Source of the DNA: a virus
Direction: 5' to 3' (one strand)
Virus record (IMG/VR): IMGVR_UViG_3300045988_122046
Length of the DNA stretch: 64,000 nucleotides
The notes beneath the pieces are model-generated. The model ran no database searches and was not told where the DNA came from. It worked only from the letters and a program-made list of their open reading frames with translations. This document shows, one piece after another, positions 1 to 64,000 of the stretch. Every line of letters starts with the position of its first letter. Within the stretch, counting starts at the first letter, position 1. The position numbers were made by a program, and so were the translations under genes.

Positions 1-57
1 AAAGAAGATGAAGCTAAGTTCTTAAAATTCTTCAACGAAAATCCAGAAGTTATGTAA
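1..57 (+). CDS. 3' end of an upstream gene (partial, ...KEDEAKFLKFFNENPEVM*)
   Basis: Open frame from window edge to TAA at 55-57; product unknown. Confidence 0.35.
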   Translation, partial: KEDEAKFLKFFNENPEVM

Positions 58-81
58 GACCTGCAAAGGTCTTTTGGATTC

Positions 82-153
82 GGAAGTGTCATACAACGGT
101 TAGTATGCGGTGCTGATAACGCCGTCACGAAAGTTCGATTCTTTCCACTTCCA
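82..153 (+). tRNA. tRNA-Ile (anticodon GAT)
   Basis: Hand-folded cloverleaf: acceptor ggaagtg/cacttcc, D-stem atac/gtat, anticodon stem cggtg/cgccg with loop cuGAUaa, T-arm gaaag-ttcgatt-ctttc; 72 nt. Confidence 0.7.
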
Positions 154-182
154 TCTTTATAAAAATCAAAAAATAAAATAAA

Positions 183-211
183 TTGATTTTTATAAAAATA
201 AATGATATAAT
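183..211 (+). promoter_or_regulatory. sigma-A-like promoter (TTGATT-N17-TATAAT), conserved phage promoter family
   Basis: -35 TTGATT 183-188, -10 TATAAT 206-211, AT-rich spacer typical of the family. Confidence 0.5.
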
Positions 212-544
212 AAATATATGAAGTAAATAATAATTGCAAGGTGCTAAGGAGGTTTATCTTCTGAGGGTTCTGTAGGTTACAGAGGTAAGGCGAGTGCAAA
301 TCCACCCAATTATTAAAATATAATAGACTCGGATCAGCAAATTTCTTTTAATACAGTTAAAAGGAAAACAAGAACGCCGGTAGTCCGGCTCCAGCCGATG
401 ACCAATAATTTGAGTTGAAGTAAATAGGGATTATTGATAGGATTACTATTAGAACTTTACGAGTCTTGTTAATTAAAAACCTCTCTTTTAAAAATTTAAG
501 AAATATCTTTTTAAGACACATACAGCAAATTTTGCTTATAGCAA

Positions 545-578
545 ATTATTAACACTGGTTCGAATCCAGTTTTATGCT
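545..578 (+). other. tRNA 3'-half fragment A (anticodon 3' stem attat, variable taac, T-arm actgg-ttcgaat-ccagt, acceptor 3' strand tttatgc, discriminator t)
   Basis: Canonical T-arm GTTCGAATC and acceptor strand; no 5' partner upstream; partner lies downstream (585-614). Confidence 0.45.
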
Positions 579-584
579 CAAGGT

Positions 585-614
585 GCGTAAATAGCCAAGC
601 GGTTAGGCAATAAT
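585..614 (+). other. tRNA 5'-half fragment C (acceptor gcgtaaa, U8 A9, D-arm gcca-agcggtt-aggc, anticodon 5' stem ataat)
   Basis: 7/7 complementarity (one G-U) to acceptor strand of fragment A and 5/5 to its anticodon stem strand, but located downstream of it (permuted order). Confidence 0.45.
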
Positions 615-635
615 TCAAAATGTGTCTTGAAATAA

Positions 636-689
636 TGGGGTATCGCCAAGCGGCAAGGCAAAAATTCTTGGTTCGAAAAGTTCAATTTT
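636..689 (+). other. tRNA 5'-half-like fragment D (acceptor uggggua, D-arm gcca-agcggca-aggc, stem aaaat ... atttt enclosing a 19-nt loop)
   Basis: D-arm nearly identical to fragment C; acceptor strand perfectly complementary (7/7) to fragment B at 1574-1580, 890 nt downstream. Confidence 0.4.
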
Positions 690-736
690 ATTATCTTATT
701 TTTGATATATAATATCAAGAGTAGGAGGAAAAAATA

Positions 737-1465
737 ATGGCAATTATTGACAATTATTCAAAAGAAGAACTAGAGCAGATAGTTAAACAATCTTATTCAA
801 TGAATGAAGTGATTGATAAATTAGGCTATGCAACACATAGTGGAAGTAATAATAATACCGTAAAAACAAGAATAGAAAAATTTCAAATAGGTATTTCTCA
901 TTTTAACTTTCAAAAAAGAACAGAAAGAAAAGAAGAAAATATTTTTATTGAAGAATCAACAGCTTCACAGGCAACTTTAAGAAAATGGTATTTAAAAGGA
1001 CAATATACTCCATATAAATGTTCTATTTGTGGTTTAGAGCCAATATGGCAAGGAAAAGAATTAACTTTAATTCTCGATCATATAAATGGGAAAAACCATG
1101 ATGACAGATTAGAAAATCTTCGTTGGGTTTGTCCTAATTGTAATCAACAATTAGATACCACTGGATTTAAACGAGGTAAAAATAAAGAAAATGTAAAAAA
1201 ATATTATTGTAAAGATTGTGGAATAGAAATAAGTAGAAGCTCAAAAGGACTTTGTCCAATATGTGCTAATAAGATAAAGCGAATTGCAGAAAGACCTACA
1301 AGAGATGAATTAAAACAATTAATAAGAAATTTACCTTTTGTTAAAATTGCTGAGCAATATGGAGTTTCTGATAAAGCTATTACTAAATGGTGTATATCAG
1401 AAAATTTACCTTCAAGAAAAAAAGATATTAAAAAATATTCAGATAAAGAATGGGAAGAAATTTAA
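737..1465 (+). CDS. HNH homing endonuclease
   Basis: HNH/zinc motif ILDHINGKNHDDRLENLRWVCPNCN and second CxxC pair; RBS taggagga 8 nt upstream; lies between tRNA half-fragments. Confidence 0.8.
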   Translation: MAIIDNYSKEELEQIVKQSYSMNEVIDKLGYATHSGSNNNTVKTRIEKFQIGISHFNFQKRTERKEENIFIEESTASQATLRKWYLKGQYTPYKCSICGLEPIWQGKELTLILDHINGKNHDDRLENLRWVCPNCNQQLDTTGFKRGKNKENVKKYYCKDCGIEISRSSKGLCPICANKIKRIAERPTRDELKQLIRNLPFVKIAEQYGVSDKAITKWCISENLPSRKKDIKKYSDKEWEEI

Positions 1466-1478
1466 TACTTCCCAACAT

Positions 1479-1553
1479 AGCGGATTAGCCTAGTTGGTAG
1501 GGCTGCGGACTTTGACTCCGTGTGTTGGACAGGTTCGAACCCTGTATCCGCTG
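1479..1553 (+). tRNA. tRNA-Gln (anticodon TTG)
   Basis: Acceptor agcggat/atccgct (7/7), D-arm gcct-agttggta-gggc, anticodon stem gcgga/tccgt with loop cuUUGac, T-arm acagg-ttcgaac-cctgt; variable region slightly long (7 nt). Confidence 0.65.
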
Positions 1554-1581
1554 TTCGCTGGTTCGAATCCAGCTACCCCAG
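1554..1581 (+). other. tRNA 3'-fragment B (T-arm gctgg-ttcgaat-ccagc plus acceptor 3' strand tacccca, discriminator g)
   Basis: Abuts tRNA-Gln; complementary to 5' acceptor strand of fragment D at 636-642. Confidence 0.4.
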
Positions 1582-2038
1582 CTTAATATTAAATCACAAA
1601 ATCTCATGTGTATGGTATCTGAAATGGTACTGATGGAGATAGCTACGAAATAGTTTAGGAATAAGTAGTATGGTTTAATATTTTAAAGTCTGAGTTGAGG
1701 AAGATGCTCAGCCATAGATGACCTATGAGAGTCTTCCAAGGTTGCTTTGTGCTATAGCCTTGTAAATTAATGGGAAGCATGAGATTCTGGTGAGGGGCTT
1801 ACACTTCACTGTCCTTGTAAGCTAAGGGCTTGACAGAGATGGTATCGAAAGTTAATTTCATTAAAAGCGTCATCTTTTAATGAAGTGAATAAACAGATAC
1901 ATACAGCAATTATACTGCTCATATAGGGCGCTTTCCTGCTAAGAAAGAATATTTCAGTATCTGGCTATTTTTTCCTGTCTTTTTCAGCACACTATTTCTA
2001 CAGGAGTTATTAATGAAAAGGCTGATAAATAAAGGAGA

Positions 2039-2230
2039 TTGAATATGTATATTTGTCCTACTTGTAAAAGAAAATTTGAAAAAGAAGAAAGTCTTTCAAA
2101 ACATTTCCTTTCCTGTTGGAAAGAACAACATCCATCTTATATTTCTAAATCTGCTCCAAGGAGTGAGAATATCGAAACAAGACAGGTAAATGAAGATATA
2201 ATGAATTTCTTTAATTCTTTTAAGGGGTAA
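2039..2230 (+). CDS. small C2H2-like zinc-finger protein
   Basis: CPTCKRKFEKEESLSKHFLSC motif; RBS aaaggagat. Confidence 0.45.
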   Translation: MNMYICPTCKRKFEKEESLSKHFLSCWKEQHPSYISKSAPRSENIETRQVNEDIMNFFNSFKG

Positions 2231-2235
2231 GAATA

Positions 2236-2586
2236 ATGGCAGAGGTTTTAGTAAAAACTCATCTCATTGTAACAGATGTGCATGAAGAATATAATATTAA
2301 TTGGTGCGGCAAGATTATTAATACAAAGCCAAAAATTAAAAATGGTAAACCTATATTTGCGGTTATTGGTAGTCGAGGACGCATTGAATTAAATACAACT
2401 GATATGCAAAGAGTTGAGAAATGTGCTAAATTATTAACTGCTCCAAAAGGTAGACAAGCTATTACAAGTGATACAGCTCACATTTATATTATAGAAGAAA
2501 ATGATAAAGAAACTTTAATGGGTGTTTTAACTCATAATCATGTTAAGAGTTATGCCCCAATGTTTGATAAAGTTGATTTTGTTTAA
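2236..2586 (+). CDS. hypothetical protein
   Basis: ORF with RBS, coding-like composition. Confidence 0.45.
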   Translation: MAEVLVKTHLIVTDVHEEYNINWCGKIINTKPKIKNGKPIFAVIGSRGRIELNTTDMQRVEKCAKLLTAPKGRQAITSDTAHIYIIEENDKETLMGVLTHNHVKSYAPMFDKVDFV

Positions 2587-2647
2587 AATTTGGGGAGTTA
2601 TACTGTAGGGGTAGCAGGCCAGTCTGGTTTTAATAGGAGATTTTATA

Positions 2648-3070
2648 GTGAATGAAATTAATAGAAAACAAATTGGAAGAATTGGATTAAGTATGGCAAT
2701 AAATTATTTTACTTGTCAAGGATATACAGTTTCTCTTCCATTAAATGACACTCAGTGGTATGATTTAATAATTGAAAAAGACGGTATTTTAAAAACTGTA
2801 CAATGTAAAGCTACTCAAACTGAAAGTGGAGAAATTAGTTTGAGAAATACAGGAGGAACAAAAGGAGCTGTTTATGATAATATTATAAATCATTCTGAGC
2901 TTGATTTTTTATTTTGTGTAAATAAAAATTTAGACATGTGGTGTATTCCAGTAAAAGATATTCTTAAAGCTGGTAATCGTAATAGAATAGTTTTACGAAA
3001 TACTCCTACAATAAATAATCAAGGATTTCAAACTTATAAATACCAAGTTCAAATCTTGGATAAGGCATAA
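2648..3070 (+). CDS. YraN/UPF0102-like restriction-endonuclease-fold (PD-(D/E)xK) protein, GTG start
   Basis: Pattern GxxGLxxAxxYFxxQGYxV...YDLIIEKDGxLKTVQCKAT resembles YraN/Hjc family; RBS aggaga 8 nt upstream of GTG; followed by a tRNA 3' fragment. Confidence 0.45.
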   Translation: MNEINRKQIGRIGLSMAINYFTCQGYTVSLPLNDTQWYDLIIEKDGILKTVQCKATQTESGEISLRNTGGTKGAVYDNIINHSELDFLFCVNKNLDMWCIPVKDILKAGNRNRIVLRNTPTINNQGFQTYKYQVQILDKA

Positions 3071-3090
3071 AACTGGTGGCTTCGGTCTCG

Positions 3091-3115
3091 GGTGGTTCGA
3101 CTCCATCACTCCCCA
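3091..3115 (+). other. orphan tRNA 3' fragment E (T-arm ggtgg-ttcgact-ccatc plus acceptor strand actcccc, a)
   Basis: No complementary 5' acceptor strand (ggggagt) within 100 nt upstream. Confidence 0.35.
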
Positions 3116-3577
3116 TCAGGGTGCAACCTAACAGTTCCCTTTAATAACTGGCTTCGGCAAGCAGGGACTAACTGCTGCATAAGAGGTATGCAGGCTCTTA
3201 AAAAATAATAGGTATTTTATTTATGTGTAGTGAATATGGCACGAATTATAAGGTATCCTTAACACAGTTTTTTAAACAATCCTATTTAAGTTGACCATAT
3301 TGAATAAAGACTTTGTTAATGGGAAGATAGTCAATAAAAACTAAAGTAGTGAACCAGGCCCTTGATGGATTTTATAGGTGGGTTTAGTGCAAGGAGCATG
3401 AACAATGAACGCTTGCAGAGTAAGGGGTCGCATGAAAAGGTTTTTATTGACTATTTTTTTTATAAAAACCCAGCTCATATGAAAAGCATAAACTGCTCGC
3501 GCCGGACCCGAACGAGAGAACCGCAAACCCAAATCAAAAAAGCATTTTAGAATTTTTTAGACAAAAAGATTGCTATA

Positions 3578-3606
3578 TTGATTTTTTAATAAAAATATTA
3601 TATAAT
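3578..3606 (+). promoter_or_regulatory. conserved phage promoter (TTGATT-N17-TATAAT)
   Basis: -35 3578-3583, -10 3601-3606. Confidence 0.55.
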
Positions 3607-3646
3607 ATATTTATATTAAAGATAAGAGATAAAGGAGATTTAAAAA

Positions 3647-3997
3647 ATGATGAAAACTACTTTTGGTAAAGAAAAATATCGGGTATTTGTAGACCAGAAT
3701 CAGCGGAAGGTAATTGCAGTAAGCACTTATGCAGGTAAAAATGTAAAAGGCTATGCAAAGGCAGACCCAAGAGACACCTTTGATGTAGAAAAAGGTACTG
3801 AGCTTGCTATTGCCCGTTGTAATGCAAAGATTGCAGAAAAAAGAGCTAAAAGAGCGGCAAGTAAAGTTTCTGAGGCGCTTCAGGAGCTTGCAGAAGCTCA
3901 GAAGCATCTTGTAAAAATGCAGAAATATCTTGTAGATGCAAATGAGGCTTGCGATGTAGCAAAAGCCAATGTTGCGGCTATTGAAAAAACACTTTAA
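3647..3997 (+). CDS. hypothetical coiled-coil protein
   Basis: RBS aaaggagat, promoter upstream; antisense ORF 3611-4009 is low-complexity artefact. Confidence 0.55.
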   Translation: MMKTTFGKEKYRVFVDQNQRKVIAVSTYAGKNVKGYAKADPRDTFDVEKGTELAIARCNAKIAEKRAKRAASKVSEALQELAEAQKHLVKMQKYLVDANEACDVAKANVAAIEKTL

Positions 3998-4043
3998 TAT
4001 AAGGGGCATATGCCCCTTATATTTTTAATATAGGAGGTTTCAT

Positions 4044-4325
4044 ATGCAAAGAAATGCCAGAGGAATTAGAAGAAAACAATCTATTAGAAAAGCAAAGCAT
4101 AAAAGATATATTGCTGAAGTAGTATATGGATGGGAAGATGGATGGTATAGAAATCTTCATGCTTATAGTAAAAATAAAAATTTTTGTTCATGTGAATGTT
4201 GTTCTGGTCAATTTAAAACAAATCCAAAAGGACATTATAGCGCGGGCAAGCGTAACTGGTGTCGAATGGACCGTCGCAGATGGGAGAGTATGGATGAGCA
4301 AGAAAAAGATTTTTCGCAAGCCTAA
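4044..4325 (+). CDS. small basic Cys-rich protein
   Basis: RBS taggaggt; CSCECCSGQ cluster. Confidence 0.5.
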   Translation: MQRNARGIRRKQSIRKAKHKRYIAEVVYGWEDGWYRNLHAYSKNKNFCSCECCSGQFKTNPKGHYSAGKRNWCRMDRRRWESMDEQEKDFSQA

Positions 4326-4488
4326 ACCGCAACCACCAAAATGGTTTTGGTTAGATACTGATGGATGTTGGGATTGTAATTGTAACCATCATGGATGCCG
4401 TAATTGTAAGCGATTAAAAGAAATGCGTAAAATCGAAAAAGATAAACGTGAGCGAAAAGAAAAACAAAAAATCCAATCTTATTATTAA
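4294..4488 (+). CDS. small basic Cys-rich protein (overlaps previous gene in +1 frame; possible frameshift partner)
   Basis: ATG 4294 with ggagag upstream; CWDCNCNHHGCRNCKRL cluster; upstream part of ORF-track frame (4126-4290) looks non-coding. Confidence 0.35.
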   Translation: MSKKKIFRKPKPQPPKWFWLDTDGCWDCNCNHHGCRNCKRLKEMRKIEKDKRERKEKQKIQSYY

Positions 4489-4554
4489 GGCTGGATTTTT
4501 TATTTATTATCCAGTGTTATCTATTATAACATATTTTCAGTTGAAAAATCAAAA

Positions 4555-4583
4555 TTGATTTTTTATAAAAAATATTATATAAT
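4555..4583 (+). promoter_or_regulatory. conserved phage promoter
   Basis: TTGATT 4555-4560, TATAAT 4578-4583. Confidence 0.55.
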
Positions 4584-4614
4584 TATTATAGAAAAAGATA
4601 AGAGGATGATAAAT

Positions 4615-5238
4615 ATGAGAAAAATGTTTGGAACAATGTTAGCAACTGAAGATTACGCTTTAGGAGCAAGACGTTTATATGACAGCTTAAAAACTGTCAA
4701 TAGTATTTATCAAAATGATTTTTTTATTCTATTAGCCAGTAACATAAATATAGATAATATAAAAAAAATCTTTCCTGAAAAAGGTGTTTTTATTGCAAAT
4801 TTTAATCTTTTAAATACTCCTAATTTAGACAGAGATGAAAGGATTAAATATACAATAAATAAAATTTATGCTTTTCAAGTGCCAGTAGGAATCAAACTAT
4901 GTTTAGTTGATTCAGATATATATTTTATTAAAAACTGTGACCATTATTTAGACTTTCCTGCGGGAAGTGCTTATCCTGCCGCACATCCTCCTCACAGTGC
5001 GAATGGTGGAGTCATTATTTTTGAGAATGATTTTCAAAGTTTCTTAAAAGGAAAGGAAATTATTGATAATTTTAATGGTGATTTCCGCATTAATGATGAG
5101 TATATATGGAAAGAATTATGGCAGAATTTTTCAACTGATTATGAAAAACACTTGCCTATTGGAGATTGGTATAATAATGAAGAACAAATGCGAGTTGTTC
5201 ATGAAGATGGATTTCCAAAACAATGGATGATAAATTGA
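4615..5238 (+). CDS. family-8-like (glycogenin-like) nucleotide-sugar glycosyltransferase
   Basis: N-terminal FGTMLATEDYALGARRLYDSLKTV like GT8 (glycogenin AFVTL..YxxGAxVLxxSL) and DxD motif LVDSDIYF; start at ATG 4615 after RBS agaggatga. Confidence 0.5.
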   Translation: MRKMFGTMLATEDYALGARRLYDSLKTVNSIYQNDFFILLASNINIDNIKKIFPEKGVFIANFNLLNTPNLDRDERIKYTINKIYAFQVPVGIKLCLVDSDIYFIKNCDHYLDFPAGSAYPAAHPPHSANGGVIIFENDFQSFLKGKEIIDNFNGDFRINDEYIWKELWQNFSTDYEKHLPIGDWYNNEEQMRVVHEDGFPKQWMIN

Positions 5239-5263
5239 TTTTATTTTAAAAATATTATATAAT
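5235..5263 (+). promoter_or_regulatory. conserved phage promoter
   Basis: TTGATT 5235-5240, TATAAT 5258-5263. Confidence 0.55.
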
Positions 5264-5300
5264 ATATTTATAAGATAAAGAAAGAGAGAATGATAAATAA

Positions 5301-6419
5301 ATGCAGATTGTAAACACAGGAAATATTTATAGAATTTATGACGACAGTGTTCAGACTTCAGATAAATTACCTGCCCAGTGTTATCAGGTAGATTTTAATC
5401 CGCAAGCAGGATTCTATTTAACCAAGTATGATGACATTAAAATCTCTGAAAAGATTTATGGAGTTCATCTTCAGAAAGTCCAAAAGGTATTGGGTTCTTT
5501 TAAACTTGTTAATAGAAATCTTGGTGTAATTTTATCTGGCGATAAAGGTATTGGAAAATCTCTTTTTGCTAAATTACTTGCGGCAAAGGGCATAGAAGAA
5601 GGTTATCCACTTATTATTGTAAACTGTTATTATCCAGGAATTGCAGATTTTCTTGCTTCAATCCAACAGGAAGTTGTAGTTCTTTTCGATGAGTTTGATA
5701 AAACATTTTCTGGTAAAAGAGATGAATCAAATTCTATCGCCGATCCGCAAACAGAAATGCTTACACTCTTTGATGGATTAAGTCAAGGAAAGAAACTTTT
5801 TGTAATTACTTGCAATGAGTTAAGAGGGTTAAATGACTACCTTGTCAATAGACCTGGTCGTTTTCATTATCACATTCGCTTTGAGTATCCAACAGATATG
5901 GAAGTAAAATCCTATCTTGAAGATCAGGTTCCAGAGTGTATGTATGGTGAAATTAATAAAGTAATTGCATTTAGTCATAAAGTTAATCTTAATTATGACT
6001 GTTTGCGGGCAATTGCTTTTGAGCTTACTCTTGGCTCTACATTCGAAGATGCAATTAAAGACTTAAATATTATTCGTATTGAAAAAGAAACTTATAATGC
6101 AATTCTTTATTTTAAAGATGGCGGACATGTTAAAAGAACTGTTTACCTTGATTTATTTGAAGAAGAGACTATTACCATGGATTGTTATGATGAAAATGGC
6201 TTTAATTTCTATGCTTCATTTGAATCTGGCGGTATAACCTATGATTATGATAAAGGCGGTATGATCGTTGATGGTAAAAAGGTTGGTCTTAATTGGCTGC
6301 CTAACTATTATGATGATAATGATGAAGAGATTGCAGCTCTCAAAAAGCGTCAGGAAAGAGAGGTAGATTATATTTCTCTTCGTAGAGCTGGGGCAAAAAA
6401 TCTTCATTATGCTCTTTAA
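5301..6419 (+). CDS. AAA+ ATPase
   Basis: Walker A GDKGIGKS, Walker B VVVLFDEFDK, sensor-1 VITCNE. Confidence 0.7.
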   Translation: MQIVNTGNIYRIYDDSVQTSDKLPAQCYQVDFNPQAGFYLTKYDDIKISEKIYGVHLQKVQKVLGSFKLVNRNLGVILSGDKGIGKSLFAKLLAAKGIEEGYPLIIVNCYYPGIADFLASIQQEVVVLFDEFDKTFSGKRDESNSIADPQTEMLTLFDGLSQGKKLFVITCNELRGLNDYLVNRPGRFHYHIRFEYPTDMEVKSYLEDQVPECMYGEINKVIAFSHKVNLNYDCLRAIAFELTLGSTFEDAIKDLNIIRIEKETYNAILYFKDGGHVKRTVYLDLFEEETITMDCYDENGFNFYASFESGGITYDYDKGGMIVDGKKVGLNWLPNYYDDNDEEIAALKKRQEREVDYISLRRAGAKNLHYAL

Positions 6420-6427
6420 ATAAAAAT

Positions 6428-6456
6428 TTGCTTTTAAAAAAAATATATGTTATAAT
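6428..6456 (+). promoter_or_regulatory. promoter (TTGCTT-N17-TATAAT) driving tRNA-like element and tRNA-Leu
   Basis: -35 6428-6433, -10 6451-6456. Confidence 0.45.
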
Positions 6457-6473
6457 TTATATATAAATTAAAA

Positions 6474-6572
6474 AAGACACTTTCTCAGCAATTAAAGAAA
6501 ATGGATAATAAAATTGTGTTGTGAATGATTTTTAGAGGGTTCAAATCCCTTAAATGAAAAATAAAGTGTCTT
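6474..6572 (+). ncRNA. tRNA-like / pseudo-tRNA element
   Basis: Terminal 7-bp helix aagacac/gtgtctt encloses a canonical T-arm gaggg-ttcaaat-ccctt, but D and anticodon arms do not fold; cotranscribed with tRNA-Leu. Confidence 0.3.
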
Positions 6573-6592
6573 GATAAACTATTCAAGATAAA

Positions 6593-6614
6593 CTCCTCAC
6601 CGGAGTGTGAGGAG
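6593..6614 (+). other. perfect 8-bp GC-rich hairpin (ctcctcac-cggagt-gtgaggag) between tRNA-like element and tRNA-Leu
   Basis: Inverted repeat read directly; no T-run, so likely processing site or structural element rather than terminator. Confidence 0.4.
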
Positions 6615-6620
6615 TATTAA

Positions 6621-6702
6621 GCTGGTATGGTGGAACGGTATACACGGCGGACTTAAAATCCGCTGGCTCCGAGCCTTGCGGGTTCGAATCCCGCTACCAG
6701 CA
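6621..6702 (+). tRNA. tRNA-Leu (anticodon TAA), class II with long variable arm
   Basis: Acceptor gctggta/taccagc, anticodon stem gcgga/tccgc loop cuUAAaa, variable hairpin ggctc-cga-gagcc, T-arm gcggg-ttcgaat-cccgc; 82 nt. Confidence 0.75.
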
Positions 6703-6787
6703 CTGACTAAAAATCAATAGGAGGGATAATATATGTTCTATCATATTGGTACAGTCTTCTAAGTCCTTAGAAAGGAGGATTTAGATA

Positions 6788-7114
6788 ATGAGTAGAAGTT
6801 ATAAAAAAACGCCTTGGTCTGGAGATAGAAAAGGTAAAATAAAAAAACGGATTGCGAATCAAACAGTTCGTTCTTGGTTAAAACAGCATCCAGATGTAAA
6901 ACTTTCAAAAGGTGATTTTAAAAAAATTTATGAAACTTGGGACATTTGTGATTATGGATATAAAATGACTTGGGAAGAATATTGGGAGAGTGAAGTTAGA
7001 CATTATTATTGGTTTAAAATGAATTTTCCTGAAATGAAAACTTCTAAATATTGTAAATATCCAGATAAAAAAGAAACTTATAGACAGTGGTACAAATGGT
7101 ATAAAATGAAATAA
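6788..7114 (+). CDS. hypothetical W/Y-rich protein
   Basis: RBS aaaggaggat. Confidence 0.5.
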   Translation: MSRSYKKTPWSGDRKGKIKKRIANQTVRSWLKQHPDVKLSKGDFKKIYETWDICDYGYKMTWEEYWESEVRHYYWFKMNFPEMKTSKYCKYPDKKETYRQWYKWYKMK

Positions 7115-7115
7115 T

Positions 7116-7144
7116 TTGATTTTTATAAAATTTTTTGATATAAT
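7116..7144 (+). promoter_or_regulatory. conserved phage promoter upstream of tRNA-Gly
   Basis: TTGATT 7116-7121, TATAAT 7139-7144, leader AGAAAGTTAAAG. Confidence 0.55.
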
Positions 7145-7224
7145 AAATATAGAAAGTTAAAGAACTTTCCTCTTTTTAAATTTCCTCTTAAAAATAGCAA
7201 ATGTTTAAAACATTTGCTAAATAT

Positions 7225-7296
7225 GCGGGTGTAGTGTAGTTGGCAACATACGTGTCTTCCAAACATGTGTCACGGGTTCAAATCCCGTTATCCGCT
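7225..7296 (+). tRNA. tRNA-Gly (anticodon TCC)
   Basis: Acceptor gcgggtg/tatccgc (two G-U), D-stem gtgt/acat, anticodon stem cgtgt/acatg loop cuUCCaa, T-arm acggg-ttcaaat-cccgt; 72 nt. Confidence 0.65.
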
Positions 7297-7593
7297 CTAA
7301 AGAGCCATAAACTGCAAAACAATTTATATCTTCAAATGGATATTATTGGGTAAAATCACATACATATTAAAATATGATGATTTAATAATGCAATGCTTCT
7401 CAGTAGACTAAATAGGCTGGGCTCTTGATATACAAAGCAGTATTAGTGAAAAGAAGCATCTATTTAATTTTTAATGGTTTTATAATTTACATTAAGGCAT
7501 AAACAGCAATCGTTGATTAAATTCAAGCAAATATTTTATTATATGACAATAAAACATATTTTTGAAAAAGGATGATTATTATGCCTTGAAAAA

Positions 7594-7616
7594 AGGGGCA
7601 TTTTGTCCCCTTTTTT
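7594..7616 (+). terminator. rho-independent terminator
   Basis: gggg-cattttgt-cccc followed by TTTTTT; directly precedes tRNA-Lys. Confidence 0.5.
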
Positions 7617-7689
7617 GTGCCAGTAACTCAGTTGGTAGAGTATCAAACTTTTAATTTGAGAGTCGCGGGTTCAAGTCCCGCCTGGCACA
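7617..7689 (+). tRNA. tRNA-Lys (anticodon TTT)
   Basis: Acceptor gtgccag/ctggcac, D-stem actc/gagt, anticodon stem tcaaa/tttga loop cuUUUaa, T-arm gcggg-ttcaagt-cccgc; 73 nt. Confidence 0.8.
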
Positions 7690-7702
7690 CTTTTAAAGGA
7701 GA

Positions 7703-16195: not shown

Positions 16196-17017
16196 ATGGC
16201 AGACCTTAACACAATAATTAAAACTGCGAGTGGTATTCAAGAGCATTATCTTGAATCTAAACAATACTTTGCTAAGAATAATATTGTAGGTATTTTTCTT
16301 CAGGGTAGTCAGAATTATGGTCTTGAGACTGAAGATTCTGATATTGATACAAAACTTATTACCACTCCGACATTAAATGATTTTATTTATAATCGTAAGC
16401 CTATGTCTACAACTCATTTTAGGGCTAATGGGGAACATATTGACTTTAAAGATATTAGGCTTATGTTTGATACTTTCCGCAAACAGAATCTAAATTTTAT
16501 TGAAATTCTTTTTACTAATTATAAAATTATCAACCCAATGTATGAAAAAGAATGGAATAAGTTAATTGCGGAAAATGAAGTTATTGCACATTATAACCCT
16601 TATTTCGCAGTAAAAGCTATGTCTGGTATTGCTCTTGGAAAAAGATATGCTCTTACCAAAGAGACTGAAGCTCATAAAGAAGCCTTTGAAAAGTTTAACT
16701 ATGACCCAAAACAGCTTTATCAGCTTGTAAGGATTGACGAATATCTTGATAAGTATATTGCTGGAGCACCATATAAAGAATGTTTATGTCCAGCTAATCC
16801 GCAATATTTAAAAGACATTAAAACTGGTCTTTATTCAAAAGAAGAAGCTATTAAAGTTGCAGATGAGTATATGGCTCATATTGATAAAATTTGTGCCCCA
16901 TATACGAAAGATTCTGAATTTAACTATACTAATGAAGAAGCTGAAAATCTTCTTCAAGAAGTTCAAGCAGAAATTATGAAGAAAAGTCTTGCTTTTGAGC
17001 TGGAGGAAAAGAAATGA
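16196..17017 (+). CDS. Pol-beta-superfamily nucleotidyltransferase
   Basis: GS-X9-DxD motif QGSQNYGLETEDSDIDT. Confidence 0.55.
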   Translation: MADLNTIIKTASGIQEHYLESKQYFAKNNIVGIFLQGSQNYGLETEDSDIDTKLITTPTLNDFIYNRKPMSTTHFRANGEHIDFKDIRLMFDTFRKQNLNFIEILFTNYKIINPMYEKEWNKLIAENEVIAHYNPYFAVKAMSGIALGKRYALTKETEAHKEAFEKFNYDPKQLYQLVRIDEYLDKYIAGAPYKECLCPANPQYLKDIKTGLYSKEEAIKVADEYMAHIDKICAPYTKDSEFNYTNEEAENLLQEVQAEIMKKSLAFELEEKK

Positions 17018-17802
17018 TTAAACAGTTTTTTGTAACAGGAGATACTCATGGTTGTATGGATCGTTTTGAATGGCTTGAGATACAAAATCCAAAAGAAACT
17101 GGTATTATTATCTTAGGAGATGCAGGTGTCAATTTTTATAAGAGTGCGGCAAGGCGGCATGATATTAAGATGCAACTTGAGCAATATGGATGTACATTTT
17201 ATTTGGTAAGGGGGAATCATGAAGCTCGTCCAGAAGATGTTAAAGGTATTGAAGAGGTTTGGGATGATGATGTTGCGAATTATGTTTTCATTGAACCCGG
17301 TTATCCTCATATCCATTATCTCATGGATGGTTCTAATTATGATTTTCTGGGTCATAATACGCTTGTAATAGGTGGAGCTTATTCTGTAGATAAGTGGTAT
17401 AGACTTGAAAATCATTATACTTGGTATCCAAATGAGCAGTTAACAGAGGCGGAAATGCAGGCTATTGAAGCAATGTATGCGGGACAGAGTTTTGATTTTA
17501 TCTTTACTCATACTTGTCCATTAAGTTGGGAGCCAACTGATTTATTTTTATCTATGATTGATCAGTCCACTGTAGATGATTCTATGGAAGTTTGGTTTGA
17601 TTCTTTTAAAGATAAGATTAATTGGAACGTTTGGCTTTTTGGTCACTTCCACGCAGATAGAATGGAGCGCCCGCATGTTGAACAATATTTTAAAGCAATC
17701 GAAGATTTAGAAGAGGTATGGAAAAGATGGAACGACCCAAATTATTTACTTCCTGCTTATTTCAGAAAATCTCCTAATTTTGATAAAGGAAAAACTGAAT
17801 AA
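17014..17802 (+). CDS. calcineurin-like metallophosphoesterase
   Basis: GDTHG, GDAG, GNHE motifs. Confidence 0.65.
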   Translation: MIKQFFVTGDTHGCMDRFEWLEIQNPKETGIIILGDAGVNFYKSAARRHDIKMQLEQYGCTFYLVRGNHEARPEDVKGIEEVWDDDVANYVFIEPGYPHIHYLMDGSNYDFLGHNTLVIGGAYSVDKWYRLENHYTWYPNEQLTEAEMQAIEAMYAGQSFDFIFTHTCPLSWEPTDLFLSMIDQSTVDDSMEVWFDSFKDKINWNVWLFGHFHADRMERPHVEQYFKAIEDLEEVWKRWNDPNYLLPAYFRKSPNFDKGKTE

Positions 17803-17816
17803 GTTTTTCCTTTATT
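17788..17816 (+). terminator. terminator hairpin fused to promoter
   Basis: ggaaaaact-gaataa-agtttttcc + tttatt. Confidence 0.5.
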
Positions 17817-17843
17817 GATTTTTTATTAAAATTATAATATAAT
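17815..17843 (+). promoter_or_regulatory. conserved phage promoter
   Basis: TTGATT 17815-17820, TATAAT 17838-17843, leader TATAGAAAGTTAAGGAAAGG. Confidence 0.6.
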
Positions 17844-17877
17844 ATATATAGAAAGTTAAGGAAAGGATAAAAAAGAA

Positions 17878-18060
17878 ATGATTAAAATTCTTAAACCTGG
17901 CGAAAAATATGGCTATCGGTTAAAATGCTCAAAATGTCATTGTGTATTTATTGCGTCACAAGATGAATGTCGAAATTCTATTTTTTCTTATTTTAGATGT
18001 CCAGATTGTGGAAGCATCGTTGAAAAGAAACTTTATACTAAAAAAGTAAGACTTGACTAA
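17878..18060 (+). CDS. small zinc-ribbon protein
   Basis: CSKCHC ... CPDCG. Confidence 0.45.
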   Translation: MIKILKPGEKYGYRLKCSKCHCVFIASQDECRNSIFSYFRCPDCGSIVEKKLYTKKVRLD

Positions 18061-18078
18061 AGAGAGGATTGATATATT

Positions 18079-18897
18079 ATGAAATATTTTATTGACTTTG
18101 AAGCAATGCAGTTTTCCAATTACATTATTTCTGTTGGATGTGTTCGAGAAGATGGAAAAGAATTTTACTCTCTTGTACACACACCAGAGAATACAAAGAA
18201 GAATGTTTCTAAGTTTATCACTGATTTAACAGGTATTACTACAGAAATGGTTGAAGCAGCTCCTTCTCCAGAAGAAGTATTCAATAAGTTCTTTGATTTT
18301 TGTTTTGGAGATTGCGGCGATGATATTCCTGAGTTTTATTGTTATGGGAATTGTGATACAGATTTTATCAAAGCAACCTTTCGCAAAACAAATAGCTTTA
18401 AGGCAAAAGCAATCCTTGGCTATATGAATACAGATATGAAGGATTTTGCTCCTGCTGTCAAGGTGCATTTTGGTTTAATTAAATTGATTAATCTCGCTAA
18501 AGTCTGCGAATATTTTAGAGGAGAAGAAATTGTTCAGACTCATAATTCTCTTGATGACGCAAAGATGTTAAAAGAGGTTTATGAAGGTTGTAAAAATGAA
18601 AAGGCTTCTGACGTAGATGCAAATGTTTTTATGGAATATAAAGAAATTACAACTGATCAGATTGAATATGAAGATACTCGTTTTGATGTTTTCTGTTGTC
18701 CTACTAAAAACTTTGAAGAAGAGAGAACTAAGAAGTTTGAGAATCTTAAAGAAGCAGTTGAATATGTTAAAACATATGATAAGAGTATGAGAAATAATCC
18801 AACTGTAAATGTAAACAATGTAGCCAAAAGGATTAAAAAATCCTACAATACAAAGAAACAATACAACTTCTACTATTGGAAATTTGAGGTGAAATAA
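18079..18897 (+). CDS. DEDDh 3'-5' exonuclease (DnaQ/epsilon-like)
   Basis: Exo I FIDFEAMQF, Exo II YCYGNCDTDF, Exo III HNSLDDAKMLKEVY. Confidence 0.7.
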   Translation: MKYFIDFEAMQFSNYIISVGCVREDGKEFYSLVHTPENTKKNVSKFITDLTGITTEMVEAAPSPEEVFNKFFDFCFGDCGDDIPEFYCYGNCDTDFIKATFRKTNSFKAKAILGYMNTDMKDFAPAVKVHFGLIKLINLAKVCEYFRGEEIVQTHNSLDDAKMLKEVYEGCKNEKASDVDANVFMEYKEITTDQIEYEDTRFDVFCCPTKNFEEERTKKFENLKEAVEYVKTYDKSMRNNPTVNVNNVAKRIKKSYNTKKQYNFYYWKFEVK

Positions 18898-19226
18898 TGA
18901 TTAAACTTTGGATTGATGATATGCGGCCCGCGCCAGATGAATCTTATATTTGGATTAAGAGTGTTTGGGATGCAGAAATGTGTCTTACTACTCTTGTCAG
19001 ACCAGAAGGAGACATTCTTGAAGTTAATGAAATTAATTTAGATCATGATGCTGGTGAATATTATGAAAAAGGCGGAGATTATATTAAAATTCTTGATTGG
19101 CTTGAATGTTGCCAAAGATTGCGGGGTTGGCACATTTATGCAACTTTTAAATTTCATAGTATGAATCCTGTTGGAGTTCAGAATATGAAAAGAGTTTGTA
19201 GAGAAGCTGGTTGGAGAGTTGAATAA
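18897..19226 (+). CDS. hypothetical protein
   Basis: ATG overlaps upstream stop (ATGA). Confidence 0.45.
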   Translation: MIKLWIDDMRPAPDESYIWIKSVWDAEMCLTTLVRPEGDILEVNEINLDHDAGEYYEKGGDYIKILDWLECCQRLRGWHIYATFKFHSMNPVGVQNMKRVCREAGWRVE

Positions 19227-19612
19227 TGAACTATTGGAAAAAACAAAGATTAAAAGAAATTATGAAGCACATTGTAGTTGTGGTGCTTATTGTCGCAGCT
19301 TGTATTGGAATTATAGCTGGGATAAAGAAGTATTATGACCAATTTTATTTAAAAACTGAAGTAAGAACAGTTGAAGTTATAAATAAAGAGGATGATGTGC
19401 ATCATTCTGTTGTAATGAGTGGGAAGGTTCTTATTCCTGTTACAACTCATTCATATTATTTATATGGCGTAAATAATGAAAAAGTAGACGTTTCTTCTTC
19501 TATCTTTAATACTATTAAAGAAGGAGATGAAATACAAGTAGAATGTACCTATATTTACTATAAAAAAGATGATTCTTTGCATAAAATAGAGTATAAATAT
19601 TTAGAGGAATAA
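19226..19612 (+). CDS. membrane protein (one TM helix)
   Basis: HIVVVVLIVAACIGIIAGI. Confidence 0.45.
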   Translation: MNYWKKQRLKEIMKHIVVVVLIVAACIGIIAGIKKYYDQFYLKTEVRTVEVINKEDDVHHSVVMSGKVLIPVTTHSYYLYGVNNEKVDVSSSIFNTIKEGDEIQVECTYIYYKKDDSLHKIEYKYLEE

Positions 19613-19615
19613 AAT

Positions 19616-20191
19616 ATGAAAATTAAAAACTTTTTTGGACATTTAAAAACAGTATGTAAACATAAATATTGGGTAGGAAAATACTGCTTTAAAATTGGTC
19701 TTTATAAGCAGGGAATTACACATGATTTATCTAAATTTTCTCCTGTTGAATTTTGGGAAGGTGTCAAATATTGGCAGGGGACTCGTTCTCCAATAGATGC
19801 TTGTAAAGAGGAAAATGGGATGTCCTTTGCTTGGCAGCATCATAAAGGTCGGAATCGACATCACTACGAGTACTGGTTCGATAACCTTGATAAAGGTGGC
19901 ACCGCACTACCAATGCCAGACAAGTATCTTTTGGAATTACTTTGTGATTATTTAGGTGCGGGACGTGCTTATATGGGAAAAAATTTTACATATGAAGGAG
20001 AATATAAGTGGTGGCAGAATAAAATTAAAAATCCTATCGCCATGCATCCTGCTACTAAAGCTTTTATAGATAAAGTATTATCTCGTTTAGCGTGGAGAGA
20101 GCGACATAATATTGGATATAAGGCACTTTTAAATAAGAAAAATCTCATTAAGATTTATCACGAATGTTTGAAAGAAACAGACCTTAATTGA
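19616..20191 (+). CDS. hypothetical His-rich protein
   Basis: ORF with RBS ggaataaaat. Confidence 0.45.
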   Translation: MKIKNFFGHLKTVCKHKYWVGKYCFKIGLYKQGITHDLSKFSPVEFWEGVKYWQGTRSPIDACKEENGMSFAWQHHKGRNRHHYEYWFDNLDKGGTALPMPDKYLLELLCDYLGAGRAYMGKNFTYEGEYKWWQNKIKNPIAMHPATKAFIDKVLSRLAWRERHNIGYKALLNKKNLIKIYHECLKETDLN

Positions 20192-20216
20192 TTTACTTTT
20201 AAAATTTTTATATAAT
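20188..20216 (+). promoter_or_regulatory. conserved phage promoter
   Basis: TTGATT 20188-20193, TATAAT 20211-20216. Confidence 0.5.
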
Positions 20217-20239
20217 GTATTTACAATAAATAAAGGAGA

Positions 20240-21418
20240 TTGATAGGTATGCTGAATGAAAAGAAAGAAAGAGAGCTTGCTTATGTTGTCAAAGTTGACG
20301 AGATTCGTCCTATTGAAGGAGCTGATAGAGTAGAAGTAGCTATCGTAAATGGTTGGCATATTATGGTTCGTAAAGACCAGTTTAAGCCAGGTGATTTAGC
20401 TGTTTACTTTGAGATTGATTCTAAAGTTCCAGCAGAAGAGCCATTTATGTTTCTTGAGCCGAAGCATTTTAAAATTAAGACTCAGAAATATTTTAAAGGT
20501 ACTGTAATTTCTCAGGGTCTGCTGATGGGCTTTGAGGACTTCGGTTGGGAGAAAGACGCTTATAAACTTGGCGACTTTTTAACCCAGAAGTTAAAGGTAA
20601 CTTACGCAGTTGAAGAAGATAATGCTCGTAAAGCATCTTCTGTAGATAAGTACAAAAAGATGGCTCAGAGACATGGAAAATTATTCTCTCATCAGCCGTT
20701 TAGATGGTTAATGCGTAGAACTTGGGGTAAGAAAATCTTATTCCTGTTCTTTGGTAAAACCTCTGATAAGAAGACCGGATGGCCGGCATGGGTAGCAAAA
20801 ACTGACGAAGAGAGGGTTGAAAATATGCCATGGATATTTGATAATAAGTCTCCTTTCGTAGCTACTGAAAAAATTGATGGAACTTCCACTACTTTTACTA
20901 TGAAAAGAGGTAAGTTTGGAAAGAATGATTTCTATGTATGTTCTCGTAATGTAGTATTTGATAAGCCTGATAAGAATTGTTTCTATGATACAAATGTTTA
21001 TATCGAAATGGCTGAGAAGTATGATATTGAAAAAATTCTTGAGTCTATTCTTACCGATGATCCTACTCTAGATTGGGTAACTTTGCAAGGAGAGACTTAT
21101 GGAGCTGGTATTCAGAAGAGAGATTATGGACTTAAAGAGCATCGTTTTGCTGGTTTTAATTTCATTACTTCTAAAGAAGGTAGATGGGATTCTGTTCGTG
21201 CAGCTAAATTCATGACTCAGTATAATATTCCTTGGGTTCCTATCCTTGATGAAAACTATATTCTTCCTGGTACAATTGAGGAGCTGAGAGCATTTTCTCA
21301 TAATGAGGGTTCTCGTATCGATGGAGTTATTAAGGAAGGTATTGTATTTAGAAGTCAAGATGGTTCTATGTCTTTTAAGTGTGTAGATCCTGAGTTTTTA
21401 ATGAAGTATCATGCATAA
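20240..21418 (+). CDS. ATP-dependent RNA ligase, DraRnl/Rnl5-like (N-terminal OB-like domain plus C-terminal nucleotidyltransferase)
   Basis: Motif I VATEKIDGTS (KxDG), motif IV-like EGIVFRSQDG, lysine-containing motif V; ~200-aa N-terminal extension as in Rnl5 family. Confidence 0.55.
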   Translation: MIGMLNEKKERELAYVVKVDEIRPIEGADRVEVAIVNGWHIMVRKDQFKPGDLAVYFEIDSKVPAEEPFMFLEPKHFKIKTQKYFKGTVISQGLLMGFEDFGWEKDAYKLGDFLTQKLKVTYAVEEDNARKASSVDKYKKMAQRHGKLFSHQPFRWLMRRTWGKKILFLFFGKTSDKKTGWPAWVAKTDEERVENMPWIFDNKSPFVATEKIDGTSTTFTMKRGKFGKNDFYVCSRNVVFDKPDKNCFYDTNVYIEMAEKYDIEKILESILTDDPTLDWVTLQGETYGAGIQKRDYGLKEHRFAGFNFITSKEGRWDSVRAAKFMTQYNIPWVPILDENYILPGTIEELRAFSHNEGSRIDGVIKEGIVFRSQDGSMSFKCVDPEFLMKYHA

Positions 21419-21432
21419 TTAAGAAAAAAGAT

Positions 21433-21482
21433 GCGGTTTTCCAATTTTTTATCATTTTATAGGTGATTTTTTGGAAAACCGC
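21433..21482 (+). terminator. long hairpin (gcggttttccaa ... ttggaaaaccgc, 12-bp stem, 26-nt loop)
   Basis: Perfect inverted repeat after RNA ligase stop. Confidence 0.4.
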
Positions 21483-21624
21483 AAAGTAAATAATTTTTAT
21501 ATCAAAAAATTTTTAATTGAAATTCTTCAATTCATAAAATTATAATTTTGGACAAAGTTCTGTAAAAGTTCTTCTGTATTTTTTATATTTCTATGAAGAA
21601 ATAATACAGAAGGAGGTATCCTAA

Positions 21625-22350
21625 ATGGGTGCATTTATTGACTTAACGGGTAAAAAAATAAATAGATTAACTGTTATTGGTAAAGGAACTAAACATGGAA
21701 AAGAGTGGTATTGGAAATGTCGCTGCGAATGTGGAAATGAATGTGAAGTTTCTGGTAGTTCATTACGTGCAGGTCGCACTAAATCTTGCGGTTGTCTAAA
21801 AAAAGAAAGCGATAAAAAACCAAAAGGTAATGTGATAGATTTAGTAGGCCAAAAATTTAATAAACTTACTGTTATTAAACGAGATGGCTCAGATAAACGA
21901 GGAGAAGCTCGCTGGATATGTGAATGCGAATGCGGTAATCAAATTACTGTATTAAGTAGTAATCTTCGTTCGGGACATACTACTTCTTGTGGTTGTGAAC
22001 GCCGTAGTAGAGGAGAATTAATTATTGCTAAACTTTTGACAGAAAATAATATTTCTTTTGAACAAGAAGTTTCAATGTTTAAGTTTGCCAATGGAACTAA
22101 TGCTCGGTTTGATTTTTATGTTGATAATAAATACTTAATTGAGTATGATGGTGAGACTCATTATCAATATAATTTACATGGCTGGCATAATAAAGAACAA
22201 TTAGAAGCTCAACAAGAAAGAGATATTATTAAAAATCAATGGTGTTTAGATAATAATATTCCATTGATTAGAATACCATTTACCATCCTCTCTAAATTAA
22301 CAATAAATGATTTATTATTGGAAAATAGTAAATATGTAATTTTGAAATAA
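21625..22350 (+). CDS. putative homing endonuclease (zinc-ribbon repeats plus Vsr/DUF559-like nuclease), paralog of 13194-14090
   Basis: IDLTGKKINRLTV...WKCRCECGN...SCGC repeats; C-terminus ARFDFYVDNKYLIEYDGETH. Confidence 0.6.
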   Translation: MGAFIDLTGKKINRLTVIGKGTKHGKEWYWKCRCECGNECEVSGSSLRAGRTKSCGCLKKESDKKPKGNVIDLVGQKFNKLTVIKRDGSDKRGEARWICECECGNQITVLSSNLRSGHTTSCGCERRSRGELIIAKLLTENNISFEQEVSMFKFANGTNARFDFYVDNKYLIEYDGETHYQYNLHGWHNKEQLEAQQERDIIKNQWCLDNNIPLIRIPFTILSKLTINDLLLENSKYVILK

Positions 22351-22371
22351 AAAGAAAAAATTAATTGAGGA

Positions 22372-22461
22372 ATGCGTGAAGGTCTTGTATTCCGTTCTCA
22401 GGATGGCGTTCAGTCCTTTAAAGCAGTTTCCAATGAATTTCTACTGAAGTTCCATTCTTAA
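22372..22461 (+). pseudogene. diverged duplicate of the last 28 codons of the RNA ligase gene (MREGLVFRSQDGVQSFKAVSNEFLLKFHS*)
   Basis: 17/28 aa identical to ligase C-terminus KEGIVFRSQDGSMSFKCVDPEFLMKYHA; sits immediately downstream of the homing-endonuclease gene. Confidence 0.6.
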
Positions 22462-22473
22462 AGAATGGAACTT
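22446..22473 (+). terminator. perfect 13-bp hairpin (gaagttccattctt-aa-agaatggaacttc)
   Basis: Inverted repeat overlapping end of ligase-fragment. Confidence 0.45.
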
Positions 22474-22493
22474 CTAAGAAAGGAGTAAATATT

Positions 22494-22673
22494 ATGGGAT
22501 TTTTATATCTTATAACGGCACTTTTAGATTTAGTGGTTTGTCTTCTTTTTTGTGTGCAGGCTTCATTCGCCACAACAGATTTTAGGATTGGAACTTCAAT
22601 CTTTTGTGCTATTTGTTGGGGAATTTGTTTTGTTTTGAATCTAATAATGACTATAGATGACTTTAGGAAATAA
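22494..22673 (+). CDS. small membrane protein (59 aa)
   Basis: RBS aaaggagtaaatatt; two hydrophobic segments; preferred over antisense ORF 22418-22798. Confidence 0.4.
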   Translation: MGFLYLITALLDLVVCLLFCVQASFATTDFRIGTSIFCAICWGICFVLNLIMTIDDFRK

Positions 22674-22692
22674 ATAAAAAGGAGTAAAGAAA

Positions 22693-22884
22693 ATGGCAAA
22701 GACACGAGAAATCGCTTGTATTCATTATGTATGTAACGGAAAATGTAATTTAGGCAAAGAGGCTGACTTCTACGGTCATTGCCAGACTTGCAAAACATAT
22801 CGGGCTAAACCAGGTGGTAAGCCCGCCAGAACTGATAACCGCAGACAAAAAATGGATAGGATTTTAAGAAAGGAGAAATATTAA
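22693..22884 (+). CDS. small zinc-ribbon protein
   Basis: CIHYVCNGKC...CQTCK; RBS aaaaggagtaaag. Confidence 0.5.
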   Translation: MAKTREIACIHYVCNGKCNLGKEADFYGHCQTCKTYRAKPGGKPARTDNRRQKMDRILRKEKY

Positions 22885-23138
22885 TGTTCCATTTTAAAAT
22901 CTTTTATTCAGATAAAGATCCGCAGGAAGTGGAGATTCTTTTTGACAAGAATCTTCAGAAATACCGTTATATAAATCTTACTAAACATCATATTTGTAAA
23001 TGTACTTTTGCTTCAGAAATAGATGCTATTAGAGATTTACGAAAGTATCCAAATATTACAGAAATTCTTTTAACAGCTTCTCCAAAAAGAAGCGTTGAAG
23101 ATTTTATTACTACTTTTGAAGAGAGGTTAGGAAAATAA
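22884..23138 (+). CDS. hypothetical protein
   Basis: translationally coupled (ATTAATG). Confidence 0.5.
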   Translation: MFHFKIFYSDKDPQEVEILFDKNLQKYRYINLTKHHICKCTFASEIDAIRDLRKYPNITEILLTASPKRSVEDFITTFEERLGK

Positions 23139-23434
23139 TGTTTCTTGAATTACATATTTCAAAAGATAATAAAAATTCATATCGGAAACTTTGTATTTCA
23201 AAAGATGAAATGTTTAATACATGGAGATATGTTTTTATTCCAGATTTAAACGAAGATGATTTGGAATGTCATATTGAGAGACAGCAATTTCCGAATGAAA
23301 CATTAGCGATTAAAGAGCTTTTAAATATTCCAGGAATTGTAGGAGTAAAAGAGTTAGTTGCATTATCGTCAACTTATAAAGCTTTTGCGCCAGTAGAAGA
23401 TTTTGTAAAAGAATATTATAAAGGAGAAAATTAA
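23138..23434 (+). CDS. hypothetical protein
   Basis: translationally coupled (ATAATG). Confidence 0.5.
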   Translation: MFLELHISKDNKNSYRKLCISKDEMFNTWRYVFIPDLNEDDLECHIERQQFPNETLAIKELLNIPGIVGVKELVALSSTYKAFAPVEDFVKEYYKGEN

Positions 23435-23435
23435 A

Positions 23436-23897
23436 ATGACACTTGATACAGTTATGAAAGAGATGGTTACCGCAATGAAGGCTAAAGACAAGGCTCGAAA
23501 AGATGTTATTTCCAGTCTTGTTGATGCTATTAAAAAGGCGGCTATTGATAAAAATTGTCGAAATAACATTCCAGAAGACATGGTTGATGCAGTTATCTTA
23601 AAAGAGCAGAAAACTGTACAGGAGATGATTGATACCTGTCCTGCCGCAAGAACAGACCTTTTGGAGTCTTATAAGTATAGACTTGAAGTAATTAAAGAAT
23701 TTGCTCCAACTCTTATGACAGAGGACGAAATTCGAGCTTTTATTAATGAAGAATTAATTGAGCTTACTCAGGTCGTTACTGAGCCTATTGGACCAAAAAT
23801 GAAAGGTATGGTTATGAAAAATATTATGCCTAAACTTAAAGGCAAAGCAGATGGAAAACTTATCAATAAAGTTCTTACTGAACTTTTAAACCAGTAG
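23436..23897 (+). CDS. hypothetical protein
   Basis: RBS aaaggagaaaatt. Confidence 0.5.
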   Translation: MTLDTVMKEMVTAMKAKDKARKDVISSLVDAIKKAAIDKNCRNNIPEDMVDAVILKEQKTVQEMIDTCPAARTDLLESYKYRLEVIKEFAPTLMTEDEIRAFINEELIELTQVVTEPIGPKMKGMVMKNIMPKLKGKADGKLINKVLTELLNQ

Positions 23898-23907
23898 GAG
23901 GTTATAT

Positions 23908-24447
23908 ATGTTTAATAGTCCTGATGGAACAATGTATAGATTTAAAAATGGTACATCTATAAGTCATTCTATCCCTATTTTAAATAGGGAAGAAACTATT
24001 GATGAATACCTTGACAATATTAAAGTCAATCTTCTTGATAAGCAGAAAACTATTGAATCTTTAAGAGAGAAGATAGATAATTTTGAAAAAGAAGCATACG
24101 CAACTAAAGAAATGCAGGATATGAAGAAACAGAGAGATGCGGCATTGGCTGATATGTGGAGAGGTTTTCCAATTACTGAGAAGGAAAGCGTAGCTATCAG
24201 AGATTGGAAAAAGAAACATGATACTGAGGTTCATGATAATCCGCATGGATATCATGGCTGTTCAGGTGGCGGATACACATATATGTTTTATCCAACAGGC
24301 ATTGGTACTTTTGGATCTTGCAGATGTGACATTTGTCATCAAAGAGCAATGACTGCAGCCTGTGCACATGGATCTTATGATCGGAATGTATATCAGGCTG
24401 AAATGAAAGAAAGAGGTGGCACTTTTGATTTTCAAACATTGGATTAA
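23908..24447 (+). CDS. hypothetical protein with C-terminal Cys/His metal-binding cluster
   Basis: HGYHGCSGG...CRCDICHQRAMTAACAH. Confidence 0.5.
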   Translation: MFNSPDGTMYRFKNGTSISHSIPILNREETIDEYLDNIKVNLLDKQKTIESLREKIDNFEKEAYATKEMQDMKKQRDAALADMWRGFPITEKESVAIRDWKKKHDTEVHDNPHGYHGCSGGGYTYMFYPTGIGTFGSCRCDICHQRAMTAACAHGSYDRNVYQAEMKERGGTFDFQTLD

Positions 24448-24595
24448 AGATATTATCTTTTTTATTATATTTATAGTGGTTTGTGTGGCAGGTGCTATTT
24501 TAAGCACTAAATTTAATGAGCCAAGTCATATCTATATAACAGGTTTTATTTTTGGCGGGCTCGCACAAATTATTTTAAATATAATACATTATTAA
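24425..24595 (+). CDS. possible small membrane protein (TTG start, 56 aa)
   Basis: RBS gaggtgg 5 nt upstream of TTG; two hydrophobic helices; low confidence. Confidence 0.25.
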   Translation: MIFKHWIKDIIFFIIFIVVCVAGAILSTKFNEPSHIYITGFIFGGLAQIILNIIHY

Positions 24596-24599
24596 CGGA

Positions 24600-24634
24600 A
24601 TGCCCTATCAAAAAGATAGGGCATTGATTTTTTA
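24600..24634 (+). terminator. rho-independent terminator fused to promoter -35
   Basis: atgccctatc-aaaaa-gatagggcat + tgatttttt. Confidence 0.65.
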
Positions 24635-24652
24635 TAAAAAATATTATATAAT
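24624..24652 (+). promoter_or_regulatory. conserved phage promoter
   Basis: TTGATT 24624-24629, TATAAT 24647-24652. Confidence 0.6.
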
Positions 24653-24688
24653 ATATATATCAAATGAAAGAGAAAGGAAAAAATAAAA

Positions 24689-24865
24689 ATGATTGAATTT
24701 GGTGGTTGTGACAGATGTGAACTGGAAGATGCTTTAGAGTCTTTAGCCTATCAGGTTCTTCAGTATCAAAATCCTGGCTGGTATGAAATTCCAGAAGATG
24801 AAATTGTTGCTTTGTTAAAAAATGAAGGGCTTTTAGTAACATCCTTTCAAGTAAATAATAAATAA
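24689..24865 (+). CDS. small acidic protein (58 aa)
   Basis: RBS gaaaggaaaaaataaaaATG downstream of promoter. Confidence 0.4.
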   Translation: MIEFGGCDRCELEDALESLAYQVLQYQNPGWYEIPEDEIVALLKNEGLLVTSFQVNNK

Positions 24866-24894
24866 TTATTATAAAGAATATGAGGTGTAAAAAT

Positions 24895-25635
24895 ATGAGC
24901 CATGTATATTGTTGTTCTGATCTTCATGGTCAGTATGATTTATGGGAAATGGTAAAAAATATTGTATATGCAGACAATAGTTTTTGCTATATTTTAGGTG
25001 ATTGTGTAGATAGAGGTCCAGCAGGATTTAAGATTTTAAAAGAAGTTCTTGAAGATTCTGAACATTTTTTCTTAATCTGCGGCAATCACGAACAGATGTT
25101 CGCAGATTCTATGCGGACAAAGCATTGCACAAGACTTCATTGTGCTAATGGTGGTCAATCTACTGTTGCAGAATGGGAAGAAGATGGAAGTAATGAAAAA
25201 TACATTGATATTATCGACAATCTTCCTAAGTGGTATCGTTATGATAATAAAAACGGAGAAGTTGTAATTTTATCTCATTCAGGTTTTACGCCTGGCCCGC
25301 ATTTAGGATTTCCGGAATTTGAAGATGATTTCATCTGGAATCGAGAGCATTTTGATGATGAGTGGGATGAAGAAGGTGGAATGGATAATGTAGTTATGAT
25401 TCATGGACATACTCCTGTTCCTCTTTTAAGTCATTATTGTTATGAGTATATGTGTGAGATGAGCGGAAAGAAAGCTTCTCCTGGAGCATATTTCTACTGC
25501 AAGGATTCTGCGGGCAAAGCTCATAAAATTGATATTGATGGTGGATGTTTCTTCACAGGAAGTTTACCATTAATTGATTTAGATACTTGGGAACAAAATG
25601 TACTGTTTGACGCAAATAGCGGTTTTGAGGATTAA
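24895..25635 (+). CDS. PPP-family Ser/Thr(-like) metallophosphatase (lambda-PPase/ApaH-like)
   Basis: SDLHGQYD, GDCVDRGP, GNHE motifs; start at ATG 24895 after RBS tgaggtg. Confidence 0.65.
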   Translation: MSHVYCCSDLHGQYDLWEMVKNIVYADNSFCYILGDCVDRGPAGFKILKEVLEDSEHFFLICGNHEQMFADSMRTKHCTRLHCANGGQSTVAEWEEDGSNEKYIDIIDNLPKWYRYDNKNGEVVILSHSGFTPGPHLGFPEFEDDFIWNREHFDDEWDEEGGMDNVVMIHGHTPVPLLSHYCYEYMCEMSGKKASPGAYFYCKDSAGKAHKIDIDGGCFFTGSLPLIDLDTWEQNVLFDANSGFED

Positions 25636-25639
25636 TAAA

Positions 25640-25942
25640 ATGACAAGATGTGATAAATGTGTAGCACCAAAAAGTCTTTGCATTAAATGCAGAGAAAATC
25701 CTATATATGCAGAAGTACCTCAGTATTCTCAGTTTCGGGTATATAATCCAGTATGTCCGAGAGGATATACGGATTGTGTAGGCGACCCTGCTTATATTAA
25801 ATGCTATCATCCAAGCTGGTATCAAAAGTTATATGGAGATTTAACTCCAGTTCAAGCTCTTGAAGTTCCTAATGGATGTATGGATTCTGTAAGAAAAGAT
25901 CCTGATGAGCATTTTTACTGTTATGATGATGAGGATAAGTAA
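25640..25942 (+). CDS. Cys-rich small protein
   Basis: CDKCVAPKSLCIKC ...; ATG 25640 just after upstream stop. Confidence 0.45.
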   Translation: MTRCDKCVAPKSLCIKCRENPIYAEVPQYSQFRVYNPVCPRGYTDCVGDPAYIKCYHPSWYQKLYGDLTPVQALEVPNGCMDSVRKDPDEHFYCYDDEDK

Positions 25943-25950
25943 TATGTAAA

Positions 25951-25979
25951 TTGATAAAATAAAAAAAATATAATATAAT
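25951..25979 (+). promoter_or_regulatory. conserved phage promoter
   Basis: TTGATA 25951-25956, TATAAT 25974-25979, leader TATAGAAAGTTAAAGAAAAG. Confidence 0.55.
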
Positions 25980-26004
25980 ATATATAGAAAGTTAAAGAAA
26001 AGAA

Positions 26005-26766
26005 ATGATAAAAAATGGATATGCTTTCGGTATTGATGATCCAAACTTTTCAGAAATCTTAGATAAAACTCTAAGAAATATAAGTGATATAATGGATCAT
26101 TGGGCTATTGTCAGAGATACAGAAAAAGAGCAGAAGGAAAGGAAAGAAGAGAATATGTTTGATTTTGGAAATATGTTTAATGGAATGTTTAAACCGGTAG
26201 CAAAAGGTTATTGTAAGATGGGCGCCAATGGTAAGATTGCCATTAAGGTACAGAATGGCTACAAAACTTTCAATGTTAAAACAATGAAACTTACAAACTG
26301 CGATAATTTCGCTTTTGATATGGATGGAGCATTTTGGGTAGTTCCTACATTTAAAGTTGCCGTTGGTGACATTATTCTGGTTAATAACGAACCAAGAGCA
26401 GTTATTGAGGTAGGAAAAAATTCCATTAAGACTTTCAGTTATAAAGACTCTACCATCCAGGAGACTATTCCAGAGCATCATGTTTTTATGGGAAAAACAT
26501 ACTGCTATGGCAAGATTTTCAGTCCGTTTATGAATATGACTAAGGACAATGGTTCTATGTCTTCTATGATGAGCATGATGATGATGAGCCAGATGTTTAA
26601 TGGAAATAACACAGGCGGTTCTATGAATATGGGCGGCATGAATCCTATGATGTTTATGATGATGGGAAATGGCGGAAACATGTTTGAGAATATGTTTGAT
26701 GGAGCTTTTGATTTCGGCGATGCCCCGGTGATTAATGCAGATGATGATGAGGAGGACGAAGACTAA
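26005..26766 (+). CDS. protein with Met/Gly/Asn-rich low-complexity region and acidic tail
   Basis: MSSMMSMMMMSQMFNGNNTGGSMNMGGMNPMMFMMMGNGGNMF... DDDEEDED; translationally coupled to following vWA gene. Confidence 0.5.
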   Translation: MIKNGYAFGIDDPNFSEILDKTLRNISDIMDHWAIVRDTEKEQKERKEENMFDFGNMFNGMFKPVAKGYCKMGANGKIAIKVQNGYKTFNVKTMKLTNCDNFAFDMDGAFWVVPTFKVAVGDIILVNNEPRAVIEVGKNSIKTFSYKDSTIQETIPEHHVFMGKTYCYGKIFSPFMNMTKDNGSMSSMMSMMMMSQMFNGNNTGGSMNMGGMNPMMFMMMGNGGNMFENMFDGAFDFGDAPVINADDDEEDED

Positions 26767-27686
26767 TGGGTGGAGGAAGTTGGACAACTAAGGCATTTAG
26801 TGATTATACATCTCGTTCAAGGGGAGTTTCCCTTGACGAGTTTGATACAATGGCTTTTTCAGCACAGGAGTTTTATACATCTCGTAAGCTTGACGCAGCT
26901 TTAAATCCAAAAGGAGTAATGCGTGAATGTTGTGATTCTGACGAACATCCGCATACAGTTCCAGTTATTCTGGCACTTGATGTAACTGGTTCTATGGGCG
27001 GCGCCGCAGTCCAGGTTGCTAAGAAATTGAATGAGATTATGACTGATATTTATGCAGATAACTCTATTAAGGATGTTGAGTTTTGCGTAATGGGAATCGG
27101 AGACCTTGCTTATGACAGAGCACCAATTCAGATGTCTCAGTTTGAATCTGATATTAGAATTGCGGAGCAGCTTGATAAGATGTATTTTGAAGGTGGTGGC
27201 GGTGGTAATAGCTTTGAATCCTATACAGCCGCTTGGTACATGGGATTAAATCATTGTAAACTTGACTGCTGGGATAGAGGTCAGAAAGGTATTATCATTA
27301 CAATGGGAGATGAAAAGCCAAATCCTTATCTACCAAAATGGGGATTGGTTGATTCCACAGGAGATTCTCTTCAGGGTGATGTTGAAACAGAAGATTTAAA
27401 GAAAGAAGTTTTTGATAAATTTGATGTTTACCATATCTCCATTGATGATAAAGAAAGCTCTTATCAGTGGCTGTGCAGCAGACATCCAGACTTAGACGAG
27501 TCTTGGAAAGAACTTGTAGGAAATGACCATTATTTTGTATCTGGTTTAAATGGTCTTGCAAAGATTATTACAGATATTGTAATTAGTCATGGAAGTGAAA
27601 CAGGAACAGCTTTTGAAACTGGTCCAGTTAAAATTGACATTAATGATAATGATACAGCTTCTTCTGAAGTGAGCTGGGATATTTAA
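26766..27686 (+). CDS. vWA-domain protein
   Basis: MIDAS motif LALDVTGSMGG. Confidence 0.65.
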   Translation: MGGGSWTTKAFSDYTSRSRGVSLDEFDTMAFSAQEFYTSRKLDAALNPKGVMRECCDSDEHPHTVPVILALDVTGSMGGAAVQVAKKLNEIMTDIYADNSIKDVEFCVMGIGDLAYDRAPIQMSQFESDIRIAEQLDKMYFEGGGGGNSFESYTAAWYMGLNHCKLDCWDRGQKGIIITMGDEKPNPYLPKWGLVDSTGDSLQGDVETEDLKKEVFDKFDVYHISIDDKESSYQWLCSRHPDLDESWKELVGNDHYFVSGLNGLAKIITDIVISHGSETGTAFETGPVKIDINDNDTASSEVSWDI

Positions 27687-27691
27687 AATAT

Positions 27692-27722
27692 AAAAGGAGG
27701 ACAATAGTCCTCCTTTGATTTT
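27692..27722 (+). terminator. rho-independent terminator fused to promoter
   Basis: aaggagga-caatag-tcctcctt + tgatttttt. Confidence 0.6.
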
Positions 27723-27743
27723 TTATTAAAAATATAATATAAT
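27715..27743 (+). promoter_or_regulatory. conserved phage promoter
   Basis: TTGATT 27715-27720, TATAAT 27738-27743. Confidence 0.6.
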
Positions 27744-27773
27744 ATATATAGAAAGTTAAGGAAGGTGTTTTTT

Positions 27774-28076
27774 ATGAGAGTTTATATTTATGCAACTGAA
27801 GGTACTTATCAAGGATTGCATGGAATCTATAATTGTCAAGTTGTAGATGTAAATGACATTGAAGAAGCCAATGATTATGGTTATGAAATGGCTTATAATG
27901 TTGCTGAATCTTTTGGATTAAATGATGAAGATGAAACTGTTGAGCAGGAATATAATTGGATTATTTATTCTATTAAAGATTCTGTTAAAGAGACAGCCGA
28001 TGAGCTTGATCTAATTTGTGCGAGAATGGGCTTTGAAACTTTTGTAGATAAATACTGTGATGAAAGGTTAGATTAA
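27774..28076 (+). CDS. hypothetical acidic protein
   Basis: RBS aaggaaggtg; ATG 27774. Confidence 0.5.
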   Translation: MRVYIYATEGTYQGLHGIYNCQVVDVNDIEEANDYGYEMAYNVAESFGLNDEDETVEQEYNWIIYSIKDSVKETADELDLICARMGFETFVDKYCDERLD

Positions 28077-28077
28077 G

Positions 28078-29256
28078 ATGAAAGAAAGTAAAATTGTTAT
28101 TGGAGCAAACTTTGGAGATGAAGGAAAAGGTCTTGTAACAAATCATTTTTGTGAAGATGCTCTTAATCGAGGTTTAAAGCCAGTAGTAATCTTTCACAAT
28201 GGAACGGCTCAGCGTGGTCATACAGTTGATTATACAACCAAATTACGGCATGTATATCATCATTTTGGAAGCGGAACCGCAAAAGGAGTCCCAACTTTTT
28301 TTGCGAAAACCTTTTTTATTCATCCTATGACTTATACAAAGGAGTATTATGAATTATTAGAACAGCATTTATTTCCTTTGAATTTAAAAGGATATGTTGA
28401 TCCAGAAGCAAAAGTAATTACTCCTTTTGATATGATGATTGACCATATTACAGAAAATTGGATTGCGGAGCAAAATGGTGAAAGAGAATATGGTTCTTGC
28501 GGTTTTGGCTCTTGGTGTGCTATTGAGGATAGATATGGCGATCCTACAATGAAGACTCATTTTACGGTTGCTGATTTTGCAAGCTGGACAGACGAAGAAT
28601 ATCTTTTTCATATGGAAGAAATTTGGAGAGACTGTCTTGTAATTCTTTTTAAACGTGGAGTGCGGCTTGATAAAATTACTACTTACAGAGAATATTTTGA
28701 TAAATATTCTGTTGGTAGACAGTCTTTAATTTGTAATTTTAGAAGTGATATATTATTTTTCCTTGAGAGAAATGAAATTATTACTTTTGATAATCTTTAT
28801 AATAAGTTTGATAGTTTTATCTTTGAGAATGGTCAGGGATTAGGACTTGATTTTTATTATGATGATATTTGGCATACCACTTCCCGCACAGGAGTAACAT
28901 ATCCTTTTGAAATTTTAGCAGATAAAAAAGATGTTTCAGTTGATGCTTGTTATGTAACACGCTCATATGTGACCAGACATGGAGTTGGTCCTATTGAACA
29001 GGAAGCTCAGAAAAAAGAAATCAATACAGAGATGTTTGATAAAACAAATGTACACAATGATTTCCAGGGTGGCTTAAGATATGGTGTAATGAAAAAGAGT
29101 GATGTAATTACTCGAATTAACAATGATTTTGAAAAAGTCAAACTTGACACAAGATTTTCTAAAAAAATCATCATTACCCATTGTAATGAATACGCTCCGC
29201 AAATTGAAGGAGACTATTATAGCGACAATCCTTTTGGAATTATGCAAAGGAGATAA
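28078..29256 (+). CDS. adenylosuccinate synthetase family protein (PurA/PurZ-like)
   Basis: N-terminal P-loop IGANFGDEGKGLV (PurA GxxWGDEGKGK), HNGTAQRGHTV (GGHNAGHT), GSCGFGSWCAIEDRYGD (GTTGRGIGPAYEDK). Confidence 0.7.
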   Translation: MKESKIVIGANFGDEGKGLVTNHFCEDALNRGLKPVVIFHNGTAQRGHTVDYTTKLRHVYHHFGSGTAKGVPTFFAKTFFIHPMTYTKEYYELLEQHLFPLNLKGYVDPEAKVITPFDMMIDHITENWIAEQNGEREYGSCGFGSWCAIEDRYGDPTMKTHFTVADFASWTDEEYLFHMEEIWRDCLVILFKRGVRLDKITTYREYFDKYSVGRQSLICNFRSDILFFLERNEIITFDNLYNKFDSFIFENGQGLGLDFYYDDIWHTTSRTGVTYPFEILADKKDVSVDACYVTRSYVTRHGVGPIEQEAQKKEINTEMFDKTNVHNDFQGGLRYGVMKKSDVITRINNDFEKVKLDTRFSKKIIITHCNEYAPQIEGDYYSDNPFGIMQRR

Positions 29257-29258
29257 GA

Positions 29259-29483
29259 ATGAAGAAAGAAATGAAAGACGTTACATTTGACGAGTTCTCT
29301 GAATGGGCTAATAGACGAGCTTGTGATGGGCAATGGTCAATGCTTACTGCTATGGTCAGTGCAGAAGCAATATCAGAAGTTATGAAAGTTAAATCTATTT
29401 TCCACCGAAAAAAGAAGAGAGAAGAGGCTTGGGAAAAAATTAAGGCTGAAAATTTTATGTTAGATGCAGAAATTGATATTTAA
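29259..29483 (+). CDS. hypothetical protein
   Basis: ATG 2 nt after upstream stop. Confidence 0.45.
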   Translation: MKKEMKDVTFDEFSEWANRRACDGQWSMLTAMVSAEAISEVMKVKSIFHRKKKREEAWEKIKAENFMLDAEIDI

Positions 29484-29512
29484 TTGATATTTTATAAAAA
29501 ATATTATATAAT
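29484..29512 (+). promoter_or_regulatory. conserved phage promoter, copy followed immediately by a palindromic hairpin (orphan promoter)
   Basis: TTGATA 29484-29489, TATAAT 29507-29512; leader AGAAAGTTAAGGAAAGG is part of the hairpin 29529-29554. Confidence 0.5.
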
Positions 29513-29528
29513 ATATATAGAAAGTTAA

Positions 29529-29554
29529 GGAAAGGATTTTAAAAATCCTTTCCG
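29529..29554 (+). other. perfect 13-bp palindromic hairpin ggaaaggattttt/aaaaatcctttcc
   Basis: Read directly; lies between two tandem promoter copies. Confidence 0.5.
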
Positions 29555-29575
29555 ATACTCAATAAAATATCTTAA

Positions 29576-29604
29576 TTGATATTTTATAAAAAATATTATA
29601 TAAT
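29576..29604 (+). promoter_or_regulatory. conserved phage promoter (second tandem copy)
   Basis: TTGATA 29576-29581, TATAAT 29599-29604. Confidence 0.55.
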
Positions 29605-29640
29605 ATATATGTAATAAATAATTAAAAGGAATTGATACTA

Positions 29641-29982
29641 ATGGGACGAAGAAATGGAAAAATGATAATCAATGATTTTTATTGTATGAATTGCGGTCAT
29701 AAAAATATGAGTTTACCACGTCGGAATAGTCATCAGCATGGTAGATTTCATAGAAAGAAAATGTACTGTGTATTCTGCAAACAAGAAGTAAATCATATTG
29801 AATGTAAATCATATGAGGATGTTCTTGAGTTTAAAGAAAATTTTGAAAATGGGGTGTATAAAGATGAAGCACAAGATTCTCTTTCTTATGTGCGGTCCAG
29901 CGGGATCAGGAAAGACGACTTACGTCAAGAAGGAAATGGCACAGGCGACAACTTACAAGTGTGTACATGTGTCAAGAGATGA
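29641..29982 (+). CDS. zinc-ribbon protein; 3' end overlaps kinase gene in another frame
   Basis: CMNCGH...CVFCKQ; RBS aaaaggaattgatactaATG; true stop uncertain. Confidence 0.4.
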   Translation: MGRRNGKMIINDFYCMNCGHKNMSLPRRNSHQHGRFHRKKMYCVFCKQEVNHIECKSYEDVLEFKENFENGVYKDEAQDSLSYVRSSGIRKDDLRQEGNGTGDNLQVCTCVKR

Positions 29983-30382
29983 AGTAAGAGCTGAGTTCTT
30001 AAAGGAAGATGATAAAAACATCTTTAAGTATGAAGATGATGTCTTCGATGAGTTCTGTAATAGAATTAAAAACGCTTTGAATGAAGCAACTGATGATATT
30101 GCAGTTTTTGCAGATGCAACTCATCTGAGTGAAAAAGCAAGAAATCGAGTTCTTGATAGACTTGATTTAGATGGAATAGATATTATTCCAGTTGTATTTA
30201 ATTTACCACTTGCTCAGATTCTTGCTCAGAATGAGAATCGAAAAGGAATGGGGCGGGCTTATGTTCCAAGAGGAACAATCAGAAGAATGTTTTATACTTT
30301 TGATAAGCCAACTTACAATGAAAAATATACCTACAAACATATTTTGATTGTAGGAGATGCTGATAAGGAGTATGTAGAATGA
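29864..30382 (+). CDS. polynucleotide 5'-kinase (T4 Pnk kinase-domain-like P-loop kinase)
   Basis: Walker A CGPAGSGKTT; overall colinear with T4 Pnk kinase domain incl. NRKGMGRAYVPRGTIRRMF vs NSKRGTKAVPIDVLRSMY; RBS ggggtg. Confidence 0.55.
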   Translation: MKHKILFLMCGPAGSGKTTYVKKEMAQATTYKCVHVSRDEVRAEFLKEDDKNIFKYEDDVFDEFCNRIKNALNEATDDIAVFADATHLSEKARNRVLDRLDLDGIDIIPVVFNLPLAQILAQNENRKGMGRAYVPRGTIRRMFYTFDKPTYNEKYTYKHILIVGDADKEYVE

Positions 30383-30930
30383 TTTATGTGACTTCAGATC
30401 TTCATTTTCGTCATGATAAGTCTTTTATTTACGAACCAAGAGGTTTTCCGAATATTATTGACCATGATGAAGAAATTATTAGAAGATGGAATGAGCTGGT
30501 ACAGCCAGAAGATGAAGTGTATATCTTAGGCGACTTAATGCTGAAAGATAATGAACATGGACTCGAATGTTTAAAACGGCTGAATGGTAAAAAGTATTTT
30601 ATCATTGGAAACCATGATACAAATACAAGAGTTAATCTTTATAAAGAAAATGGTCTTGAATGCCTTGGATATTCAACAATTTTAAAATATAAAAAATATA
30701 ATTTTTATATGAGTCATTATCCAACATTAACTGGTAATGTTGATGATTCAGGATTACATCATATGACTTTAAATTTATTTGGTCATACACATCAGAATGT
30801 TAATTTTTATGAAGATAACTTTTTTATGTATCATGTAGGAGTTGATTCTCATAACTGTTATCCAGTTTCACTTGATACAGTTATTGAAGATATAAAAAAT
30901 AAATATGAGGAGTGTAAAGATATGCTATGA
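30379..30930 (+). CDS. calcineurin-like metallophosphoesterase (candidate RNA-end phosphatase partner of the kinase)
   Basis: SDLHFRHD, GDLML, GNHD motifs; 4-nt overlap with kinase gene. Confidence 0.6.
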   Translation: MIYVTSDLHFRHDKSFIYEPRGFPNIIDHDEEIIRRWNELVQPEDEVYILGDLMLKDNEHGLECLKRLNGKKYFIIGNHDTNTRVNLYKENGLECLGYSTILKYKKYNFYMSHYPTLTGNVDDSGLHHMTLNLFGHTHQNVNFYEDNFFMYHVGVDSHNCYPVSLDTVIEDIKNKYEECKDML

Positions 30931-31196
30931 GCCATTTAATTGGGTATAAGAGCTATGACGGCTCTACAAAAGAATCCCAAATTTTACGAGATTTAAACAG
31001 TTTTGCTTATGACCCGCAAGAATCAAGTGGGTATCATGGAAATTTAACTTTTCATAAAAATGCAGTTTATAGAAATAAAAATGAAGCTGTTCAAAAACTT
31101 AAAAGTTTGGTAACAACGTCATATGATGACCATGCTGTTCTCTATAAAGAAGATGGCAAAGAATATTGGTTAGTAAAATATGAGTATCATTGTTGA
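30927..31196 (+). CDS. hypothetical protein
   Basis: translationally coupled. Confidence 0.45.
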   Translation: MSHLIGYKSYDGSTKESQILRDLNSFAYDPQESSGYHGNLTFHKNAVYRNKNEAVQKLKSLVTTSYDDHAVLYKEDGKEYWLVKYEYHC

Positions 31197-31244
31197 ACCT
31201 TGAAAATTAAATAAATTATTATATGAGAAAAAGGAGTTAAGTAC

Positions 31245-32777
31245 ATGAATATTTTAAGTTCAATTCTTCCATTTATCCCTGTAATTATTATTGCAGTGGT
31301 ATTGATTGCGGTCCTTGCAACAGGATATGTAAAGTCCTCACCGGATGTAGCTTATATCATCTCTGGTCCGCACAAGAAACCTCGAATCTTGATTGGTAAA
31401 TCCGGTATTAAGATTCCTTTCTTTGAGAAACTTGATAAGTTGTCTCTTGGTGCGATTCAGATTGATGTAAAAACTCGTACCGCTGTTCCAACAGCAGAAT
31501 ACATCAATGTAAAAGTTGATTCTACTGTTTCTGTACAGGTTGGAAGAACTGATGAAATGATTGCACTTGCGGCTCAGAACTTCTTGAACGTTAAACGTGA
31601 AGTAATTGCAGAAAGAGTCAATGACCTTCTGGAAGGTAATATCCGTGAAATCGTTGGTCAGATGAAACTGACTGAGATGGTATCTGATAGAAAAGCGTTT
31701 AGCGAAAAAGTCCAGCAGAATGTAGTTCCTGATCTTGCCAGATTTGGACTTGAGCTTGTTTCCTTTAATGTTCAGAACTTTTCTGATGAGGGTGGCGTTA
31801 TTGATAACTTAGGTATTGATAACGTTGAGCAGATTAGAAAGAATGCGGCAATTGCTAAATCTGATGCACAGAGAGAAATTGCTGTTGCTGAGGCAGCCAA
31901 CGCAAAGAAATCTAATGATGCTAAAGTTCAGGCAGCTGAGGAAATTGCAGTTCGTAACAACGAGTTCGAGATGAAGCAGGCAGACCTCAAAAAGACTGCT
32001 GATACTGCAAAGGCTCAGGCTAATGCGGCACAGGCAATTGAGGAAGAGAAACAGCGTCAGTTAAAAGACGTTGCTGCTACTGAAGCAGATATTGCTCGTC
32101 AGGAAAAGCAGATTGAGTTGAAAGAAAGAGAAGTTGCTATTAAAGAGCGTGCTCTGGAAGCTGAAGTTAAGAAAACTGCTGAAGCTGAGAAATATGCAGT
32201 ACAGCAGAGAGCAGATGCTAAACTGTATGAAACTCAGAAGAAATCTGAAGCTGAGTTGTTCGAGAGAACAAAGCAGGCAGAAGCTGCTCTTGCAGAAGCA
32301 CAGAGAGATGCAGATGCTAAGAAAGCTCTTGCAGAAGCCGTAAAAGCACAGGGTGAAGCTGATGCAGCTGCAGCCCAGGCAAAAGGTGAAGCAGAAGCTG
32401 CTGCTATTAGAGCTAAACTTGAAGCTGAGGCTGAAGGTCTTCAGAAAAAAGCAGAGGCTATGAAGCAGTATGGTGAAGCTGCTAAGCAGGACATGCAGTT
32501 ACAGGCACTTAAAGTGTACTTCGAACAGTTACCGGCAATCGCTGAAGCTGTTGGTAAGGGATACACAAATGTTGATAAGATTATGATGTTCGGTGGAGAC
32601 ACTTCTAAGCTTGCGGGCGACATCATGACTAATGTAACTCAGGTATCTGAAGGACTGAGCGAATCTCTTGGAATTGACCTGAAGACTCTTCTGGCTGGTT
32701 TCATGGGTGGTAACTTAGCCGCAAATAAAGGCGTAACTATTAACGCTGATACAGTTGTTACTCCTACTGAAGAGTAA
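31245..32777 (+). CDS. flotillin / SPFH (band-7) family membrane protein
   Basis: N-terminal TM helix, SPFH core, long Ala/Glu/Lys coiled coil (AEAEAKAE... repeats). Confidence 0.7.
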   Translation: MNILSSILPFIPVIIIAVVLIAVLATGYVKSSPDVAYIISGPHKKPRILIGKSGIKIPFFEKLDKLSLGAIQIDVKTRTAVPTAEYINVKVDSTVSVQVGRTDEMIALAAQNFLNVKREVIAERVNDLLEGNIREIVGQMKLTEMVSDRKAFSEKVQQNVVPDLARFGLELVSFNVQNFSDEGGVIDNLGIDNVEQIRKNAAIAKSDAQREIAVAEAANAKKSNDAKVQAAEEIAVRNNEFEMKQADLKKTADTAKAQANAAQAIEEEKQRQLKDVAATEADIARQEKQIELKEREVAIKERALEAEVKKTAEAEKYAVQQRADAKLYETQKKSEAELFERTKQAEAALAEAQRDADAKKALAEAVKAQGEADAAAAQAKGEAEAAAIRAKLEAEAEGLQKKAEAMKQYGEAAKQDMQLQALKVYFEQLPAIAEAVGKGYTNVDKIMMFGGDTSKLAGDIMTNVTQVSEGLSESLGIDLKTLLAGFMGGNLAANKGVTINADTVVTPTEE

Positions 32778-32830
32778 TTAACTGGGAGGGGCTTTTAAGC
32801 CCCTCTTTTTTTTATAAGAAAGGATTAAGT

Positions 32831-33217
32831 ATGGAAATTATTTATTTTGAAGTTAATGATTGGAGTCCAGGAAGAGACTGTCCGGATTGTGAACCTTTTA
32901 ATACTTGGCTAAATATTGATAATTTAACTTTTAGAAATAAACAATGGCTGATTGAAAATAAAATTATTGTGGTTGAAACAATAATTGATATGTCATTAAA
33001 TTATTGCGTTACAGCTCCAAAAGAATGGGTTGAGAAAAACTGTCCTTGTATTTTAAATTCTAAATTTATTAGAGAACCAAATGAAAATAATGAAGTATTT
33101 GGAAGATTTGGTTGTCCTTTTAAACCTTATACTGAAGAAAATTTAGGATACTGGTTTGCGGGCTGGGATGAATTTGACCGCTGGGAACCTAAACGAGAAG
33201 ATGAAATAGAGTCTTAA
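32831..33217 (+). CDS. hypothetical protein
   Basis: RBS agaaaggattaagt. Confidence 0.5.
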   Translation: MEIIYFEVNDWSPGRDCPDCEPFNTWLNIDNLTFRNKQWLIENKIIVVETIIDMSLNYCVTAPKEWVEKNCPCILNSKFIREPNENNEVFGRFGCPFKPYTEENLGYWFAGWDEFDRWEPKREDEIES

Positions 33218-33234
33218 AAGACTCTATTTTTTTT
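33205..33234 (+). terminator. rho-independent terminator
   Basis: atagagtctt-aa-aagactctat + T8. Confidence 0.6.
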
Positions 33235-33326
33235 GTGCCAGAAAATTCGGGCTCGTAGGCGCCCTCAGCGGTCGTTGCCGCTTAAAAATCGCACCCACCA
33301 ATTTTTTTTAGCAAAATGTCCCCTTT
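33235..33326 (+). repeat. GC-rich intergenic element, copy 3 (diverged) of terminator-element-promoter module
   Basis: TTTTTTTTGTGCCAG...CGGGCTCGTAGGCGCCCTCAGCGGTCGTTGCCGC...TTTTTTAGCAAAATGTCCCC shares ends with copies at 11527 and 58929. Confidence 0.4.
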
Positions 33327-33355
33327 TTGATTTTCCCTTATTTTTGTGATATAAT
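33327..33355 (+). promoter_or_regulatory. conserved phage promoter
   Basis: TTGATT 33327-33332, TATAAT 33350-33355. Confidence 0.5.
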
Positions 33356-33384
33356 ATTTTTATATAATATAAGGAGGACTTGAT

Positions 33385-33843
33385 ATGAAACAAGAACCTA
33401 AGTTCTACTGGGATGATACTACTAAAACTGCAACTTGCATTTTAGCAGATGGAAATAATATATTCACAGGTATTGCCAGCGTACATCCAGATGATATGGA
33501 TATGGCTAACGAAAAGACTGGATATCAAATTGCTTTATGGAGAGCAGAGATTAAATATTACACTCATATTCGTGATAATGAATTAAAACCAGCTTTTAAA
33601 GCATTAAAAAAAGTGATGGATGAAATGAAGTATAGTAAAAAATTTAATCCAAAATCTTACGAAAATAGGTCTTTGCAGAGAAACTTCTATCAAGTAGAAT
33701 CTGACTTAGATACAGTTCGTGATTTACTAACTCATACTAAGCAAAAACTTAAACAATATATTTCTGAAAAAGAAAAATTCTATCAAAAAATTAGAGCCAA
33801 TAGAACAAAGAAGGACGATGTAGGACAAAAACCTTCAATTTAA
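33385..33843 (+). CDS. hypothetical protein
   Basis: RBS aaggaggacttgat. Confidence 0.5.
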   Translation: MKQEPKFYWDDTTKTATCILADGNNIFTGIASVHPDDMDMANEKTGYQIALWRAEIKYYTHIRDNELKPAFKALKKVMDEMKYSKKFNPKSYENRSLQRNFYQVESDLDTVRDLLTHTKQKLKQYISEKEKFYQKIRANRTKKDDVGQKPSI

Positions 33844-33889
33844 TCTCTCTATTTTCAAATATATATAAGGAGTTAAAAAGGAGGAACGA

Positions 33890-34138
33890 ATGATTCAAAA
33901 CTTAATATTTTTTATTTTAGGAATAATTTTTATTGAATTAATAATTCCTGTAATAGAGGCTCTAACAATAGTAATTGTCACTGCTTTAGAGGTTGCCAAA
34001 GGCAAACTAAACATGACAATTTCTAAATATAATATACAAATCCAAAAGATGGCAGAAGAACTTGAGCCAGAAAATACACACGCCATTGGATTTGTAGTAC
34101 AAAATAATGAACCAGAGGAAGAAGAGGAAGACGAATGA
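33890..34138 (+). CDS. small membrane protein with acidic tail
   Basis: hydrophobic N-half, C-terminal EPEEEEEDE. Confidence 0.4.
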   Translation: MIQNLIFFILGIIFIELIIPVIEALTIVIVTALEVAKGKLNMTISKYNIQIQKMAEELEPENTHAIGFVVQNNEPEEEEEDE

Positions 34139-35382
34139 AATTTTATGACACATGTGCATTATTAGATAACTTTGAAACTATGCCAGAAGAGAAGTTCATC
34201 ATATCTTCTATTACATTAGCGGAACTTGAGAAGATTAAAACATCAACTTCTAAAGATTCTGAAGTTAAATATATTGCAAGAAAAATCTTATCTTTTTTAA
34301 ATGCGAATCCCGCAAAATATGAAGTTGTATTATATAAAACATTTTTTATTTATCCTTTTACTGAAAAAGGATTTGAAGTAAATAATGATATTAAAATTTT
34401 AGCAACTGCATATTCTTATTTCAATAATTTAAAAATAAGCGAAAGAGAAAATTTTTTCTTTGTAACGAATGATTTAACTTTAAAAGTTACTGCTACTGCA
34501 TTTTTACCAGTGCAATGTATTATGTCTATGTATCCTCCAAAAGATGACTATAGTGGATATAAAGAGATTATAATGGATGATGAAATGATGTCTGATTTTT
34601 ATTCTAATCCTACTGAGAATATTTATGATTTAAAAGTAAATGAATATATTATTGTAAAGAATAAAGATGGAAAACCAGTTGACTCTGCTGTATGGACAGG
34701 TTCTGAATATCGTCATACTCAATTTAGAAGTTTTAATTCTAAATGGTTTGGTGAAGTTAAACCACTTAAAGGAGATATTTATCAGACCCTTGTCGCAGAT
34801 AGTTTTACAAATAATAAAATAACTCTGGTAAAAGGACCTGCGGGCTCAGGTAAAACATACCTATCTCTTGGATACTTAATGAGTCAATTAGAACGTGGCA
34901 AGATTGATAAAATTATTATTTTCTGTAATACAGTTGCTACAAAAAATTCTGCTAAATTAGGATATTTACCAGGTACTAAAGATGAAAAACTTTTAGACTC
35001 ACAAATTGGAAATGTTCTTGCAAGTAAAATAGGAAGTCGAATTGAATTAGAAAGATTAATGGATGAAGAACAAATTGTTTTACTTCCATTTTCTGATATT
35101 AGAGGTTATGACACTACTGGAATGAATGCTGGGATATATATTTCAGAAGCCCAAAACCTTGATATTACACTTATGAAACTTGCTTTACAAAGAATTGGTG
35201 AAGATAGCATATGTATTATAGATGGAGATGAAAAAGCGCAAGTTGATGATATTGCATTTGCCGAAAATAATAATGGTATGAGACGAGTATCAAAGGTCTA
35301 TCGAGGCGAAGATATATATGGTGAAATTGAATTAAAAATGATTCATCGTTCTAAAATTGCTAAAATTGCAGAAAGATTATAA
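34135..35382 (+). CDS. PhoH-like ATPase with N-terminal PIN domain
   Basis: Walker A VKGPAGSGKTY, PhoH-type core; N-terminal PIN-like 130 aa. Confidence 0.7.
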   Translation: MKFYDTCALLDNFETMPEEKFIISSITLAELEKIKTSTSKDSEVKYIARKILSFLNANPAKYEVVLYKTFFIYPFTEKGFEVNNDIKILATAYSYFNNLKISERENFFFVTNDLTLKVTATAFLPVQCIMSMYPPKDDYSGYKEIIMDDEMMSDFYSNPTENIYDLKVNEYIIVKNKDGKPVDSAVWTGSEYRHTQFRSFNSKWFGEVKPLKGDIYQTLVADSFTNNKITLVKGPAGSGKTYLSLGYLMSQLERGKIDKIIIFCNTVATKNSAKLGYLPGTKDEKLLDSQIGNVLASKIGSRIELERLMDEEQIVLLPFSDIRGYDTTGMNAGIYISEAQNLDITLMKLALQRIGEDSICIIDGDEKAQVDDIAFAENNNGMRRVSKVYRGEDIYGEIELKMIHRSKIAKIAERL

Positions 35383-35486
35383 CATAAACCAGAAGAGATT
35401 AATATCTCTTCTGGTTTTTTTATTTATAATGGAAACATGTTAAAACCTTTGAAGAAGATATTTTGGAAGAGGAGGTTTATATAAAT

Positions 35487-37193
35487 ATGGCTTCAATTGA
35501 AAAAAATATTTGGGATTATCTAATTAAAGAAATTAATAACCCATATGGTGTTGCCGGATTAATGGGTAACATCTATGCTGAATCTGGTATGATTCCAAAT
35601 AGAGTAGAAGTTTTATGCTTAAATAGATTAAAAGAACATGGTCAAGTATGGAATGATTCTACTTATACTGCGGCAGTTGATAATGGAAAAATTTCAAGAG
35701 AAACTTTTCTACATCCACTCCCTAATAAGCAATATGGATATGGGCTTTGCCAATGGACCAGCCCAGGTCGTAAAGCAGGATTATATGATTTAGCAAAAAT
35801 GAAACAAGCTTCTATTGGCAATGAATTAATTCAATTGCAATGGCTTATGACTGAATTAAAAAATAATTATTCTACAGTTTTATCAACTTTAAAAAATGCA
35901 ACAAGCGTAAGACAAGCTTCTGATATGGTCTTAACTCGTTTTGAATGTCCTGCTAATACAGGTGAAACTGTTAAAGCAACAAGAGCTAAGTATGGTCAGA
36001 GATATTATGATGCATATGCATCTAATAAAGGAGGAAACTCAATAGTGGCAAATTATAATAACTATATTAATTCTACTGGCACTCACTATATTTCTAATTC
36101 AGGTTCAGATGAAAATGGTGGATATCATAGTGGAAGAGCTGGTGACCAGACTGGTAGAGAATGGTATTTACGTTCTTGGTATAACAGGCCATGGAACTGT
36201 GTATTAAGATATGAAAAAGACCCAAGAGTAGGTCAAAAAATGGCTGAATTAAGCTGCGCCGCAGCTCTTAATAATTTAGTTGGTTATGACCAATATGAGA
36301 GAGATACTTATTGGGCTCATTTAAAAGCATCTAACTATGATCCTGCTCAAATTACTATTGCATGTGAAGCAGACTGTTCTGCAGGTGTAATTGCTAATAT
36401 TAGAGCAGTAGGATATTTACTTGGTATTCCAGCTTTACAACATATTAGTGCGAGCTATACTGGTGATATGAGAGCCGGTTTTAAGGCTGCTGGATTTACT
36501 GTTTTAACCGCAGATAAATATCTTTCTGGATATGATTATTTACTTCCTGGAGATGTTTTACTTAATGATGCTCATCATACAGCGACAAATGTTACAAGAG
36601 GACGTTTAGCAGCTAATTCTAACTCACCACAACCAAGCCCAGCTCCAGTAAAAACTAATACTACTTATGTTGGAAAAGGAATTGGTACTGCAACTGCAAA
36701 AACTGAGATGAATATTAGAAATAATTCTAATACAAATAGCTCTTCTTATGGAACTATTTCTAAAGGAACTAAAGTAGAAGTATTAGAGATTTTATCTAAT
36801 GGCTGGTATAAAATTGTATGGCCAGGTGCTTCATGCGGCTATGCTTATACTTCTAATTCTACTAAAACTTATTATTCATATGTAGCTAAAAAGAAGGCTC
36901 CTACAGCCACTAAACCAAAACCATCCAGTAGTAAAAAAAGTATGACTGCAAAAGAAGGTGCAACTGGATTCAATAAATCTCTTGCAGGTACATATCGTAC
37001 AACAGCTGATTTAAATATCCGTCATGGAGCAGGTACATCTAAAGCTCTTATGGTTACAATTCCAAAAGGAACAAAAGTAGCTAATTATGGATATTACTCA
37101 GTTAGCAATGGTTGTAAATGGCTATATGTCCAATTCACATATAAGAACGTAACTTATACAGGATTTGCTTCAAGCACATATTTACGTAAATAA
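35487..37193 (+). CDS. modular peptidoglycan hydrolase (endolysin): N-terminal lysozyme-like domain, central CHAP-like region, two C-terminal SH3b-like repeats
   Basis: GLMGNIYAESG lysozyme-like motif, Cys...His candidates (CSAGV..., NDAHH), SH3b-like GWYKIVWPG / CKWLYVQF; RBS ggaggt. Confidence 0.5.
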   Translation: MASIEKNIWDYLIKEINNPYGVAGLMGNIYAESGMIPNRVEVLCLNRLKEHGQVWNDSTYTAAVDNGKISRETFLHPLPNKQYGYGLCQWTSPGRKAGLYDLAKMKQASIGNELIQLQWLMTELKNNYSTVLSTLKNATSVRQASDMVLTRFECPANTGETVKATRAKYGQRYYDAYASNKGGNSIVANYNNYINSTGTHYISNSGSDENGGYHSGRAGDQTGREWYLRSWYNRPWNCVLRYEKDPRVGQKMAELSCAAALNNLVGYDQYERDTYWAHLKASNYDPAQITIACEADCSAGVIANIRAVGYLLGIPALQHISASYTGDMRAGFKAAGFTVLTADKYLSGYDYLLPGDVLLNDAHHTATNVTRGRLAANSNSPQPSPAPVKTNTTYVGKGIGTATAKTEMNIRNNSNTNSSSYGTISKGTKVEVLEILSNGWYKIVWPGASCGYAYTSNSTKTYYSYVAKKKAPTATKPKPSSSKKSMTAKEGATGFNKSLAGTYRTTADLNIRHGAGTSKALMVTIPKGTKVANYGYYSVSNGCKWLYVQFTYKNVTYTGFASSTYLRK

Positions 37194-37195
37194 TT

Positions 37196-37597
37196 ATGAC
37201 TAAAGAAGAACGTGATATAACTATCAAAGAACATCGCTGGCAAAGAGAAAAAGAAGTTCTTGAAAGAAAGTATAAATTAAAACAAGAAAAAAGAGAATTT
37301 AAAAAACAATTTCTTCCTAAAATATCTACTTCAAAACTCCTTATTCTTTTCTTGTTTATAAATTGCACAATTATAGAACTTTTCACAGGCTTTGTAACTT
37401 TAAAGAGCCTTGATTTAACAACTCTTACCATGGCGAATCCAGACTTTACTCCATTAGTAGCATTAATAGGTGCGGTCGTGAGTGAGGTCGTAGGATATGC
37501 GGTCTATGCATTGAAGTCCGCAAAAGAGAATACCGCAGGTGGTATTACATATGAAACAGCAATGCGTCAAATTGACGAAGATAAAGCTAAAGGATAA
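37196..37597 (+). CDS. putative holin (two TM segments after basic N-terminus)
   Basis: Position directly after endolysin; hydrophobic helices LLILFLFINCTIIELFTGFV and PLVALIGAVVSEVVGYAVYAL. Confidence 0.4.
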   Translation: MTKEERDITIKEHRWQREKEVLERKYKLKQEKREFKKQFLPKISTSKLLILFLFINCTIIELFTGFVTLKSLDLTTLTMANPDFTPLVALIGAVVSEVVGYAVYALKSAKENTAGGITYETAMRQIDEDKAKG

Positions 37598-37672
37598 TTG
37601 ATTTTTAACCCTAAAAGAGAAGATTTTCTCTTTTAGGGTATTTTTTTTTAACCGTAACTAAAATTTTAAGAA

Positions 37673-37701
37673 TTGATTTTATTATTTTTTTATGCTATAA
37701 T
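37673..37701 (+). promoter_or_regulatory. conserved phage promoter
   Basis: TTGATT 37673-37678, TATAAT 37696-37701. Confidence 0.5.
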
Positions 37702-37751
37702 ATATGTATGATAAGAAAAAATGATGATTTTAAAGTTGAAAGGAGATTTAT

Positions 37752-39462
37752 ATGTCTGAGAACTATGGTGTAAAAGACATAAAAACTTTGGAAGGTATTG
37801 AAGCGATTCGATTACGTGCTGGAATGTATATCGGTAGTGTTGGACCTGCTGGAGTTAGACATATTACTCTTGAAATTATTTCCAATGTAATTGATGAATA
37901 CTTAAATGGATATTGTACAAAGTGTAATATTGAAGTAACAGAAAATGATGTTGTAACAGTAGTAGATGATGGACGTGGTGTTCCTTTTGGAAAAGCCGCA
38001 GATGGTTCAGAAACTCTTGAAAATATTTTTACTAAACTTCATACAGGAGCTAAATTTGATAGTTCTGGTAAAACTGGATATAATACATCTGGTGGTATGA
38101 ATGGTGTTGGTGCAAAAGCAACAAATGCATTATCAGATAAATTTATTGTCACTTCCAAAAGAGATGGTAAAATTGCAACAATGACATTTGAAAAAGGTGA
38201 AAGAAAAGATTTTAAAGTTGAAAAGTATGCGGGAAAAGATACTGGAACAACAATTACTTTTCATCCAGATGTTGAGATTTTTAAAGAAGGAATTTCACTT
38301 GATTACGAAGAATTAAAAAGACAAATTCAGGAATTGGCATATCTTTCTCCTGGATTAACTTTTACATTAAAATATAAAAACAAAGCTGAAGATGTAATTG
38401 TTTCTCAGAATGGTATTCTGGATTATATTCAAGATTTGAATAAAAAGAAAAATACTATTACATCTGTTTTTTATGCCGAAGCTTCCGAAGATAGAATTGG
38501 TGTAAAATTAGCAATGCTGTATAACGATAGTTATACTGATACTTATAAATTATATACAAACTCAATTCCAAATACAGCTGGAACTCATCTTACTGGATTT
38601 AGAACTGCATTAACTTCTGCAATTAATAATTACGCAAGAGAGAATAAACTTCTTAAAGAAAAGGATTCTAATATCGTAGGTGATGAGTTAAAAGAAGGTC
38701 TTGTATTAGTTCTTTCTTTTGTGATGCCAGACCCAGTCTTTTCAGGTCAGACAAAAGAGAAACTTGATTCAAGTGAAGGACGTACAATGGTCCAGAAGCT
38801 GGTATCAAAAGAGATTGCAATTTGGCTTGAGAGTCATCCTAATGATGCAAAAGCAATTATTAATAAGGCTTTATTAGCACGTGCTGCAAGAGAGAAAGCT
38901 AAAAAAGCTAAAGAAACAGTTCGTAAAGCGGATGTGAAGAAAAGGGCAGTAATGCCTGGTACATTAGCAGATGCAAGTTCTCGAAATAGAGCTTTTTGTG
39001 AAGTGTTTATTGTAGAGGGAAAATCTGCGGCCGGTTCAACAAAAGAAGCCAGGGATAGAGCTACCCAGGCTGTGTTCCCCGTTCGAGGTAAGATTCTTAA
39101 CGTATTGAAGGCAGACCTCGCGAAGGCATTAAAGAATGCAGAAATTGATGGTATGATTACTGCTTTTGGACTTGAAATTAAGGACGGAAAAGTAATTGTA
39201 AATAAAGATAAATTGCGTTATGGTAAAATTGTTATTACAGCCGATGCGGATGTTGATGGTAGTCATATTAGAGCGTTATTTTTAACCTTTATTTGGAAAT
39301 TTGCTCCGCAATTAATTGAAGATGGATATATTTATGCGGCAGTTCCTCCACTTTATAAAGTTACACAGGGAACTAAAATTACTTATCTAAAAGATGATGC
39401 GGCTCTTGAGGAGTTTAGAAAGACAGCTAAAAAATCTTTTGAGCTGGGTCGTATGAAAGGGT
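37752..39462 (+). CDS. topoisomerase II large subunit (GyrB/ParE-like, T4 gp39-like), exon 1
   Basis: GHKL ATPase and TOPRIM region (EVFIVEGKSAAGS, DADVDGSHI); exon ends at U39462 within conserved RYKG|LGEM motif. Confidence 0.8.
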
Positions 39463-40495
39463 AAGAGATAGTCTGGCCCTTATCCACTTTTCCTCTAATC
39501 AGAGGGGTTATTATCTTAGATAATAGCTAACGAGGCAGTCTTCAAAATATTTTGGGTATTTCAGGAAATCCTGAAATGGATAAAACTTAAATATTATTGG
39601 AGATAATCTCGTGGGAAAAAACTATAAGAGATTATCTTACATTTTATTATGTGAGGTATTCAATATGATAGGAATTTATAAGATAACAAACAAAATTAAT
39701 GGAGATGCTTATATTGGACAAAGCACTCAAATAGAAGAAAGATTTATAGAACATAAAAATCCTACAAATTGGGCAAGAGAATCTAATAAAAGTCTTTATA
39801 AAGCATTTATTCAATTTGGATTACAAAATTTTGATTTTTCCGTTTTAGAAGAATGCAAAAAAGAAGAATTAAATGATAAAGAACAATATTGGATTGGATA
39901 TTATAGTACATATCCTAATCAATATAATATGACTCCAGGAGGACAATTTAATGCAGGTGAATGTCATCCAAGTCATAAATTAACTGAAAAGGATGTGATT
40001 GATATTAGAACGAGATATAAAAATCACGAAAGAAAAAAAGACGTTTATTTATTATATGCTCATTTAATTGGGGAATCTGGCTTTCATAAAATTTGGAATG
40101 GTTCAACATGGAAAACAATAATGCCAGAAGTTTATACAAAAGAAAATAAAGATTTTCATGCTCATAATACTTCAAATGTAGGTTCTAAAAACGGAAGGTC
40201 TAAATTAACAGAAGAAGATGTTAAAAATATTCGCTTAAGGAAGAAAAATGGAGAGCAATTATCTTCCGTTTACAATGATTATTCTGATAAATTAACTTAT
40301 AAATCTTTTGAAAATGTTTGGTCTTATAGAAACTGGAAAAAAATTATAGTTTAAACCTGTATCGACTATTCCCTTTGTCGGGAAGTAGAAATACTATTGA
40401 TACGTATTTCAAAAAGGTGGACATGATGAAGGCAGTTAATACGTTAGCCGGAGTGAAGAAATAGTCAGTACCAATGGTGACATTGGAATAATACG
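39463..40495 (+). mobile_element. group I intron (1033 nt) carrying a GIY-YIG homing endonuclease ORF
   Basis: Exon1 ends with U, intron ends with G; internal guide ggccctt (39474-39480) pairs with exon end aagggu including U-G at splice site; splicing restores ...RMKG-L-GEMDPSEM... colinear with E. coli GyrB RYKGLGEMNPEQL. Confidence 0.7.
39665..40354 (+). CDS. GIY-YIG homing endonuclease (intron-encoded)
   Basis: IGIYKITNKINGDAYIGQSTQIEERFIEH motif; start at ATG 39665. Confidence 0.75.
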   Translation: MIGIYKITNKINGDAYIGQSTQIEERFIEHKNPTNWARESNKSLYKAFIQFGLQNFDFSVLEECKKEELNDKEQYWIGYYSTYPNQYNMTPGGQFNAGECHPSHKLTEKDVIDIRTRYKNHERKKDVYLLYAHLIGESGFHKIWNGSTWKTIMPEVYTKENKDFHAHNTSNVGSKNGRSKLTEEDVKNIRLRKKNGEQLSSVYNDYSDKLTYKSFENVWSYRNWKKIIV

Positions 40496-40683
40496 TAGGT
40501 GAGATGGACCCGTCCGAAATGGCTGAAACAGTTATGAATCCAGAAACCAGAACTCTTAAACAGATATGTATGGAGGATGCAGAAGAAGCTGCTAAAACTT
40601 TTATGGGATTGATGGGTGAGTCAGTTGTTTATAGAAAGAAATTTATCGAAGAAAATGCATGGAGAGCAAATATTGACGTATAA
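40496..40683 (+). CDS. topoisomerase II large subunit, exon 2 (GyrB C-terminal tail, T4 gp60-like)
   Basis: (L)GEMDPSEMAETVMNPETRTLKQI...LMGESVVYRKKFIEENAWRANIDV* matches GyrB C-terminus ...[25 protein letters not shown]. Confidence 0.7.
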
Positions 40684-40779
40684 TGATGCAATGTATCTAG
40701 CCGTTGGAGTTGAAGACGGCTGGATACATGTAACTCCAAAAGTATGGAAGGAATATTTAAAAGCTAAAGAGGTTATTAA

Positions 40780-41142
40780 ATGGAAGCAAAAATATTTGAA
40801 TTTGTACCAGAAGAGTCAGAACACTTTGAATCCCAATTTTTAAAATGGTATGATGCGGGCAAGCCTAAAAATAATTTTAATGAAGCTTATGATTATAGTA
40901 CAATAACTCAATTCCTTATATGGGAATATGGATTATCAGATGAGTCATATGATGAACCTCGTAGATGGAATCAAATTGTAGAAGGAATTGTTTGTATTAA
41001 TGGACGTTATTTTTCTGTTTGTTACGACAGAGGTTTAACAGAAATGCAAGAAGATTATTATGACTTTGATGATGATATTACTGAAGTTGAAAAACGCACA
41101 GTTTTAAAAGAGGTAACAGAATGGAAGAAAAAAGATAATTGA
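40780..41142 (+). CDS. hypothetical acidic protein
   Basis: ORF-track ORF; weak RBS. Confidence 0.45.
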   Translation: MEAKIFEFVPEESEHFESQFLKWYDAGKPKNNFNEAYDYSTITQFLIWEYGLSDESYDEPRRWNQIVEGIVCINGRYFSVCYDRGLTEMQEDYYDFDDDITEVEKRTVLKEVTEWKKKDN

Positions 41143-41173
41143 ATTAGCTGGAGATTTTTCTCAGAAGCCAGAT

Positions 41174-41359
41174 ATGGCCGCAATTACTAAAATAACTCCT
41201 ATAAAAGATGGGGACAAAGTAATCTTACATTTTGATGTAATGAAATATGATTTAGATATAGACACTGTTGCTGAACAATTTAAGCTATGGCAGCAATGTT
41301 TTCCGCATAATGATGTAATTGGAGATTTGTGCAATACAGGCATTGAAGTAAAGGAGTAA
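41174..41359 (+). CDS. hypothetical small protein
   Basis: ORF between neighbours, coding-like. Confidence 0.4.
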   Translation: MAAITKITPIKDGDKVILHFDVMKYDLDIDTVAEQFKLWQQCFPHNDVIGDLCNTGIEVKE

Positions 41360-41361
41360 AT

Positions 41362-41808
41362 ATGATATTTTATACAGACGGTTCTGCGAGTCCAAATCCA
41401 GGCCCAGGTGGCTTTGGAGTTGTTCAAGTCGATACAGAAGGTAACATTTTAAGTACATATTCCAGTAGACAGGATAATACGACTAACAATGAACAGGAAA
41501 TGAAAGCTATTCTTTATGCGGCCTGTCAAGGAGTATTAGCTAAAGAAGATGTATTAATTTACTCTGATTCTGCATATGCAATTAACACTTTTTCAAACTG
41601 GATGTATAATTGGGAAAGAAATGGATGGATTAAAGGAGATGGAAGAGTGCCTGAAAATTTAGAAGTTGTACAGGCTTTTTTTGAAGTATCTAAAATGATT
41701 GAAGTTACTTTTGTAAAAGTAAAAGGACATTCTAAAAATCCATTCAATGAGCTGGCAGATAATCTGGCAACTGGCAAGGTTAAACCTGGTAACTATTTGA
41801 CAATTTAA
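41362..41808 (+). CDS. rnhA: ribonuclease H (RNase HI type)
   Basis: MIFYTDGSASPNPGPGGFGVV N-terminal signature. Confidence 0.8.
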   Translation: MIFYTDGSASPNPGPGGFGVVQVDTEGNILSTYSSRQDNTTNNEQEMKAILYAACQGVLAKEDVLIYSDSAYAINTFSNWMYNWERNGWIKGDGRVPENLEVVQAFFEVSKMIEVTFVKVKGHSKNPFNELADNLATGKVKPGNYLTI

Positions 41809-41832
41809 TTTTTTTATGGTAATATATTATAT

Positions 41833-42111
41833 ATGGATAAGAATAAAGAACAGTTAAAAAAACAATTACTACAATTTGTTAAATCAGTTGAAGAACCTAT
41901 GACAAAAGAAGAATATGATAAATATATGAAAGAATATCATAAACAAAATCCTCTTTTAAATACTGGTTCTGGTTATTTATATGTTCCATCAGAAGATGTT
42001 GTTGTTAGTGCTGATTCAATTTATAATTTTATAGAAAGAGTTATAGATGAAAGTTTGATGGATGTAAAAATGCAATATTATAAAGAATTATTTGATAAGG
42101 GAGAGTCTTAA
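41833..42111 (+). CDS. hypothetical protein
   Basis: ORF with upstream AT-rich promoter-like region. Confidence 0.45.
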   Translation: MDKNKEQLKKQLLQFVKSVEEPMTKEEYDKYMKEYHKQNPLLNTGSGYLYVPSEDVVVSADSIYNFIERVIDESLMDVKMQYYKELFDKGES

Positions 42112-44489
42112 TGAGTGAGAATATTATTCAAGTAAATATTAAAGATGAAATTGAACAGAGTTTACTTGATTATGGAATGAGTATCATTTCAGATCGAGCT
42201 TTACCTTCAGCAGAAGATGGATTAAAACCTGTTAATAGACGTATCTTATATGATATGTTTGATAAAGGTTTTATGAATAATAAGAAATTTGTAAAGTGCG
42301 CTCAGCCGGTCGGAGATACAATGGGTAGATTTCATCCGCATGGTGATAGTTCTATTTATGGTGCATTAGTATGGATGTCACAGGAATGGAACATGAGATA
42401 TCCACTCATTTCTTGGCATGGTAATAACGGAAGCCGAGATGGTGATGAACCGGCTGCATACAGATATACAGAATGTAAGCTTTCTAAGCTCGGAGAAGAA
42501 ATGCTTGCTGATATTAAAAAGAATACAGTAGATTGGATGAATGCTTATACAGATGAAGAGCAGGAGCCAGTTTATTTACCTGGCCGCATTCCAAATCTTA
42601 TCGTAAATGGTACTTCTGGAATTGCATGGGCTATGGCTTGTTCATTTGCGCCACATAATTTATCAGAAGTTATGGATGCAGCTATTCATCTTTTGGAAAA
42701 TCCAGAATGCGACATTAGAGAGCTTTTAAACTATATTAAAGGTCCAGATTTTCCAACAGGCGGATTACTTATTAATAAAGATGAACTTGAAACAGCTTAT
42801 CTTACAGGAAAAGGTCGTGCAAGATTAAGAGGTGAATATACAATCGAATCTTCCAAAAGTGGAGATAGTATTGTTTTTACCTCAATGCCTTATAAGGTTT
42901 CAAAGGAGGATTTAATTGTTGAAATTGACAACCTTTGCGAACAAGGTGAGATTAATGGCATTACAACGATTCGCGATGAATCAAACCAAAAAGGTGTCAG
43001 GTTTGTCATTGAATTGGGAAAAGGAGTGTCAACAGCTCCAATTATTGCAAAACTTTTTAAGTCCACAAGACTTGAAAGTACGTATTCATTCAACCAAGTT
43101 GCACTGGTTGACAAAAAGCCAAGACTTCTTAATATCAAACAATTATTAGAAAACTATATTGAGCATCAAAAAGATGTTCTTTTAAGAAAAACTAAATTTG
43201 ATATTGAAAAAGTTCAGGCTAAAATTCATATTCTTGAAGGATTGCTTATTGCTTTAGAAGATATTGATAATATCATTTCACTCATTAAAAAGTCTGCAAG
43301 TGCGGCTGAAGCTAAAGTTGTTCTTATGAATAAATATAATCTTAGCGAGGCACAGTCTAAAGCAATTTTGGATATGAAATTATCTCGTTTAGCAAAATTA
43401 GAATCTGTTGAAATAAGGAATGAAAAAGATTCTTTATTAGTTAAAGAAGGTGAATTAAATCAGATTCTTTTAAATCCAGTTCCAGAAATGAAAAAGAACT
43501 TTACAGAGATTAAAACCTCATATGGAGATGCTCGTAGAACTACAATCACACAGGTAAATATCACAAAAGAAGAAAAAGAGATTGAATATGTAGAACCAGA
43601 AAAATGTGTTGTTGTAATGACAGAAGATGGGTTAATTAAACGTATTCCTTCTACAAGTTTCAGAACTCAGAGAAGAAACGGAAAAGGTATTAAAACACAG
43701 GGTGATGTTGTTAAAACTACCATCCGCACAAATACTATTGATTCTCTGATGGTATTTACAACAAAAGGAAAAATGTATCGTATCCTTGTAAATGATATTC
43801 CAGTAGGTACAAATGTATCTAAAGGCCAGTCAATTAAGTCTTTAATTGCAATGGATACTGATGAAGAGCCTAATTTAATTTATTCTATTTATAGAGACAC
43901 TGATGCAAAATATTTATTATTTGTAACAAAGAATGGAATTACAAAGAAAACCTCATTAGAGGAATATACAAATACAAAGAAAAAGACTGGAATTATTGCT
44001 ATTAATCTTAAAGAGGATGATACATTAGTATCTGTAAATCTTGTTAAAGATGAAGATTTAGTTCTTTTAACCTCTAATGGTATGGGAATTAAGATTAATT
44101 CTGGAGAGATTTCAGCTTCTGGTAGAGCAACAGCAGGCGTTAAAGGAATCACTTTAAAGAAAGATGATTTTGTAGTTGCGGCATTACCAGTTCGTAATAA
44201 AACAGATTACATTGCAATCTTTTCATCTAAAGGTCTTGGAAAGAAGATTGAAATGGATGAATTAGTTCTTCAGAAACGTGCGGGAAAAGGTTTGATTATT
44301 TATAAACCAACAGATGAAACAGGAACAGTTATTTCTGGTGCTTTAGTTGCGGACGAGGATAATATTCTTGTTGTTGGCAAATTAAGTTCAATTTGTATTT
44401 CCGCAAAAGATATTCCTCTTGCAAGCAGAATTGCAACAGGTAATCAGTTAATTAAAAACGGTGAAATTACTTCTGTGACAAAAATTTAA
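42111..44489 (+). CDS. topoisomerase II subunit A (GyrA/ParC-like, T4 gp52-like)
   Basis: RALPSAEDGLKPVNRRILYDM (GyrA active-site region RALPDVRDGLKPVHRR), C-terminal beta-pinwheel repeats. Confidence 0.85.
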   Translation: MSENIIQVNIKDEIEQSLLDYGMSIISDRALPSAEDGLKPVNRRILYDMFDKGFMNNKKFVKCAQPVGDTMGRFHPHGDSSIYGALVWMSQEWNMRYPLISWHGNNGSRDGDEPAAYRYTECKLSKLGEEMLADIKKNTVDWMNAYTDEEQEPVYLPGRIPNLIVNGTSGIAWAMACSFAPHNLSEVMDAAIHLLENPECDIRELLNYIKGPDFPTGGLLINKDELETAYLTGKGRARLRGEYTIESSKSGDSIVFTSMPYKVSKEDLIVEIDNLCEQGEINGITTIRDESNQKGVRFVIELGKGVSTAPIIAKLFKSTRLESTYSFNQVALVDKKPRLLNIKQLLENYIEHQKDVLLRKTKFDIEKVQAKIHILEGLLIALEDIDNIISLIKKSASAAEAKVVLMNKYNLSEAQSKAILDMKLSRLAKLESVEIRNEKDSLLVKEGELNQILLNPVPEMKKNFTEIKTSYGDARRTTITQVNITKEEKEIEYVEPEKCVVVMTEDGLIKRIPSTSFRTQRRNGKGIKTQGDVVKTTIRTNTIDSLMVFTTKGKMYRILVNDIPVGTNVSKGQSIKSLIAMDTDEEPNLIYSIYRDTDAKYLLFVTKNGITKKTSLEEYTNTKKKTGIIAINLKEDDTLVSVNLVKDEDLVLLTSNGMGIKINSGEISASGRATAGVKGITLKKDDFVVAALPVRNKTDYIAIFSSKGLGKKIEMDELVLQKRAGKGLIIYKPTDETGTVISGALVADEDNILVVGKLSSICISAKDIPLASRIATGNQLIKNGEITSVTKI

Positions 44490-44535
44490 GTGGGATTTAT
44501 TTCCCACTTATCTTTTCCAAAAGGAGAATATATAA

Positions 44536-46496
<1,961 letters not shown>

Positions 46497-46530
46497 TAAA
46501 TTGTAATAAAGATAAGGATAGAAAAAAAAT

Positions 46531-46719
46531 ATGAATAAGAAAGAAATCAAGAATTTAGCTAAACAAATCGCAAAGGCTGAATTAACTATTCAGAATTCCA
46601 CTGATCAAAAGGAAAGAAAATATGCGATGGATATGATAATTGCTTTATCCAGTAAACTCTCCTCATTAGAGGAAATGGAACGCGTCGATGAGATGGTTCA
46701 AAAAATTTTAGAAAAATAA
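46531..46719 (+). CDS. hypothetical small protein
   Basis: RBS gataaggatag. Confidence 0.4.
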   Translation: MNKKEIKNLAKQIAKAELTIQNSTDQKERKYAMDMIIALSSKLSSLEEMERVDEMVQKILEK

Positions 46720-46722
46720 TTC

Positions 46723-46751
46723 TTGACTTAAAAATATTTTTTTGATATAAT
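46723..46751 (+). promoter_or_regulatory. promoter TTGACT-N17-TATAAT
   Basis: -35 46723-46728, -10 46746-46751. Confidence 0.5.
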
Positions 46752-46825
46752 AATTACATAAGCTAAGAGAGCTTAGAAAAATTACACAAACAATAAAATT
46801 ATTTAATTAAAGGAGATTTGTTATT

Positions 46826-47101
46826 ATGGCAAAAATGAAAGAAAATTCACGTAAAGTATTTGAGTATTTAAAGACTATCGGAGATGCAAAGGTTACAGCA
46901 GCAGATGTAGCAGAGGCACTCGGAATTGAGAAGAAACGTGTAGATGGAATCTTTACTTCCGCTATTCAGAGAAAAGGTCTTGGAGTTCGTACTCCTGCAG
47001 AAGTTGAGCTTGAGGACGGAAGTCATAAGGCAGTTAAGTTCTTGTCTCTTACACCAGCTGGCATGAGCTTCGACCCAGACGCTGAAGATGAAGCTGAGTA
47101 A
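46826..47101 (+). CDS. hypothetical protein
   Basis: RBS aaaggagatttg. Confidence 0.5.
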   Translation: MAKMKENSRKVFEYLKTIGDAKVTAADVAEALGIEKKRVDGIFTSAIQRKGLGVRTPAEVELEDGSHKAVKFLSLTPAGMSFDPDAEDEAE

Positions 47102-47127
47102 TTAAATTATTTTTGTAATATAAATTA

Positions 47128-47160
47128 AAAGAGATAAGGTAACACTTATCTCTTTTTTTA
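47128..47160 (+). terminator. rho-independent terminator
   Basis: aaagagataag-gtaacac-cttatctcttt + T6. Confidence 0.6.
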
Positions 47161-47167
47161 ACAAAAT

Positions 47168-48160
47168 ATGATTACTGCAATTATAGCAATTTTTTGTCTT
47201 ATATTGGGGGCTGGGTTAGTATATCTGTTTATGCAACCAAAAGTTAAAGTTACTCAAGAGGAAGATAAAGAAATTCTCGAAAAGAATAAAGCCGTTCAAT
47301 TTGAGTTACAAGCAATGGAGCAAAGAACGGATTGCTTAAAAGAACAATATGAACAAAAATTGCAAGAATATAAACAATTAAAACAAGATGTTGATAAAGA
47401 ATATAAGGCTTCAGAAGAAAGTGCGAAGAAATATTATCAACAAATGCTTGATTTTTATAAACAAAAATTTCACACTGATACAGAAGAAATTCATGCTATT
47501 TTCATGGACACCAAACACAGTTTAGAAGATAGTTATGAAGAATTGGCTAAAGATTTAGTACAGGATTATTTGGACAAAGAGCAAGAAAGTGTCCAAAAGA
47601 TAAAAAAATTAAATGAAAAAATTCAATTTGAAGAATCTCAGTTAGAAGATTTGCGGCATAAGGTAGAGGCTGCAGTTGCATATGATAAACGCAATGAAGA
47701 GAACAAGAATAAAACTGATTTTTACAAATTAAATTTAACTCAAGATGATTTAGATGAAATTTGTGAATTAAGGAAAATTATTTCTCATTTTAGAAATCCT
47801 GAACCTGTTAATAAGGTTATATGGAAAACATATTATGAAAAACCTTATACTGATTTAATTGGTAGAGTAATTGGTTCTGGCGTTCATTGCGGCATTTATA
47901 AAATTACAAATTTACAAAATAATATGTGTTATGTCGGACAGAGTACGAATATTGCTGAACGTTGGAAACAGCATATTAAACGTGGATTGGGCGCAGATAC
48001 TCCGACCCGCAATAAACTTTATCCTATTATGCAGACTGTTGGAGTTGAAAATTTTTCATTTGAAATTATTGAAGAATGTACAAAATCTCAATTAAATGAT
48101 AGAGAAGATTATTGGCAAGATTTTTTTAAAGCAAAAGAATTTGGTTATAGTATAAAATAA
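47168..48160 (+). CDS. membrane-anchored coiled-coil protein with C-terminal GIY-YIG nuclease domain
   Basis: N-terminal TM helix, long coiled coil, then GIYKITNLQNNMCYVGQSTNIAERWKQH. Confidence 0.5.
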   Translation: MITAIIAIFCLILGAGLVYLFMQPKVKVTQEEDKEILEKNKAVQFELQAMEQRTDCLKEQYEQKLQEYKQLKQDVDKEYKASEESAKKYYQQMLDFYKQKFHTDTEEIHAIFMDTKHSLEDSYEELAKDLVQDYLDKEQESVQKIKKLNEKIQFEESQLEDLRHKVEAAVAYDKRNEENKNKTDFYKLNLTQDDLDEICELRKIISHFRNPEPVNKVIWKTYYEKPYTDLIGRVIGSGVHCGIYKITNLQNNMCYVGQSTNIAERWKQHIKRGLGADTPTRNKLYPIMQTVGVENFSFEIIEECTKSQLNDREDYWQDFFKAKEFGYSIK

Positions 48161-48174
48161 AGGAGAAAATTGTT

Positions 48175-48468
48175 ATGTATAGAATTATTGATGGACGAGG
48201 AACAGGAAAAACTTCTCGACTATTTTTACTTGCAAAAGAAGCCGGTGTTCCGATTATTTGCCAGTGTCCGCAAGATATGAGAGAAAGAGCTTATTCTTAT
48301 GGAATAACTGGAATTGATTTTATGAGTTATCAAGAGGCCATTACCGCAGGAGATAAATCTGACATGGCTAAAGAGGTCTTTGTTGATAATATTGAACAAT
48401 TTTCTTATTATATATTAATGAAAAATCATTTTAAGTTGAAAGGATTTACAGTATCAAATGAAGATTAA
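48175..48468 (+). CDS. hypothetical protein with P-loop-like GRGTGKTS motif
   Basis: short ORF; motif only. Confidence 0.4.
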   Translation: MYRIIDGRGTGKTSRLFLLAKEAGVPIICQCPQDMRERAYSYGITGIDFMSYQEAITAGDKSDMAKEVFVDNIEQFSYYILMKNHFKLKGFTVSNED

Positions 48469-48781
48469 AGTATTTACAACTGACCAAAAAGGTTATATTA
48501 CTTTAACACAGAAAGAGCTTCAAGAGCTTTTAAATGAAGCTTATTGGGAAGGTTATAATGAGGGAAATAGACCTATACCAACTTATCCTAATCGTCCAAA
48601 TCCTTACTATTGGACTACTGCAACAAACGGTAATGTAACTTTATTAAATAATCCAGATGTTACTAATAATGCTAAAATTAGTACACCAACAGTAACAACT
48701 ACTACTGAAAGCTTATCAATTAAAGCGGAAGATATGAAACCATATTCAATTAGTTATGATACAAAAATCAGAGGTAAATAA
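48458..48781 (+). CDS. hypothetical protein
   Basis: overlapping start. Confidence 0.45.
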   Translation: MKIKVFTTDQKGYITLTQKELQELLNEAYWEGYNEGNRPIPTYPNRPNPYYWTTATNGNVTLLNNPDVTNNAKISTPTVTTTTESLSIKAEDMKPYSISYDTKIRGK

Positions 48782-48784
48782 AGA

Positions 48785-49681
48785 ATGAAATTTGAAAATA
48801 TAAAAGTTTATAATTTTGAAAATGCTTTAAGAGGAATGAGAAATCCAAAAAACTCTTGGAATTTAAGTGATAGTTATTTTGGACTTATTAATATAGATGA
48901 TGATGAGCATGATTATGAAGTTGCTGAAGAGTGGGTTCAGAAAAAATTTCCTAATTATCCATCTGATGCAGATAATGAGGCTCTTATGGCTCAAGAGGAA
49001 TATGATAGATGGCTTTTAAATAATGGTATTCTTGAAATTAATTTTGACCATCAGTTAGCTAATGTCGCTTTTATTGGTCCAAATGATATGAAGCTCGCTA
49101 AGGCTCTTATTCATGGCGGTTCCGAGCATAGAAAATTTTTAAGACAAATTATGGTAACAGTTGACATTACAGCCCCACTTTACTGGTTCAAAGAATTTGA
49201 TACTTACAAAATTGGCACAACTGCAAATTCTACATCTACAATGCATAAACTTACAAGTAAGCCAATTACAAAAGATTGTTTTGAAATTGGGGATTATGAC
49301 CAAGATTTATCTGTCGATTTTACAGACCAATCTCTTGCTGGAGAAAATGGTTTTACTGACCACTGGCATATGGATATGTTTGTTGATGACCTTATTGATA
49401 GATTAGAAGAGCTTAGACTTGCTTATTTACAAACTAAAGATAAACGCTATTGGAAAGAACTCGTTCGTTGGTTACCAGAGTCTTGGCTTCAGACAAGAAC
49501 TGTCACAATGAATTATGAAAACGTTCTGGCTATGGTTCATCAGAGGGGCCATCATAAACTTACAGAATGGTCTGGAGATGGCGAAGAATTTATCAATGAA
49601 AGTTTCATTAAATTTGCTCATTCTTTACCTTATTCTGACGATTTTATCTTTACAGACAACAATACAACAGAAAGTAAGTAA
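48785..49681 (+). CDS. hypothetical protein
   Basis: ORF 298 aa; no confident family call (ThyX-like idea rejected). Confidence 0.5.
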   Translation: MKFENIKVYNFENALRGMRNPKNSWNLSDSYFGLINIDDDEHDYEVAEEWVQKKFPNYPSDADNEALMAQEEYDRWLLNNGILEINFDHQLANVAFIGPNDMKLAKALIHGGSEHRKFLRQIMVTVDITAPLYWFKEFDTYKIGTTANSTSTMHKLTSKPITKDCFEIGDYDQDLSVDFTDQSLAGENGFTDHWHMDMFVDDLIDRLEELRLAYLQTKDKRYWKELVRWLPESWLQTRTVTMNYENVLAMVHQRGHHKLTEWSGDGEEFINESFIKFAHSLPYSDDFIFTDNNTTESK

Positions 49682-49688
49682 AACAATA

Positions 49689-49717
49689 TTGATTTTTATT
49701 TAAAAAAATGTTATAAT
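49689..49717 (+). promoter_or_regulatory. conserved phage promoter
   Basis: TTGATT 49689-49694, TATAAT 49712-49717. Confidence 0.5.
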
Positions 49718-49728
49718 ATACTTATAAG

Positions 49729-50109
49729 ATGAAAGATGAAAGCGAGTTAAAGAGAATGAGTAAAAAAGAAAAATTTATTGAATGTATAGATTCATTATTT
49801 GCAGATTTAGATATGGCAGATGTTGACCCAGATGTAATTGCTTATTGGGAGGCTTTTAAAGGAAAAGGTACTTCTGATAAACCATTATTTACTGATAATG
49901 GAAAGATGATTTTAAAATATATGCAGGAACATGTTTCTGATATGCCAATGGGTAAAGCAAAAGATATTGCGGAAGGAATGTTTGTTTCTTCAAGAACTGT
50001 ATCTGGCGCAATTCAGAAACTTGTTAAAGATGGATATGTTGAGAAGATTGGGTCAGACCCAGTTGTCTATGCTTTAACAGATAATGGAAAAACAGTTAAT
50101 ATTGAATAA
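49729..50109 (+). CDS. putative winged-helix DNA-binding protein
   Basis: C-terminal VSSRTVSGAIQKLVKDGYVEKIG resembles MarR/wHTH recognition helix-wing. Confidence 0.4.
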   Translation: MKDESELKRMSKKEKFIECIDSLFADLDMADVDPDVIAYWEAFKGKGTSDKPLFTDNGKMILKYMQEHVSDMPMGKAKDIAEGMFVSSRTVSGAIQKLVKDGYVEKIGSDPVVYALTDNGKTVNIE

Positions 50110-50178
50110 ATTTTTATGGGCATGATTAATTAAAAAGTAATTAATTAAACTCACATATATATGTGAGGAGGAATACAA

Positions 50179-50847
50179 ATGTCTATAGGAATTTATAAGA
50201 TTGAAAATTTAATAAATCATAAAGTCTATATTGGTCAAAGTATAGAAATCGAAAGAAGATGGCAAAAACATCTTGGTGCAAAAGATGATTTTGTTATTCA
50301 TAGAGCTCTTCGTAAATATGGAAAAGAAAATTTTTCTTTTCAAATTATTGAAGAGTGTGATTTATTAGATTTAAACAAAAAAGAAGAATATTGGATAACT
50401 TATTATAATTCTTTAGTTCCAAATGGCTACAATATGATCCAAGGTGGTAGTAATGGAGTAGGATTAGCCAAAGGTAAAAAAGTTTTACAATATTCTTTAA
50501 ATGGAGAATTTCTTGAGGAATATTCCAGTGCTAATCAAGCAAGTTTAATAACTGGGATTGACCATGGGTCTATTTGTGCTTGTTGCAGAGGAAAATATCA
50601 ACAGGCAGGTGGCTATCAATGGAAATATTCTGAAGAAAAAGAAAAAGAAAAAGAAATTAAACCAATAAAAAAAAGAACTAATTATGAAGTATTACAAATT
50701 GATGTAAAGACAAATAAAGTTATTCAAGAATTTTCTTCCATTAAAGAAGCTACAACCAAAACAGGCATAGCAAGTTCTACAATTTGTAATGTTTGTAATG
50801 GTAAAGGTAAAACTGCTGGTGGATTTAAGTGGAAATATAAAAAATAA
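50179..50847 (+). CDS. GIY-YIG homing endonuclease (free-standing)
   Basis: IGIYKIENLINHKVYIGQSIEIERRWQKH; C-terminal repeated GGYQWKY / GGFKWKY DNA-binding modules. Confidence 0.7.
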   Translation: MSIGIYKIENLINHKVYIGQSIEIERRWQKHLGAKDDFVIHRALRKYGKENFSFQIIEECDLLDLNKKEEYWITYYNSLVPNGYNMIQGGSNGVGLAKGKKVLQYSLNGEFLEEYSSANQASLITGIDHGSICACCRGKYQQAGGYQWKYSEEKEKEKEIKPIKKRTNYEVLQIDVKTNKVIQEFSSIKEATTKTGIASSTICNVCNGKGKTAGGFKWKYKK

Positions 50848-50893
50848 AATGTTATAATTAAAATATAAGTTAAAAATAAAGGAGATAAGATAT

Positions 50894-51841
50894 ATGAAAA
50901 GCATGGTGAATAGAAGTCATTTGGAAGGATTTATTTATGAGCATGACTTACAGTTAAGAGAGTCTGGTGCAAATTCAAAACATCCAGGAACTAAATTTAT
51001 TATGGGTAATCTTAGTATTGCTACTGATAATGATATGACAAATATTGTACCTGTTCATTTTACATATGTAACAGCAACAACTGCAAAAGGAAATACAAAT
51101 GCAACATTTGGTATTCTTAATCAGATTATCAATGGAGAGCTTGGTTCTGTAATGGAACATGGTAAAGAGAATGCTGCAAAAGTTCGTGTTGATTCTGCAG
51201 TTGGTTTAAATGAATTTTATTCTGATAGAAATGGTGAAGAGCAGCTTGTTTCTATAAAGAGAAATGAAGGCGGATTCGTTCATACTTGTGTTGATTTGAA
51301 TGAAGACGAGAAAATGAGAAATACTTTTGAAGCTGATATTCTTATTACAAATGTAAGAACTATTGATGCAAATGAAGAGCAGAATACTCCTGAAAAAGCT
51401 ATTATCAAAGGCGCGATTTTTGATTTCAGAGGTGCAGTTCTTCCTGTTGAATTTTCAGCAATTAATCCAGGAGCTATTTCTTATTTTGAGGGACTTGGTG
51501 CATCTGCAAAAGAACCTGTATTTACAAAAGTAAAAGGTCGTCAGGTATCTGAAGTAATTACTCGTACAATTACTGAAGAGTCTGCATTTGGTGAGCCTTA
51601 TGTAAGAACAGTTCAGTCTAATAGAAAAGATTGGGTTATCACTTGGGCTCTTCCAGATCCATATGTATGGGATGATGCAAGCACAATTACTGCGGCAGAG
51701 CTGACTGAGGCTCTTGCAAATAGAGAAGTTTATCTTGCTGATGTGAAGAAACGTCAGGACGAGTATAAGGCTTCTAAAGGACAGGCAGCCGCTCCAACTT
51801 CTGCAACTCCTGCAAAGGGCGGCGGCGCATTTAACTTCTAA
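50894..51841 (+). CDS. hypothetical protein (possible DNA-binding/recombination partner of downstream Sak4-like ATPase)
   Basis: position only; no motif recognised. Confidence 0.45.
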   Translation: MKSMVNRSHLEGFIYEHDLQLRESGANSKHPGTKFIMGNLSIATDNDMTNIVPVHFTYVTATTAKGNTNATFGILNQIINGELGSVMEHGKENAAKVRVDSAVGLNEFYSDRNGEEQLVSIKRNEGGFVHTCVDLNEDEKMRNTFEADILITNVRTIDANEEQNTPEKAIIKGAIFDFRGAVLPVEFSAINPGAISYFEGLGASAKEPVFTKVKGRQVSEVITRTITEESAFGEPYVRTVQSNRKDWVITWALPDPYVWDDASTITAAELTEALANREVYLADVKKRQDEYKASKGQAAAPTSATPAKGGGAFNF

Positions 51842-52014
51842 TGACAGTTTCTGAATTAATTATTTTACTACAGTCGTATCCAAAAGATGCGATTGTAGTA
51901 AATGATATGGGAATTGTATCAAAAGAAGATATTTATATACAAAATGAATTTTATAATGGTGACAGTGCAAATCCTAATTGTGAAATTTTAAAAGATGTTG
52001 TAAGAATTGATTAA
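51841..52014 (+). CDS. small protein (57 aa), start overlaps upstream stop (TAATG)
   Basis: translational coupling. Confidence 0.35.
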   Translation: MTVSELIILLQSYPKDAIVVNDMGIVSKEDIYIQNEFYNGDSANPNCEILKDVVRID

Positions 52015-52064
52015 AATAAAAATTGCGGGTGGTCGGATGCCAATGCCGCAAGAAGGAGAAAAGA

Positions 52065-53042
52065 ATGGGAATTAATTTATTAAATATTGAGCCACATAAG
52101 GTTAGTAAAGATTTAAGTGGATATATCACTTACATCTATGGGGCTCCTAAAACAGGAAAAACAACTTTAGCAGTTCAGATGCCAAAAACACTTTTACTCG
52201 CTTTTGAACGTGGATATAACGCATTGCCTGGTGTAATTGCTCAGGATGTTACCTCTTGGGGAGATATGAAACAGGTTATGAGAGAGCTTAAAAAGCCAGA
52301 AGTTAAGGCTAATTTTGATGCCGTAGTTGTTGATACTATTGATATTGCTTCTGATTTTTGTCAGAAATATATTTGTCAGCAAAAAGGTATTGAGGCTCTT
52401 GGAGACCTTGGATATGGAAAAGGTTGGACTGCTTTTAAGGATGAGTTTAATGATGTATTTAGAGGTTTAACTCAGTTAGGATACGCAGTATTTTTCATCG
52501 GTCACCACAAAGAGCAGACAATTACGAATGATGATGGAACAGAAAGAATTGTAATTCGTCCTGCACTTAGTAATTCAACAAGACAAGTTATTGAAGGCAT
52601 GGCTGATATTTATGGATATGCTCATCAGTCTAATAAGAATGAAATGTCTGTATTAACACTTCGTTGTCCAGATGATTCTATTAGCTGTGGTGGTCGTTTT
52701 AAATATATTGCAAGTGAGTTTCCAATGAGTTATGATAATCTTGTAGAAGAGATTCATAAAGCTATTGATAAAGAAGCTCTTGAGCATGGTAATCAGTATG
52801 TTACAAATGAACGTGAAAAACCTGTTGAGAAAGAGGAATTAAATTATGATGCATTAATGAATAAGTTCCAGGAGTTAGTTGGTAATTTAATGCAAACTTC
52901 TGAAGCTAATGGACCTAAGATTACAAAGATTATTGAGAAATATCTTGGTAAGGGTCGTAAGATTGCGGACGCAACTCCAGAGCAAGTTGAGATGATTAAC
53001 TTAATTGTAACTGAGATTGAAGATGAATTAATGCATAGCTAA
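52065..53042 (+). CDS. Sak4-like (AAA_24) RecA-fold ATPase
   Basis: ITYIYGAPKTGKTTLA Walker A, VVVDTID Walker B; RBS agaaggagaaaagaATG. Confidence 0.65.
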   Translation: MGINLLNIEPHKVSKDLSGYITYIYGAPKTGKTTLAVQMPKTLLLAFERGYNALPGVIAQDVTSWGDMKQVMRELKKPEVKANFDAVVVDTIDIASDFCQKYICQQKGIEALGDLGYGKGWTAFKDEFNDVFRGLTQLGYAVFFIGHHKEQTITNDDGTERIVIRPALSNSTRQVIEGMADIYGYAHQSNKNEMSVLTLRCPDDSISCGGRFKYIASEFPMSYDNLVEEIHKAIDKEALEHGNQYVTNEREKPVEKEELNYDALMNKFQELVGNLMQTSEANGPKITKIIEKYLGKGRKIADATPEQVEMINLIVTEIEDELMHS

Positions 53043-53057
53043 GATATATAATCTTAA

Positions 53058-53094
53058 AGTCAATCCAAGTTATATCCTTGGATTGACTTTTTTA
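53058..53094 (+). terminator. rho-independent terminator overlapping next promoter -35
   Basis: agtcaatccaag-gttatatc-cttggattgact + T6. Confidence 0.6.
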
Positions 53095-53111
53095 TTGAAA
53101 AATGATATAAT
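53083..53111 (+). promoter_or_regulatory. promoter TTGACT-N17-TATAAT
   Basis: -35 53083-53088 (inside terminator 3' arm), -10 53106-53111. Confidence 0.5.
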
Positions 53112-53145
53112 ATTATTATAGATTGGGAGAAAGGAGTAAGAATAT

Positions 53146-53673
53146 TTGGCACATAAAGTAAAATGTATATATTGTCATCAAACGTTTGATAGAGATAAAT
53201 ATTCTTTTGTTCAAGTCTCACCAAGAAGATATGCTCATACTGAATGTGCAAGTAAAGAGCAAAGTCGATTAAAGCAAGAAGAAGCTGATAAAATAGCTTT
53301 AGAAGAATATATCATTAAATTGTTGGGCGATGACTTTATAACTCCAAGAGTTAGAAAACAAATAAATACATACATTGAACAATACCAATATACTTATTCG
53401 GGAATTAGAAAAGCTTTAGTTTATTTTTATGAGATAAAAGGTAATTCTACAGAAAAAGCAAATGGCGGCATAGGTATCGTTCCTTATGTTTATAAAGATG
53501 CTTTTAATTATTATTATTCCATTTGGGAAGCGAATCAAAAAAATCAGGATAAAGATGTTCAAGAATTTGTTTCAAAAGAAAAAGTTATAAAAATCGAACC
53601 CCCAAAAAGGAATTTGAGAAAACGGAGATTATTTGCATTTTTAGACGAGGAGGAAGCTGAAAGTGGCGAGTAA
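53146..53673 (+). CDS. hypothetical protein with N-terminal zinc ribbon (TTG start)
   Basis: CIYCHQ...HTEC; RBS gaaaggagtaag. Confidence 0.5.
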   Translation: MAHKVKCIYCHQTFDRDKYSFVQVSPRRYAHTECASKEQSRLKQEEADKIALEEYIIKLLGDDFITPRVRKQINTYIEQYQYTYSGIRKALVYFYEIKGNSTEKANGGIGIVPYVYKDAFNYYYSIWEANQKNQDKDVQEFVSKEKVIKIEPPKRNLRKRRLFAFLDEEEAESGE

Positions 53674-55204
53674 GTATGTCGATGTGACTGCAATAATGCA
53701 GGTAATTGGATGTGTTTATAATAATCCTCAGATTTTGGAGTTTGAAGATAAATATACTATTACAGATGAAGATTTTCCAGATGAATTTCATCGAACTGTA
53801 TTTGGTGCTATTTATAAAATTTATGAGCTTGGAGCAAAAACTATCACATTAGAGAACTTAGCTGATTTTTTAAGTTCAAGACCAAAATCTGCGGCAATAT
53901 ATAAAAAAAATGATGGCGATAAATGGCTATTAAAGGTAGCTGATGTCGCATCTCAGTTGTCTTTTGATTTCTATTATAATAGATTGAAGAAGATGACACT
54001 ATTAAGAGCGTATGATAATTATGGAGTAGATGTTTCTGATATCTATGACCCAGATAATATCTTAGATATCAAAAAGAAACAACTTCAAGAAGATTTGTTA
54101 GATAATTCGTCTTTAGAGGAAATTGCGGATAGGGTTGACCGCAAAATAAGTGATATTCGTTTAAAATATGTTGATGATACTACTGGAGAAGCTATCCAAG
54201 CCGGAAAAGGTGTTTTACAATTAATCCAAAAATTTAAAGACCATCCAGAAGTAGGAGTACCTCTTTATGGAAGGTTAGTAAATACAGTTACTCGTGGAGC
54301 AAGATTAAAAAAGTTTTATTTACGATCTGCGGCAACTGGTATAGGTAAGACTCGTTCAATGATTGCGGATGCTTGTAATATAGCTTGTAACAAGATATAT
54401 GATGAATCTTTTGGATGGATTAATAATGGTACATCTGAACCAACTTTGTTTATTACAACAGAACAGGAGCTTGAAGAAATTCAGACAATGATGTTAGCTT
54501 TTCTTTCTAATGTAAATGAAGAGCATATCATTAATGGTGAATATGAAGGCGATGAAGAAGAGCGAGTTATTAAAGCTGGAGAAATTCTTGAAAGTAGTCC
54601 ATTATATGTTGAAGAATTACCAGACTTTTCATTAAAGGATGTTGAAAATGTAATTAAGAAAAATATTCGTGACCATGATGTAAAATATATTTTTCACGAT
54701 TATATTCATACCAGTTTGAAAATTTTGGAAGAAATTACAAAAAGAAGTGGTGGAGTTAAACTTCGTGAAGATAATATCTTATTTATGTTATCAAATAAAT
54801 TAAAAGATATTTGTAACCAGTATGGAGTCTTTATTATGTCTGCAACGCAGTTAAATGGAGATTATCAAGAAGCAAAAACTCCTGACCAAAATTTACTTCG
54901 TGGTGCAAAATCTATTGCTGATAAGATTGATTATGGTTCAATTTTATTAAGTGTTAAAGAAGAAGATATTGATGCTCTTGATTCAATTCTTTCTTCAAAT
55001 ATCTTTGAAAAGCCTACTATTAAAATGTCTATTTATAAGAATAGACGTGGTAGATATAAAGGAATTATTATGTGGTGTAAAGCAGATTTAGGAACTTGTA
55101 GAATCCAACCTATGTTCTGTACTACATATGATTATGAACTTATTAACATGGATGATATAAAAATTATTGTAGAGAAAGGTGCTTGGGACGATGATGAAGA
55201 GTGA
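53663..55204 (+). CDS. DnaB-like replicative helicase
   Basis: N-terminal DnaB-like helical domain; RecA-like core with Walker A AATGIGKTRS. Confidence 0.7.
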   Translation: MASKYVDVTAIMQVIGCVYNNPQILEFEDKYTITDEDFPDEFHRTVFGAIYKIYELGAKTITLENLADFLSSRPKSAAIYKKNDGDKWLLKVADVASQLSFDFYYNRLKKMTLLRAYDNYGVDVSDIYDPDNILDIKKKQLQEDLLDNSSLEEIADRVDRKISDIRLKYVDDTTGEAIQAGKGVLQLIQKFKDHPEVGVPLYGRLVNTVTRGARLKKFYLRSAATGIGKTRSMIADACNIACNKIYDESFGWINNGTSEPTLFITTEQELEEIQTMMLAFLSNVNEEHIINGEYEGDEEERVIKAGEILESSPLYVEELPDFSLKDVENVIKKNIRDHDVKYIFHDYIHTSLKILEEITKRSGGVKLREDNILFMLSNKLKDICNQYGVFIMSATQLNGDYQEAKTPDQNLLRGAKSIADKIDYGSILLSVKEEDIDALDSILSSNIFEKPTIKMSIYKNRRGRYKGIIMWCKADLGTCRIQPMFCTTYDYELINMDDIKIIVEKGAWDDDEE

Positions 55205-55481
55205 AAAAAATTATAGTAAGAAAAATTATAAGGTAAATAATTTTACAAAGAAGAAAACTAAAAAGAAAGAAAGTAGAGTAGCAAAAGTTGCTCGTCAGTA
55301 TGTAGCTCCAAAAGAAATCAGAGCTGGTATGCAGTTTGAGTATAAAATGCCTATTCCTATGTATGAGGATATTCTTAAAGAGTGTAAGAAAGATGGCGGC
55401 GAGGCTCAGGTATATCTTTGCAATTGGGTAAATGAGCAGTTTGGATTGCTTGGAACTTGCGTAAGAGTTATCCCAGGTTAA
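55179..55481 (+). CDS. hypothetical basic protein
   Basis: overlapping start. Confidence 0.4.
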   Translation: MLGTMMKSEKNYSKKNYKVNNFTKKKTKKKESRVAKVARQYVAPKEIRAGMQFEYKMPIPMYEDILKECKKDGGEAQVYLCNWVNEQFGLLGTCVRVIPG

Positions 55482-55485
55482 TATT

Positions 55486-55674
55486 ATGGATAAGCAAGAA
55501 ATAACAATTCTTCGACTTATGGGACAGGATAAATTCGTTGCTGGCAGAAAATTAACTCTGTCAGCAGACGAATATAAAATAACTGGTCCAATGAAAAAGT
55601 TTGAAGAACAAACTGGAATAGATTTGACCGCAATAACAGATTTAACATTCTTTTGGCCAGAAAGTGAAAAGTAA
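55486..55674 (+). CDS. hypothetical small protein
   Basis: ORF-track. Confidence 0.4.
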   Translation: MDKQEITILRLMGQDKFVAGRKLTLSADEYKITGPMKKFEEQTGIDLTAITDLTFFWPESEK

Positions 55675-56781
55675 ATGATTAATTATGATAAGAGCGAAAT
55701 TAGAGAAGTTTTAGAGTTAGAAAATATATTTGAGTTATTGCAGGAGTGGGGAGGAGACCCAGAGTATACTGGCTTTGGAATCCTCTCTTCTACTATATGT
55801 CATAATGAACCAGGAGAAGGAAGTCGTAAACTATATTATTATAGTAATTCAGGCTTGTTTAGATGTTATACTGGTTGTGATAGTTATTTTGATATTTTTG
55901 AATTAACCAGAAAAGTTGCTAAAATTCAATGGTCAGAAGAATATGACCTAAATGATGCGGTACGTTGGGTTGCAAGAAGATTTGGTATTGCAGGAAGAAA
56001 TGAAGATGGTTCTGAGTCTGACGATAAAATTGAAGATTGGAAACTTTTAGCGAATTATGAAAAAATAAAAGAAATAGAGTTAAGAGAAAATAAGATAGAA
56101 TTAAAAGAATTTAATGCAGATATTTTAACACGATTTAATTATAATGTTCTTATTATGCCTTGGATAAAAGAAGGAATAACTACTGAAGTTATGAAACTTG
56201 CTCAGATAGGCTATTATCCAGGAGCAGACCAAATTACAATTCCACATTTTGATGTTAATGGTAGATTTATTGGTTTAAGAGGTAGAACTTTAATTGCGGA
56301 CGAAGCTGAGATATATGGAAAATATAGACCTATGCGAATTAATAAACTATTATATAATCATCCTCTTGGAATGAATTTATATGGTTTAAATTGGAGTAAA
56401 GATAATATTAAAACAATGGGAAAGGCTATTGTTTTTGAATCTGAAAAATCTGTGTTGATGTATGCAAGTTATTTTGGTTGGGACAATAATATTTCGGTTG
56501 CTTGTTGCGGTTCAAGTTTGTCCGCAAGGCAAATTCAATTATTGAAAGACGCTGGGGCAAAAGAAATTATTATTGCTTTTGATAGACAGTTTCAAGAAAT
56601 TGGAGATAAAGAATTTAAACACTTAACAAGAAATCTTACAAGAATTAATGATAAATATAAGAATGATGTAAATATTAGCTTTATATTTGATAAGAATATG
56701 ATTACTGGATATAAAGCAAGTCCAATAGATGAAGGGTCTGAAAAATTTCTTATATTATTTAAAGAAAGGATTTTATTATGA
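55675..56781 (+). CDS. DnaG-like primase (zinc-binding domain plus Toprim)
   Basis: CHNEPGEGSRKLYYYSNSGLFRCYTGC zinc ribbon like DnaG CPFHxExTPSF..CFGC; Toprim-like AIVFESEKSVLMYA / IIIAFDRQFQE. Confidence 0.6.
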   Translation: MINYDKSEIREVLELENIFELLQEWGGDPEYTGFGILSSTICHNEPGEGSRKLYYYSNSGLFRCYTGCDSYFDIFELTRKVAKIQWSEEYDLNDAVRWVARRFGIAGRNEDGSESDDKIEDWKLLANYEKIKEIELRENKIELKEFNADILTRFNYNVLIMPWIKEGITTEVMKLAQIGYYPGADQITIPHFDVNGRFIGLRGRTLIADEAEIYGKYRPMRINKLLYNHPLGMNLYGLNWSKDNIKTMGKAIVFESEKSVLMYASYFGWDNNISVACCGSSLSARQIQLLKDAGAKEIIIAFDRQFQEIGDKEFKHLTRNLTRINDKYKNDVNISFIFDKNMITGYKASPIDEGSEKFLILFKERILL

Positions 56782-57080
56782 TAGTAGATGAACCTTTTAA
56801 CCCTAATAAATATCCATTAAGAGATTATGCCGGCTTTAGTATAGAAGTGCCTATTCATGGAGATAGATATGGCGCCAGATGTAAATTTTCTCGGGCGCAT
56901 AGGGAAGTATTAGATATTATTGATGCAAATATGATTAGTTTTACTTTTCAAGATTATTGGGAATTTAATGAATTTGTAGGTATGTTAAATGAAATGAAAA
57001 AATCCCTTGAAGAAAAAGCTGGATATGGAAAAGAAGTTAGTTCAGTAAATAGAATTAACTTTGATAATAAGGGAGTGTGA
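56778..57080 (+). CDS. hypothetical protein
   Basis: 4-nt overlap coupling. Confidence 0.45.
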   Translation: MIVDEPFNPNKYPLRDYAGFSIEVPIHGDRYGARCKFSRAHREVLDIIDANMISFTFQDYWEFNEFVGMLNEMKKSLEEKAGYGKEVSSVNRINFDNKGV

Positions 57081-57099
57081 TGAGTAAAATGAAAGGAGG

Positions 57100-58893
57100 T
57101 TGAAATCAAATATGGATTATCAACTTAAAACACCATTGCTCCCAATTAAAAATGAATATACAGTGGTAGAGCGGGTATTTGCAATACGAGGAGTAGACCC
57201 AAAAGATATTCCTCATTATCTTAATACAACTGAAAAAGATATTTTAGACCCTGGTTTAATTATGAATATAGATGAAGGAGTAAGAATGTTGGCAAGACAT
57301 ATTAGCCAACAGGATAAGATTTATATTCAAGTAGATAGTGACTGTGATGGTTTTACATCTGCGGCATTCCTTATTAATTATTTAAACCGATTATTTCCAG
57401 GATATACTCAAACAAAAATTTCATATGGATTACATTCTGGTAAACAACACGGACTTTATGAAGAGTTTATTCCAGATTTTATAAATGAAGATTATAAACT
57501 AATTATTGCACCCGATTCGTCAAGTAATAATTATGAAGTACATAAAAAGCTTAAAGAACTTGGAATTGATGTATTAGTTATTGACCACCATGAAGCGGAA
57601 AAAGTTTCAGAAGATGCATGCGTGATAAATAATCAATTATGTGATTATCCAACTAAATCTTTATCTGGTGTAGGTATGGTTTATAAATTTTGTTCTTATT
57701 TTGATTCAATTATGGGTACAGATTGGGCAAGTTATTACCTTGATTTAGCGGCACTTGGAATCATTGCAGATATGATGGATATTCGAGATTTTGAAACAAG
57801 AGAAATTATTAATCTTGGTTTAGCATCTGTTGAAAACCCATTTTTTAAAGAAATGGTAAAAGTGCAAGATTATTCCATTAGCAGAGCAGGAGGATTATGT
57901 CCATTTGCAGTTAGCTTTTATATTGCACCGCAAATAAATGGAACTATTCGTATGGGTTCTGCAGATGAGAAACTTATGCTTTTTGAGTCTATGTTAGACT
58001 TTAAAGCTTATGACCAAATTCCTTCTACTAAAAGAGGATGTAAAGGTCAGTTTGAAACTCGTGTAGAGCAGGCTTGCCGCAATTGCACAAATATTAAACG
58101 TAATCAATCTAAAGCCATTGATGCAAGTCTTCAAACGATTGAAGGAATTATAAAAGATAAATCTCTTGAAGAAAACAAAATTATTGCAGTTAAACTTGCT
58201 GCTGGAGCAATAAATAAAAACTTAACTGGACTTATTGCAAATCAGTTAATGGCTAAATATAATCATCCATTTCTTATTCTTATGGAACATCCACAAGAGG
58301 ATGGTAGTATTAGTTTAGAAGGTTCTGGTAGAAGTTATGAAACTTCTAATTTTAATGATTTAAGAACATTTATTCGAGATAGCGGTTATGCCAGTCTTGC
58401 AGAAGGTCATCCCAATGCATTTGGTGCAGCTATTCCAGAAGATAAGTTTAATGATTTTATTCAGTATTCAAATGAAGCTTTAAAAGAATGTTCATTTACT
58501 CCATGTCAGAAAGTTGATTTTATCTGGGATGCAAATGACTTTAAAGCAAATGATATTATTGATTTAGCTGAATTAAATACTATTTGGGGACAAGAACTTG
58601 CGGAACCAATTGTCGTAATTAAAAATGTTAAAGTAACTAAAGATAATTTATCTTATATGGGAAAAGGTGGCAGATGTCCTTCATTTAAAATTACTTTACC
58701 TAATGGAACAAGTTTAATTAAGTTTAGAATTACTGATGAAGAATTTGATTCATTACTTCCTGCTAATGCTACTGGTAGTAAAAATATTACAATTATAGGA
58801 ACTTGTGCAATTAATGAATGGAATGGTCGTATAACTCCTCAGATTAAAGTTAGTGATTATGAAATCACAGGAGAGACTAAATATTATTTTTAA
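57100..58893 (+). CDS. DHH-family RecJ-like exonuclease
   Basis: DHH motifs VDSDCDGFTSAA and VIDHHE. Confidence 0.75.
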   Translation: MKSNMDYQLKTPLLPIKNEYTVVERVFAIRGVDPKDIPHYLNTTEKDILDPGLIMNIDEGVRMLARHISQQDKIYIQVDSDCDGFTSAAFLINYLNRLFPGYTQTKISYGLHSGKQHGLYEEFIPDFINEDYKLIIAPDSSSNNYEVHKKLKELGIDVLVIDHHEAEKVSEDACVINNQLCDYPTKSLSGVGMVYKFCSYFDSIMGTDWASYYLDLAALGIIADMMDIRDFETREIINLGLASVENPFFKEMVKVQDYSISRAGGLCPFAVSFYIAPQINGTIRMGSADEKLMLFESMLDFKAYDQIPSTKRGCKGQFETRVEQACRNCTNIKRNQSKAIDASLQTIEGIIKDKSLEENKIIAVKLAAGAINKNLTGLIANQLMAKYNHPFLILMEHPQEDGSISLEGSGRSYETSNFNDLRTFIRDSGYASLAEGHPNAFGAAIPEDKFNDFIQYSNEALKECSFTPCQKVDFIWDANDFKANDIIDLAELNTIWGQELAEPIVVIKNVKVTKDNLSYMGKGGRCPSFKITLPNGTSLIKFRITDEEFDSLLPANATGSKNITIIGTCAINEWNGRITPQIKVSDYEITGETKYYF

Positions 58894-58896
58894 AAT

Positions 58897-58928
58897 TATA
58901 TGGCGTATATAATGTACGCCATATTTTT
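58897..58928 (+). terminator. rho-independent terminator
   Basis: tatggcgta-tataatg-tacgccata + TTTTT. Confidence 0.55.
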
Positions 58929-59034
58929 GTACCCATATGCGAGAATAGCAGGTCTTCCGGCGGTGATGGGTCCTAACAACCGTAATCCAAAACAAAAAGT
59001 GGTCTTAGAAATTTTTCACCAAAAATGCCTTATA
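58929..59034 (+). repeat. GC-rich intergenic element, copy 2
   Basis: GTACCCATATGCGAGAATAGCAGGTCTTCCGGCGGTG...CCGTAATCCAAAAC...TTTTTCACCAAAAATGCC; ~70% identical to 11527-11640. Confidence 0.5.
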
Positions 59035-59063
59035 TTGATTTTTTACTTAAAAAATGGTATAAT
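59035..59063 (+). promoter_or_regulatory. conserved phage promoter
   Basis: TTGATT 59035-59040, TATAAT 59058-59063. Confidence 0.5.
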
Positions 59064-59094
59064 ATTTATATAATCAAAAGGGATGGTATATATT

Positions 59095-59388
59095 ATGATA
59101 AGAGAAGCTGAAGAATTAAAAAATAAATTAGACGTAACAGTAATCAATAGAGACCAGTTAAATAAAATTTTACTTGAAAGAATTAATTTTGCTTTTGATA
59201 GTTTATATTTTCGATATGCTATGGCTATCAAAGAGCTTGGTGAATATAAAGAAAGAGAAGCATTAAAAGAAGGTAGACATTTTTCCCGTAAAACTTGGGA
59301 AGATGGTCAGTGTATGCATTTTTATAACGTATTAGAGGAGATATTAGAAGCCCATGCAGAAGACCACCCACTTCGATCAAACAAATAA
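59095..59388 (+). CDS. possible MazG-like all-alpha NTP pyrophosphohydrolase
   Basis: IKELGEYKE resembles MazG EExGEL metal-binding motif; weak. Confidence 0.35.
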   Translation: MIREAEELKNKLDVTVINRDQLNKILLERINFAFDSLYFRYAMAIKELGEYKEREALKEGRHFSRKTWEDGQCMHFYNVLEEILEAHAEDHPLRSNK

Positions 59389-59440
59389 TAACTCAATTAG
59401 AGCTTTTAAATTAACTAAAAGCGATATATTCTCAATTTCC

Positions 59441-59617
59441 ATGAAAACGTATATGAAAAGCTCATATTTATGGAATGGAAATTTTAAGATAATGGGATTT
59501 AAAAAAGAGCGAGTATGTTTATATTGGCGTTATCATAGAATTCCAACGCCATTTAAACAGCAAATGATCAGATTAATGTATATGAAAGAGAGTAATGAAA
59601 TAAATGGAATTAACTAA
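59441..59617 (+). CDS. possible small basic protein
   Basis: internal ATG of ORF-track ORF 59354-59617; weak RBS. Confidence 0.25.
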   Translation: MKTYMKSSYLWNGNFKIMGFKKERVCLYWRYHRIPTPFKQQMIRLMYMKESNEINGIN

Positions 59618-60785
59618 AAAACAAGAAGAGGGATTAAAAATTGCCGTTGAAAGATTCCACAACAATGAGAAATACACCGTAATAGCTGGGTACGCAGGTA
59701 CTGGTAAGTCCACACTTGTGAAGTTCATCATTGAGGCCCTTGATGTCGATCCAAGTAAAGTGGCATATGCTACTTTTACAGGTAAGGCAGCAGAAGTTCT
59801 TCGTAAAAAGGGAAATAAGAATGCTTGCACTTTACATAAATTACTTTATGAGCATATCCCAAGACCAGGCGGAGGTTTTTTTAGAAAGCCAAAATCTACT
59901 ATTGAATATAGCATTATTGTAGTGGATGAGATTTCAATGGTGCCAGTAAACATGATGCAACAGCTTTTTAAACATAAGGTGTATGTTATTTGTTTAGGCG
60001 ACCCATTCCAGATTCCTCCAATAGAAAAAGACCAAGATAATCACTTACTTGATAACCCTCATATTTTCTTAGATGAAATTATGCGGCAGGCCGCAGATTC
60101 TGAAATTATTAGACTTAGCATTGACATTCGAGAAATGAAACCTTTAGAGCTATTTAAAGGAAAAAATGTTCAAGTAATTGACCAAAAAGATTATGAAGCT
60201 GGTATGGTTCTTTGGGCTGATCAGATTATTTGTGGAACCAATGCCGCAGTTGAAGAGATTAATGTTTATGCAAGAAATCTGTTGGGAAGAGGCCCGCTTC
60301 CAGAAGATGGAGATAAAATTCTTTGTAGACAAAATTATTGGGAAGATATTAGTGATGACCATAATGCCTTAGTTAATGGTACCATTGGCTATTTAAAAAA
60401 CCCTAAAAATAGATTTATTTATTTCCCATATTGGATTGGAGCTTCTGTCCCATCAGTACAAGCCATTCAATGCGATATAGAGACTGATGAAGGAGATATT
60501 TATAAAGATTTATATTTGGATAAAACTATGCTTACTCATGGAGCAAGATGTCTTGATAATAGAGATATTTATAAAATTGGTAAGCATCGTGAAAGAGTTG
60601 GAGATTTAATCCCAAAATTTTTTACTTATGGATATGGAATTACTGGACATAAGGCTCAAGGTTCTGAATGGGATAATGTTTTAGTTCTTGAAGAGCCATT
60701 TCCAAGAGTAAGGTTGGAACATGCAAGATGGCTTTATACTGCAATAACCAGAGCATCTGAAAAAGTAATTGTAAGGAGAAAATAA
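59604..60785 (+). CDS. SF1 DNA helicase, Dda/RecD-like
   Basis: Walker A AGYAGTGKST, Walker B IVVDEISMV, C-terminal TGHKAQGSEWDNV motif. Confidence 0.75.
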   Translation: MELTKKQEEGLKIAVERFHNNEKYTVIAGYAGTGKSTLVKFIIEALDVDPSKVAYATFTGKAAEVLRKKGNKNACTLHKLLYEHIPRPGGGFFRKPKSTIEYSIIVVDEISMVPVNMMQQLFKHKVYVICLGDPFQIPPIEKDQDNHLLDNPHIFLDEIMRQAADSEIIRLSIDIREMKPLELFKGKNVQVIDQKDYEAGMVLWADQIICGTNAAVEEINVYARNLLGRGPLPEDGDKILCRQNYWEDISDDHNALVNGTIGYLKNPKNRFIYFPYWIGASVPSVQAIQCDIETDEGDIYKDLYLDKTMLTHGARCLDNRDIYKIGKHRERVGDLIPKFFTYGYGITGHKAQGSEWDNVLVLEEPFPRVRLEHARWLYTAITRASEKVIVRRK

Positions 60786-60786
60786 T

Positions 60787-61428
60787 ATGAATGTAGTTAC
60801 AATAGATTTTGATATTATTATGGAACCAAGTATTAGTTTTTATAATAATATGGTGGATATTGAAGACCCAATGAAAGATTATGTAGATAAATTTTCATTT
60901 CTTACAAATATCCCCGCCAATTTATATATTTATGATTATCTAACTCGCTATATTGTACGTGCGGCAAAGCAAAATCAAGAAATTTATTTTGTGAATAGTC
61001 ATGATAAAGTAATTGATATTCTTAAAACAATTCCTCATGATGAACAAATTGATTTATATAATATTGACCATCATCATGACTTAGGATATGATATGGAGCC
61101 TGCAGACTGGATGCGCCCAATGTTTAAATATGACTTGAGTAATTGGGTTAAATATGCAAGAGATAAGAAGCTGGTTGATACCTTTTATTGGGTTCATAAT
61201 GAAAATTCTGATCCTTATCCAAGCGAGGCCGCAAGATATGTTACAAAAGATTATATTTTAAAAGACTTCAATTTAGAAGATGACAAAAACGCTCCAGATA
61301 TTTTAATTATTTGTTCTTCTTTTGAATGGATTCCACCAGTTTATCAGCCATTGTTTTATTCATGGAATACTATCTGTAGTGAAATCACAGGAAAAGAATA
61401 TCCTTTTGACAGTATTGAAAAAATATGA
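60787..61428 (+). CDS. hypothetical protein
   Basis: ATG 2 nt after upstream stop. Confidence 0.5.
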   Translation: MNVVTIDFDIIMEPSISFYNNMVDIEDPMKDYVDKFSFLTNIPANLYIYDYLTRYIVRAAKQNQEIYFVNSHDKVIDILKTIPHDEQIDLYNIDHHHDLGYDMEPADWMRPMFKYDLSNWVKYARDKKLVDTFYWVHNENSDPYPSEAARYVTKDYILKDFNLEDDKNAPDILIICSSFEWIPPVYQPLFYSWNTICSEITGKEYPFDSIEKI

Positions 61429-61434
61429 TATAAT
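61406..61434 (+). promoter_or_regulatory. promoter TTGACA-N17-TATAAT
   Basis: -35 61406-61411, -10 61429-61434. Confidence 0.5.
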
Positions 61435-61476
61435 ATTTATATAATTGAGAATAGTATAGATAGAGGAAGATAATAA

Positions 61477-62814
61477 ATGAGCAAAAAGTGGTTTAATTGT
61501 CATAACCATACAGAGTATTCAAACTTACGTCTTTTGGATTCAACCAATCACCCAAAAGATTTAATCAATAAAGCAATCGAATTAGGACTTAGTGGTATCT
61601 GTATAACTGACCATGAAGCCCTTTGTGCGCACGTTGAAATAAATAAAATTGCGACAGAATTAAGAGAAACAAATCCTGATTTTGTGATTGGATTAGGAAA
61701 TGAGATTTATTTAACTGATACAAGAAATCATGGTCAGAAATATTATCACTTTATTTTGATTGCTAAAGATGCAATCGGTCATAAAGCATTAAGAGAGTTA
61801 AGTTCTACAGCTTGGTATTATTCATATATGGATAGAGGTATGGAAAGAGTTCCAACTTTAAAAGATGAATTAACTGAGATTGTAAAACATTATAAAGGTC
61901 ATTTAATTGCGACCAGTGCATGTATTGGTGGAGAATTATCTTCATGGTCTTTATTATATGCAGAAGCATTAAAAGTAAATGACCAAAAGATGGCAATGGA
62001 ATTTCAGAAAAAAATTCAAGATTTTATGAATTTTGTACTTGATTTATTTGGAGATGATTTCTATATTGAATGCGCTCCATCTAATAAAGAAGATCAAATG
62101 ACTGTAAATTCTCAGTTGTTTAAAATTGCAACTGCATATAATGTTAAGATGGTTGTTGGAACTGACTCTCATTATTTAACAAAAGAAGATAGAATGGTTC
62201 ATAAAGCATATCTTAATTCAAAAGGTGGAGAGCGTGAGGTTGATGACTTTTATGAATTTGCCAGACTTATGGATAGCGATGAAGTAGAAGAATTATTGTC
62301 TCCATGTTTTCCAGATGGATATGTAGATGTAATTTTTGAAAACACTTTAGATTTACAGAATAAAATTGAATATTACAGTCTTTTTCATAAGCAGGATATT
62401 CCATCTGTAGAAGTTAAAGATTATCCAAAAACAAGAGGATTTAGGCAGTATCCACATTTATCTGCAATGTTAATGGATGATGATATTCAGAATCGTTATT
62501 GGGTAAATGAATGTTTAAATCAGCTTGAAAAACTTGAAAAAATTAATGATAGACGTTATCTTGATGAACTTGAAGAAGAAGCACGAGTTAAAAGTATCAT
62601 TAGTGAAAAACTTGAAACAAATATGTTCCGTTATCCAAATACACTTCAGCATTATATTGATATGATTTGGGATTGCGGTTCAATGGTAGGTGCTGGTCGT
62701 GGTTCCAGTTGCGCCGCACTTAATCATTACCTTATGGGAATTACTCAGCTGGATCCAATTGAGTGGGATTTACCTTTCTTCCGTTATCTTAACGAAGAGA
62801 GAATCGAACTCGGT
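61477..62814 (+). CDS. dnaE: DnaE-type DNA polymerase III alpha, exon 1 (PHP domain)
   Basis: PHP motifs HNHTEYS, ITDHEAL; exon ends at U62814 inside ...FRYLNEERIELG|, matching E. coli DnaE ...FERFLNPERVSMP|DFDVDFC. Confidence 0.7.
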
Positions 62815-63979
62815 AGTCTGATATTGATATTGCCGAGTTGTAAATAAAAAACGTGAACCTTGCTAAAGGGTGTATTGTTATAAAAACAGTGCTAACGGTA
62901 TCAGCAAAATAAGGTATGTTTAATTAATACACGAATCAGCTGACTAAGAGAGCGAGTGGCCAGAAATGGTTGGACTTTGTAATACCGTGCTTTAAAAATA
63001 ACAAAATATCTTGGTCAATGTTTGTCAAAGTCAATATCGCCTTTATTATATAAAATATGAAAGGTGGTAATGATATGGAATATTTTATTTATATGACAAC
63101 AAATTTAATAAATGGACATAAATATATAGGTAAACATCATGGAGAATTAAATGATAGTTACTTAGGAAGTGGACTTTTATTAAAACAAGCGGTTAAAAAA
63201 TATGGTAAAGAGAATTTTAAAAGAGAAATATTATATATTTCTAAAAACGAAGAAGAAAATTCTCAAAAAGAAAAAGAATTTATAAATGTTTATAATGCAG
63301 TAGAAGATAAAAACTTTTATAATATTCATGAAGGCGGTAATGGTGGTAATACAATTGCTGGATGGTCTTTAGAACAAAAAGCCGCTTATTCTAAAAAATT
63401 AAGTGAACAGAGAAAAGGAGATAAAAATTCTCGATATGGTGTTCATTTAACAGAAGAAACAAAAAATAAAATAAGACAAAATAGAGACACTTCATATATG
63501 CAAACAACAGAATATAAAAAAAATATGTCTAAGGCAGTTAGTGGAAAAAAGAATGGTATGTATGGTAAACATCATACAGAAGAGTCAAAACGATTAATGT
63601 CTGAACATAGTAAAGGATTAAATTCTGGAGAAAAAAATGGCATGTATGGAAAAAGTAAAAATAATGCAATTAATGGTAAAAAAATCTATATGTATGATGA
63701 AAATAATAATTTAATTCGAGTTTTTAATGCAAAAACAGCCGCATTAGATTTTTTAGGATTAAAAGGACATGTAGGATTAAATAAAGCTATTAAGGAGCAT
63801 ACGATATATAAAGGTTATTTTTGGAGTGTAGAGACTAAATGAGAATTAAATATTTTATATTCTCAAGAGGAATAGAGAATAAGCACTATTCCGTAGCGCG
63901 TTTTAGCAATAATTGAAGTAAAATATTCTCAGTAAATTATTGTGAAAGAGATAGTCCAATACTTAAAAAGTATATAATG
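62815..63979 (+). mobile_element. group I intron (1165 nt) carrying a GIY-YIG homing endonuclease ORF
   Basis: Exon1 ends in U, intron ends in G (aaug|); internal guide gccgag (62832-62837) pairs with exon end cucggu with U-G; splicing gives RIELG-DIDIDIC colinear with RVSMP-DFDVDFC. Confidence 0.6.
63057..63842 (+). CDS. GIY-YIG homing endonuclease with NUMOD3-like repeats (intron-encoded)
   Basis: EYFIYMTTNLINGHKYIGKH...; repeats NGMYGKHHTEESK / NGMYGKSKNN. Confidence 0.75.
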   Translation: MKGGNDMEYFIYMTTNLINGHKYIGKHHGELNDSYLGSGLLLKQAVKKYGKENFKREILYISKNEEENSQKEKEFINVYNAVEDKNFYNIHEGGNGGNTIAGWSLEQKAAYSKKLSEQRKGDKNSRYGVHLTEETKNKIRQNRDTSYMQTTEYKKNMSKAVSGKKNGMYGKHHTEESKRLMSEHSKGLNSGEKNGMYGKSKNNAINGKKIYMYDENNNLIRVFNAKTAALDFLGLKGHVGLNKAIKEHTIYKGYFWSVETK

Positions 63980-64000
63980 GATATTGATATCGACATATGC
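63980..64000 (+). CDS. dnaE: DnaE exon 2 (partial, runs off window): DIDIDIC...
   Basis: matches conserved PDFDVDFC segment after PHP domain. Confidence 0.45.

What the first reader, a model, noticed from the sequence alone, without database searches (positions are those of the whole stretch)
545..1581. Matching tRNA half-fragments in permuted / split order around an HNH endonuclease gene
Two pairs of fragments each form the two halves of one tRNA, but in the wrong genomic arrangement. Fragment A (545-578) carries a perfect T-arm and acceptor 3' strand tttatgc, and sits 6 nt upstream of fragment C (585-614), which carries the matching 5' strand gcgtaaa, a normal D-arm and the matching anticodon-stem strand (ataat vs attat). 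The 3' half therefore precedes the 5' half. Fragment D (636-689, acceptor 5' strand uggggua) is exactly complementary (7/7) to the acceptor 3' strand tacccca of fragment B (1574-1580). D and B are separated by the HNH endonuclease gene and a complete tRNA-Gln. Two independent stem matches per pair make chance unlikely. The options I can see are: (i) circularly permuted or split tRNA genes whose halves are joined in trans, which would be notable given the RNA ligase, Pnk and phosphatase genes encoded nearby; (ii) tRNA genes pseudogenised by homing-endonuclease-driven insertion or rearrangement; (iii) an unrecognised intron.
Basis: seen in the sequence. Interest (0 to 1): 0.7.

Follow-up and report, generated by a model that had tools for sequence, protein, structure and literature searches.

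The report
Phage Y-RNA tRNA mimic; endonuclease-split tRNA-Gln
The two "split tRNAs" are different things: one is a conserved phage RNA shaped like a tRNA with its ends moved (a Y-RNA-type tRNA mimic that probably partners a Ro60-like phage protein), and the other is the wreck of a tRNA-Gln gene cut in two by a mobile endonuclease cassette that carries its own tRNA-Gln gene.

Summary
All four fragments exist as described, but the two pairs have unrelated explanations.

**Pair A-C (545-614).** This is the core of one 124-nt RNA (509-632). A perfect 13-bp terminal stem encloses a T arm, a 7-bp acceptor-like hairpin closed by a 7-nt loop, a D arm and a 5-bp anticodon-stem analogue. That is the topology of bacterial YrlA Y RNAs, the tRNA mimics that bind Ro60.
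- The structure covaries strongly in 14 diverse relatives.
- A model built from them finds 72 copies in 80 related phage loci. All lie on the strand of a gene (window 8498-10021) whose predicted fold matches only Ro60/Rsr.
- The family shares a frame, AAGRC…NCAGCAA…GYCUU. This differs from the published YrlA motif, and Rfam's YrlA model does not detect the window copy.
- I file it as a new variant of a known kind.

**Pair D-B (636-659 and 1554-1581).** These are positions 1-24 and 45-72 of a tRNA-Gln(UUG) that is intact in three close relatives.
- In the window an 894-nt cassette (HNH endonuclease plus its own tRNA-Gln) replaces the whole anticodon arm.
- Joining D and B could not give a tRNA.

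There is no split or trans-joined tRNA and no intron in 545-1581.

The parts
183..211 (+). Sigma-70-type promoter (TTGATT-17-TATAAT with TG). It is one of a repeated phage promoter family. It would start a + strand transcript near 218 that runs into the Y-like RNAs.
   Evidence: The same 45-58-nt promoter repeat occurs at 3578, 4555, 5235, 7116 and 8255.
325..466 (+). Frame-only Y-like RNA: AGACUCG…AUCAGCAA…CGAGUCU closing stem, with a non-tRNA interior.
   Evidence: motif plus 7-bp closing stem; fold z = -3.3.
509..632 (+).
- P1 terminal stem: 509-521 / 620-632 (conserved core AAGACACAU 513-521 / AUGUGUCUU 620-628).
- Conserved motif ACAGCAA: 522-528.
- Hairpin: 531-536 / 540-545.
- Anticodon-stem analogue: 545-549 / 610-614.
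- Variable loop: 550-553, with C553 opposite G599 (a Levitt-type pair).
- T arm: 554-570.
- Acceptor-like stem: 571-577 / 585-591, closed by loop 578-584.
- U592 A593.
- D arm: 594-608.
   Evidence: (85.2 bits).
636..659 (+). Fragment D: 5' remnant (positions 1-24) of the resident tRNA-Gln(UUG).
   Evidence: One substitution compared with the intact L004 gene.
660..1553 (+). Inserted homing-endonuclease cassette (894 nt). It holds a leader/promoter region, the HNH ORF (737-1465) and a complete substitute tRNA-Gln(UUG) (1478-1554).
   Evidence: ARAGORN; tRNA, 55.4 bits; phrog_10822 HNH, 2.7e-43; absent from L001, L003, L004.
1554..1581 (+). Fragment B: 3' remnant (positions 45-72: variable loop, T arm, acceptor 3' strand, discriminator G) of the resident tRNA-Gln.
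6475..6571 (+). Frame-only Y-like RNA (AAGACAC…UCAGCAA…GUGUCUU) that holds a lone T-arm-like hairpin.
   Evidence: (24.4 bits).
7495..7586 (+). Frame-only Y-like RNA (AGGCAUA…ACAGCAA…UAUGCCU).
   Evidence: (25.4 bits).
8303..8440 (+). Degenerate tRNA-like Y RNA directly upstream of the Ro-like gene (AGGUGCU…ACAGCUA…AGUAUCU). It has D-arm-like and acceptor-like hairpins.
   Evidence: 24.9 bits; its near-identical copy, L045 5724-5865.
8498..10021 (+). Ro60-like protein (DUF2828 + DUF7788/vWA; 507 aa), the presumed protein partner of the Y-like RNAs.
   Evidence: Pfam; phrog_850, 'RNA-binding protein', 2.6e-129; all 8 Foldseek PDB hits with E<=1e-3 are Ro60/Rsr; 36%-identical mycobacteriophage homologues annotated 'Ro-like RNA binding protein'.

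Best explanation
Two independent features sit side by side in a phage tRNA cluster.

(1) Window 509-632 encodes a Y-RNA-type tRNA mimic with YrlA-like topology.
- It is transcribed on the + strand, probably from the promoter at 183-211 as part of a longer precursor.
- It folds into a tRNA-shaped body: a T arm, a D arm, a 7-bp acceptor-like stem closed by a loop, and a 5-bp anticodon-stem analogue.
- Its 'anticodon end' opens into a conserved single-stranded ACAGCAA motif and a long terminal stem, AAGACACAU/AUGUGUCUU.
- Inferred: the terminal stem plus ACAGCAA is the docking site for the phage's Ro60-like protein (8498-10021). The tRNA-shaped module presents a tRNA surface to tRNA-recognising factors.
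- Inferred: the RNA thereby tethers or gates the Ro-like protein within the phage's tRNA-repair and quality-control gene set. It could also serve as a decoy for enzymes that attack tRNA.
- Inferred: because the acceptor-like stem is 7 bp, RNase P may cut between U584 and G585, as shown for M. smegmatis YrlA.

(2) Fragments D and B are the two ends of a resident tRNA-Gln(UUG) gene.
- Its middle (positions 25-44) was replaced by a mobile cassette holding an HNH homing endonuclease and a sequence-divergent tRNA-Gln(UUG).
- Inferred: the endonuclease cuts intact tRNA-Gln alleles of co-infecting relatives. Repair then copies the cassette in, the target site is destroyed, and the carried tRNA-Gln restores the lost function.
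For: RNA (1), structure:
- The fold has a 13-bp closing stem, z = -3.5.
- On a structure-naive MAFFT alignment of 14 diverse homologues, 93.6% of cells are paired against 70.9% in shuffles.
- 18 of 25 pairs show compensatory change. The covariation score is 0.67, against 0.22 shuffled and about 0.1 with slid partners.
- RNAalifold independently predicts the same four helices.
- The anticodon-stem analogue also covaries, with exact tRNA geometry: 1 nt after the D arm and 5 nt before the T arm.
- tRNA tertiary-contact bases are present: U8/A14, G15-C48, G18G19, T-loop UUCGAAU.

RNA (1), distribution:
- Model R1 finds 72 matches in 1.5 Mb of related loci, all on the strand of the Ro-like gene.
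- Five frame elements in the window all lie upstream of that gene on the + strand. Shuffles give 0.86.
- In a separate sample of viral contigs found through the 16-mer alone (it shares some contigs with the 80 loci), 51 of 51 motif copies in loci with a Ro-like hit share its strand.

RNA (1), link to Ro and YrlA:
- The partner gene's model matches only Ro60/Rsr at E<=1e-3.
- Rfam's curated YrlA model gives sub-threshold hits exactly on R1 hits: L031 37.9 bits, L011 29 bits, L008 28.6 bits.
- Both models hit the same RNA next to the 'Ro-like RNA binding protein' of mycobacteriophage AvadaKedavra.
- The same frame and tRNA-like core occur in Bacillus phage Tsamsa and E. coli phage heid, beside their DUF2828 genes.
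- The YrlA topology comes from PMC4201824 and 10.1101/312249.

tRNA-Gln remnant (2):
- An intact tRNA-Gln occupies the identical position in L001, L003 and L004.
- L002 has a different, shorter HNH gene and a different tRNA-Gln at nearly the same site, again with both remnants.
- L010 and L021 have the homologous HNH gene next to other tRNA-Gln versions.
Against: - No binding, expression or processing data exist. The Ro-like protein / RNA pairing is inferred only from conserved synteny, strand and analogy.
- The window copy lies 7.9 kb upstream of the Ro-like gene. Chen et al. 2014 reported about 4 kb or less for YrlA.
- The published YrlA 5' motif GNCGAAN0-1G is absent.
- Rfam YrlA does not hit the window copy even at E<=10.
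- The Ro-like fold match has modest TM scores (0.32-0.39), from a model with pLDDT 73.
- Covariation shuffles ignore phylogeny, although the slid-partner control keeps it.
- For the cassette, endonuclease activity and target site are untested. The remnants could also come from illegitimate recombination unrelated to homing.
Confidence: 0.8

Rival explanations
1. A-C is a true circularly permuted tRNA gene of the Cyanidioschyzon type. The transcript would be circularised or its ends ligated, for example by the phage RNA ligase. The acceptor loop would then be opened by RNase P and 3' processing, giving a decoding tRNA.
For: - The 3'-half-then-5'-half order, a 7-bp acceptor stem and all tRNA core features are present.
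- 21 of 51 family members carry NCCA right after the acceptor 3' strand.
- An RNA ligase, a Thg1-like enzyme and a nucleotidyltransferase are encoded nearby.
Against: - No conserved 7-nt anticodon loop can be rebuilt. The flanks of the anticodon-stem analogue are an A-rich linker on one side and the ACAGCAA motif plus a hairpin on the other. There is no conserved U33/R37.
- Instead, the terminal stem and ACAGCAA are the most conserved parts. They are shared with 'frame-only' RNAs that have no tRNA body.
- No bulge-helix-bulge motif was recognised by eye; neither a formal motif scan nor a search of the window for a splicing endonuclease was done.
- The window copy has no CCA.
Confidence: 0.04
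2. D and B are halves of a split tRNA-Gln. They would be transcribed separately, or excised, and joined or paired in trans. Alternatively, 660-1553 is a large intron.
For: The acceptor strands are complementary 7/7, and RNA-repair genes lie nearby.
Against: - Positions 25-44 of the tRNA (the entire anticodon arm) are missing from D+B.
- The intervening DNA holds a promoter-led HNH gene and a complete tRNA.
- No group I or other intron family matches.
- Intact alleles exist in L001, L003 and L004.
- A substitute tRNA-Gln(UUG) is supplied in cis.
Confidence: 0.01
3. A-C is a functionless junction left by decay of two adjacent tRNA genes: the T arm of one and the D arm of the next. This is the raw material from which YrlA RNAs are thought to have arisen.
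For: - It lies in a tRNA cluster full of rearrangements.
- Dimeric tRNAs are a known source of false YrlA hits (PMC4201824).
Against: - The acceptor-like hairpin, the anticodon-stem analogue and the terminal stem all covary across distant phages.
- The element is kept with compensatory changes even among near-identical relatives: A554G gives G-U, and G587A turns G-U into A-U.
- There is strict strand bias, and the frame is conserved from gut phages to Bacillus, E. coli and Mycobacterium phages.
Confidence: 0.05
4. The RNA works independently of the Ro-like protein. It could be a decoy substrate for host anticodon nucleases or tRNA-modifying enzymes, or a processing signal (RNase P site) for the polycistronic tRNA transcript.
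For: - It has a tRNA-like core with a 7-bp acceptor stem, and NCCA loops are frequent.
- Some paralogues carry complete anticodon arms, for example L031 3777-3903 and L015 6341-6477.
- It is embedded among tRNA genes.
Against: - The most conserved parts are the frame stem and ACAGCAA, not the tRNA body.
- These co-occur with the DUF2828 gene, on the same strand, in very different phages.
- Frame-only members lack any tRNA-like part.
Confidence: 0.1

Closest known systems
[quoted passage not shown] 2014, PMC4201824; structure 6CU1, preprint 10.1101/312249
   Same: - Same order of modules: terminal stem, anticodon-stem analogue, variable region, T stem-loop, closed acceptor-like stem-loop, UA, D stem-loop, back to the terminal stem.
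- tRNA tertiary-contact bases are conserved.
- It is encoded on the same strand as a Ro60-like gene.
- There are several Y-like paralogues per genome, some lacking the full tRNA body (as with YrlB).
- Like M. smegmatis YrlA, it has a 7-bp acceptor stem.
   Different: - The partner protein is the DUF2828/vWA type, not an annotated TROVE protein.
- The conserved 5' motif is ACAGCAA after an AAGRC stem, not GNCGAAN0-1G.
- The Rfam model does not detect the window copy, and reaches only 28-40 bits (gathering score 69) on relatives.
- Many relatives encode NCCA in the acceptor loop, and some carry a full anticodon arm.
- Copies are scattered through a phage tRNA array up to 8 kb from the protein gene.
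Circularly permuted tRNA genes of Cyanidioschyzon merolae
   Same: The 3' half (anticodon-stem 3' strand, T arm, acceptor 3' strand) lies upstream of the 5' half, joined by a short spacer.
   Different: - Those genes yield real decoding tRNAs, through a bulge-helix-bulge junction, circularisation and RNase P/Z cuts.
- Here no anticodon loop can be rebuilt, and the junction region is a conserved protein-binding-like frame.
Free-standing homing endonuclease genes in phage tRNA clusters (for example T4 SegB and the T5 HNH nickases; named from my own knowledge)
   Same: - An HNH ORF sits among phage tRNA genes.
- It is present or absent among close relatives at one site, and the target gene is disrupted.
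   Different: The cassette carries its own complete, sequence-divergent copy of the tRNA it destroys. It also leaves both ends of the old gene as scars.
tmRNA tRNA-like domain and viral 3' tRNA-like structures
   Same: They are tRNA mimics with a T arm and an acceptor stem.
   Different: - Those have a free CCA end and are aminoacylated.
- ARAGORN finds no tmRNA here, and the acceptor end of this RNA is a closed loop.

Membership tests
YrlA / bacterial Y RNA (Rfam RF02553) | T stem-loop and D stem-loop with tRNA-like loops, separated by a closed acceptor-like stem-loop. | tested here: met
   T arm 554-570; acceptor-like stem 571-577/585-591 with a 7-nt loop; D arm 594-608. Covariation is shown.
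YrlA / bacterial Y RNA (Rfam RF02553) | Conserved UA between the acceptor-like stem and the D arm, and a pyrimidine at the last variable-loop position (10.1101/312249). | tested here: met
   U592 A593; C553 before the T stem, opposite G599. TA, TC, TG or TT occupies this position in all members.
YrlA / bacterial Y RNA (Rfam RF02553) | An anticodon-stem analogue that continues into a long stem formed by the 5' and 3' ends (the Ro-binding module). | tested here: met
   545-549/610-614 and 509-521/620-632. Both covary in the family.
YrlA / bacterial Y RNA (Rfam RF02553) | GNCGAAN0-1G motif near the 5' end (PMC4201824). | tested here: not met
   There is no such motif in 480-545. The family instead conserves (A/G/U)CAGCAA directly after the AAGRCNNNN strand.
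YrlA / bacterial Y RNA (Rfam RF02553) | A score at or above the Rfam gathering threshold (69 bits). | tested here: not met
   No YrlA hit in window 1-2300 even at E<=10. Relatives score 28.6-37.9 bits, and mycobacteriophage AvadaKedavra scores 39.8 bits.
YrlA / bacterial Y RNA (Rfam RF02553) | Encoded near (about 4 kb or less) and on the same strand as a Ro60 orthologue. | tested here: inconclusive
   The strand matches, but the distance is 7.9 kb. Other frame RNAs lie between, and one (8303-8440) abuts the gene. The gene is Ro60-like by fold, not by Pfam TROVE.
YrlA / bacterial Y RNA (Rfam RF02553) | Bound by Ro60/Rsr; modified by TruB and DusA. | not testable with these tools
   This needs immunoprecipitation and modification mapping.
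Circularly permuted tRNA gene | Joining the transcript ends restores a 7-nt anticodon loop and a decoding tRNA. | tested here: not met
   The flanks of the anticodon-stem analogue are an A-rich linker on one side and ACAGCAA plus a hairpin on the other. No conserved U33/anticodon pattern is seen.
Split tRNA gene / tRNA intron (pair D-B) | The two parts together contain every tRNA position, and the intervening RNA is removable. | tested here: not met
   Positions 25-44 are absent. No intron family matches. Intact alleles exist in relatives.
Free-standing HNH homing endonuclease cassette | An HNH nuclease ORF. | tested here: met
   phrog_10822 'HNH endonuclease', 2.7e-43. The Pfam HNH and HNH_3 matches are weak and below their curated cut-offs.
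Free-standing HNH homing endonuclease cassette | Presence/absence polymorphism at one site among close relatives, with flanking homology. | tested here: met
   Absent in L001, L003 and L004, with flanks 94-97% identical. Variant cassettes occur in L002, L010 and L021.
Free-standing HNH homing endonuclease cassette | Site-specific cleavage of the cassette-free allele. | not testable with these tools
   This needs an in vitro cleavage assay.
Ro60 / TROVE protein (ORF 8498-10021) | A helical-repeat ring domain followed by a vWA domain, with a fold matching Ro60. | tested here: met
   - AlphaFold model pLDDT 73.
- Foldseek against PDB: the only 8 hits with E<=1e-3 are Ro60/Rsr (2nvo at 2.2e-6), over the full length, with TM 0.32-0.39.
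- Pfam: DUF2828 + DUF7788, plus VWA_2 below its curated cut-off.
- There is no direct sequence hit to Ro60 in PDB.

The most novel reading that the evidence does not exclude
The AAGRC…NCAGCAA…GYCUU RNAs form an undescribed clade of Y RNAs dedicated to the DUF2828-type Ro-like proteins. These proteins occur in hundreds of cultured phages, including Felixounavirus coliphages, Bacillus Tsamsa-like phages and cluster-L-type mycobacteriophages.

In this reading, their interchangeable tRNA-shaped cargo modules are cut by RNase P into two-piece molecules with tRNA-like ends. The cargoes include versions with an encoded CCA, versions with full Tyr/Ile/Leu/Arg-like anticodon arms, and an anticodon-stem/hairpin pair that looks bistable. 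The cut molecules would act as decoys, sensors or repair scaffolds against host enzymes that cleave tRNA.
Probability: 0.3. Interest if true: 0.75.

Novelty: new variant of a known kind. Interest (0 to 1): 0.5.

Why it matters
**The permuted "tRNA".** It is not a curiosity of one genome. It is one member of a large, strongly covarying RNA family that Rfam's YrlA model detects only at sub-threshold scores, or, for the window copy, not at all.
- The family travels with a Ro60-like protein found in 711 deposited phage genomes.
- The function of bacterial Y RNA tRNA mimics is still unknown.
- A phage version sits next to tRNA-repair enzymes and is present in E. coli K-12 phages. That makes the question directly testable by genetics: delete the RNA or the protein, then challenge with hosts that carry tRNA-cleaving defences.

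**The split tRNA-Gln.** It is a clean natural example of a homing endonuclease cassette that carries a replacement for the gene it destroys. This helps explain why phage tRNA clusters accumulate half-gene scars that can mislead annotation.

Tried and rejected
- **Group I or other intron in 160-2030 and 2500-3650.** No Rfam match at gathering score or at E<=10.
- **Permuted or two-piece tmRNA.** ARAGORN finds none.
- **Close nucleotide relatives in GenBank phages.** None; only a 143-nt HNH match.
- **Direct sequence similarity of the 507-aa protein to Ro60 in PDB or NCBIfam.** None. Only the fold comparison shows it.
- **Literature on DUF2828 with Y RNA, or YrlA in phages after 2014.** Nothing in the searchable library. 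The supplement of PMC4201824 and the 2020 review are not held.
- **My first assumption that the ATAAT/ATTAT match was AT-rich coincidence.** This was wrong. The helix covaries in the family with exact tRNA geometry.
- **Listeria phage P100.** R1 gives only weak, dimeric-tRNA-like hits, so I make no claim for that phage.
- **The count of the exact 16-mer in viral contigs.** It is not informative by itself, since some matches are expected by chance in so large a collection. I used only its strand and stem context.
Full report
**Observation**

- Fragment A has a T arm (ACTGG/TTCGAAT/CCAGT, 554-570) followed by TTTATGC (571-577).
- After a 7-nt loop comes fragment C: GCGTAAA (585-591), which pairs 7/7 with TTTATGC. 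It continues with UA, a D arm (594-608) and ATAAT (610-614), which is complementary to ATTAT (545-549).
- Fragment D starts with TGGGGTA (636-642). Fragment B is a T arm plus TACCCCA (1558-1580).
- ARAGORN and Rfam call only the ordinary tRNAs: Ile 82-153, Gln 1478-1554, and four more at 6.6-8.2 kb.

**Pair D-B: a tRNA-Gln gene split by a homing endonuclease cassette**

I fetched 80 related loci from viral contigs through the neighbouring 507-aa protein. They come from phages of about 140-200 kb.
- In the closest relatives L001, L003 and L004, window 183-659 and 1554-2400 are contiguous apart from about 20 nt. An intact 72-nt tRNA-Gln(UUG) sits there.
- Base-by-base comparison shows D = tRNA positions 1-24 (636-659) and B = positions 45-72 (1554-1581).
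- Positions 25-44, the whole anticodon arm, are replaced by 894 nt (660-1553).
- The insert holds an HNH endonuclease ORF (737-1465; phrog_10822 at 2.7e-43; weak Pfam HNH). It also holds a complete but sequence-divergent tRNA-Gln(UUG) (1478-1554).
- L002 has a shorter HNH gene plus yet another tRNA-Gln at almost the same site, again flanked by both remnants.
- The distant L010 and L021 carry the homologous HNH gene, each followed by its own tRNA-Gln version.

This is the pattern expected of a mobile endonuclease cassette that targets the tRNA-Gln gene and brings a replacement copy. D plus B cannot make a tRNA, so the split-tRNA and intron readings fail for this pair.

**Pair A-C: a conserved tRNA mimic**

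A pattern scan for [quoted passage not shown] found 68 instances in the window and loci. Every one lies on the strand of the 507-aa gene.

Folding them shows a common plan:
- a terminal stem with core AAGRCNNNN/NNNNGYCUU;
- an unpaired (A/G/U)CAGCAA directly after its 5' strand;
- a hairpin;
- a T arm;
- a 7-bp acceptor-like hairpin;
- UA;
- a D arm;
- an A-rich linker back to the stem.

Tests of that structure:
- On a MAFFT alignment of 14 diverse members (A3), 93.6% of cells are paired against 70.9% in shuffles.
- 18 of 25 pairs have compensatory changes. The covariation score is 0.67, against 0.22 shuffled and about 0.1 with slid partners.
- RNAalifold finds the same four helices unaided.
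The equivalent helix covaries. In most members it sits exactly 1 nt after the D arm and 5 nt before the T arm, as a tRNA anticodon stem would.
- A covariance model (R1) finds 72 matches at E<=0.01 in 1.5 Mb, all on the + strand.

In the window, R1 scores 513-628 at 85 bits. It gives weak matches to three RNAs that share only the frame (6474-6572, 7494-7587, 8302-8441). A motif-plus-stem scan finds five frame elements: 325-466, 514-627, 6475-6571, 7495-7586 and 8303-8440. All are on the + strand and upstream of the 507-aa gene, against 0.86 expected from shuffles.

**What it resembles**

The order T, closed acceptor-like stem, D, with an anticodon-stem analogue leading to a stem formed by the RNA's ends, is the published architecture of YrlA.
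- YrlA is the bacterial Y RNA that binds the Ro60 orthologue Rsr and mimics tRNA (PMC4201824).
[quoted passage not shown] It names the UA linker and the last variable-loop pyrimidine as conserved (10.1101/312249). Both are present here (U592 A593; C553).

The 507-aa protein (8498-10021):
- It is DUF2828 + DUF7788, with a sub-threshold VWA_2 match, by Pfam, and phrog_850 "RNA-binding protein".
- It has no sequence hit to Ro60 in PDB.
- Its AlphaFold model (pLDDT 73) matches only Ro60/Rsr structures at E<=1e-3 over its full length (TM 0.32-0.39).
- Homologues occur in 711 deposited phage genomes. The mycobacteriophage ones (36% identity) are annotated "Ro-like RNA binding protein".

Convergence of the two RNA models:
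- Beside that gene in phage AvadaKedavra, Rfam's YrlA model (RF02553) scores 39.8 bits and my R1 scores 38.3 bits on the same RNA.
- Rfam YrlA also gives sub-threshold hits exactly on R1 hits in L031, L011 and L008.
- R1 finds the same frame and tRNA-like core in an unannotated gap of the tRNA cluster of Bacillus phage Tsamsa. A frame-only copy lies just upstream of that phage's DUF2828 gene.
- R1 also finds it in the tRNA cluster of E. coli K-12 phage heid, a Felixounavirus.
- In a separate sample of viral contigs found through the 16-mer AAGACACATACAGCAA alone (it shares some contigs with the 80 loci), 83 of 129 copies have a closing stem. All 51 copies in loci with a Ro-like hit share that gene's strand.

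**Membership**

The window RNA meets the structural definition of YrlA. It fails two tests:
- The published 5' motif GNCGAAN0-1G is replaced by ACAGCAA.
- The Rfam model does not detect it even at E<=10.

I therefore file it as a new variant of a known kind: a Y-RNA clade tied to DUF2828-type Ro-like proteins. I do not file it as a member of RF02553.

**Mechanism** (steps marked shown or inferred)

- Shown: the fold, its conservation and covariation, its strand and synteny link to the Ro-like gene, and the tRNA-like core bases.
- Inferred by analogy with Rsr-Y RNA complexes: the AAGRC stem plus ACAGCAA docks the Ro-like protein. The tRNA-shaped module recruits or distracts tRNA-recognising factors.
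- Context for that inference: the Ro-like gene heads a cluster with a Thg1-like enzyme, a Pol-beta-type nucleotidyltransferase, a phosphoesterase, an RNase T-type exonuclease and an RNA ligase.
- Inferred: the 7-bp acceptor-like stem makes RNase P cleavage at U584|G585 plausible, as shown for M. smegmatis YrlA.
- Supporting observation: 21 of 51 unique family members, with 12 of 34 distinct acceptor stems, encode NCCA immediately after the acceptor 3' strand. The window copy does not.

**Novelty and score**

The class is known, so the permuted order is not in itself surprising to a specialist. Three things appear new relative to Rfam and the searchable literature:
- the size and diversity of this phage clade;
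- its distinct frame motif;
- cargo modules that include CCA-ended and anticodon-arm-bearing versions, and its presence in tractable coliphages.

The tRNA-Gln wreck is ordinary phage biology with a neat twist, since the cassette carries a replacement tRNA. Overall interest is 0.5.

Noticed in passing
window 2590-3116: tRNA-Tyr(GUA) is interrupted precisely between G34 and U35 by 441 nt (2627-3067).
- The insert is almost entirely an ORF (2648-3070, 140 aa).
- The ORF is of the I-Ssp6803I type of PD-(D/E)XK homing endonuclease (Pfam PDDEXK_5 at 5e-15; best PDB hit 2OST). Its stop codon overlaps the anticodon.
- No tRNA base is lost.
- L002, L004 and L005 have the uninterrupted gene. L003 has the insert.
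- L076 has a 69%-identical ORF at nearly the same anticodon position of another tRNA.
- L063 has the ORF free-standing just upstream of an intact tRNA-Tyr.
- There is no Rfam intron match, and the junctions do not fit group I or II rules.
- No other tRNA-Tyr lies in the 64 kb.
- Whether the insert is removed from the RNA is unknown.
   Followed up: partly
L005 3399-3525: The otherwise intact tRNA-Gln(UUG) of this close relative carries a 57-nt insertion inside the anticodon loop (…GGACTT[57 nt]TGACTCC…). ARAGORN no longer calls the gene. The insert is too short for a group I intron, and its nature is unknown.
   Followed up: no
window 325-466, 6475-6571, 7495-7586, 8303-8440 (also weaker 1894-1963): Four further RNAs share the AGRY…CAGCWA…closing-stem frame but have other interiors. 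One has a lone T-arm-like hairpin, and one has degenerate D and acceptor hairpins. They are likely YrlB-like paralogues.
   Followed up: partly
L008 1806-1916, L080 1956-2069, L017 3326-3441 and most class-1 family members: The 3' strand of the anticodon-stem analogue can pair with either of two sequences. One is the strand after the D arm, which gives the tRNA-like fold. The other is a near-identical copy upstream, which gives a local hairpin. Both alternatives covary, suggesting a two-state switch. In the window copy the hairpin and the stem use different bases and are compatible.
   Followed up: partly
L031 3777-3903, L008 1257-1386, L044 8563-8689; L015 6341-6477, L011 9808-9944: - Some paralogues are complete permuted cloverleaves that include an anticodon arm, with loops such as CUGAUAA, CUUAAAA, CUUCUAA and CUGUAAA.
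- The class just upstream of the Ro-like gene looks like a permuted tRNA-Tyr with an ACCA end.
   Followed up: no
L085 9355-9480 (Escherichia phage heid) and L084 4236-4358, 5845-5905 (Bacillus phage Tsamsa): Unannotated gaps in the tRNA clusters of cultured phages hold homologues of the same RNA, next to their DUF2828 genes. These offer tractable experimental systems.
   Followed up: partly
window 1582-2035: This is a stretch of about 450 nt with no ORF of 40 aa or more on the + strand.
- It is conserved at 94-97% in close relatives, and part of it (1560-1682) at 85% in L014.
- There is no Rfam match, and the fold z-score is only -1.8.
- Its function is unknown.
   Followed up: partly
L076 3395-3425: The endonuclease ORF of this phage has an in-frame TAG where the window has CAA (Gln). 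This hints at TAG-to-Gln recoding in that phage, or at a decayed ORF.
   Followed up: no
window 11706-21418: An RNA-repair-type gene set lies downstream of the Ro-like gene:
- macro-domain family TIGR02452 (11706-12515);
- Thg1-like (14094-14996);
- Pol-beta nucleotidyltransferase, weak match below the Pfam cut-off (16196-17017);
- metallophosphoesterase (17014-17802);
- RNase T-type exonuclease (18079-18897);
- RNA ligase (20240-21418).

The 486-aa ORF 10034-11494 has no match in Pfam, NCBIfam or PHROGs.
   Followed up: partly

Follow-up and report, generated by a model that had tools for sequence, protein, structure and literature searches.

Comparable introns and split genes

The described systems most similar to the element analyzed here include: (i) the td intron of phage T4, which encodes I-TevI, (ii) the nrdD (sunY) intron of T4, which encodes I-TevII, (iii) an interrupted topoisomerase gene of the Lactococcus phages AM1-AM12 (Audreyjarvisvirus), (iv) the nrdF intron of the Bacillus cereus group, which encodes I-BthII, and (v) the split topoisomerase gene of T4 (gene 39/mobA/gene 60). 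The element occupies positions 39463..40495 (1,033 nt) of the window, i.e., the whole 64,000-nt stretch of viral DNA from the IMG/VR record IMGVR_UViG_3300045988_122046. It is read as a mobile IA-type group I intron in a GyrB-like topoisomerase gene, with a probability of about 0.9, based on presence/absence among related contigs, RNA structure with covariation and homology to T4 introns. The intron, its exons and its open reading frame (ORF) are on the + strand.

The T4 td intron is similar to the window intron in that both are of group IA, interrupt a gene of nucleotide or DNA metabolism and loop a GIY-YIG ORF out of P6a. Both have P7.1 and P7.2 hairpins between P7 and the 3' strand of P3 (P3'), and their core motifs are near-identical (AACGGGGAA...AAUCCCGUG, CGACUAU, GAAAC followed by P3', AGAUAUAGUC and a GNRA-capped P9). 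The structure of I-TevI also aligns with the N-terminal domain of the window endonuclease. By contrast, the td host gene encodes thymidylate synthase, and the td intron has a P2 hairpin before P3, where the window intron has no P2 and instead two hairpins after the P3 5' strand. The P7.2 loop of td is short, whereas that of the window intron comprises 9 conserved nt and pairs with the first extra hairpin, and td has extra P9.1/P9.2 elements. The T4 nrdD intron shares with the window the IA core, a P1 followed directly by P3 without P2, and a GIY-YIG enzyme; however, its ORF lies downstream of P9, leaving the core uninterrupted, and hairpins between P3 and P4 are missing.

In Lactococcus phages AM1-AM12, the same codon (...SRSKG|LGELD...) is also interrupted by a member of this intron family; its P6a holds a GIY-YIG endonuclease related to that of the window (34% identity), and a GyrA-like gene follows. 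The phage records, however, list three separate CDSs (gp175, gp174 and gp173) with no intron annotated, and the sequence has diverged (~80% identity across 54 nt of 3' core sequence). The words 'intron', 'topoisomerase', 'gyrase' and 'homing endonuclease' are all absent from the paper on these phages. The nrdF intron of the Bacillus cereus group is, by its description, also similar (group IA with P6a, P7.1 and P7.2 and a GIY-YIG ORF that starts in the P6a loop), and its splicing is demonstrated by RT-PCR (PMC2248736). This intron differs from that of the window in that it is chromosomal or prophage-borne and resides in a ribonucleotide reductase gene.

The T4 gene 39/gene 60 split, to which the sequence-only reading likened the locus, is comparable insofar as a phage topoisomerase large-subunit gene is broken by a homing-endonuclease gene. 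The likeness is otherwise superficial. In T4, the inserted gene is a free-standing HNH endonuclease (mobA) with no intron, and the products gp39 and gp60 are two polypeptides with added tails and a translational bypass, split elsewhere in the protein (PMC2988022; bioRxiv 10.1101/2022.08.31.505936).

The interrupted GyrB-like gene

The GyrB-like ORF (37752..39464) is terminated by an in-frame TAA (39462-39464) composed of U39462 and the first two bases of the intron. U39462 is, therefore, the first base of both this stop codon and a Leu codon. Exon 1 (37752..39462) encodes most of the topoisomerase II large subunit, as found by the ORF list and Pfam, and the intron-less alleles continue unbroken past U39462. 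Exon 2 (40496..40683) provides the final 61 codons and the stop, is related to the GyrB C-terminus (Pfam PF00986) and is continuous with exon 1 in the intron-less alleles. The exon boundaries proposed from the sequence (U39462 and 40496) and the G at the intron 3' end (G40495) all hold when the ORF list is compared with the joined exons. Joining U39462 to U40496 generates the codons GGG T|TA GGT GAG ATG (predicted junction ...AAAGGGU then UAGGUGAG...) and a peptide that, as anticipated, is colinear with GyrB (...ELGRMKG-L-GEMDPSEMAETVMNPETRTL..., or ...FELGRMKG-L-GEMDPSEM... at the junction). The insertion point is between bases 1 and 2 of the Leu codon of the conserved KG-L-GEM motif. Neither boundary can be moved, as the bases that flank the two junctions differ and a one-base shift in either direction yields GVG or a stop codon in place of the conserved GLG.

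The assignment of the host gene as GyrB-like is supported by its Pfam domains (HATPase_c, DNA_gyraseB, Toprim, GyrB_hook and the GyrB C-terminus). The domain set (GHKL ATPase, transducer, Toprim and C-terminal GyrB) is complete and is accompanied by a GyrA-like partner, encoded by an intact downstream gene (42111-44489; ORF list and Pfam). The spliced peptide matches PF00986 over profile positions 2-63 (77.6 bits), while exon 2 by itself matches positions 15-63 (55.5 bits). Residues 5-632 of the spliced protein align unbroken to many uninterrupted phage and bacterial GyrB genes, with 40-44% identity over the full length. A Megablast search with the locus as query found nothing in 50,697 phage records, and the phage has no close cultured relative.

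Structure of the intron RNA

The non-coding flanks of the endonuclease ORF fold into a full group I core with covariation, in agreement with the group I intron reading made from the sequence. Covariation is judged from the 11 introns found at this exact site, two of which are ORF-less. In this set, 92.1% of the alignment cells pair, compared to 37-44% when the partners are slid, and 46 of 93 pairs (P1 and P10 included) have changes on both sides; the observed pairing and covariation values are reached by 0 of 500 shuffles. RNAalifold, run without a supplied structure, recovers P1, P3, both extra hairpins, P4, the base of P5, P6, P7.1, P7.2 and P9. The P3-P7 pseudoknot, the P4-P5-P6 domain, P8 and P9 are all present, and covariation is noted in each helix of the core except P7 and P6, which are constant within the same-site set. 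For P7, covariation evidence is lacking because its pairs are invariant, whereas P6 varies across the wider family (GGG/CCU, GGC/GCU and GAC/GUU, as read by eye).

P1 and P10 are the helices that define the splice sites, and compensatory changes occur in both. The internal guide GGCCCUU (39475-39481), recognized in the sequence-only reading 12 nt into the intron, indeed pairs through GCCCUU (39476-81) with the exon end AAGGGU (39457-62) to form P1 (39457..39481), including the U-G wobble at the 5' splice site (U39462·G39476). This U·G pair is retained in 11 of 11 same-site introns, while compensatory changes are found elsewhere in P1 (e.g., an A-U to G-C change at pair 8/32 in L091, and exon AAGGAU opposite guide GUCCUU in L048). 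The P10 portion of the guide, GUCUG (39471..39475), is complementary to UAGGU (40496-40500), the first five bases of exon 2; in L126b, where the strands are GUCCG and UGGGU, a U-A pair has undergone compensatory replacement by C-G.

The P3 5' strand UCCACU (39483..39488) follows directly after P1 and pairs with GGUGGA (40416..40421), which holds the position of the T4 td P3' (GAUAGA after GAAAC). Both sides are changed in 5 of 6 P3 pairs among the same-site introns, RNAalifold predicts the helix independently, and a test of native against non-native partners in 90 family members gives p 6e-8. An early P3 candidate, GCUAACG (39526-32) with CGUUAGC (40442-48), was rejected: it leaves no room for P8, its 5' half corresponds to J3/4 and P4, and its complementarity is lost in relatives (e.g., CGUAAGC in L031).

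Two hairpins, both supported by covariation and RNAalifold, separate the P3 5' strand from P4. The first, CCUCU-AAUC-AGAGG (39492..39505), is in the position of P3.1, a recognized optional pairing (PMC3873408). The second, GGU-UAUUAUC-UUA-GAUAAUA-GCU (39506..39528), is in the P3.2 position and is followed by an AA linker to P4; its inner pairs are changed on both sides in 7 of 7 cases, and RNAalifold adds the GGU/GCU pairs to the stem. P4 (ACGAGG/UCUCGU; 39530..39612) encloses P5, P5a and P5b and is assigned by covariation (CGGGG/UCCCG versus CGAGG/UCUCG across the family) and by similarity to T4 td, in which the P4 surroundings match those of the window (AACGGGGAA...AAUCCCGUG). A helix initially taken as P4 (UCUUCAA.../...UUGGAGA) is re-assigned as P5, as comparison of the family and T4 td places P4 at ACGAGG/UCUCGU.

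The base of the ORF-holding loop is formed by P6 and P6a, with 5' strands GGG and AAACUAUAA (39613..39627) and 3' strands UUAUAGUUU and CCU (40344..40358); the final codons of the endonuclease ORF, with its stop, overlap the P6a 3' strand. In the 89 ORF-carrying family members, the ORF flanks pair across the ORF at -16.2 kcal/mol for native compared to -7.0 kcal/mol for non-native partners (p 6e-44). The P7 5' strand GACUAU (40364..40369), or 'R' element, is invariant in the family. It is followed by the P7.1 hairpin UCCC-UUUGUC-GGGA (40370..40383; both sides changed in 3 of 4 pairs) and the P7.2 hairpin GAAAUAC/GUAUUUC (40388..40410; 6 of 7 pairs), which is capped by the conserved 9-nt loop UAUUGAUAC (40395-40403). 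The GAU of this loop is complementary to the AUC(A) of the P3.1 loop, and the two loops covary family-wide (GAU/AUC, GGU/ACC, GAC/GUC, GAG/CUC, AGC/GCU and AAU/AUU).

P8 (40422..40455) includes the stems CAU/GUG, GGC/GCC and UAA/UUA, an internal loop and a UACG loop. Its outer stem is changed on both sides in 3 of 3 pairs, while its inner part is common to close relatives only. J8/7 (AAGAA) and the P7 3' strand AUAGUC, or 'S' element (40456..40466), are invariant and align to AGAUAUAGUC of the T4 introns. P9 (40468..40495) consists of an outer GUA/UAC, identified by RNAalifold and with an A-U/G-C exchange in 5 sequences (pairs 320-322/345-347), and an inner CCAAUG-GUGA-CAUUGG with compensatory changes in 5 of 6 pairs; the terminal G40495 is immediately 3' of the P9 helix.

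Subgroup and homology to known introns

The P7.1 and P7.2 hairpins between P7 and P3', a trait of subgroup IA2, are present and align with those of the T4 introns. The 5' element order of IA2 (P1-P2-P3-J3/4-P4) is absent, with the window arranged as P1-P3-hairpin-hairpin-AA-P4 compared to P1-P2-P3-UAAA-P4 in td. Since this order is unlike that of T4 td, the assignment to IA2 is not clean and the intron is filed as subgroup IA. A more tentative proposal, which we think somewhat doubtful, is that the family forms a large, uncatalogued phage subclass of IA that lacks P2, has two hairpins between the P3 5' strand and J3/4, and forms a kissing-loop pairing of P3.1 with an enlarged L7.2, for which the loop covariation is taken as proof. 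While P3.1 is known as an optional helix, no description of a P3.1-L7.2 loop pairing was found in the literature searched.

On covariance-model scores, the window intron core is homologous to the self-splicing td, nrdD and nrdB introns of T4, the records of which carry group IA intron annotation. Model R1, built from the 3' domain of this intron family only, detects its own family at >100 bits and matches the P7-P9 core of T4 td (47.8 bits, E 5e-10), nrdD (42.7 bits, E 9e-9) and nrdB (22.3 bits, E 1e-3), with the P7 5' strand aligned to CGACUAU in all three. Weak R1 matches elsewhere in the window (18 bits at 3263-3344 and 11 bits at 36054-36143) are regarded as noise and not as further copies.

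Rfam, suggested as a check in the sequence-only reading, did not provide the expected support: the window yields no group I match, even with E values up to 10 allowed, and 25 related loci, scanned together with it at gathering and E-value thresholds, likewise give none. The T4 td control, with its ORF in P6a, is equally missed, while T4 nrdD is found at 105 bits. The window and td introns are missed because the ORF splits the core; thus, the silence of Rfam on the window says little. RF00028 scores the full-length ORF-less intron of L126b at 24.5 bits (E 8e-4), compared to a gathering score of 50; the RF00028 seed includes one IA2 sequence only, with P7 omitted (PMC2238919). The standard Rfam scan is largely blind to this intron family, which the family-specific R1 detects.

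The GIY-YIG endonuclease

The ORF looped out of P6a (39665..40354) encodes a protein of 229 aa that starts at ATG 39665, with a ribosome-binding site (GAGG) at 39653-39656. Its recognition as a GIY-YIG endonuclease is upheld by Pfam PF01541 (E 8e-9; 36.1 bits compared to a cut-off of 22.6), the homing endonuclease family phrog_7168 (E 3e-35) and the I-TevI catalytic domain (PDB 1MK0/1LN0; E 7e-6). In the I-TevI alignment, the GIY, the YIG, the Arg of EERF, the Glu of KEQYW and the Asn of QYN all coincide, and the catalytic domain is, as judged from these residues, intact.

Distribution of the intron and its family

Nine related IMG/VR contigs (L001, L003-L009 and L011) lack precisely this 1,033-nt segment and encode without a break the peptide predicted from splicing (...FELGRMKGLGEMDPSEM...), the intron-less allele reading ...CGTATGAAAGGTCTTGGCGAGATGGAC... 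at the insertion site. Two others (L002 and L010) have the identical insert at the identical position. Intron identity among the window, L002 and L010 is 99.3-100%, whereas that of the flanking exon 1 is only 94-96%, and the intron-plus and intron-minus genomes are from one IMG dataset; both observations fit recent lateral spread. Among near-identical genomes of one dataset, the GyrB-like gene has up to three different intron sites. The two other introns of the gene (in L007 and L008) are also preceded by U and end in G.

At least 8 more contigs, as well as the cultured Lactococcus phages AM1-AM12, have a homologous intron at this site. Four exact-motif scans identify >200 IMG/VR stretches with introns of the family, and its insertion sites in phage topoisomerase genes include KG|LGEM, DADVDG and PVRG|K. 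Cultured phages with the family are limited to Lactococcus AM1-like, Enterococcus EF1/VRE9_3 and Prevotella Lak phages; a BLASTN search of cultured phages with the 3' consensus of the family returned Enterococcus and Prevotella Lak records only, with no link to the Streptococcus thermophilus lysin intron.

Alternative explanations

A split gene that functions without splicing, in which a 570-aa protein and a separate 59-aa C-terminal peptide would reassemble (cf. T4 gp39/gp60 and Aeh1 NrdA), is considered very unlikely. Functional phage genes split by endonuclease insertion are known (PMC2988022), for Lactococcus phage AM1, GenBank lists three separate CDSs in the same layout, and exon 1 has an in-frame TAA end while an ATG at 40504 is just 3' of an AGGUGA-like sequence. 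The AGGUGA is, however, 1 nt from the ATG, and a near-identical GGCGAGATG encodes Gly-Glu-Met in the intron-less alleles; thus, it is not a dedicated start signal. Known splits retain added C- and N-terminal tails (bioRxiv 10.1101/2022.08.31.505936), whereas comparison to the intron-less alleles reveals no such tails or extra residues at either exon end of the window gene. The ~340 nt of non-coding sequence around the ORF is, moreover, the covarying group I core, with P1 and P10 extending to both exon ends. The same site is also occupied by ORF-less introns of ~260 nt in more distant topoisomerase genes (L045 and L126b), which are expressible only via RNA splicing.

There is similarly little chance that the intron is decayed and no longer splices, leaving gyrB as a truncated or inactive pseudogene. 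The silence of Rfam on the window could be taken in this sense, but all helices of the core are intact in the window and a (nearly) identical intron is found in three otherwise diverged genomes. Both exons are, in addition, open and conserved at the protein level, and the gene for the GyrA-like partner, further downstream, is likewise intact.

An assembly artefact or chimera is highly improbable: while the window may derive from a metagenome assembly, L002 and L010, which are independent IMG/VR contigs, carry the same insert at the identical base, and homologous same-site introns occur in the further contigs and cultured Lactococcus phages. An intein or other protein-level insertion, although replication proteins including gyrase are frequent intein targets (PMC4760082), is refuted by the reading frames, as exon 1 is closed by the stop at 39462-64 and the endonuclease ORF has its own start 200 nt farther downstream, in a different frame; a Hint/intein domain was also not found by Pfam.

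Proposed splicing and homing

For the mobile group I intron, the splicing chemistry, endonuclease activity and homing are inferred as follows. The pre-mRNA would fold such that the exon end AAGGGU pairs with the guide GCCCUU (P1), and a free guanosine bound by P7 would attack after U39462. The guide GUCUG would then align exon 2 (P10), enabling the 3' OH of U39462 to attack after G40495 and join the exons for synthesis of a single GyrB-like protein of about 631 residues. In co-infecting relatives, the endonuclease would cut copies of the gene that lack the intron, and repair from the intron-bearing copy would spread it.

Implications for phage topoisomerase genes

The element is of an ordinary phage kind; it is the host gene and the site for which no report was found. 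A limited literature search revealed no group I intron in a phage gyrase/topoisomerase gene, an absence that is not proof of novelty. The GyrB-like gene of this large phage, like that of the cultured Lactococcus AM1-like phages, calls for annotation as a single spliced gene, and annotation as a truncated topoisomerase with a 59-71-aa 'topoisomerase' fragment is wrong. If the subclass architecture and its tertiary contact are undescribed, the family would extend the group I fold by a new, well-supported structural variant, and, if the subclass reading is true, KG|LGEM, DADVDG and PVRG|K would be hot spots in phage topoisomerase genes. The up to three intron sites in near-identical genomes of one dataset provide a natural snapshot of ongoing homing. 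The ATPase subunit of type II topoisomerase, at its universally conserved KG-L-GEM motif, thus joins the essential phage genes colonized by intron/endonuclease pairs.

Host gene and exon junction

The 1,033-nt insert at 39463-40495 (+) of the window interrupts a GyrB-like topoisomerase gene and is, with a probability of roughly 90%, a group I intron that carries a homing endonuclease. The GyrB-like ORF (37752-39464, +, 570 codons) has the Pfam domains HATPase_c, DNA_gyraseB, Toprim and GyrB hook in series and ends at a TAA (39462-39464), and a 59-codon ORF (40504-40683, +) covers no more of the Pfam GyrB C-terminal domain than positions 15-63. The frame is preserved when U39462 is joined to U40496, giving ...FELGRMKG-L-GEMDPSEMAETVMNPETRTL..., and the product matches PF00986 from position 2 to position 63 (77.6 bits, versus 55.5 bits for exon 2 alone). 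Uninterrupted GyrB genes align with the joined protein in one piece at 40-44% identity, and the spliced product predicted by an earlier, sequence-only reading is the protein that intron-less relatives in IMG/VR encode.

Presence and absence among related phages

An IMG/VR search with exon 1 recovers 11 loci from phages that are 79-98% identical at the protein level. The 1,033-nt insert lies at the identical base in L002 and L010 and is absent from L001, L003-L009 and L011, which read ...FELGRMKGLGEMDPSEM... without interruption. Carriers and intron-less relatives differ by precisely the insert; thus, the insertion is exact and the junction proposed earlier (39462/40496) holds, a one-base shift of either boundary losing the conserved Leu. 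The junction codons (GGG T|TA GGT in intron-plus and GGT CTT GGC in intron-less genes) differ synonymously, at positions that base-pair with the guide sequence of the intron. Intron identity among the window, L002 and L010 is 99.3-100%, against 94-96% for exon 1, and one IMG dataset yields both carriers and non-carriers; both observations fit a recent lateral spread.

At 3020-4010 of locus L003, the first 74 nt of the gene run into a short out-of-frame tail, behind which stand a free-standing GIY-YIG endonuclease gene (249 aa) and then a new, diverged 5' end for the gene (LSEEILLKKGKEDYGVKDIRT...). Here an endonuclease gene has been inserted and the start of the host gene duplicated; the arrangement is not that of an intron.

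The GIY-YIG endonuclease

The GIY-YIG homing endonuclease placed within the intron by the sequence-only reading is borne out by a 229-codon ORF (39665-40354, +) with matches to Pfam GIY-YIG at E 8e-9, to phrog_7168 ('homing endonuclease') at E 3e-35 and, at E 7e-6, to 1MK0/1LN0, structures of the I-TevI catalytic domain; the GIY and YIG motifs and the Arg, Glu and Asn residues line up. A GAGG stands 8 nt upstream of its ATG. Among cultured phages, its closest relatives come from Enterococcus, Lactococcus and Prevotella Lak phages and are either intron-borne or free-standing endonucleases.

Group I membership and fold

Rfam group I models, named earlier as a check, find no group I intron in the window (E up to 10), and the T4 td control is likewise missed. 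The Rfam group I model RF00028 detects the uninterrupted core of T4 nrdD at 105 bits and nrdB at only 35.7 bits, and has no match to td, in which the ORF splits the core as in the window intron. The ORF-less L126b intron, which occupies the same KG|LGEM codon of a topoisomerase gene (same-site), aligns to the entire model with a score of 24.5 bits (E 8e-4), short of the gathering score (50). According to the GISSD paper, the Rfam seed held a single IA2 sequence and omits P7 (PMC2238919). Since Rfam showed no group I intron in the window, the element was characterized by comparison, starting from the family, that is, introns sharing conserved blocks with the window intron. R1, a covariance model of the 3' domain of 31 family members, matches the window at 40352-40496 (105.8 bits, E 1.4e-24) as well as T4 td (47.8 bits, E 5e-10), nrdD (42.7 bits, E 9e-9) and nrdB (22.3 bits, E 1e-3). 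The T4 matches are located at the P7-P9 cores of introns that the T4 records annotate as group IA with I-TevI, I-TevII and I-TevIII, respectively. The window intron belongs to subgroup IA of the group I family and is predicted to splice and to home.

The fold, derived by comparison with T4 td and nrdD, includes (all +) the guide-sequence P1 anticipated earlier (39457-62/39476-81), with U·G at the splice site, P10 (39471-75/40496-500), P3 (39483-88/40416-21), two hairpins between P3 and P4 (39492-505; 39506-528), P4 (39530-35/39607-12) enclosing P5, P5a and P5b, and P6/P6a (39613-27/40344-58) bracketing the endonuclease ORF. It continues with P7 (40364-69/40461-66), P7.1 (40370-83), P7.2 (40388-410), P8 (40422-55), J8/7 AAGAA (40456-60), P9 (40468-94) and the terminal G (40495), also foreseen. 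Across 11 aligned same-site introns, 92.1% of cells pair (versus 37-44% with slid partners) and 46 of 93 pairs are changed on both sides, values reached by 0 of 500 shuffles. Compensatory changes extend to the helices that define the splice sites, P1 (L091, L048) and P10 (L126b). RNAalifold, independently of the proposed structure, recovers P1, P3, both extra hairpins, P4, the P5 base, P6, P7.1, P7.2 and P9, and adds a 3-bp outer P9 stem by which the terminal G adjoins the helix. In 89 ORF-carrying family members, the ORF flanks pair with their own partner at -16.2 kcal/mol versus -7.0 kcal/mol with the flanks of other members (p 6e-44); thus, the ORF lies within the P6a loop, like that of T4 td.

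The first 11 bases of the intron (39463-39473, AAGAGAUAGUC) are a near-repeat of J8/7-P7' (40456-40466, AAGAAAUAGUC) and could compete for the P7 5' strand; this start is kept in some same-site relatives, not in Lactococcus phage AM1 (AAGAGGAAAUCC). A 7-nt complementarity between GCUAACG (J3/4-P4, 39526-39532) and CGUUAGC (P8 loop region, 40442-40448) is probably chance, as it is not kept in relatives (L031 CGUAAGC).

Alternative explanations

A gene split without splicing, with the pieces translated separately, is very improbable: the covarying RNA core pairs with both exon ends, ORF-less introns occupy the same site, the exons are without the added tails that known splits retain, and exon 2 has no dedicated start signal. 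The analogy drawn earlier to T4 genes 39/60 is superficial, as site and mechanism differ (PMC2988022; bioRxiv 10.1101/2022.08.31.505936). An intron that has decayed and no longer splices is just as improbable, with all helices intact and the element identical in three diverged genomes. An intein is excluded by the reading frames.

Other sites and other hosts

In related contigs, this gene has two further insertions, one after DADVDG in L007 and one after PVRG in L008 and L010, that have conserved blocks in common with the window insert; each starts after U and finishes in G. An exact-pattern scan of IMG/VR for two common blocks (GTATCGACTAT...CTATTGATACG) returns at least 120 stretches, and the matches listed include ORF-less introns of about 260 nt and at least 10 further introns that interrupt other topoisomerase genes at the same KG|LG codon. 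Two of these 10 or more, in L045 and L126b, are without any ORF. In near-identical phages, the GyrB-like gene has at least three intron sites (inside/after the Toprim DADVDG, after PVRG|K, and at KG|LGEM). In the related loci, its introns, all starting after U and ending in G, are at 5510-6602 in L007, 2805-3986 in L008, 5329-6509 and 6883-7916 in L010 (both with endonucleases) and about 5830-6100 and 6294-6555 in L126 (both ORF-less).

The intron is also present, at the same codon, in the cultured Lactococcus phages AM1-AM12, whose records label the locus 'DNA topoisomerase II / homing endonuclease / DNA topoisomerase'. For AM1 (NC_049854.1, 51679-56732), RefSeq divides the locus into three genes, gp175 'DNA topoisomerase II', gp174 'homing endonuclease' and gp173 'DNA topoisomerase' (71 aa); its sequence has an intron of this family at that codon, and a P6a stem of 14 bp surrounds the ORF. 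Judged from sequence, every AM1-AM12 and P1048 record is probably misannotated in giving separate genes.

Elsewhere in the window

A second intron-like element lies at the window end (61477-64000). A DNA polymerase fragment (61477-62847; phrog_405 positions 41-442 of 1190) runs to a stop and is followed by the P4-like pair GCUAACGGUAUC...AAUACCGUG (62891-62990) and a GIY-YIG endonuclease ORF (63057-63842; phrog_314, E 1e-41). Beyond the ORF are GCACUAU...AGAGAUAGUCC, a short hairpin and, near 63990, a G; exon 2 would lie past the window end. R1 has no match in this element, which thus probably belongs to a different IA lineage. A cluster of six tRNA genes (82-8240; Rfam tRNA, 55-74 bits) fits a large virulent phage with a genome of about 190 kb.

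Relation to known introns and a candidate tertiary contact

By analogy, the window element would work like T4 td/I-TevI. The td (IA2) 5' layout is not matched: the window intron is without P2 and, unlike td, has two hairpins between the P3 5' strand and J3/4, in the position of P3.1/P3.2, of which P3.1 is an optional pairing (PMC3873408). In the literature searched, no phage gyrB or topoisomerase II gene is described as carrying a group I intron; introns in essential genes are otherwise common in large phages (PMC12880540, PMC11878797). The element adds a new member to a well-known kind; its host gene and site were not found described, and the sequence-only reading of it, in which splicing is predicted, was correct.

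The loop of the first extra hairpin (AUC, window 39497-39501) covaries with the P7.2 loop (GAU, 40395-40403) across the family. Given as P7.2/first hairpin, the pairs are GAU/AUC (most of 91), GGU/ACC (about 35 of 45), GAC/GUC (6 of 6), AAU/AUU (5 of 8, the remaining AAU cases being mis-detected hairpins), GAG/CUC (1) and AGC/GCU (1). This covariation indicates a putative kissing-loop tertiary contact between the two hairpins. A loop-loop contact supported by covariation, in a large subclass that Rfam does not detect, may interest RNA structure specialists more than the window intron itself.

Follow-up and report, generated by a model that had tools for sequence, protein, structure and literature searches.

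The stretch of viral DNA analysed here (the window: 64,000 nucleotides of IMG/VR record IMGVR_UViG_3300045988_122046) contains an open reading frame for a PHP domain that breaks off abruptly, which raises the question of whether the phage makes a truncated protein or a full-length polymerase from an interrupted gene. We conclude from comparative analysis that positions 62815–63979 are very probably a mobile, IA2-like group I intron in the gene for a phage DnaE-type polymerase, the reading already proposed in the original prediction. All features described below lie on the plus strand.

An interruption ahead of the catalytic aspartates

The PHP/DnaE frame runs from 61477 to 62847 and closes with a TAA codon at 62845–62847, where its abrupt end had previously been placed. 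Its first 446 codons (61477–62814), designated exon 1, encode the PHP domain (Pfam, E=2.8e-25) and the beginning of a catalytic domain of Pol III alpha type (DNA_pol3_alpha, E=9e-13, its first 90 residues), and are collinear with residues 1–446 of an uninterrupted 1308-residue homologue (L002). The intron-less 1308-residue homologue matches the Pol III alpha subunits of Thermus aquaticus (2HPI, E=2e-57) and E. coli (2HNH), and its ELG-DIDIDI segment aligns with VSMP-DIDTDF of the Thermus enzyme. In line with the earlier assignment of the host gene, its product is a DnaE-type Pol III alpha in which an N-terminal PHP domain is followed by a catalytic domain with an Asp-x-Asp motif. The aspartates of DIDID are the catalytic aspartates of C-family polymerases (D401 and D403 in E. 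coli).

The insertion (62815–63979) is 1165 nt long and lies in phase 0. It follows the Gly446 codon and precedes that for the first Asp of DIDID, just ahead of the codons for the catalytic motif. Exon 1 ends at 62814 with AGA ATC GAA CTC GGT (RIELG), so that the in-frame TAA falls 33 nt beyond the proposed 5' splice site, and the sequence that follows G63979 reads GAT ATT GAT ATC GAC ATA TGC (DIDIDIC). This second exon (63980–64000) opens at GAU, in frame with exon 1 and with neither a start codon nor a ribosome-binding site, and continues for only 21 nt before the window ends. Its course past 64000 was inferred from L019 and other relatives. The original prediction had made its case depend on a DnaE frame continuing downstream, and in L019, which carries the same intron and whose exon-1 DNA is 97.0% identical, the frame does continue for 862 more codons, to residue 1308.

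The boundaries could be fixed with the help of phages that have no insertion at this point. A scan of IMG/VR for exon-1 relatives returned 50 loci, and the site is empty in 12 relatives whose exon-1 protein is 98–100% identical (L001–L010, L025 and L039). Across the empty site their DNA reads gaact(c/t)ggt-gatattgat and their protein FRYLNEERIELG followed directly by DIDIDICPSKRP (RIELG-DIDIDIC), and a shift of a single base at either boundary breaks the match. Because all 12 relatives read straight through, the insertion can be placed at exactly 62815–63979, which is the join from U62814 to G63979 that had been proposed to restore RIELG-DIDIDIC. The ligated exons are predicted to read GAACUCGGU followed by GAUAUUGAUAUC (CUCGGU-GAUAUU). 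An independent contig (L019) carries an intron 97.2% identical to that in the window, while shorter forms with no ORF occupy the same point in L012 and L013 (337 nt; 70% protein identity) and in L103 (310 nt). An intein or a group II intron is excluded by the in-frame stops, by the lack of intein or reverse-transcriptase domains, and by the group I core described below.

The predicted ribozyme

The insertion, together with the end of exon 1, can be folded as a group I ribozyme. In P1 (62809–62837), the last six exon nucleotides (CUCGGU, 62809–62814) pair at all six positions with the internal guide GCCGAG (62832–62837), and the wobble U62814·G62832 marks the 5' splice site. The adjacent GAUAUU (62826–62831) can pair with the GAUAUU that opens exon 2 (63980–63985) and would provide the intron strand of P10. 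The UAA at 62845–62847, which ends read-through from exon 1, directly precedes the ribozyme core, whose first element is the 5' strand of P3 (AAAACG, 62848–62853); this pairs with CGUUUU at 63899–63904 to form a pseudoknot with P7. Between the 5' strand of P3 and J3/4-P4 lie two hairpins (62856–62890), provisionally named P3.1 (62856–62871), with a conserved GUGAAC...GGUGU frame, and P3.2 (62874–62890), which is variable in sequence.

The P4-P5 domain (62895–62988) was delimited by the covariation alignment and RNAalifold, and consists of P4 (ACGGUA/UACCGU, 62895–62900 with 62983–62988), P5 (UCAGC/GCUGA, 62901–62905 with 62939–62943), P5a (62914–62917 with 62927–62930) and a P5b helix predicted by RNAalifold (62958–62962 with 62967–62971). 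Direct complementarity over 13 bp between CUUUAAAAAUAAC (62990–63002) and GUUAUUUUUGGAG (63814–63826) forms P6/P6a, which closes the loop that holds the endonuclease ORF. P7 pairs GACUA (63833–63837), which forms its 5' strand and is part of the R-like element GUAGAGACUA, with UAGUC (63952–63956), part of the S-like element AGAGAUAGUCC. Two hairpins, P7.1 (63841–63846 with 63859–63864) and P7.2 (63869–63875 with 63886–63892), separate the 5' strand of P7 from the 3' strand of P3. P8 (63907–63942) pairs CAAUAAUU with AAUUAUUG, and the intron ends (63959–63979) with a short P9 hairpin of 6 bp (AUACUU/AAGUAU) and a terminal omega-G at 63979. P2 is absent from the window intron and from its same-site relatives, and present in some members of the wider family (e.g. 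L044).

This structure was assessed against 17 introns found at the same site in DnaE genes. Their ORFs were trimmed, 15 of them were aligned with MAFFT, and the structure of the window intron was written onto the alignment. Across these 15 introns, 88.0% of cells were paired, compared with 72.8% in shuffles and 36–42% with slid partners; 57 pairs were changed on both sides, compared with 36.2 in shuffles; and the covariation score was 0.352, compared with 0.135. None of 500 shuffles reached the observed value on any covariation measure. The fold that emerges with support from covariation, with the P3/P7 pseudoknot, P4-P6, P7.1/P7.2 and P8, upholds the group I assignment of the original prediction.

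The pairings that would define the splice sites behave in the same way. P1 has 95.6% of its cells paired and compensatory change at four of its six pairs, and the U·G is found in all 15 introns. Its guide tracks the exon codon, whether Gly (GGU) or Pro (CCU), in the exon/guide combinations CUCGGU/GCCGAG, CUGGGU/GCUCAG, CUGCCU/GGGCAG and UUGCCU/GGGCAA. We regard this as the clearest single result in favour of the predicted fold. P10 is 97.7% paired with two compensatory pairs, exemplified by GAUGUU/GACAUU in L103 and ACAUU/GAUGU in L145 and L059. The guide and the P10-type pairing had both been noticed in the window alone, and the alignment now lends each of them compensatory changes. The terminal G is present in all 15 same-site introns.

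Within the core, P3 is 95.3% paired with both sides changed at five of its six pairs, and P3.1 and P3.2 together have nine pairs with compensatory change. P4 and P7 are invariant in sequence in the same-site alignment, with P7 found in 15 of 15. Compensatory pairs occur in P5, P5a, P6, P7.1, P7.2 and P8. The P6 helix is present in all 15 introns with differing sequence (RNAalifold columns 234–274), P7.2 is 98.1% paired with six of seven pairs covarying, and P8 is 100% paired where aligned, with five compensatory pairs. The window has P7.1, as do 8 of the 15 introns. P9 is not conserved among the same-site introns and is absent from L012, L023 and L064.

Two folding methods arrived at much of this structure independently. 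RNAalifold, given no structure, predicted P1, P3, P3.1, P3.2, P4, P5, P5a, P5b, P6 and P7.2, with compensatory change in 44 of its 72 predicted pairs; it also adjusted P4 to a length of 6 bp and P5 to the pairing UCAGC/GCUGA. Folding the L012 intron, which has no ORF, to minimum free energy yields the same helices, P3 among them (z=-2.15).

Several other pairings were considered and set aside. GGACU (62972–62976), tried as the 5' strand of P7, lacks conservation in L023 and L044. P3 drawn as UGCUA/UAGCG, or with a strand abutting CUAACGG by analogy with td, shows no covariation, because that strand belongs to P3.2. ACGGUAU/AUACCGU was also tried as P3 and corresponds, by comparison with td, to P4. 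A GAGAG/CUCUC pairing that would cross P8 is not conserved.

Introns of subgroup IA2 are distinguished by hairpins P7.1 and P7.2 in domain 7 (feature definition from PMC4227781), and the window intron has both. An extended domain 9 (P9.0, P9.1, P9.2) was not found in the window, where a single 6-bp hairpin precedes omega-G, and because of its absence we call the intron IA2-like rather than typical IA2. With a threshold of E<=10, an Rfam cmscan returned no group I match (Intron_gpI) for the window, for the L012 copy that lacks an ORF or for Enterococcus phage EF1. The td intron of T4, taken from a T4-like genome as a positive control, was missed too, and the negative result therefore carries no weight: a missing match in Rfam release 15 is no ground for rejecting ORF-bearing phage group I introns.

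A pattern taken from the window intron, GCTAACGGT N55-85 AATACCGTG, was scanned against IMG/VR. The motif GCUAACGGU...AAUACCGUG occurs there in at least 120 stretches, and among the matches listed are 76 distinct introns with both R-like (GUAGAGACUA or GUAACGACUA) and S-like (AGAUAGUC) elements. Apparent twin 5' halves were seen in L053, L136 and L152, and in L152 these are several small introns in tandem. More tentatively, the window intron might stand for an extensive group of IA2-like phage introns with a distinct architecture, not represented in Rfam release 15 (the one collection of RNA families searched), for which DnaE would be a hot spot and whose ribozymes would have gained endonucleases of different classes independently at a single site, and an insertion so close to the codons for the catalytic aspartates might make polymerase output dependent on splicing; we consider this combined reading possible, though rather less likely than its opposite.

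The endonuclease gene and probable intron mobility

The loop of P6 holds an ORF (63075–63842) of 255 amino acids counted from the ATG at 63075. A further ATG lies upstream at 63057. The downstream start is the likely one: the Shine-Dalgarno-like AAAGGUGGU (63060–63068) stands six bases before it, and homologues begin at the equivalent of M7. The last ~10 codons of the ORF overlap the 3' strand of P6 and the 5' strand of P7, an arrangement noted for other introns in which the ORF end overlaps the core (reviewed in PMC3984707). A candidate promoter for the gene (TTGTCA-16-TATTAT, 63022–63049) was discarded, promoter-like matches in the region numbering 15 against 17.1 in shuffles.

The ORF scores 76.2 bits against NCBIfam TIGR01453.1 "group I intron endonuclease" (cut-off 56.05) in a match that spans residues 4–250 and profile positions 3–212 of 215; we take this to be the I-TevI-like GIY-YIG family. 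It also matches phrog_314 (E=1.3e-40) and contains NUMOD3 repeats (Pfam, E=1.2e-15), with the Pfam GIY-YIG models just under their gathering cut-offs (PF01541, 19.2 vs 22.6; PF19835, 23 vs 25). A FIY-(10 aa)-YIG motif is present, and residues corresponding to I-TevI Glu75 and Asn90 can be aligned; for Arg27 no clear equivalent is seen in the alignment. Searched as a single sequence with phmmer against the PDB the protein had no match, and a small profile of the endonuclease matched only the DNA-binding and catalytic domains of I-TevI. The GIY-YIG/NUMOD assignment of the original prediction is borne out by these searches, which identify the ORF as a predicted I-TevI-like GIY-YIG/NUMOD3 homing endonuclease. 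No I-TevI-style CNNNG cleavage motif was seen by eye 23–25 nt upstream.

The contents of the P6 loop differ among introns at this site. A GIY-YIG gene is carried by those in the window, L019, L052, L118, L058, L150, L094 and L059/L060, and an HNH gene by those in L115, L145 and EF1. The gene is broken into fragments in L023 and L064 and absent from L012, L103 and L125. Presence of the intron is itself patchy among near-identical phages, such that exon 1 of the window is 99.4% identical to that of the empty-site L001 and only 97.0% identical to that of the intron-bearing L019. The set as a whole appears to present the usual picture of homing, decay and loss, with endonucleases that are GIY-YIG, HNH, broken or missing in the familiar cycle of gain, decay and loss. 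In relatives, insertions occupy at least nine further positions of the DnaE gene, each with an S-like element close to its 3' end, and L001, whose exon 1 is closest to that of the window, carries an intron at codon 845; the gene may be a hot spot for introns in these AT-rich phages. As to a co-conversion tract, no polymorphism in the flanking exons separates intron-plus from intron-minus alleles; a CTC/CTT difference was rejected as such a mark since it is also found in the intron-less L010.

The elements described above suggest how the intron might splice and spread. The dnaE gene would be transcribed as a single pre-mRNA, on which ribosomes leaving exon 1 would halt at the UAA (62845–62847) before they reach the ribozyme core. 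The RNA could then fold into P1 (CUCGGU/GCCGAG), the P3/P7 pseudoknot, P4-P6, P7.1/P7.2 and P8, and an exogenous guanosine bound in P7 would attack after the U·G wobble-paired U62814. P10 (GAUAUU with the GAUAUU of exon 2) would align the 3' exon while omega-G63979 occupies the G site, and ligation of the exons would yield an mRNA reading RIELG-DIDIDIC across the junction and encoding a DnaE of ~1308 residues. The endonuclease, made from its own ribosome-binding site within the P6 loop, may in a mixed infection cut an intron-less dnaE near the conserved site, and repair of the cut gene from an intron-bearing copy would spread the intron.

Alternative explanations and known systems

A genuine group I intron could fail to self-splice and need a host or phage protein, or its endonuclease acting as a maturase, in vivo; for the window intron we think this unlikely, while giving it some credence. 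In Bastillevirinae phages, four of eight validated introns were spliced only in infected cells (PMC11878797), and compared with td or the IStron IA2 introns, the window intron, with no P2 and a minimal P9, has fewer peripheral elements to stabilise it. On the other hand, all of its core helices are intact and conserved, the minimum free-energy fold of the ORF-less form reaches native-like helices unaided, and the window intron encodes no protein of the maturase type (LAGLIDADG).

That a free-standing endonuclease cassette has simply split the gene with no splicing, leaving two separate polymerase halves or a dead gene, seems extremely improbable. In T-even-like phages, free-standing endonuclease genes are known to split other genes, and the GenBank annotators of EF1 and phage G entered the pieces as separate CDSs. 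However, ORF-less insertions of 310–337 nt at the same site would be pointless for such a cassette, and the ~380 nt of non-coding flanks around the ORF form a covarying ribozyme; the second piece also starts at GAU, exactly in frame and with no translation signals of its own, and the cut falls inside the catalytic-domain match, just before the catalytic aspartates. A decaying, splicing-defective relic, which would make the dnaE of this phage a pseudogene, is very improbable too. The fragmented endonuclease ORFs of L023 and L064 show that such decay occurs in relatives, but the ORF in the window is full length and scores above the TIGR01453 cut-off, every core helix is paired, the sequence is 97% identical to the intron of an independent contig, and we assume the DnaE-type polymerase to be the replicase of this phage. 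A mobile group I intron remains our preferred account of the insertion, and it can be set beside those already described.

The td intron of T4 is assigned to subgroup IA2 in the literature. Like td, the window intron sits in a protein-coding phage gene, loops an endonuclease ORF out of P6 and has a P4 element of the form CUAAACGGGG...AAUCCCGUG (CUAAC-GG.../...CCGUG). The two share the R/P7 GACUA and S/P7' UAGUC sequences, a 3' end in AUAAUG and the order R/P7, P7.1, P7.2, GAAxx (GAAxx/GUAGx linker), P3', P8 and S/P7', and the td enzyme I-TevI is likewise a GIY-YIG endonuclease with a NUMOD3-type linker. They differ in host gene (thymidylate synthase rather than DnaE) and at the periphery, with a P2 hairpin and an extended P9-P9.2 in td; the window intron lacks P2, has one small P9 hairpin and, between the 5' strand of P3 and J3/4, carries two additional hairpins. 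Outside the core motifs there is no detectable DNA similarity between them.

Closer relatives are already in GenBank. Enterococcus phages EF1 and EF5 (MF001358, MF001361) have an intron at the homologous site of their DNA polymerase III alpha gene (RPELP-DVDID), with a homologous ribozyme (80.6% identity over P3-P4, the same helices, and P1 as UUGCCU/GGGCA) and an ORF in the P6 loop; this ORF, however, encodes an HNH endonuclease (163 aa) rather than a GIY-YIG enzyme, and the host DnaE is 41% identical. The records give separate CDSs with the note 'HNH homing endonuclease # Phage intron'. In Bacillus phage G, the genes gp329 (DnaE-like), gp330 (homing endonuclease) and gp331 represent a polymerase gene interrupted by an endonuclease-bearing insertion whose 5' part matches the P3-P4 region of the window intron family at 74.6% identity, although it lies at another site (~codon 745 of gp329) and is not annotated as an intron. 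Megablast against phage genomes gave no match, and EF1 and phage G were found only by 'distant' blastn and tblastn.

More broadly, group I introns with homing endonucleases are established in phage genes for DNA polymerase, ribonucleotide reductase and terminase (PMC3984707, PMC11878797, PMC12880540). In SPO1/SP82, Bastille and Bastillevirinae phages, a replicative polymerase gene may carry IA-type introns with endonuclease ORFs, and frequently has several of them (PMC11878797; PMC3984707), but there the polymerase is of the PolA type (family A) and the endonucleases are mostly HNH enzymes, some of which nick DNA instead of cleaving both strands. We found no paper on an intron in a phage DnaE-type polymerase, the EF1 and phage G cases included, in a literature search whose incomplete coverage makes this weak evidence of absence. 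The present case would add DnaE-type replicases to the phage genes targeted by homing introns, and the position of the insertion, at the codons for the catalytic aspartates, agrees with the rule that the targets of homing endonucleases are conserved sequences critical to function (PMC3984707). For annotation, the polymerase is best treated as one gene of ~1308 codons and not as a truncated PHP protein with accompanying fragments; gene callers would mis-split dnaE into such pieces, and the GenBank entries for EF1 and phage G show this error. Set against these systems, the window intron is an unexceptional representative of a familiar class of mobile elements, with homologues already in GenBank; it leaves current understanding unchanged, and its value lies in the correction of the annotation and in the demonstration of a blind spot in Rfam.

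A further group I intron, in a GyrB/topoisomerase-type gene

The window holds a second group I intron (about 39463 to 40486, plus strand), which lies in a GyrB/topoisomerase-type gene; together, ORF and intron span 37752–40486. The ORF itself occupies 37752–39464 on the plus strand and ends with the C-terminus ...ELGRMKG*. The exon sequence AGGGU pairs with the guide GGCCC, and the intron carries GCUAACGAGG at 39526, an R element (GUAUCGACUA) at 40359 and an S element (AGAAAUAGUC) at 40457, as well as a GIY-YIG ORF (39611/39665–40354, plus strand; MIGIYKITNKINGDAYIG...). Splicing at ...AAUAAUACG|UAGGUGAG would restore the sequence K-G-L-G-E-M. Elsewhere in the window, six tRNA genes are clustered on the plus strand between 82 and 8240 (82–153, 1479–1553, 6621–6702, 7225–7296, 7617–7689 and 8167–8240).

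Possible tertiary contacts in the dnaE intron

The P8 loop of the window's dnaE intron contains a conserved sequence, GAAGUAA...(A/U)CUCUCAGUA (63915–63934), which is also found in the relatives L012, L052, L103 and L150. In the window this sequence is complementary to the 5' strand of P7.1 (GAGAAU/AUUCUC), and the two may either make tertiary contact or pair as an alternative helix. A conserved GGUGU directly 3' of hairpin P3.1 (62868–62872), found at the same position in relatives, complements GCAC(C/U) or AUACC within the loop of P7.2 (63880–63886 in the window, with an equivalent in relatives). This could represent a long-range loop contact, although no double compensatory changes bear it out.

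Insertions in related polymerase genes

The dnaE genes of relatives are interrupted at no fewer than nine positions besides the window's site, including about codons 427, 436, 447/448, 576, 716, 802, 839–841 and 845 (in L001, L003, L006, L009, L010, L025, L012/13, L028, L029/30/32, L038, L039, L042, L043, L044 and L050). These insertions are 196–1227 nt long, with S-like AGAUAGUC elements close to their 3' ends. The L044 intron sits only 3 nt further downstream than the window's intron, to which it is related. Because the codon-845 intron is present in L001, the window's closest exon-1 relative, the window genome may also harbour an intron at that codon, past position 64000.

Region 1390–2810 of L152 superficially resembles duplicated 5' halves; it is a row of several small, ORF-less introns of the same family, spaced by exons of roughly 60–200 nt. 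Three of these introns have the complete set of core motifs, and a fourth may be present.

Probable insertions in polymerase genes of GenBank phages

In Enterococcus phage EF1 (MF001358), the second DnaE CDS is followed (6952–7943) by a 669-nt entry annotated as 'hypothetical protein', after which comes one more CDS. The polymerase gene of EF1 thus probably carries a second insertion, either an intron or an endonuclease gene. The Bacillus phage G record (JN638751) labels gp329 'DNA polymerase III; DnaE-like' and gp330 'homing endonuclease', and gives no intron annotation there. Together, gp329, gp330 and gp331 (239245–243217) look like a single DnaE-like gene interrupted by an intron from the same family as the window's dnaE intron.
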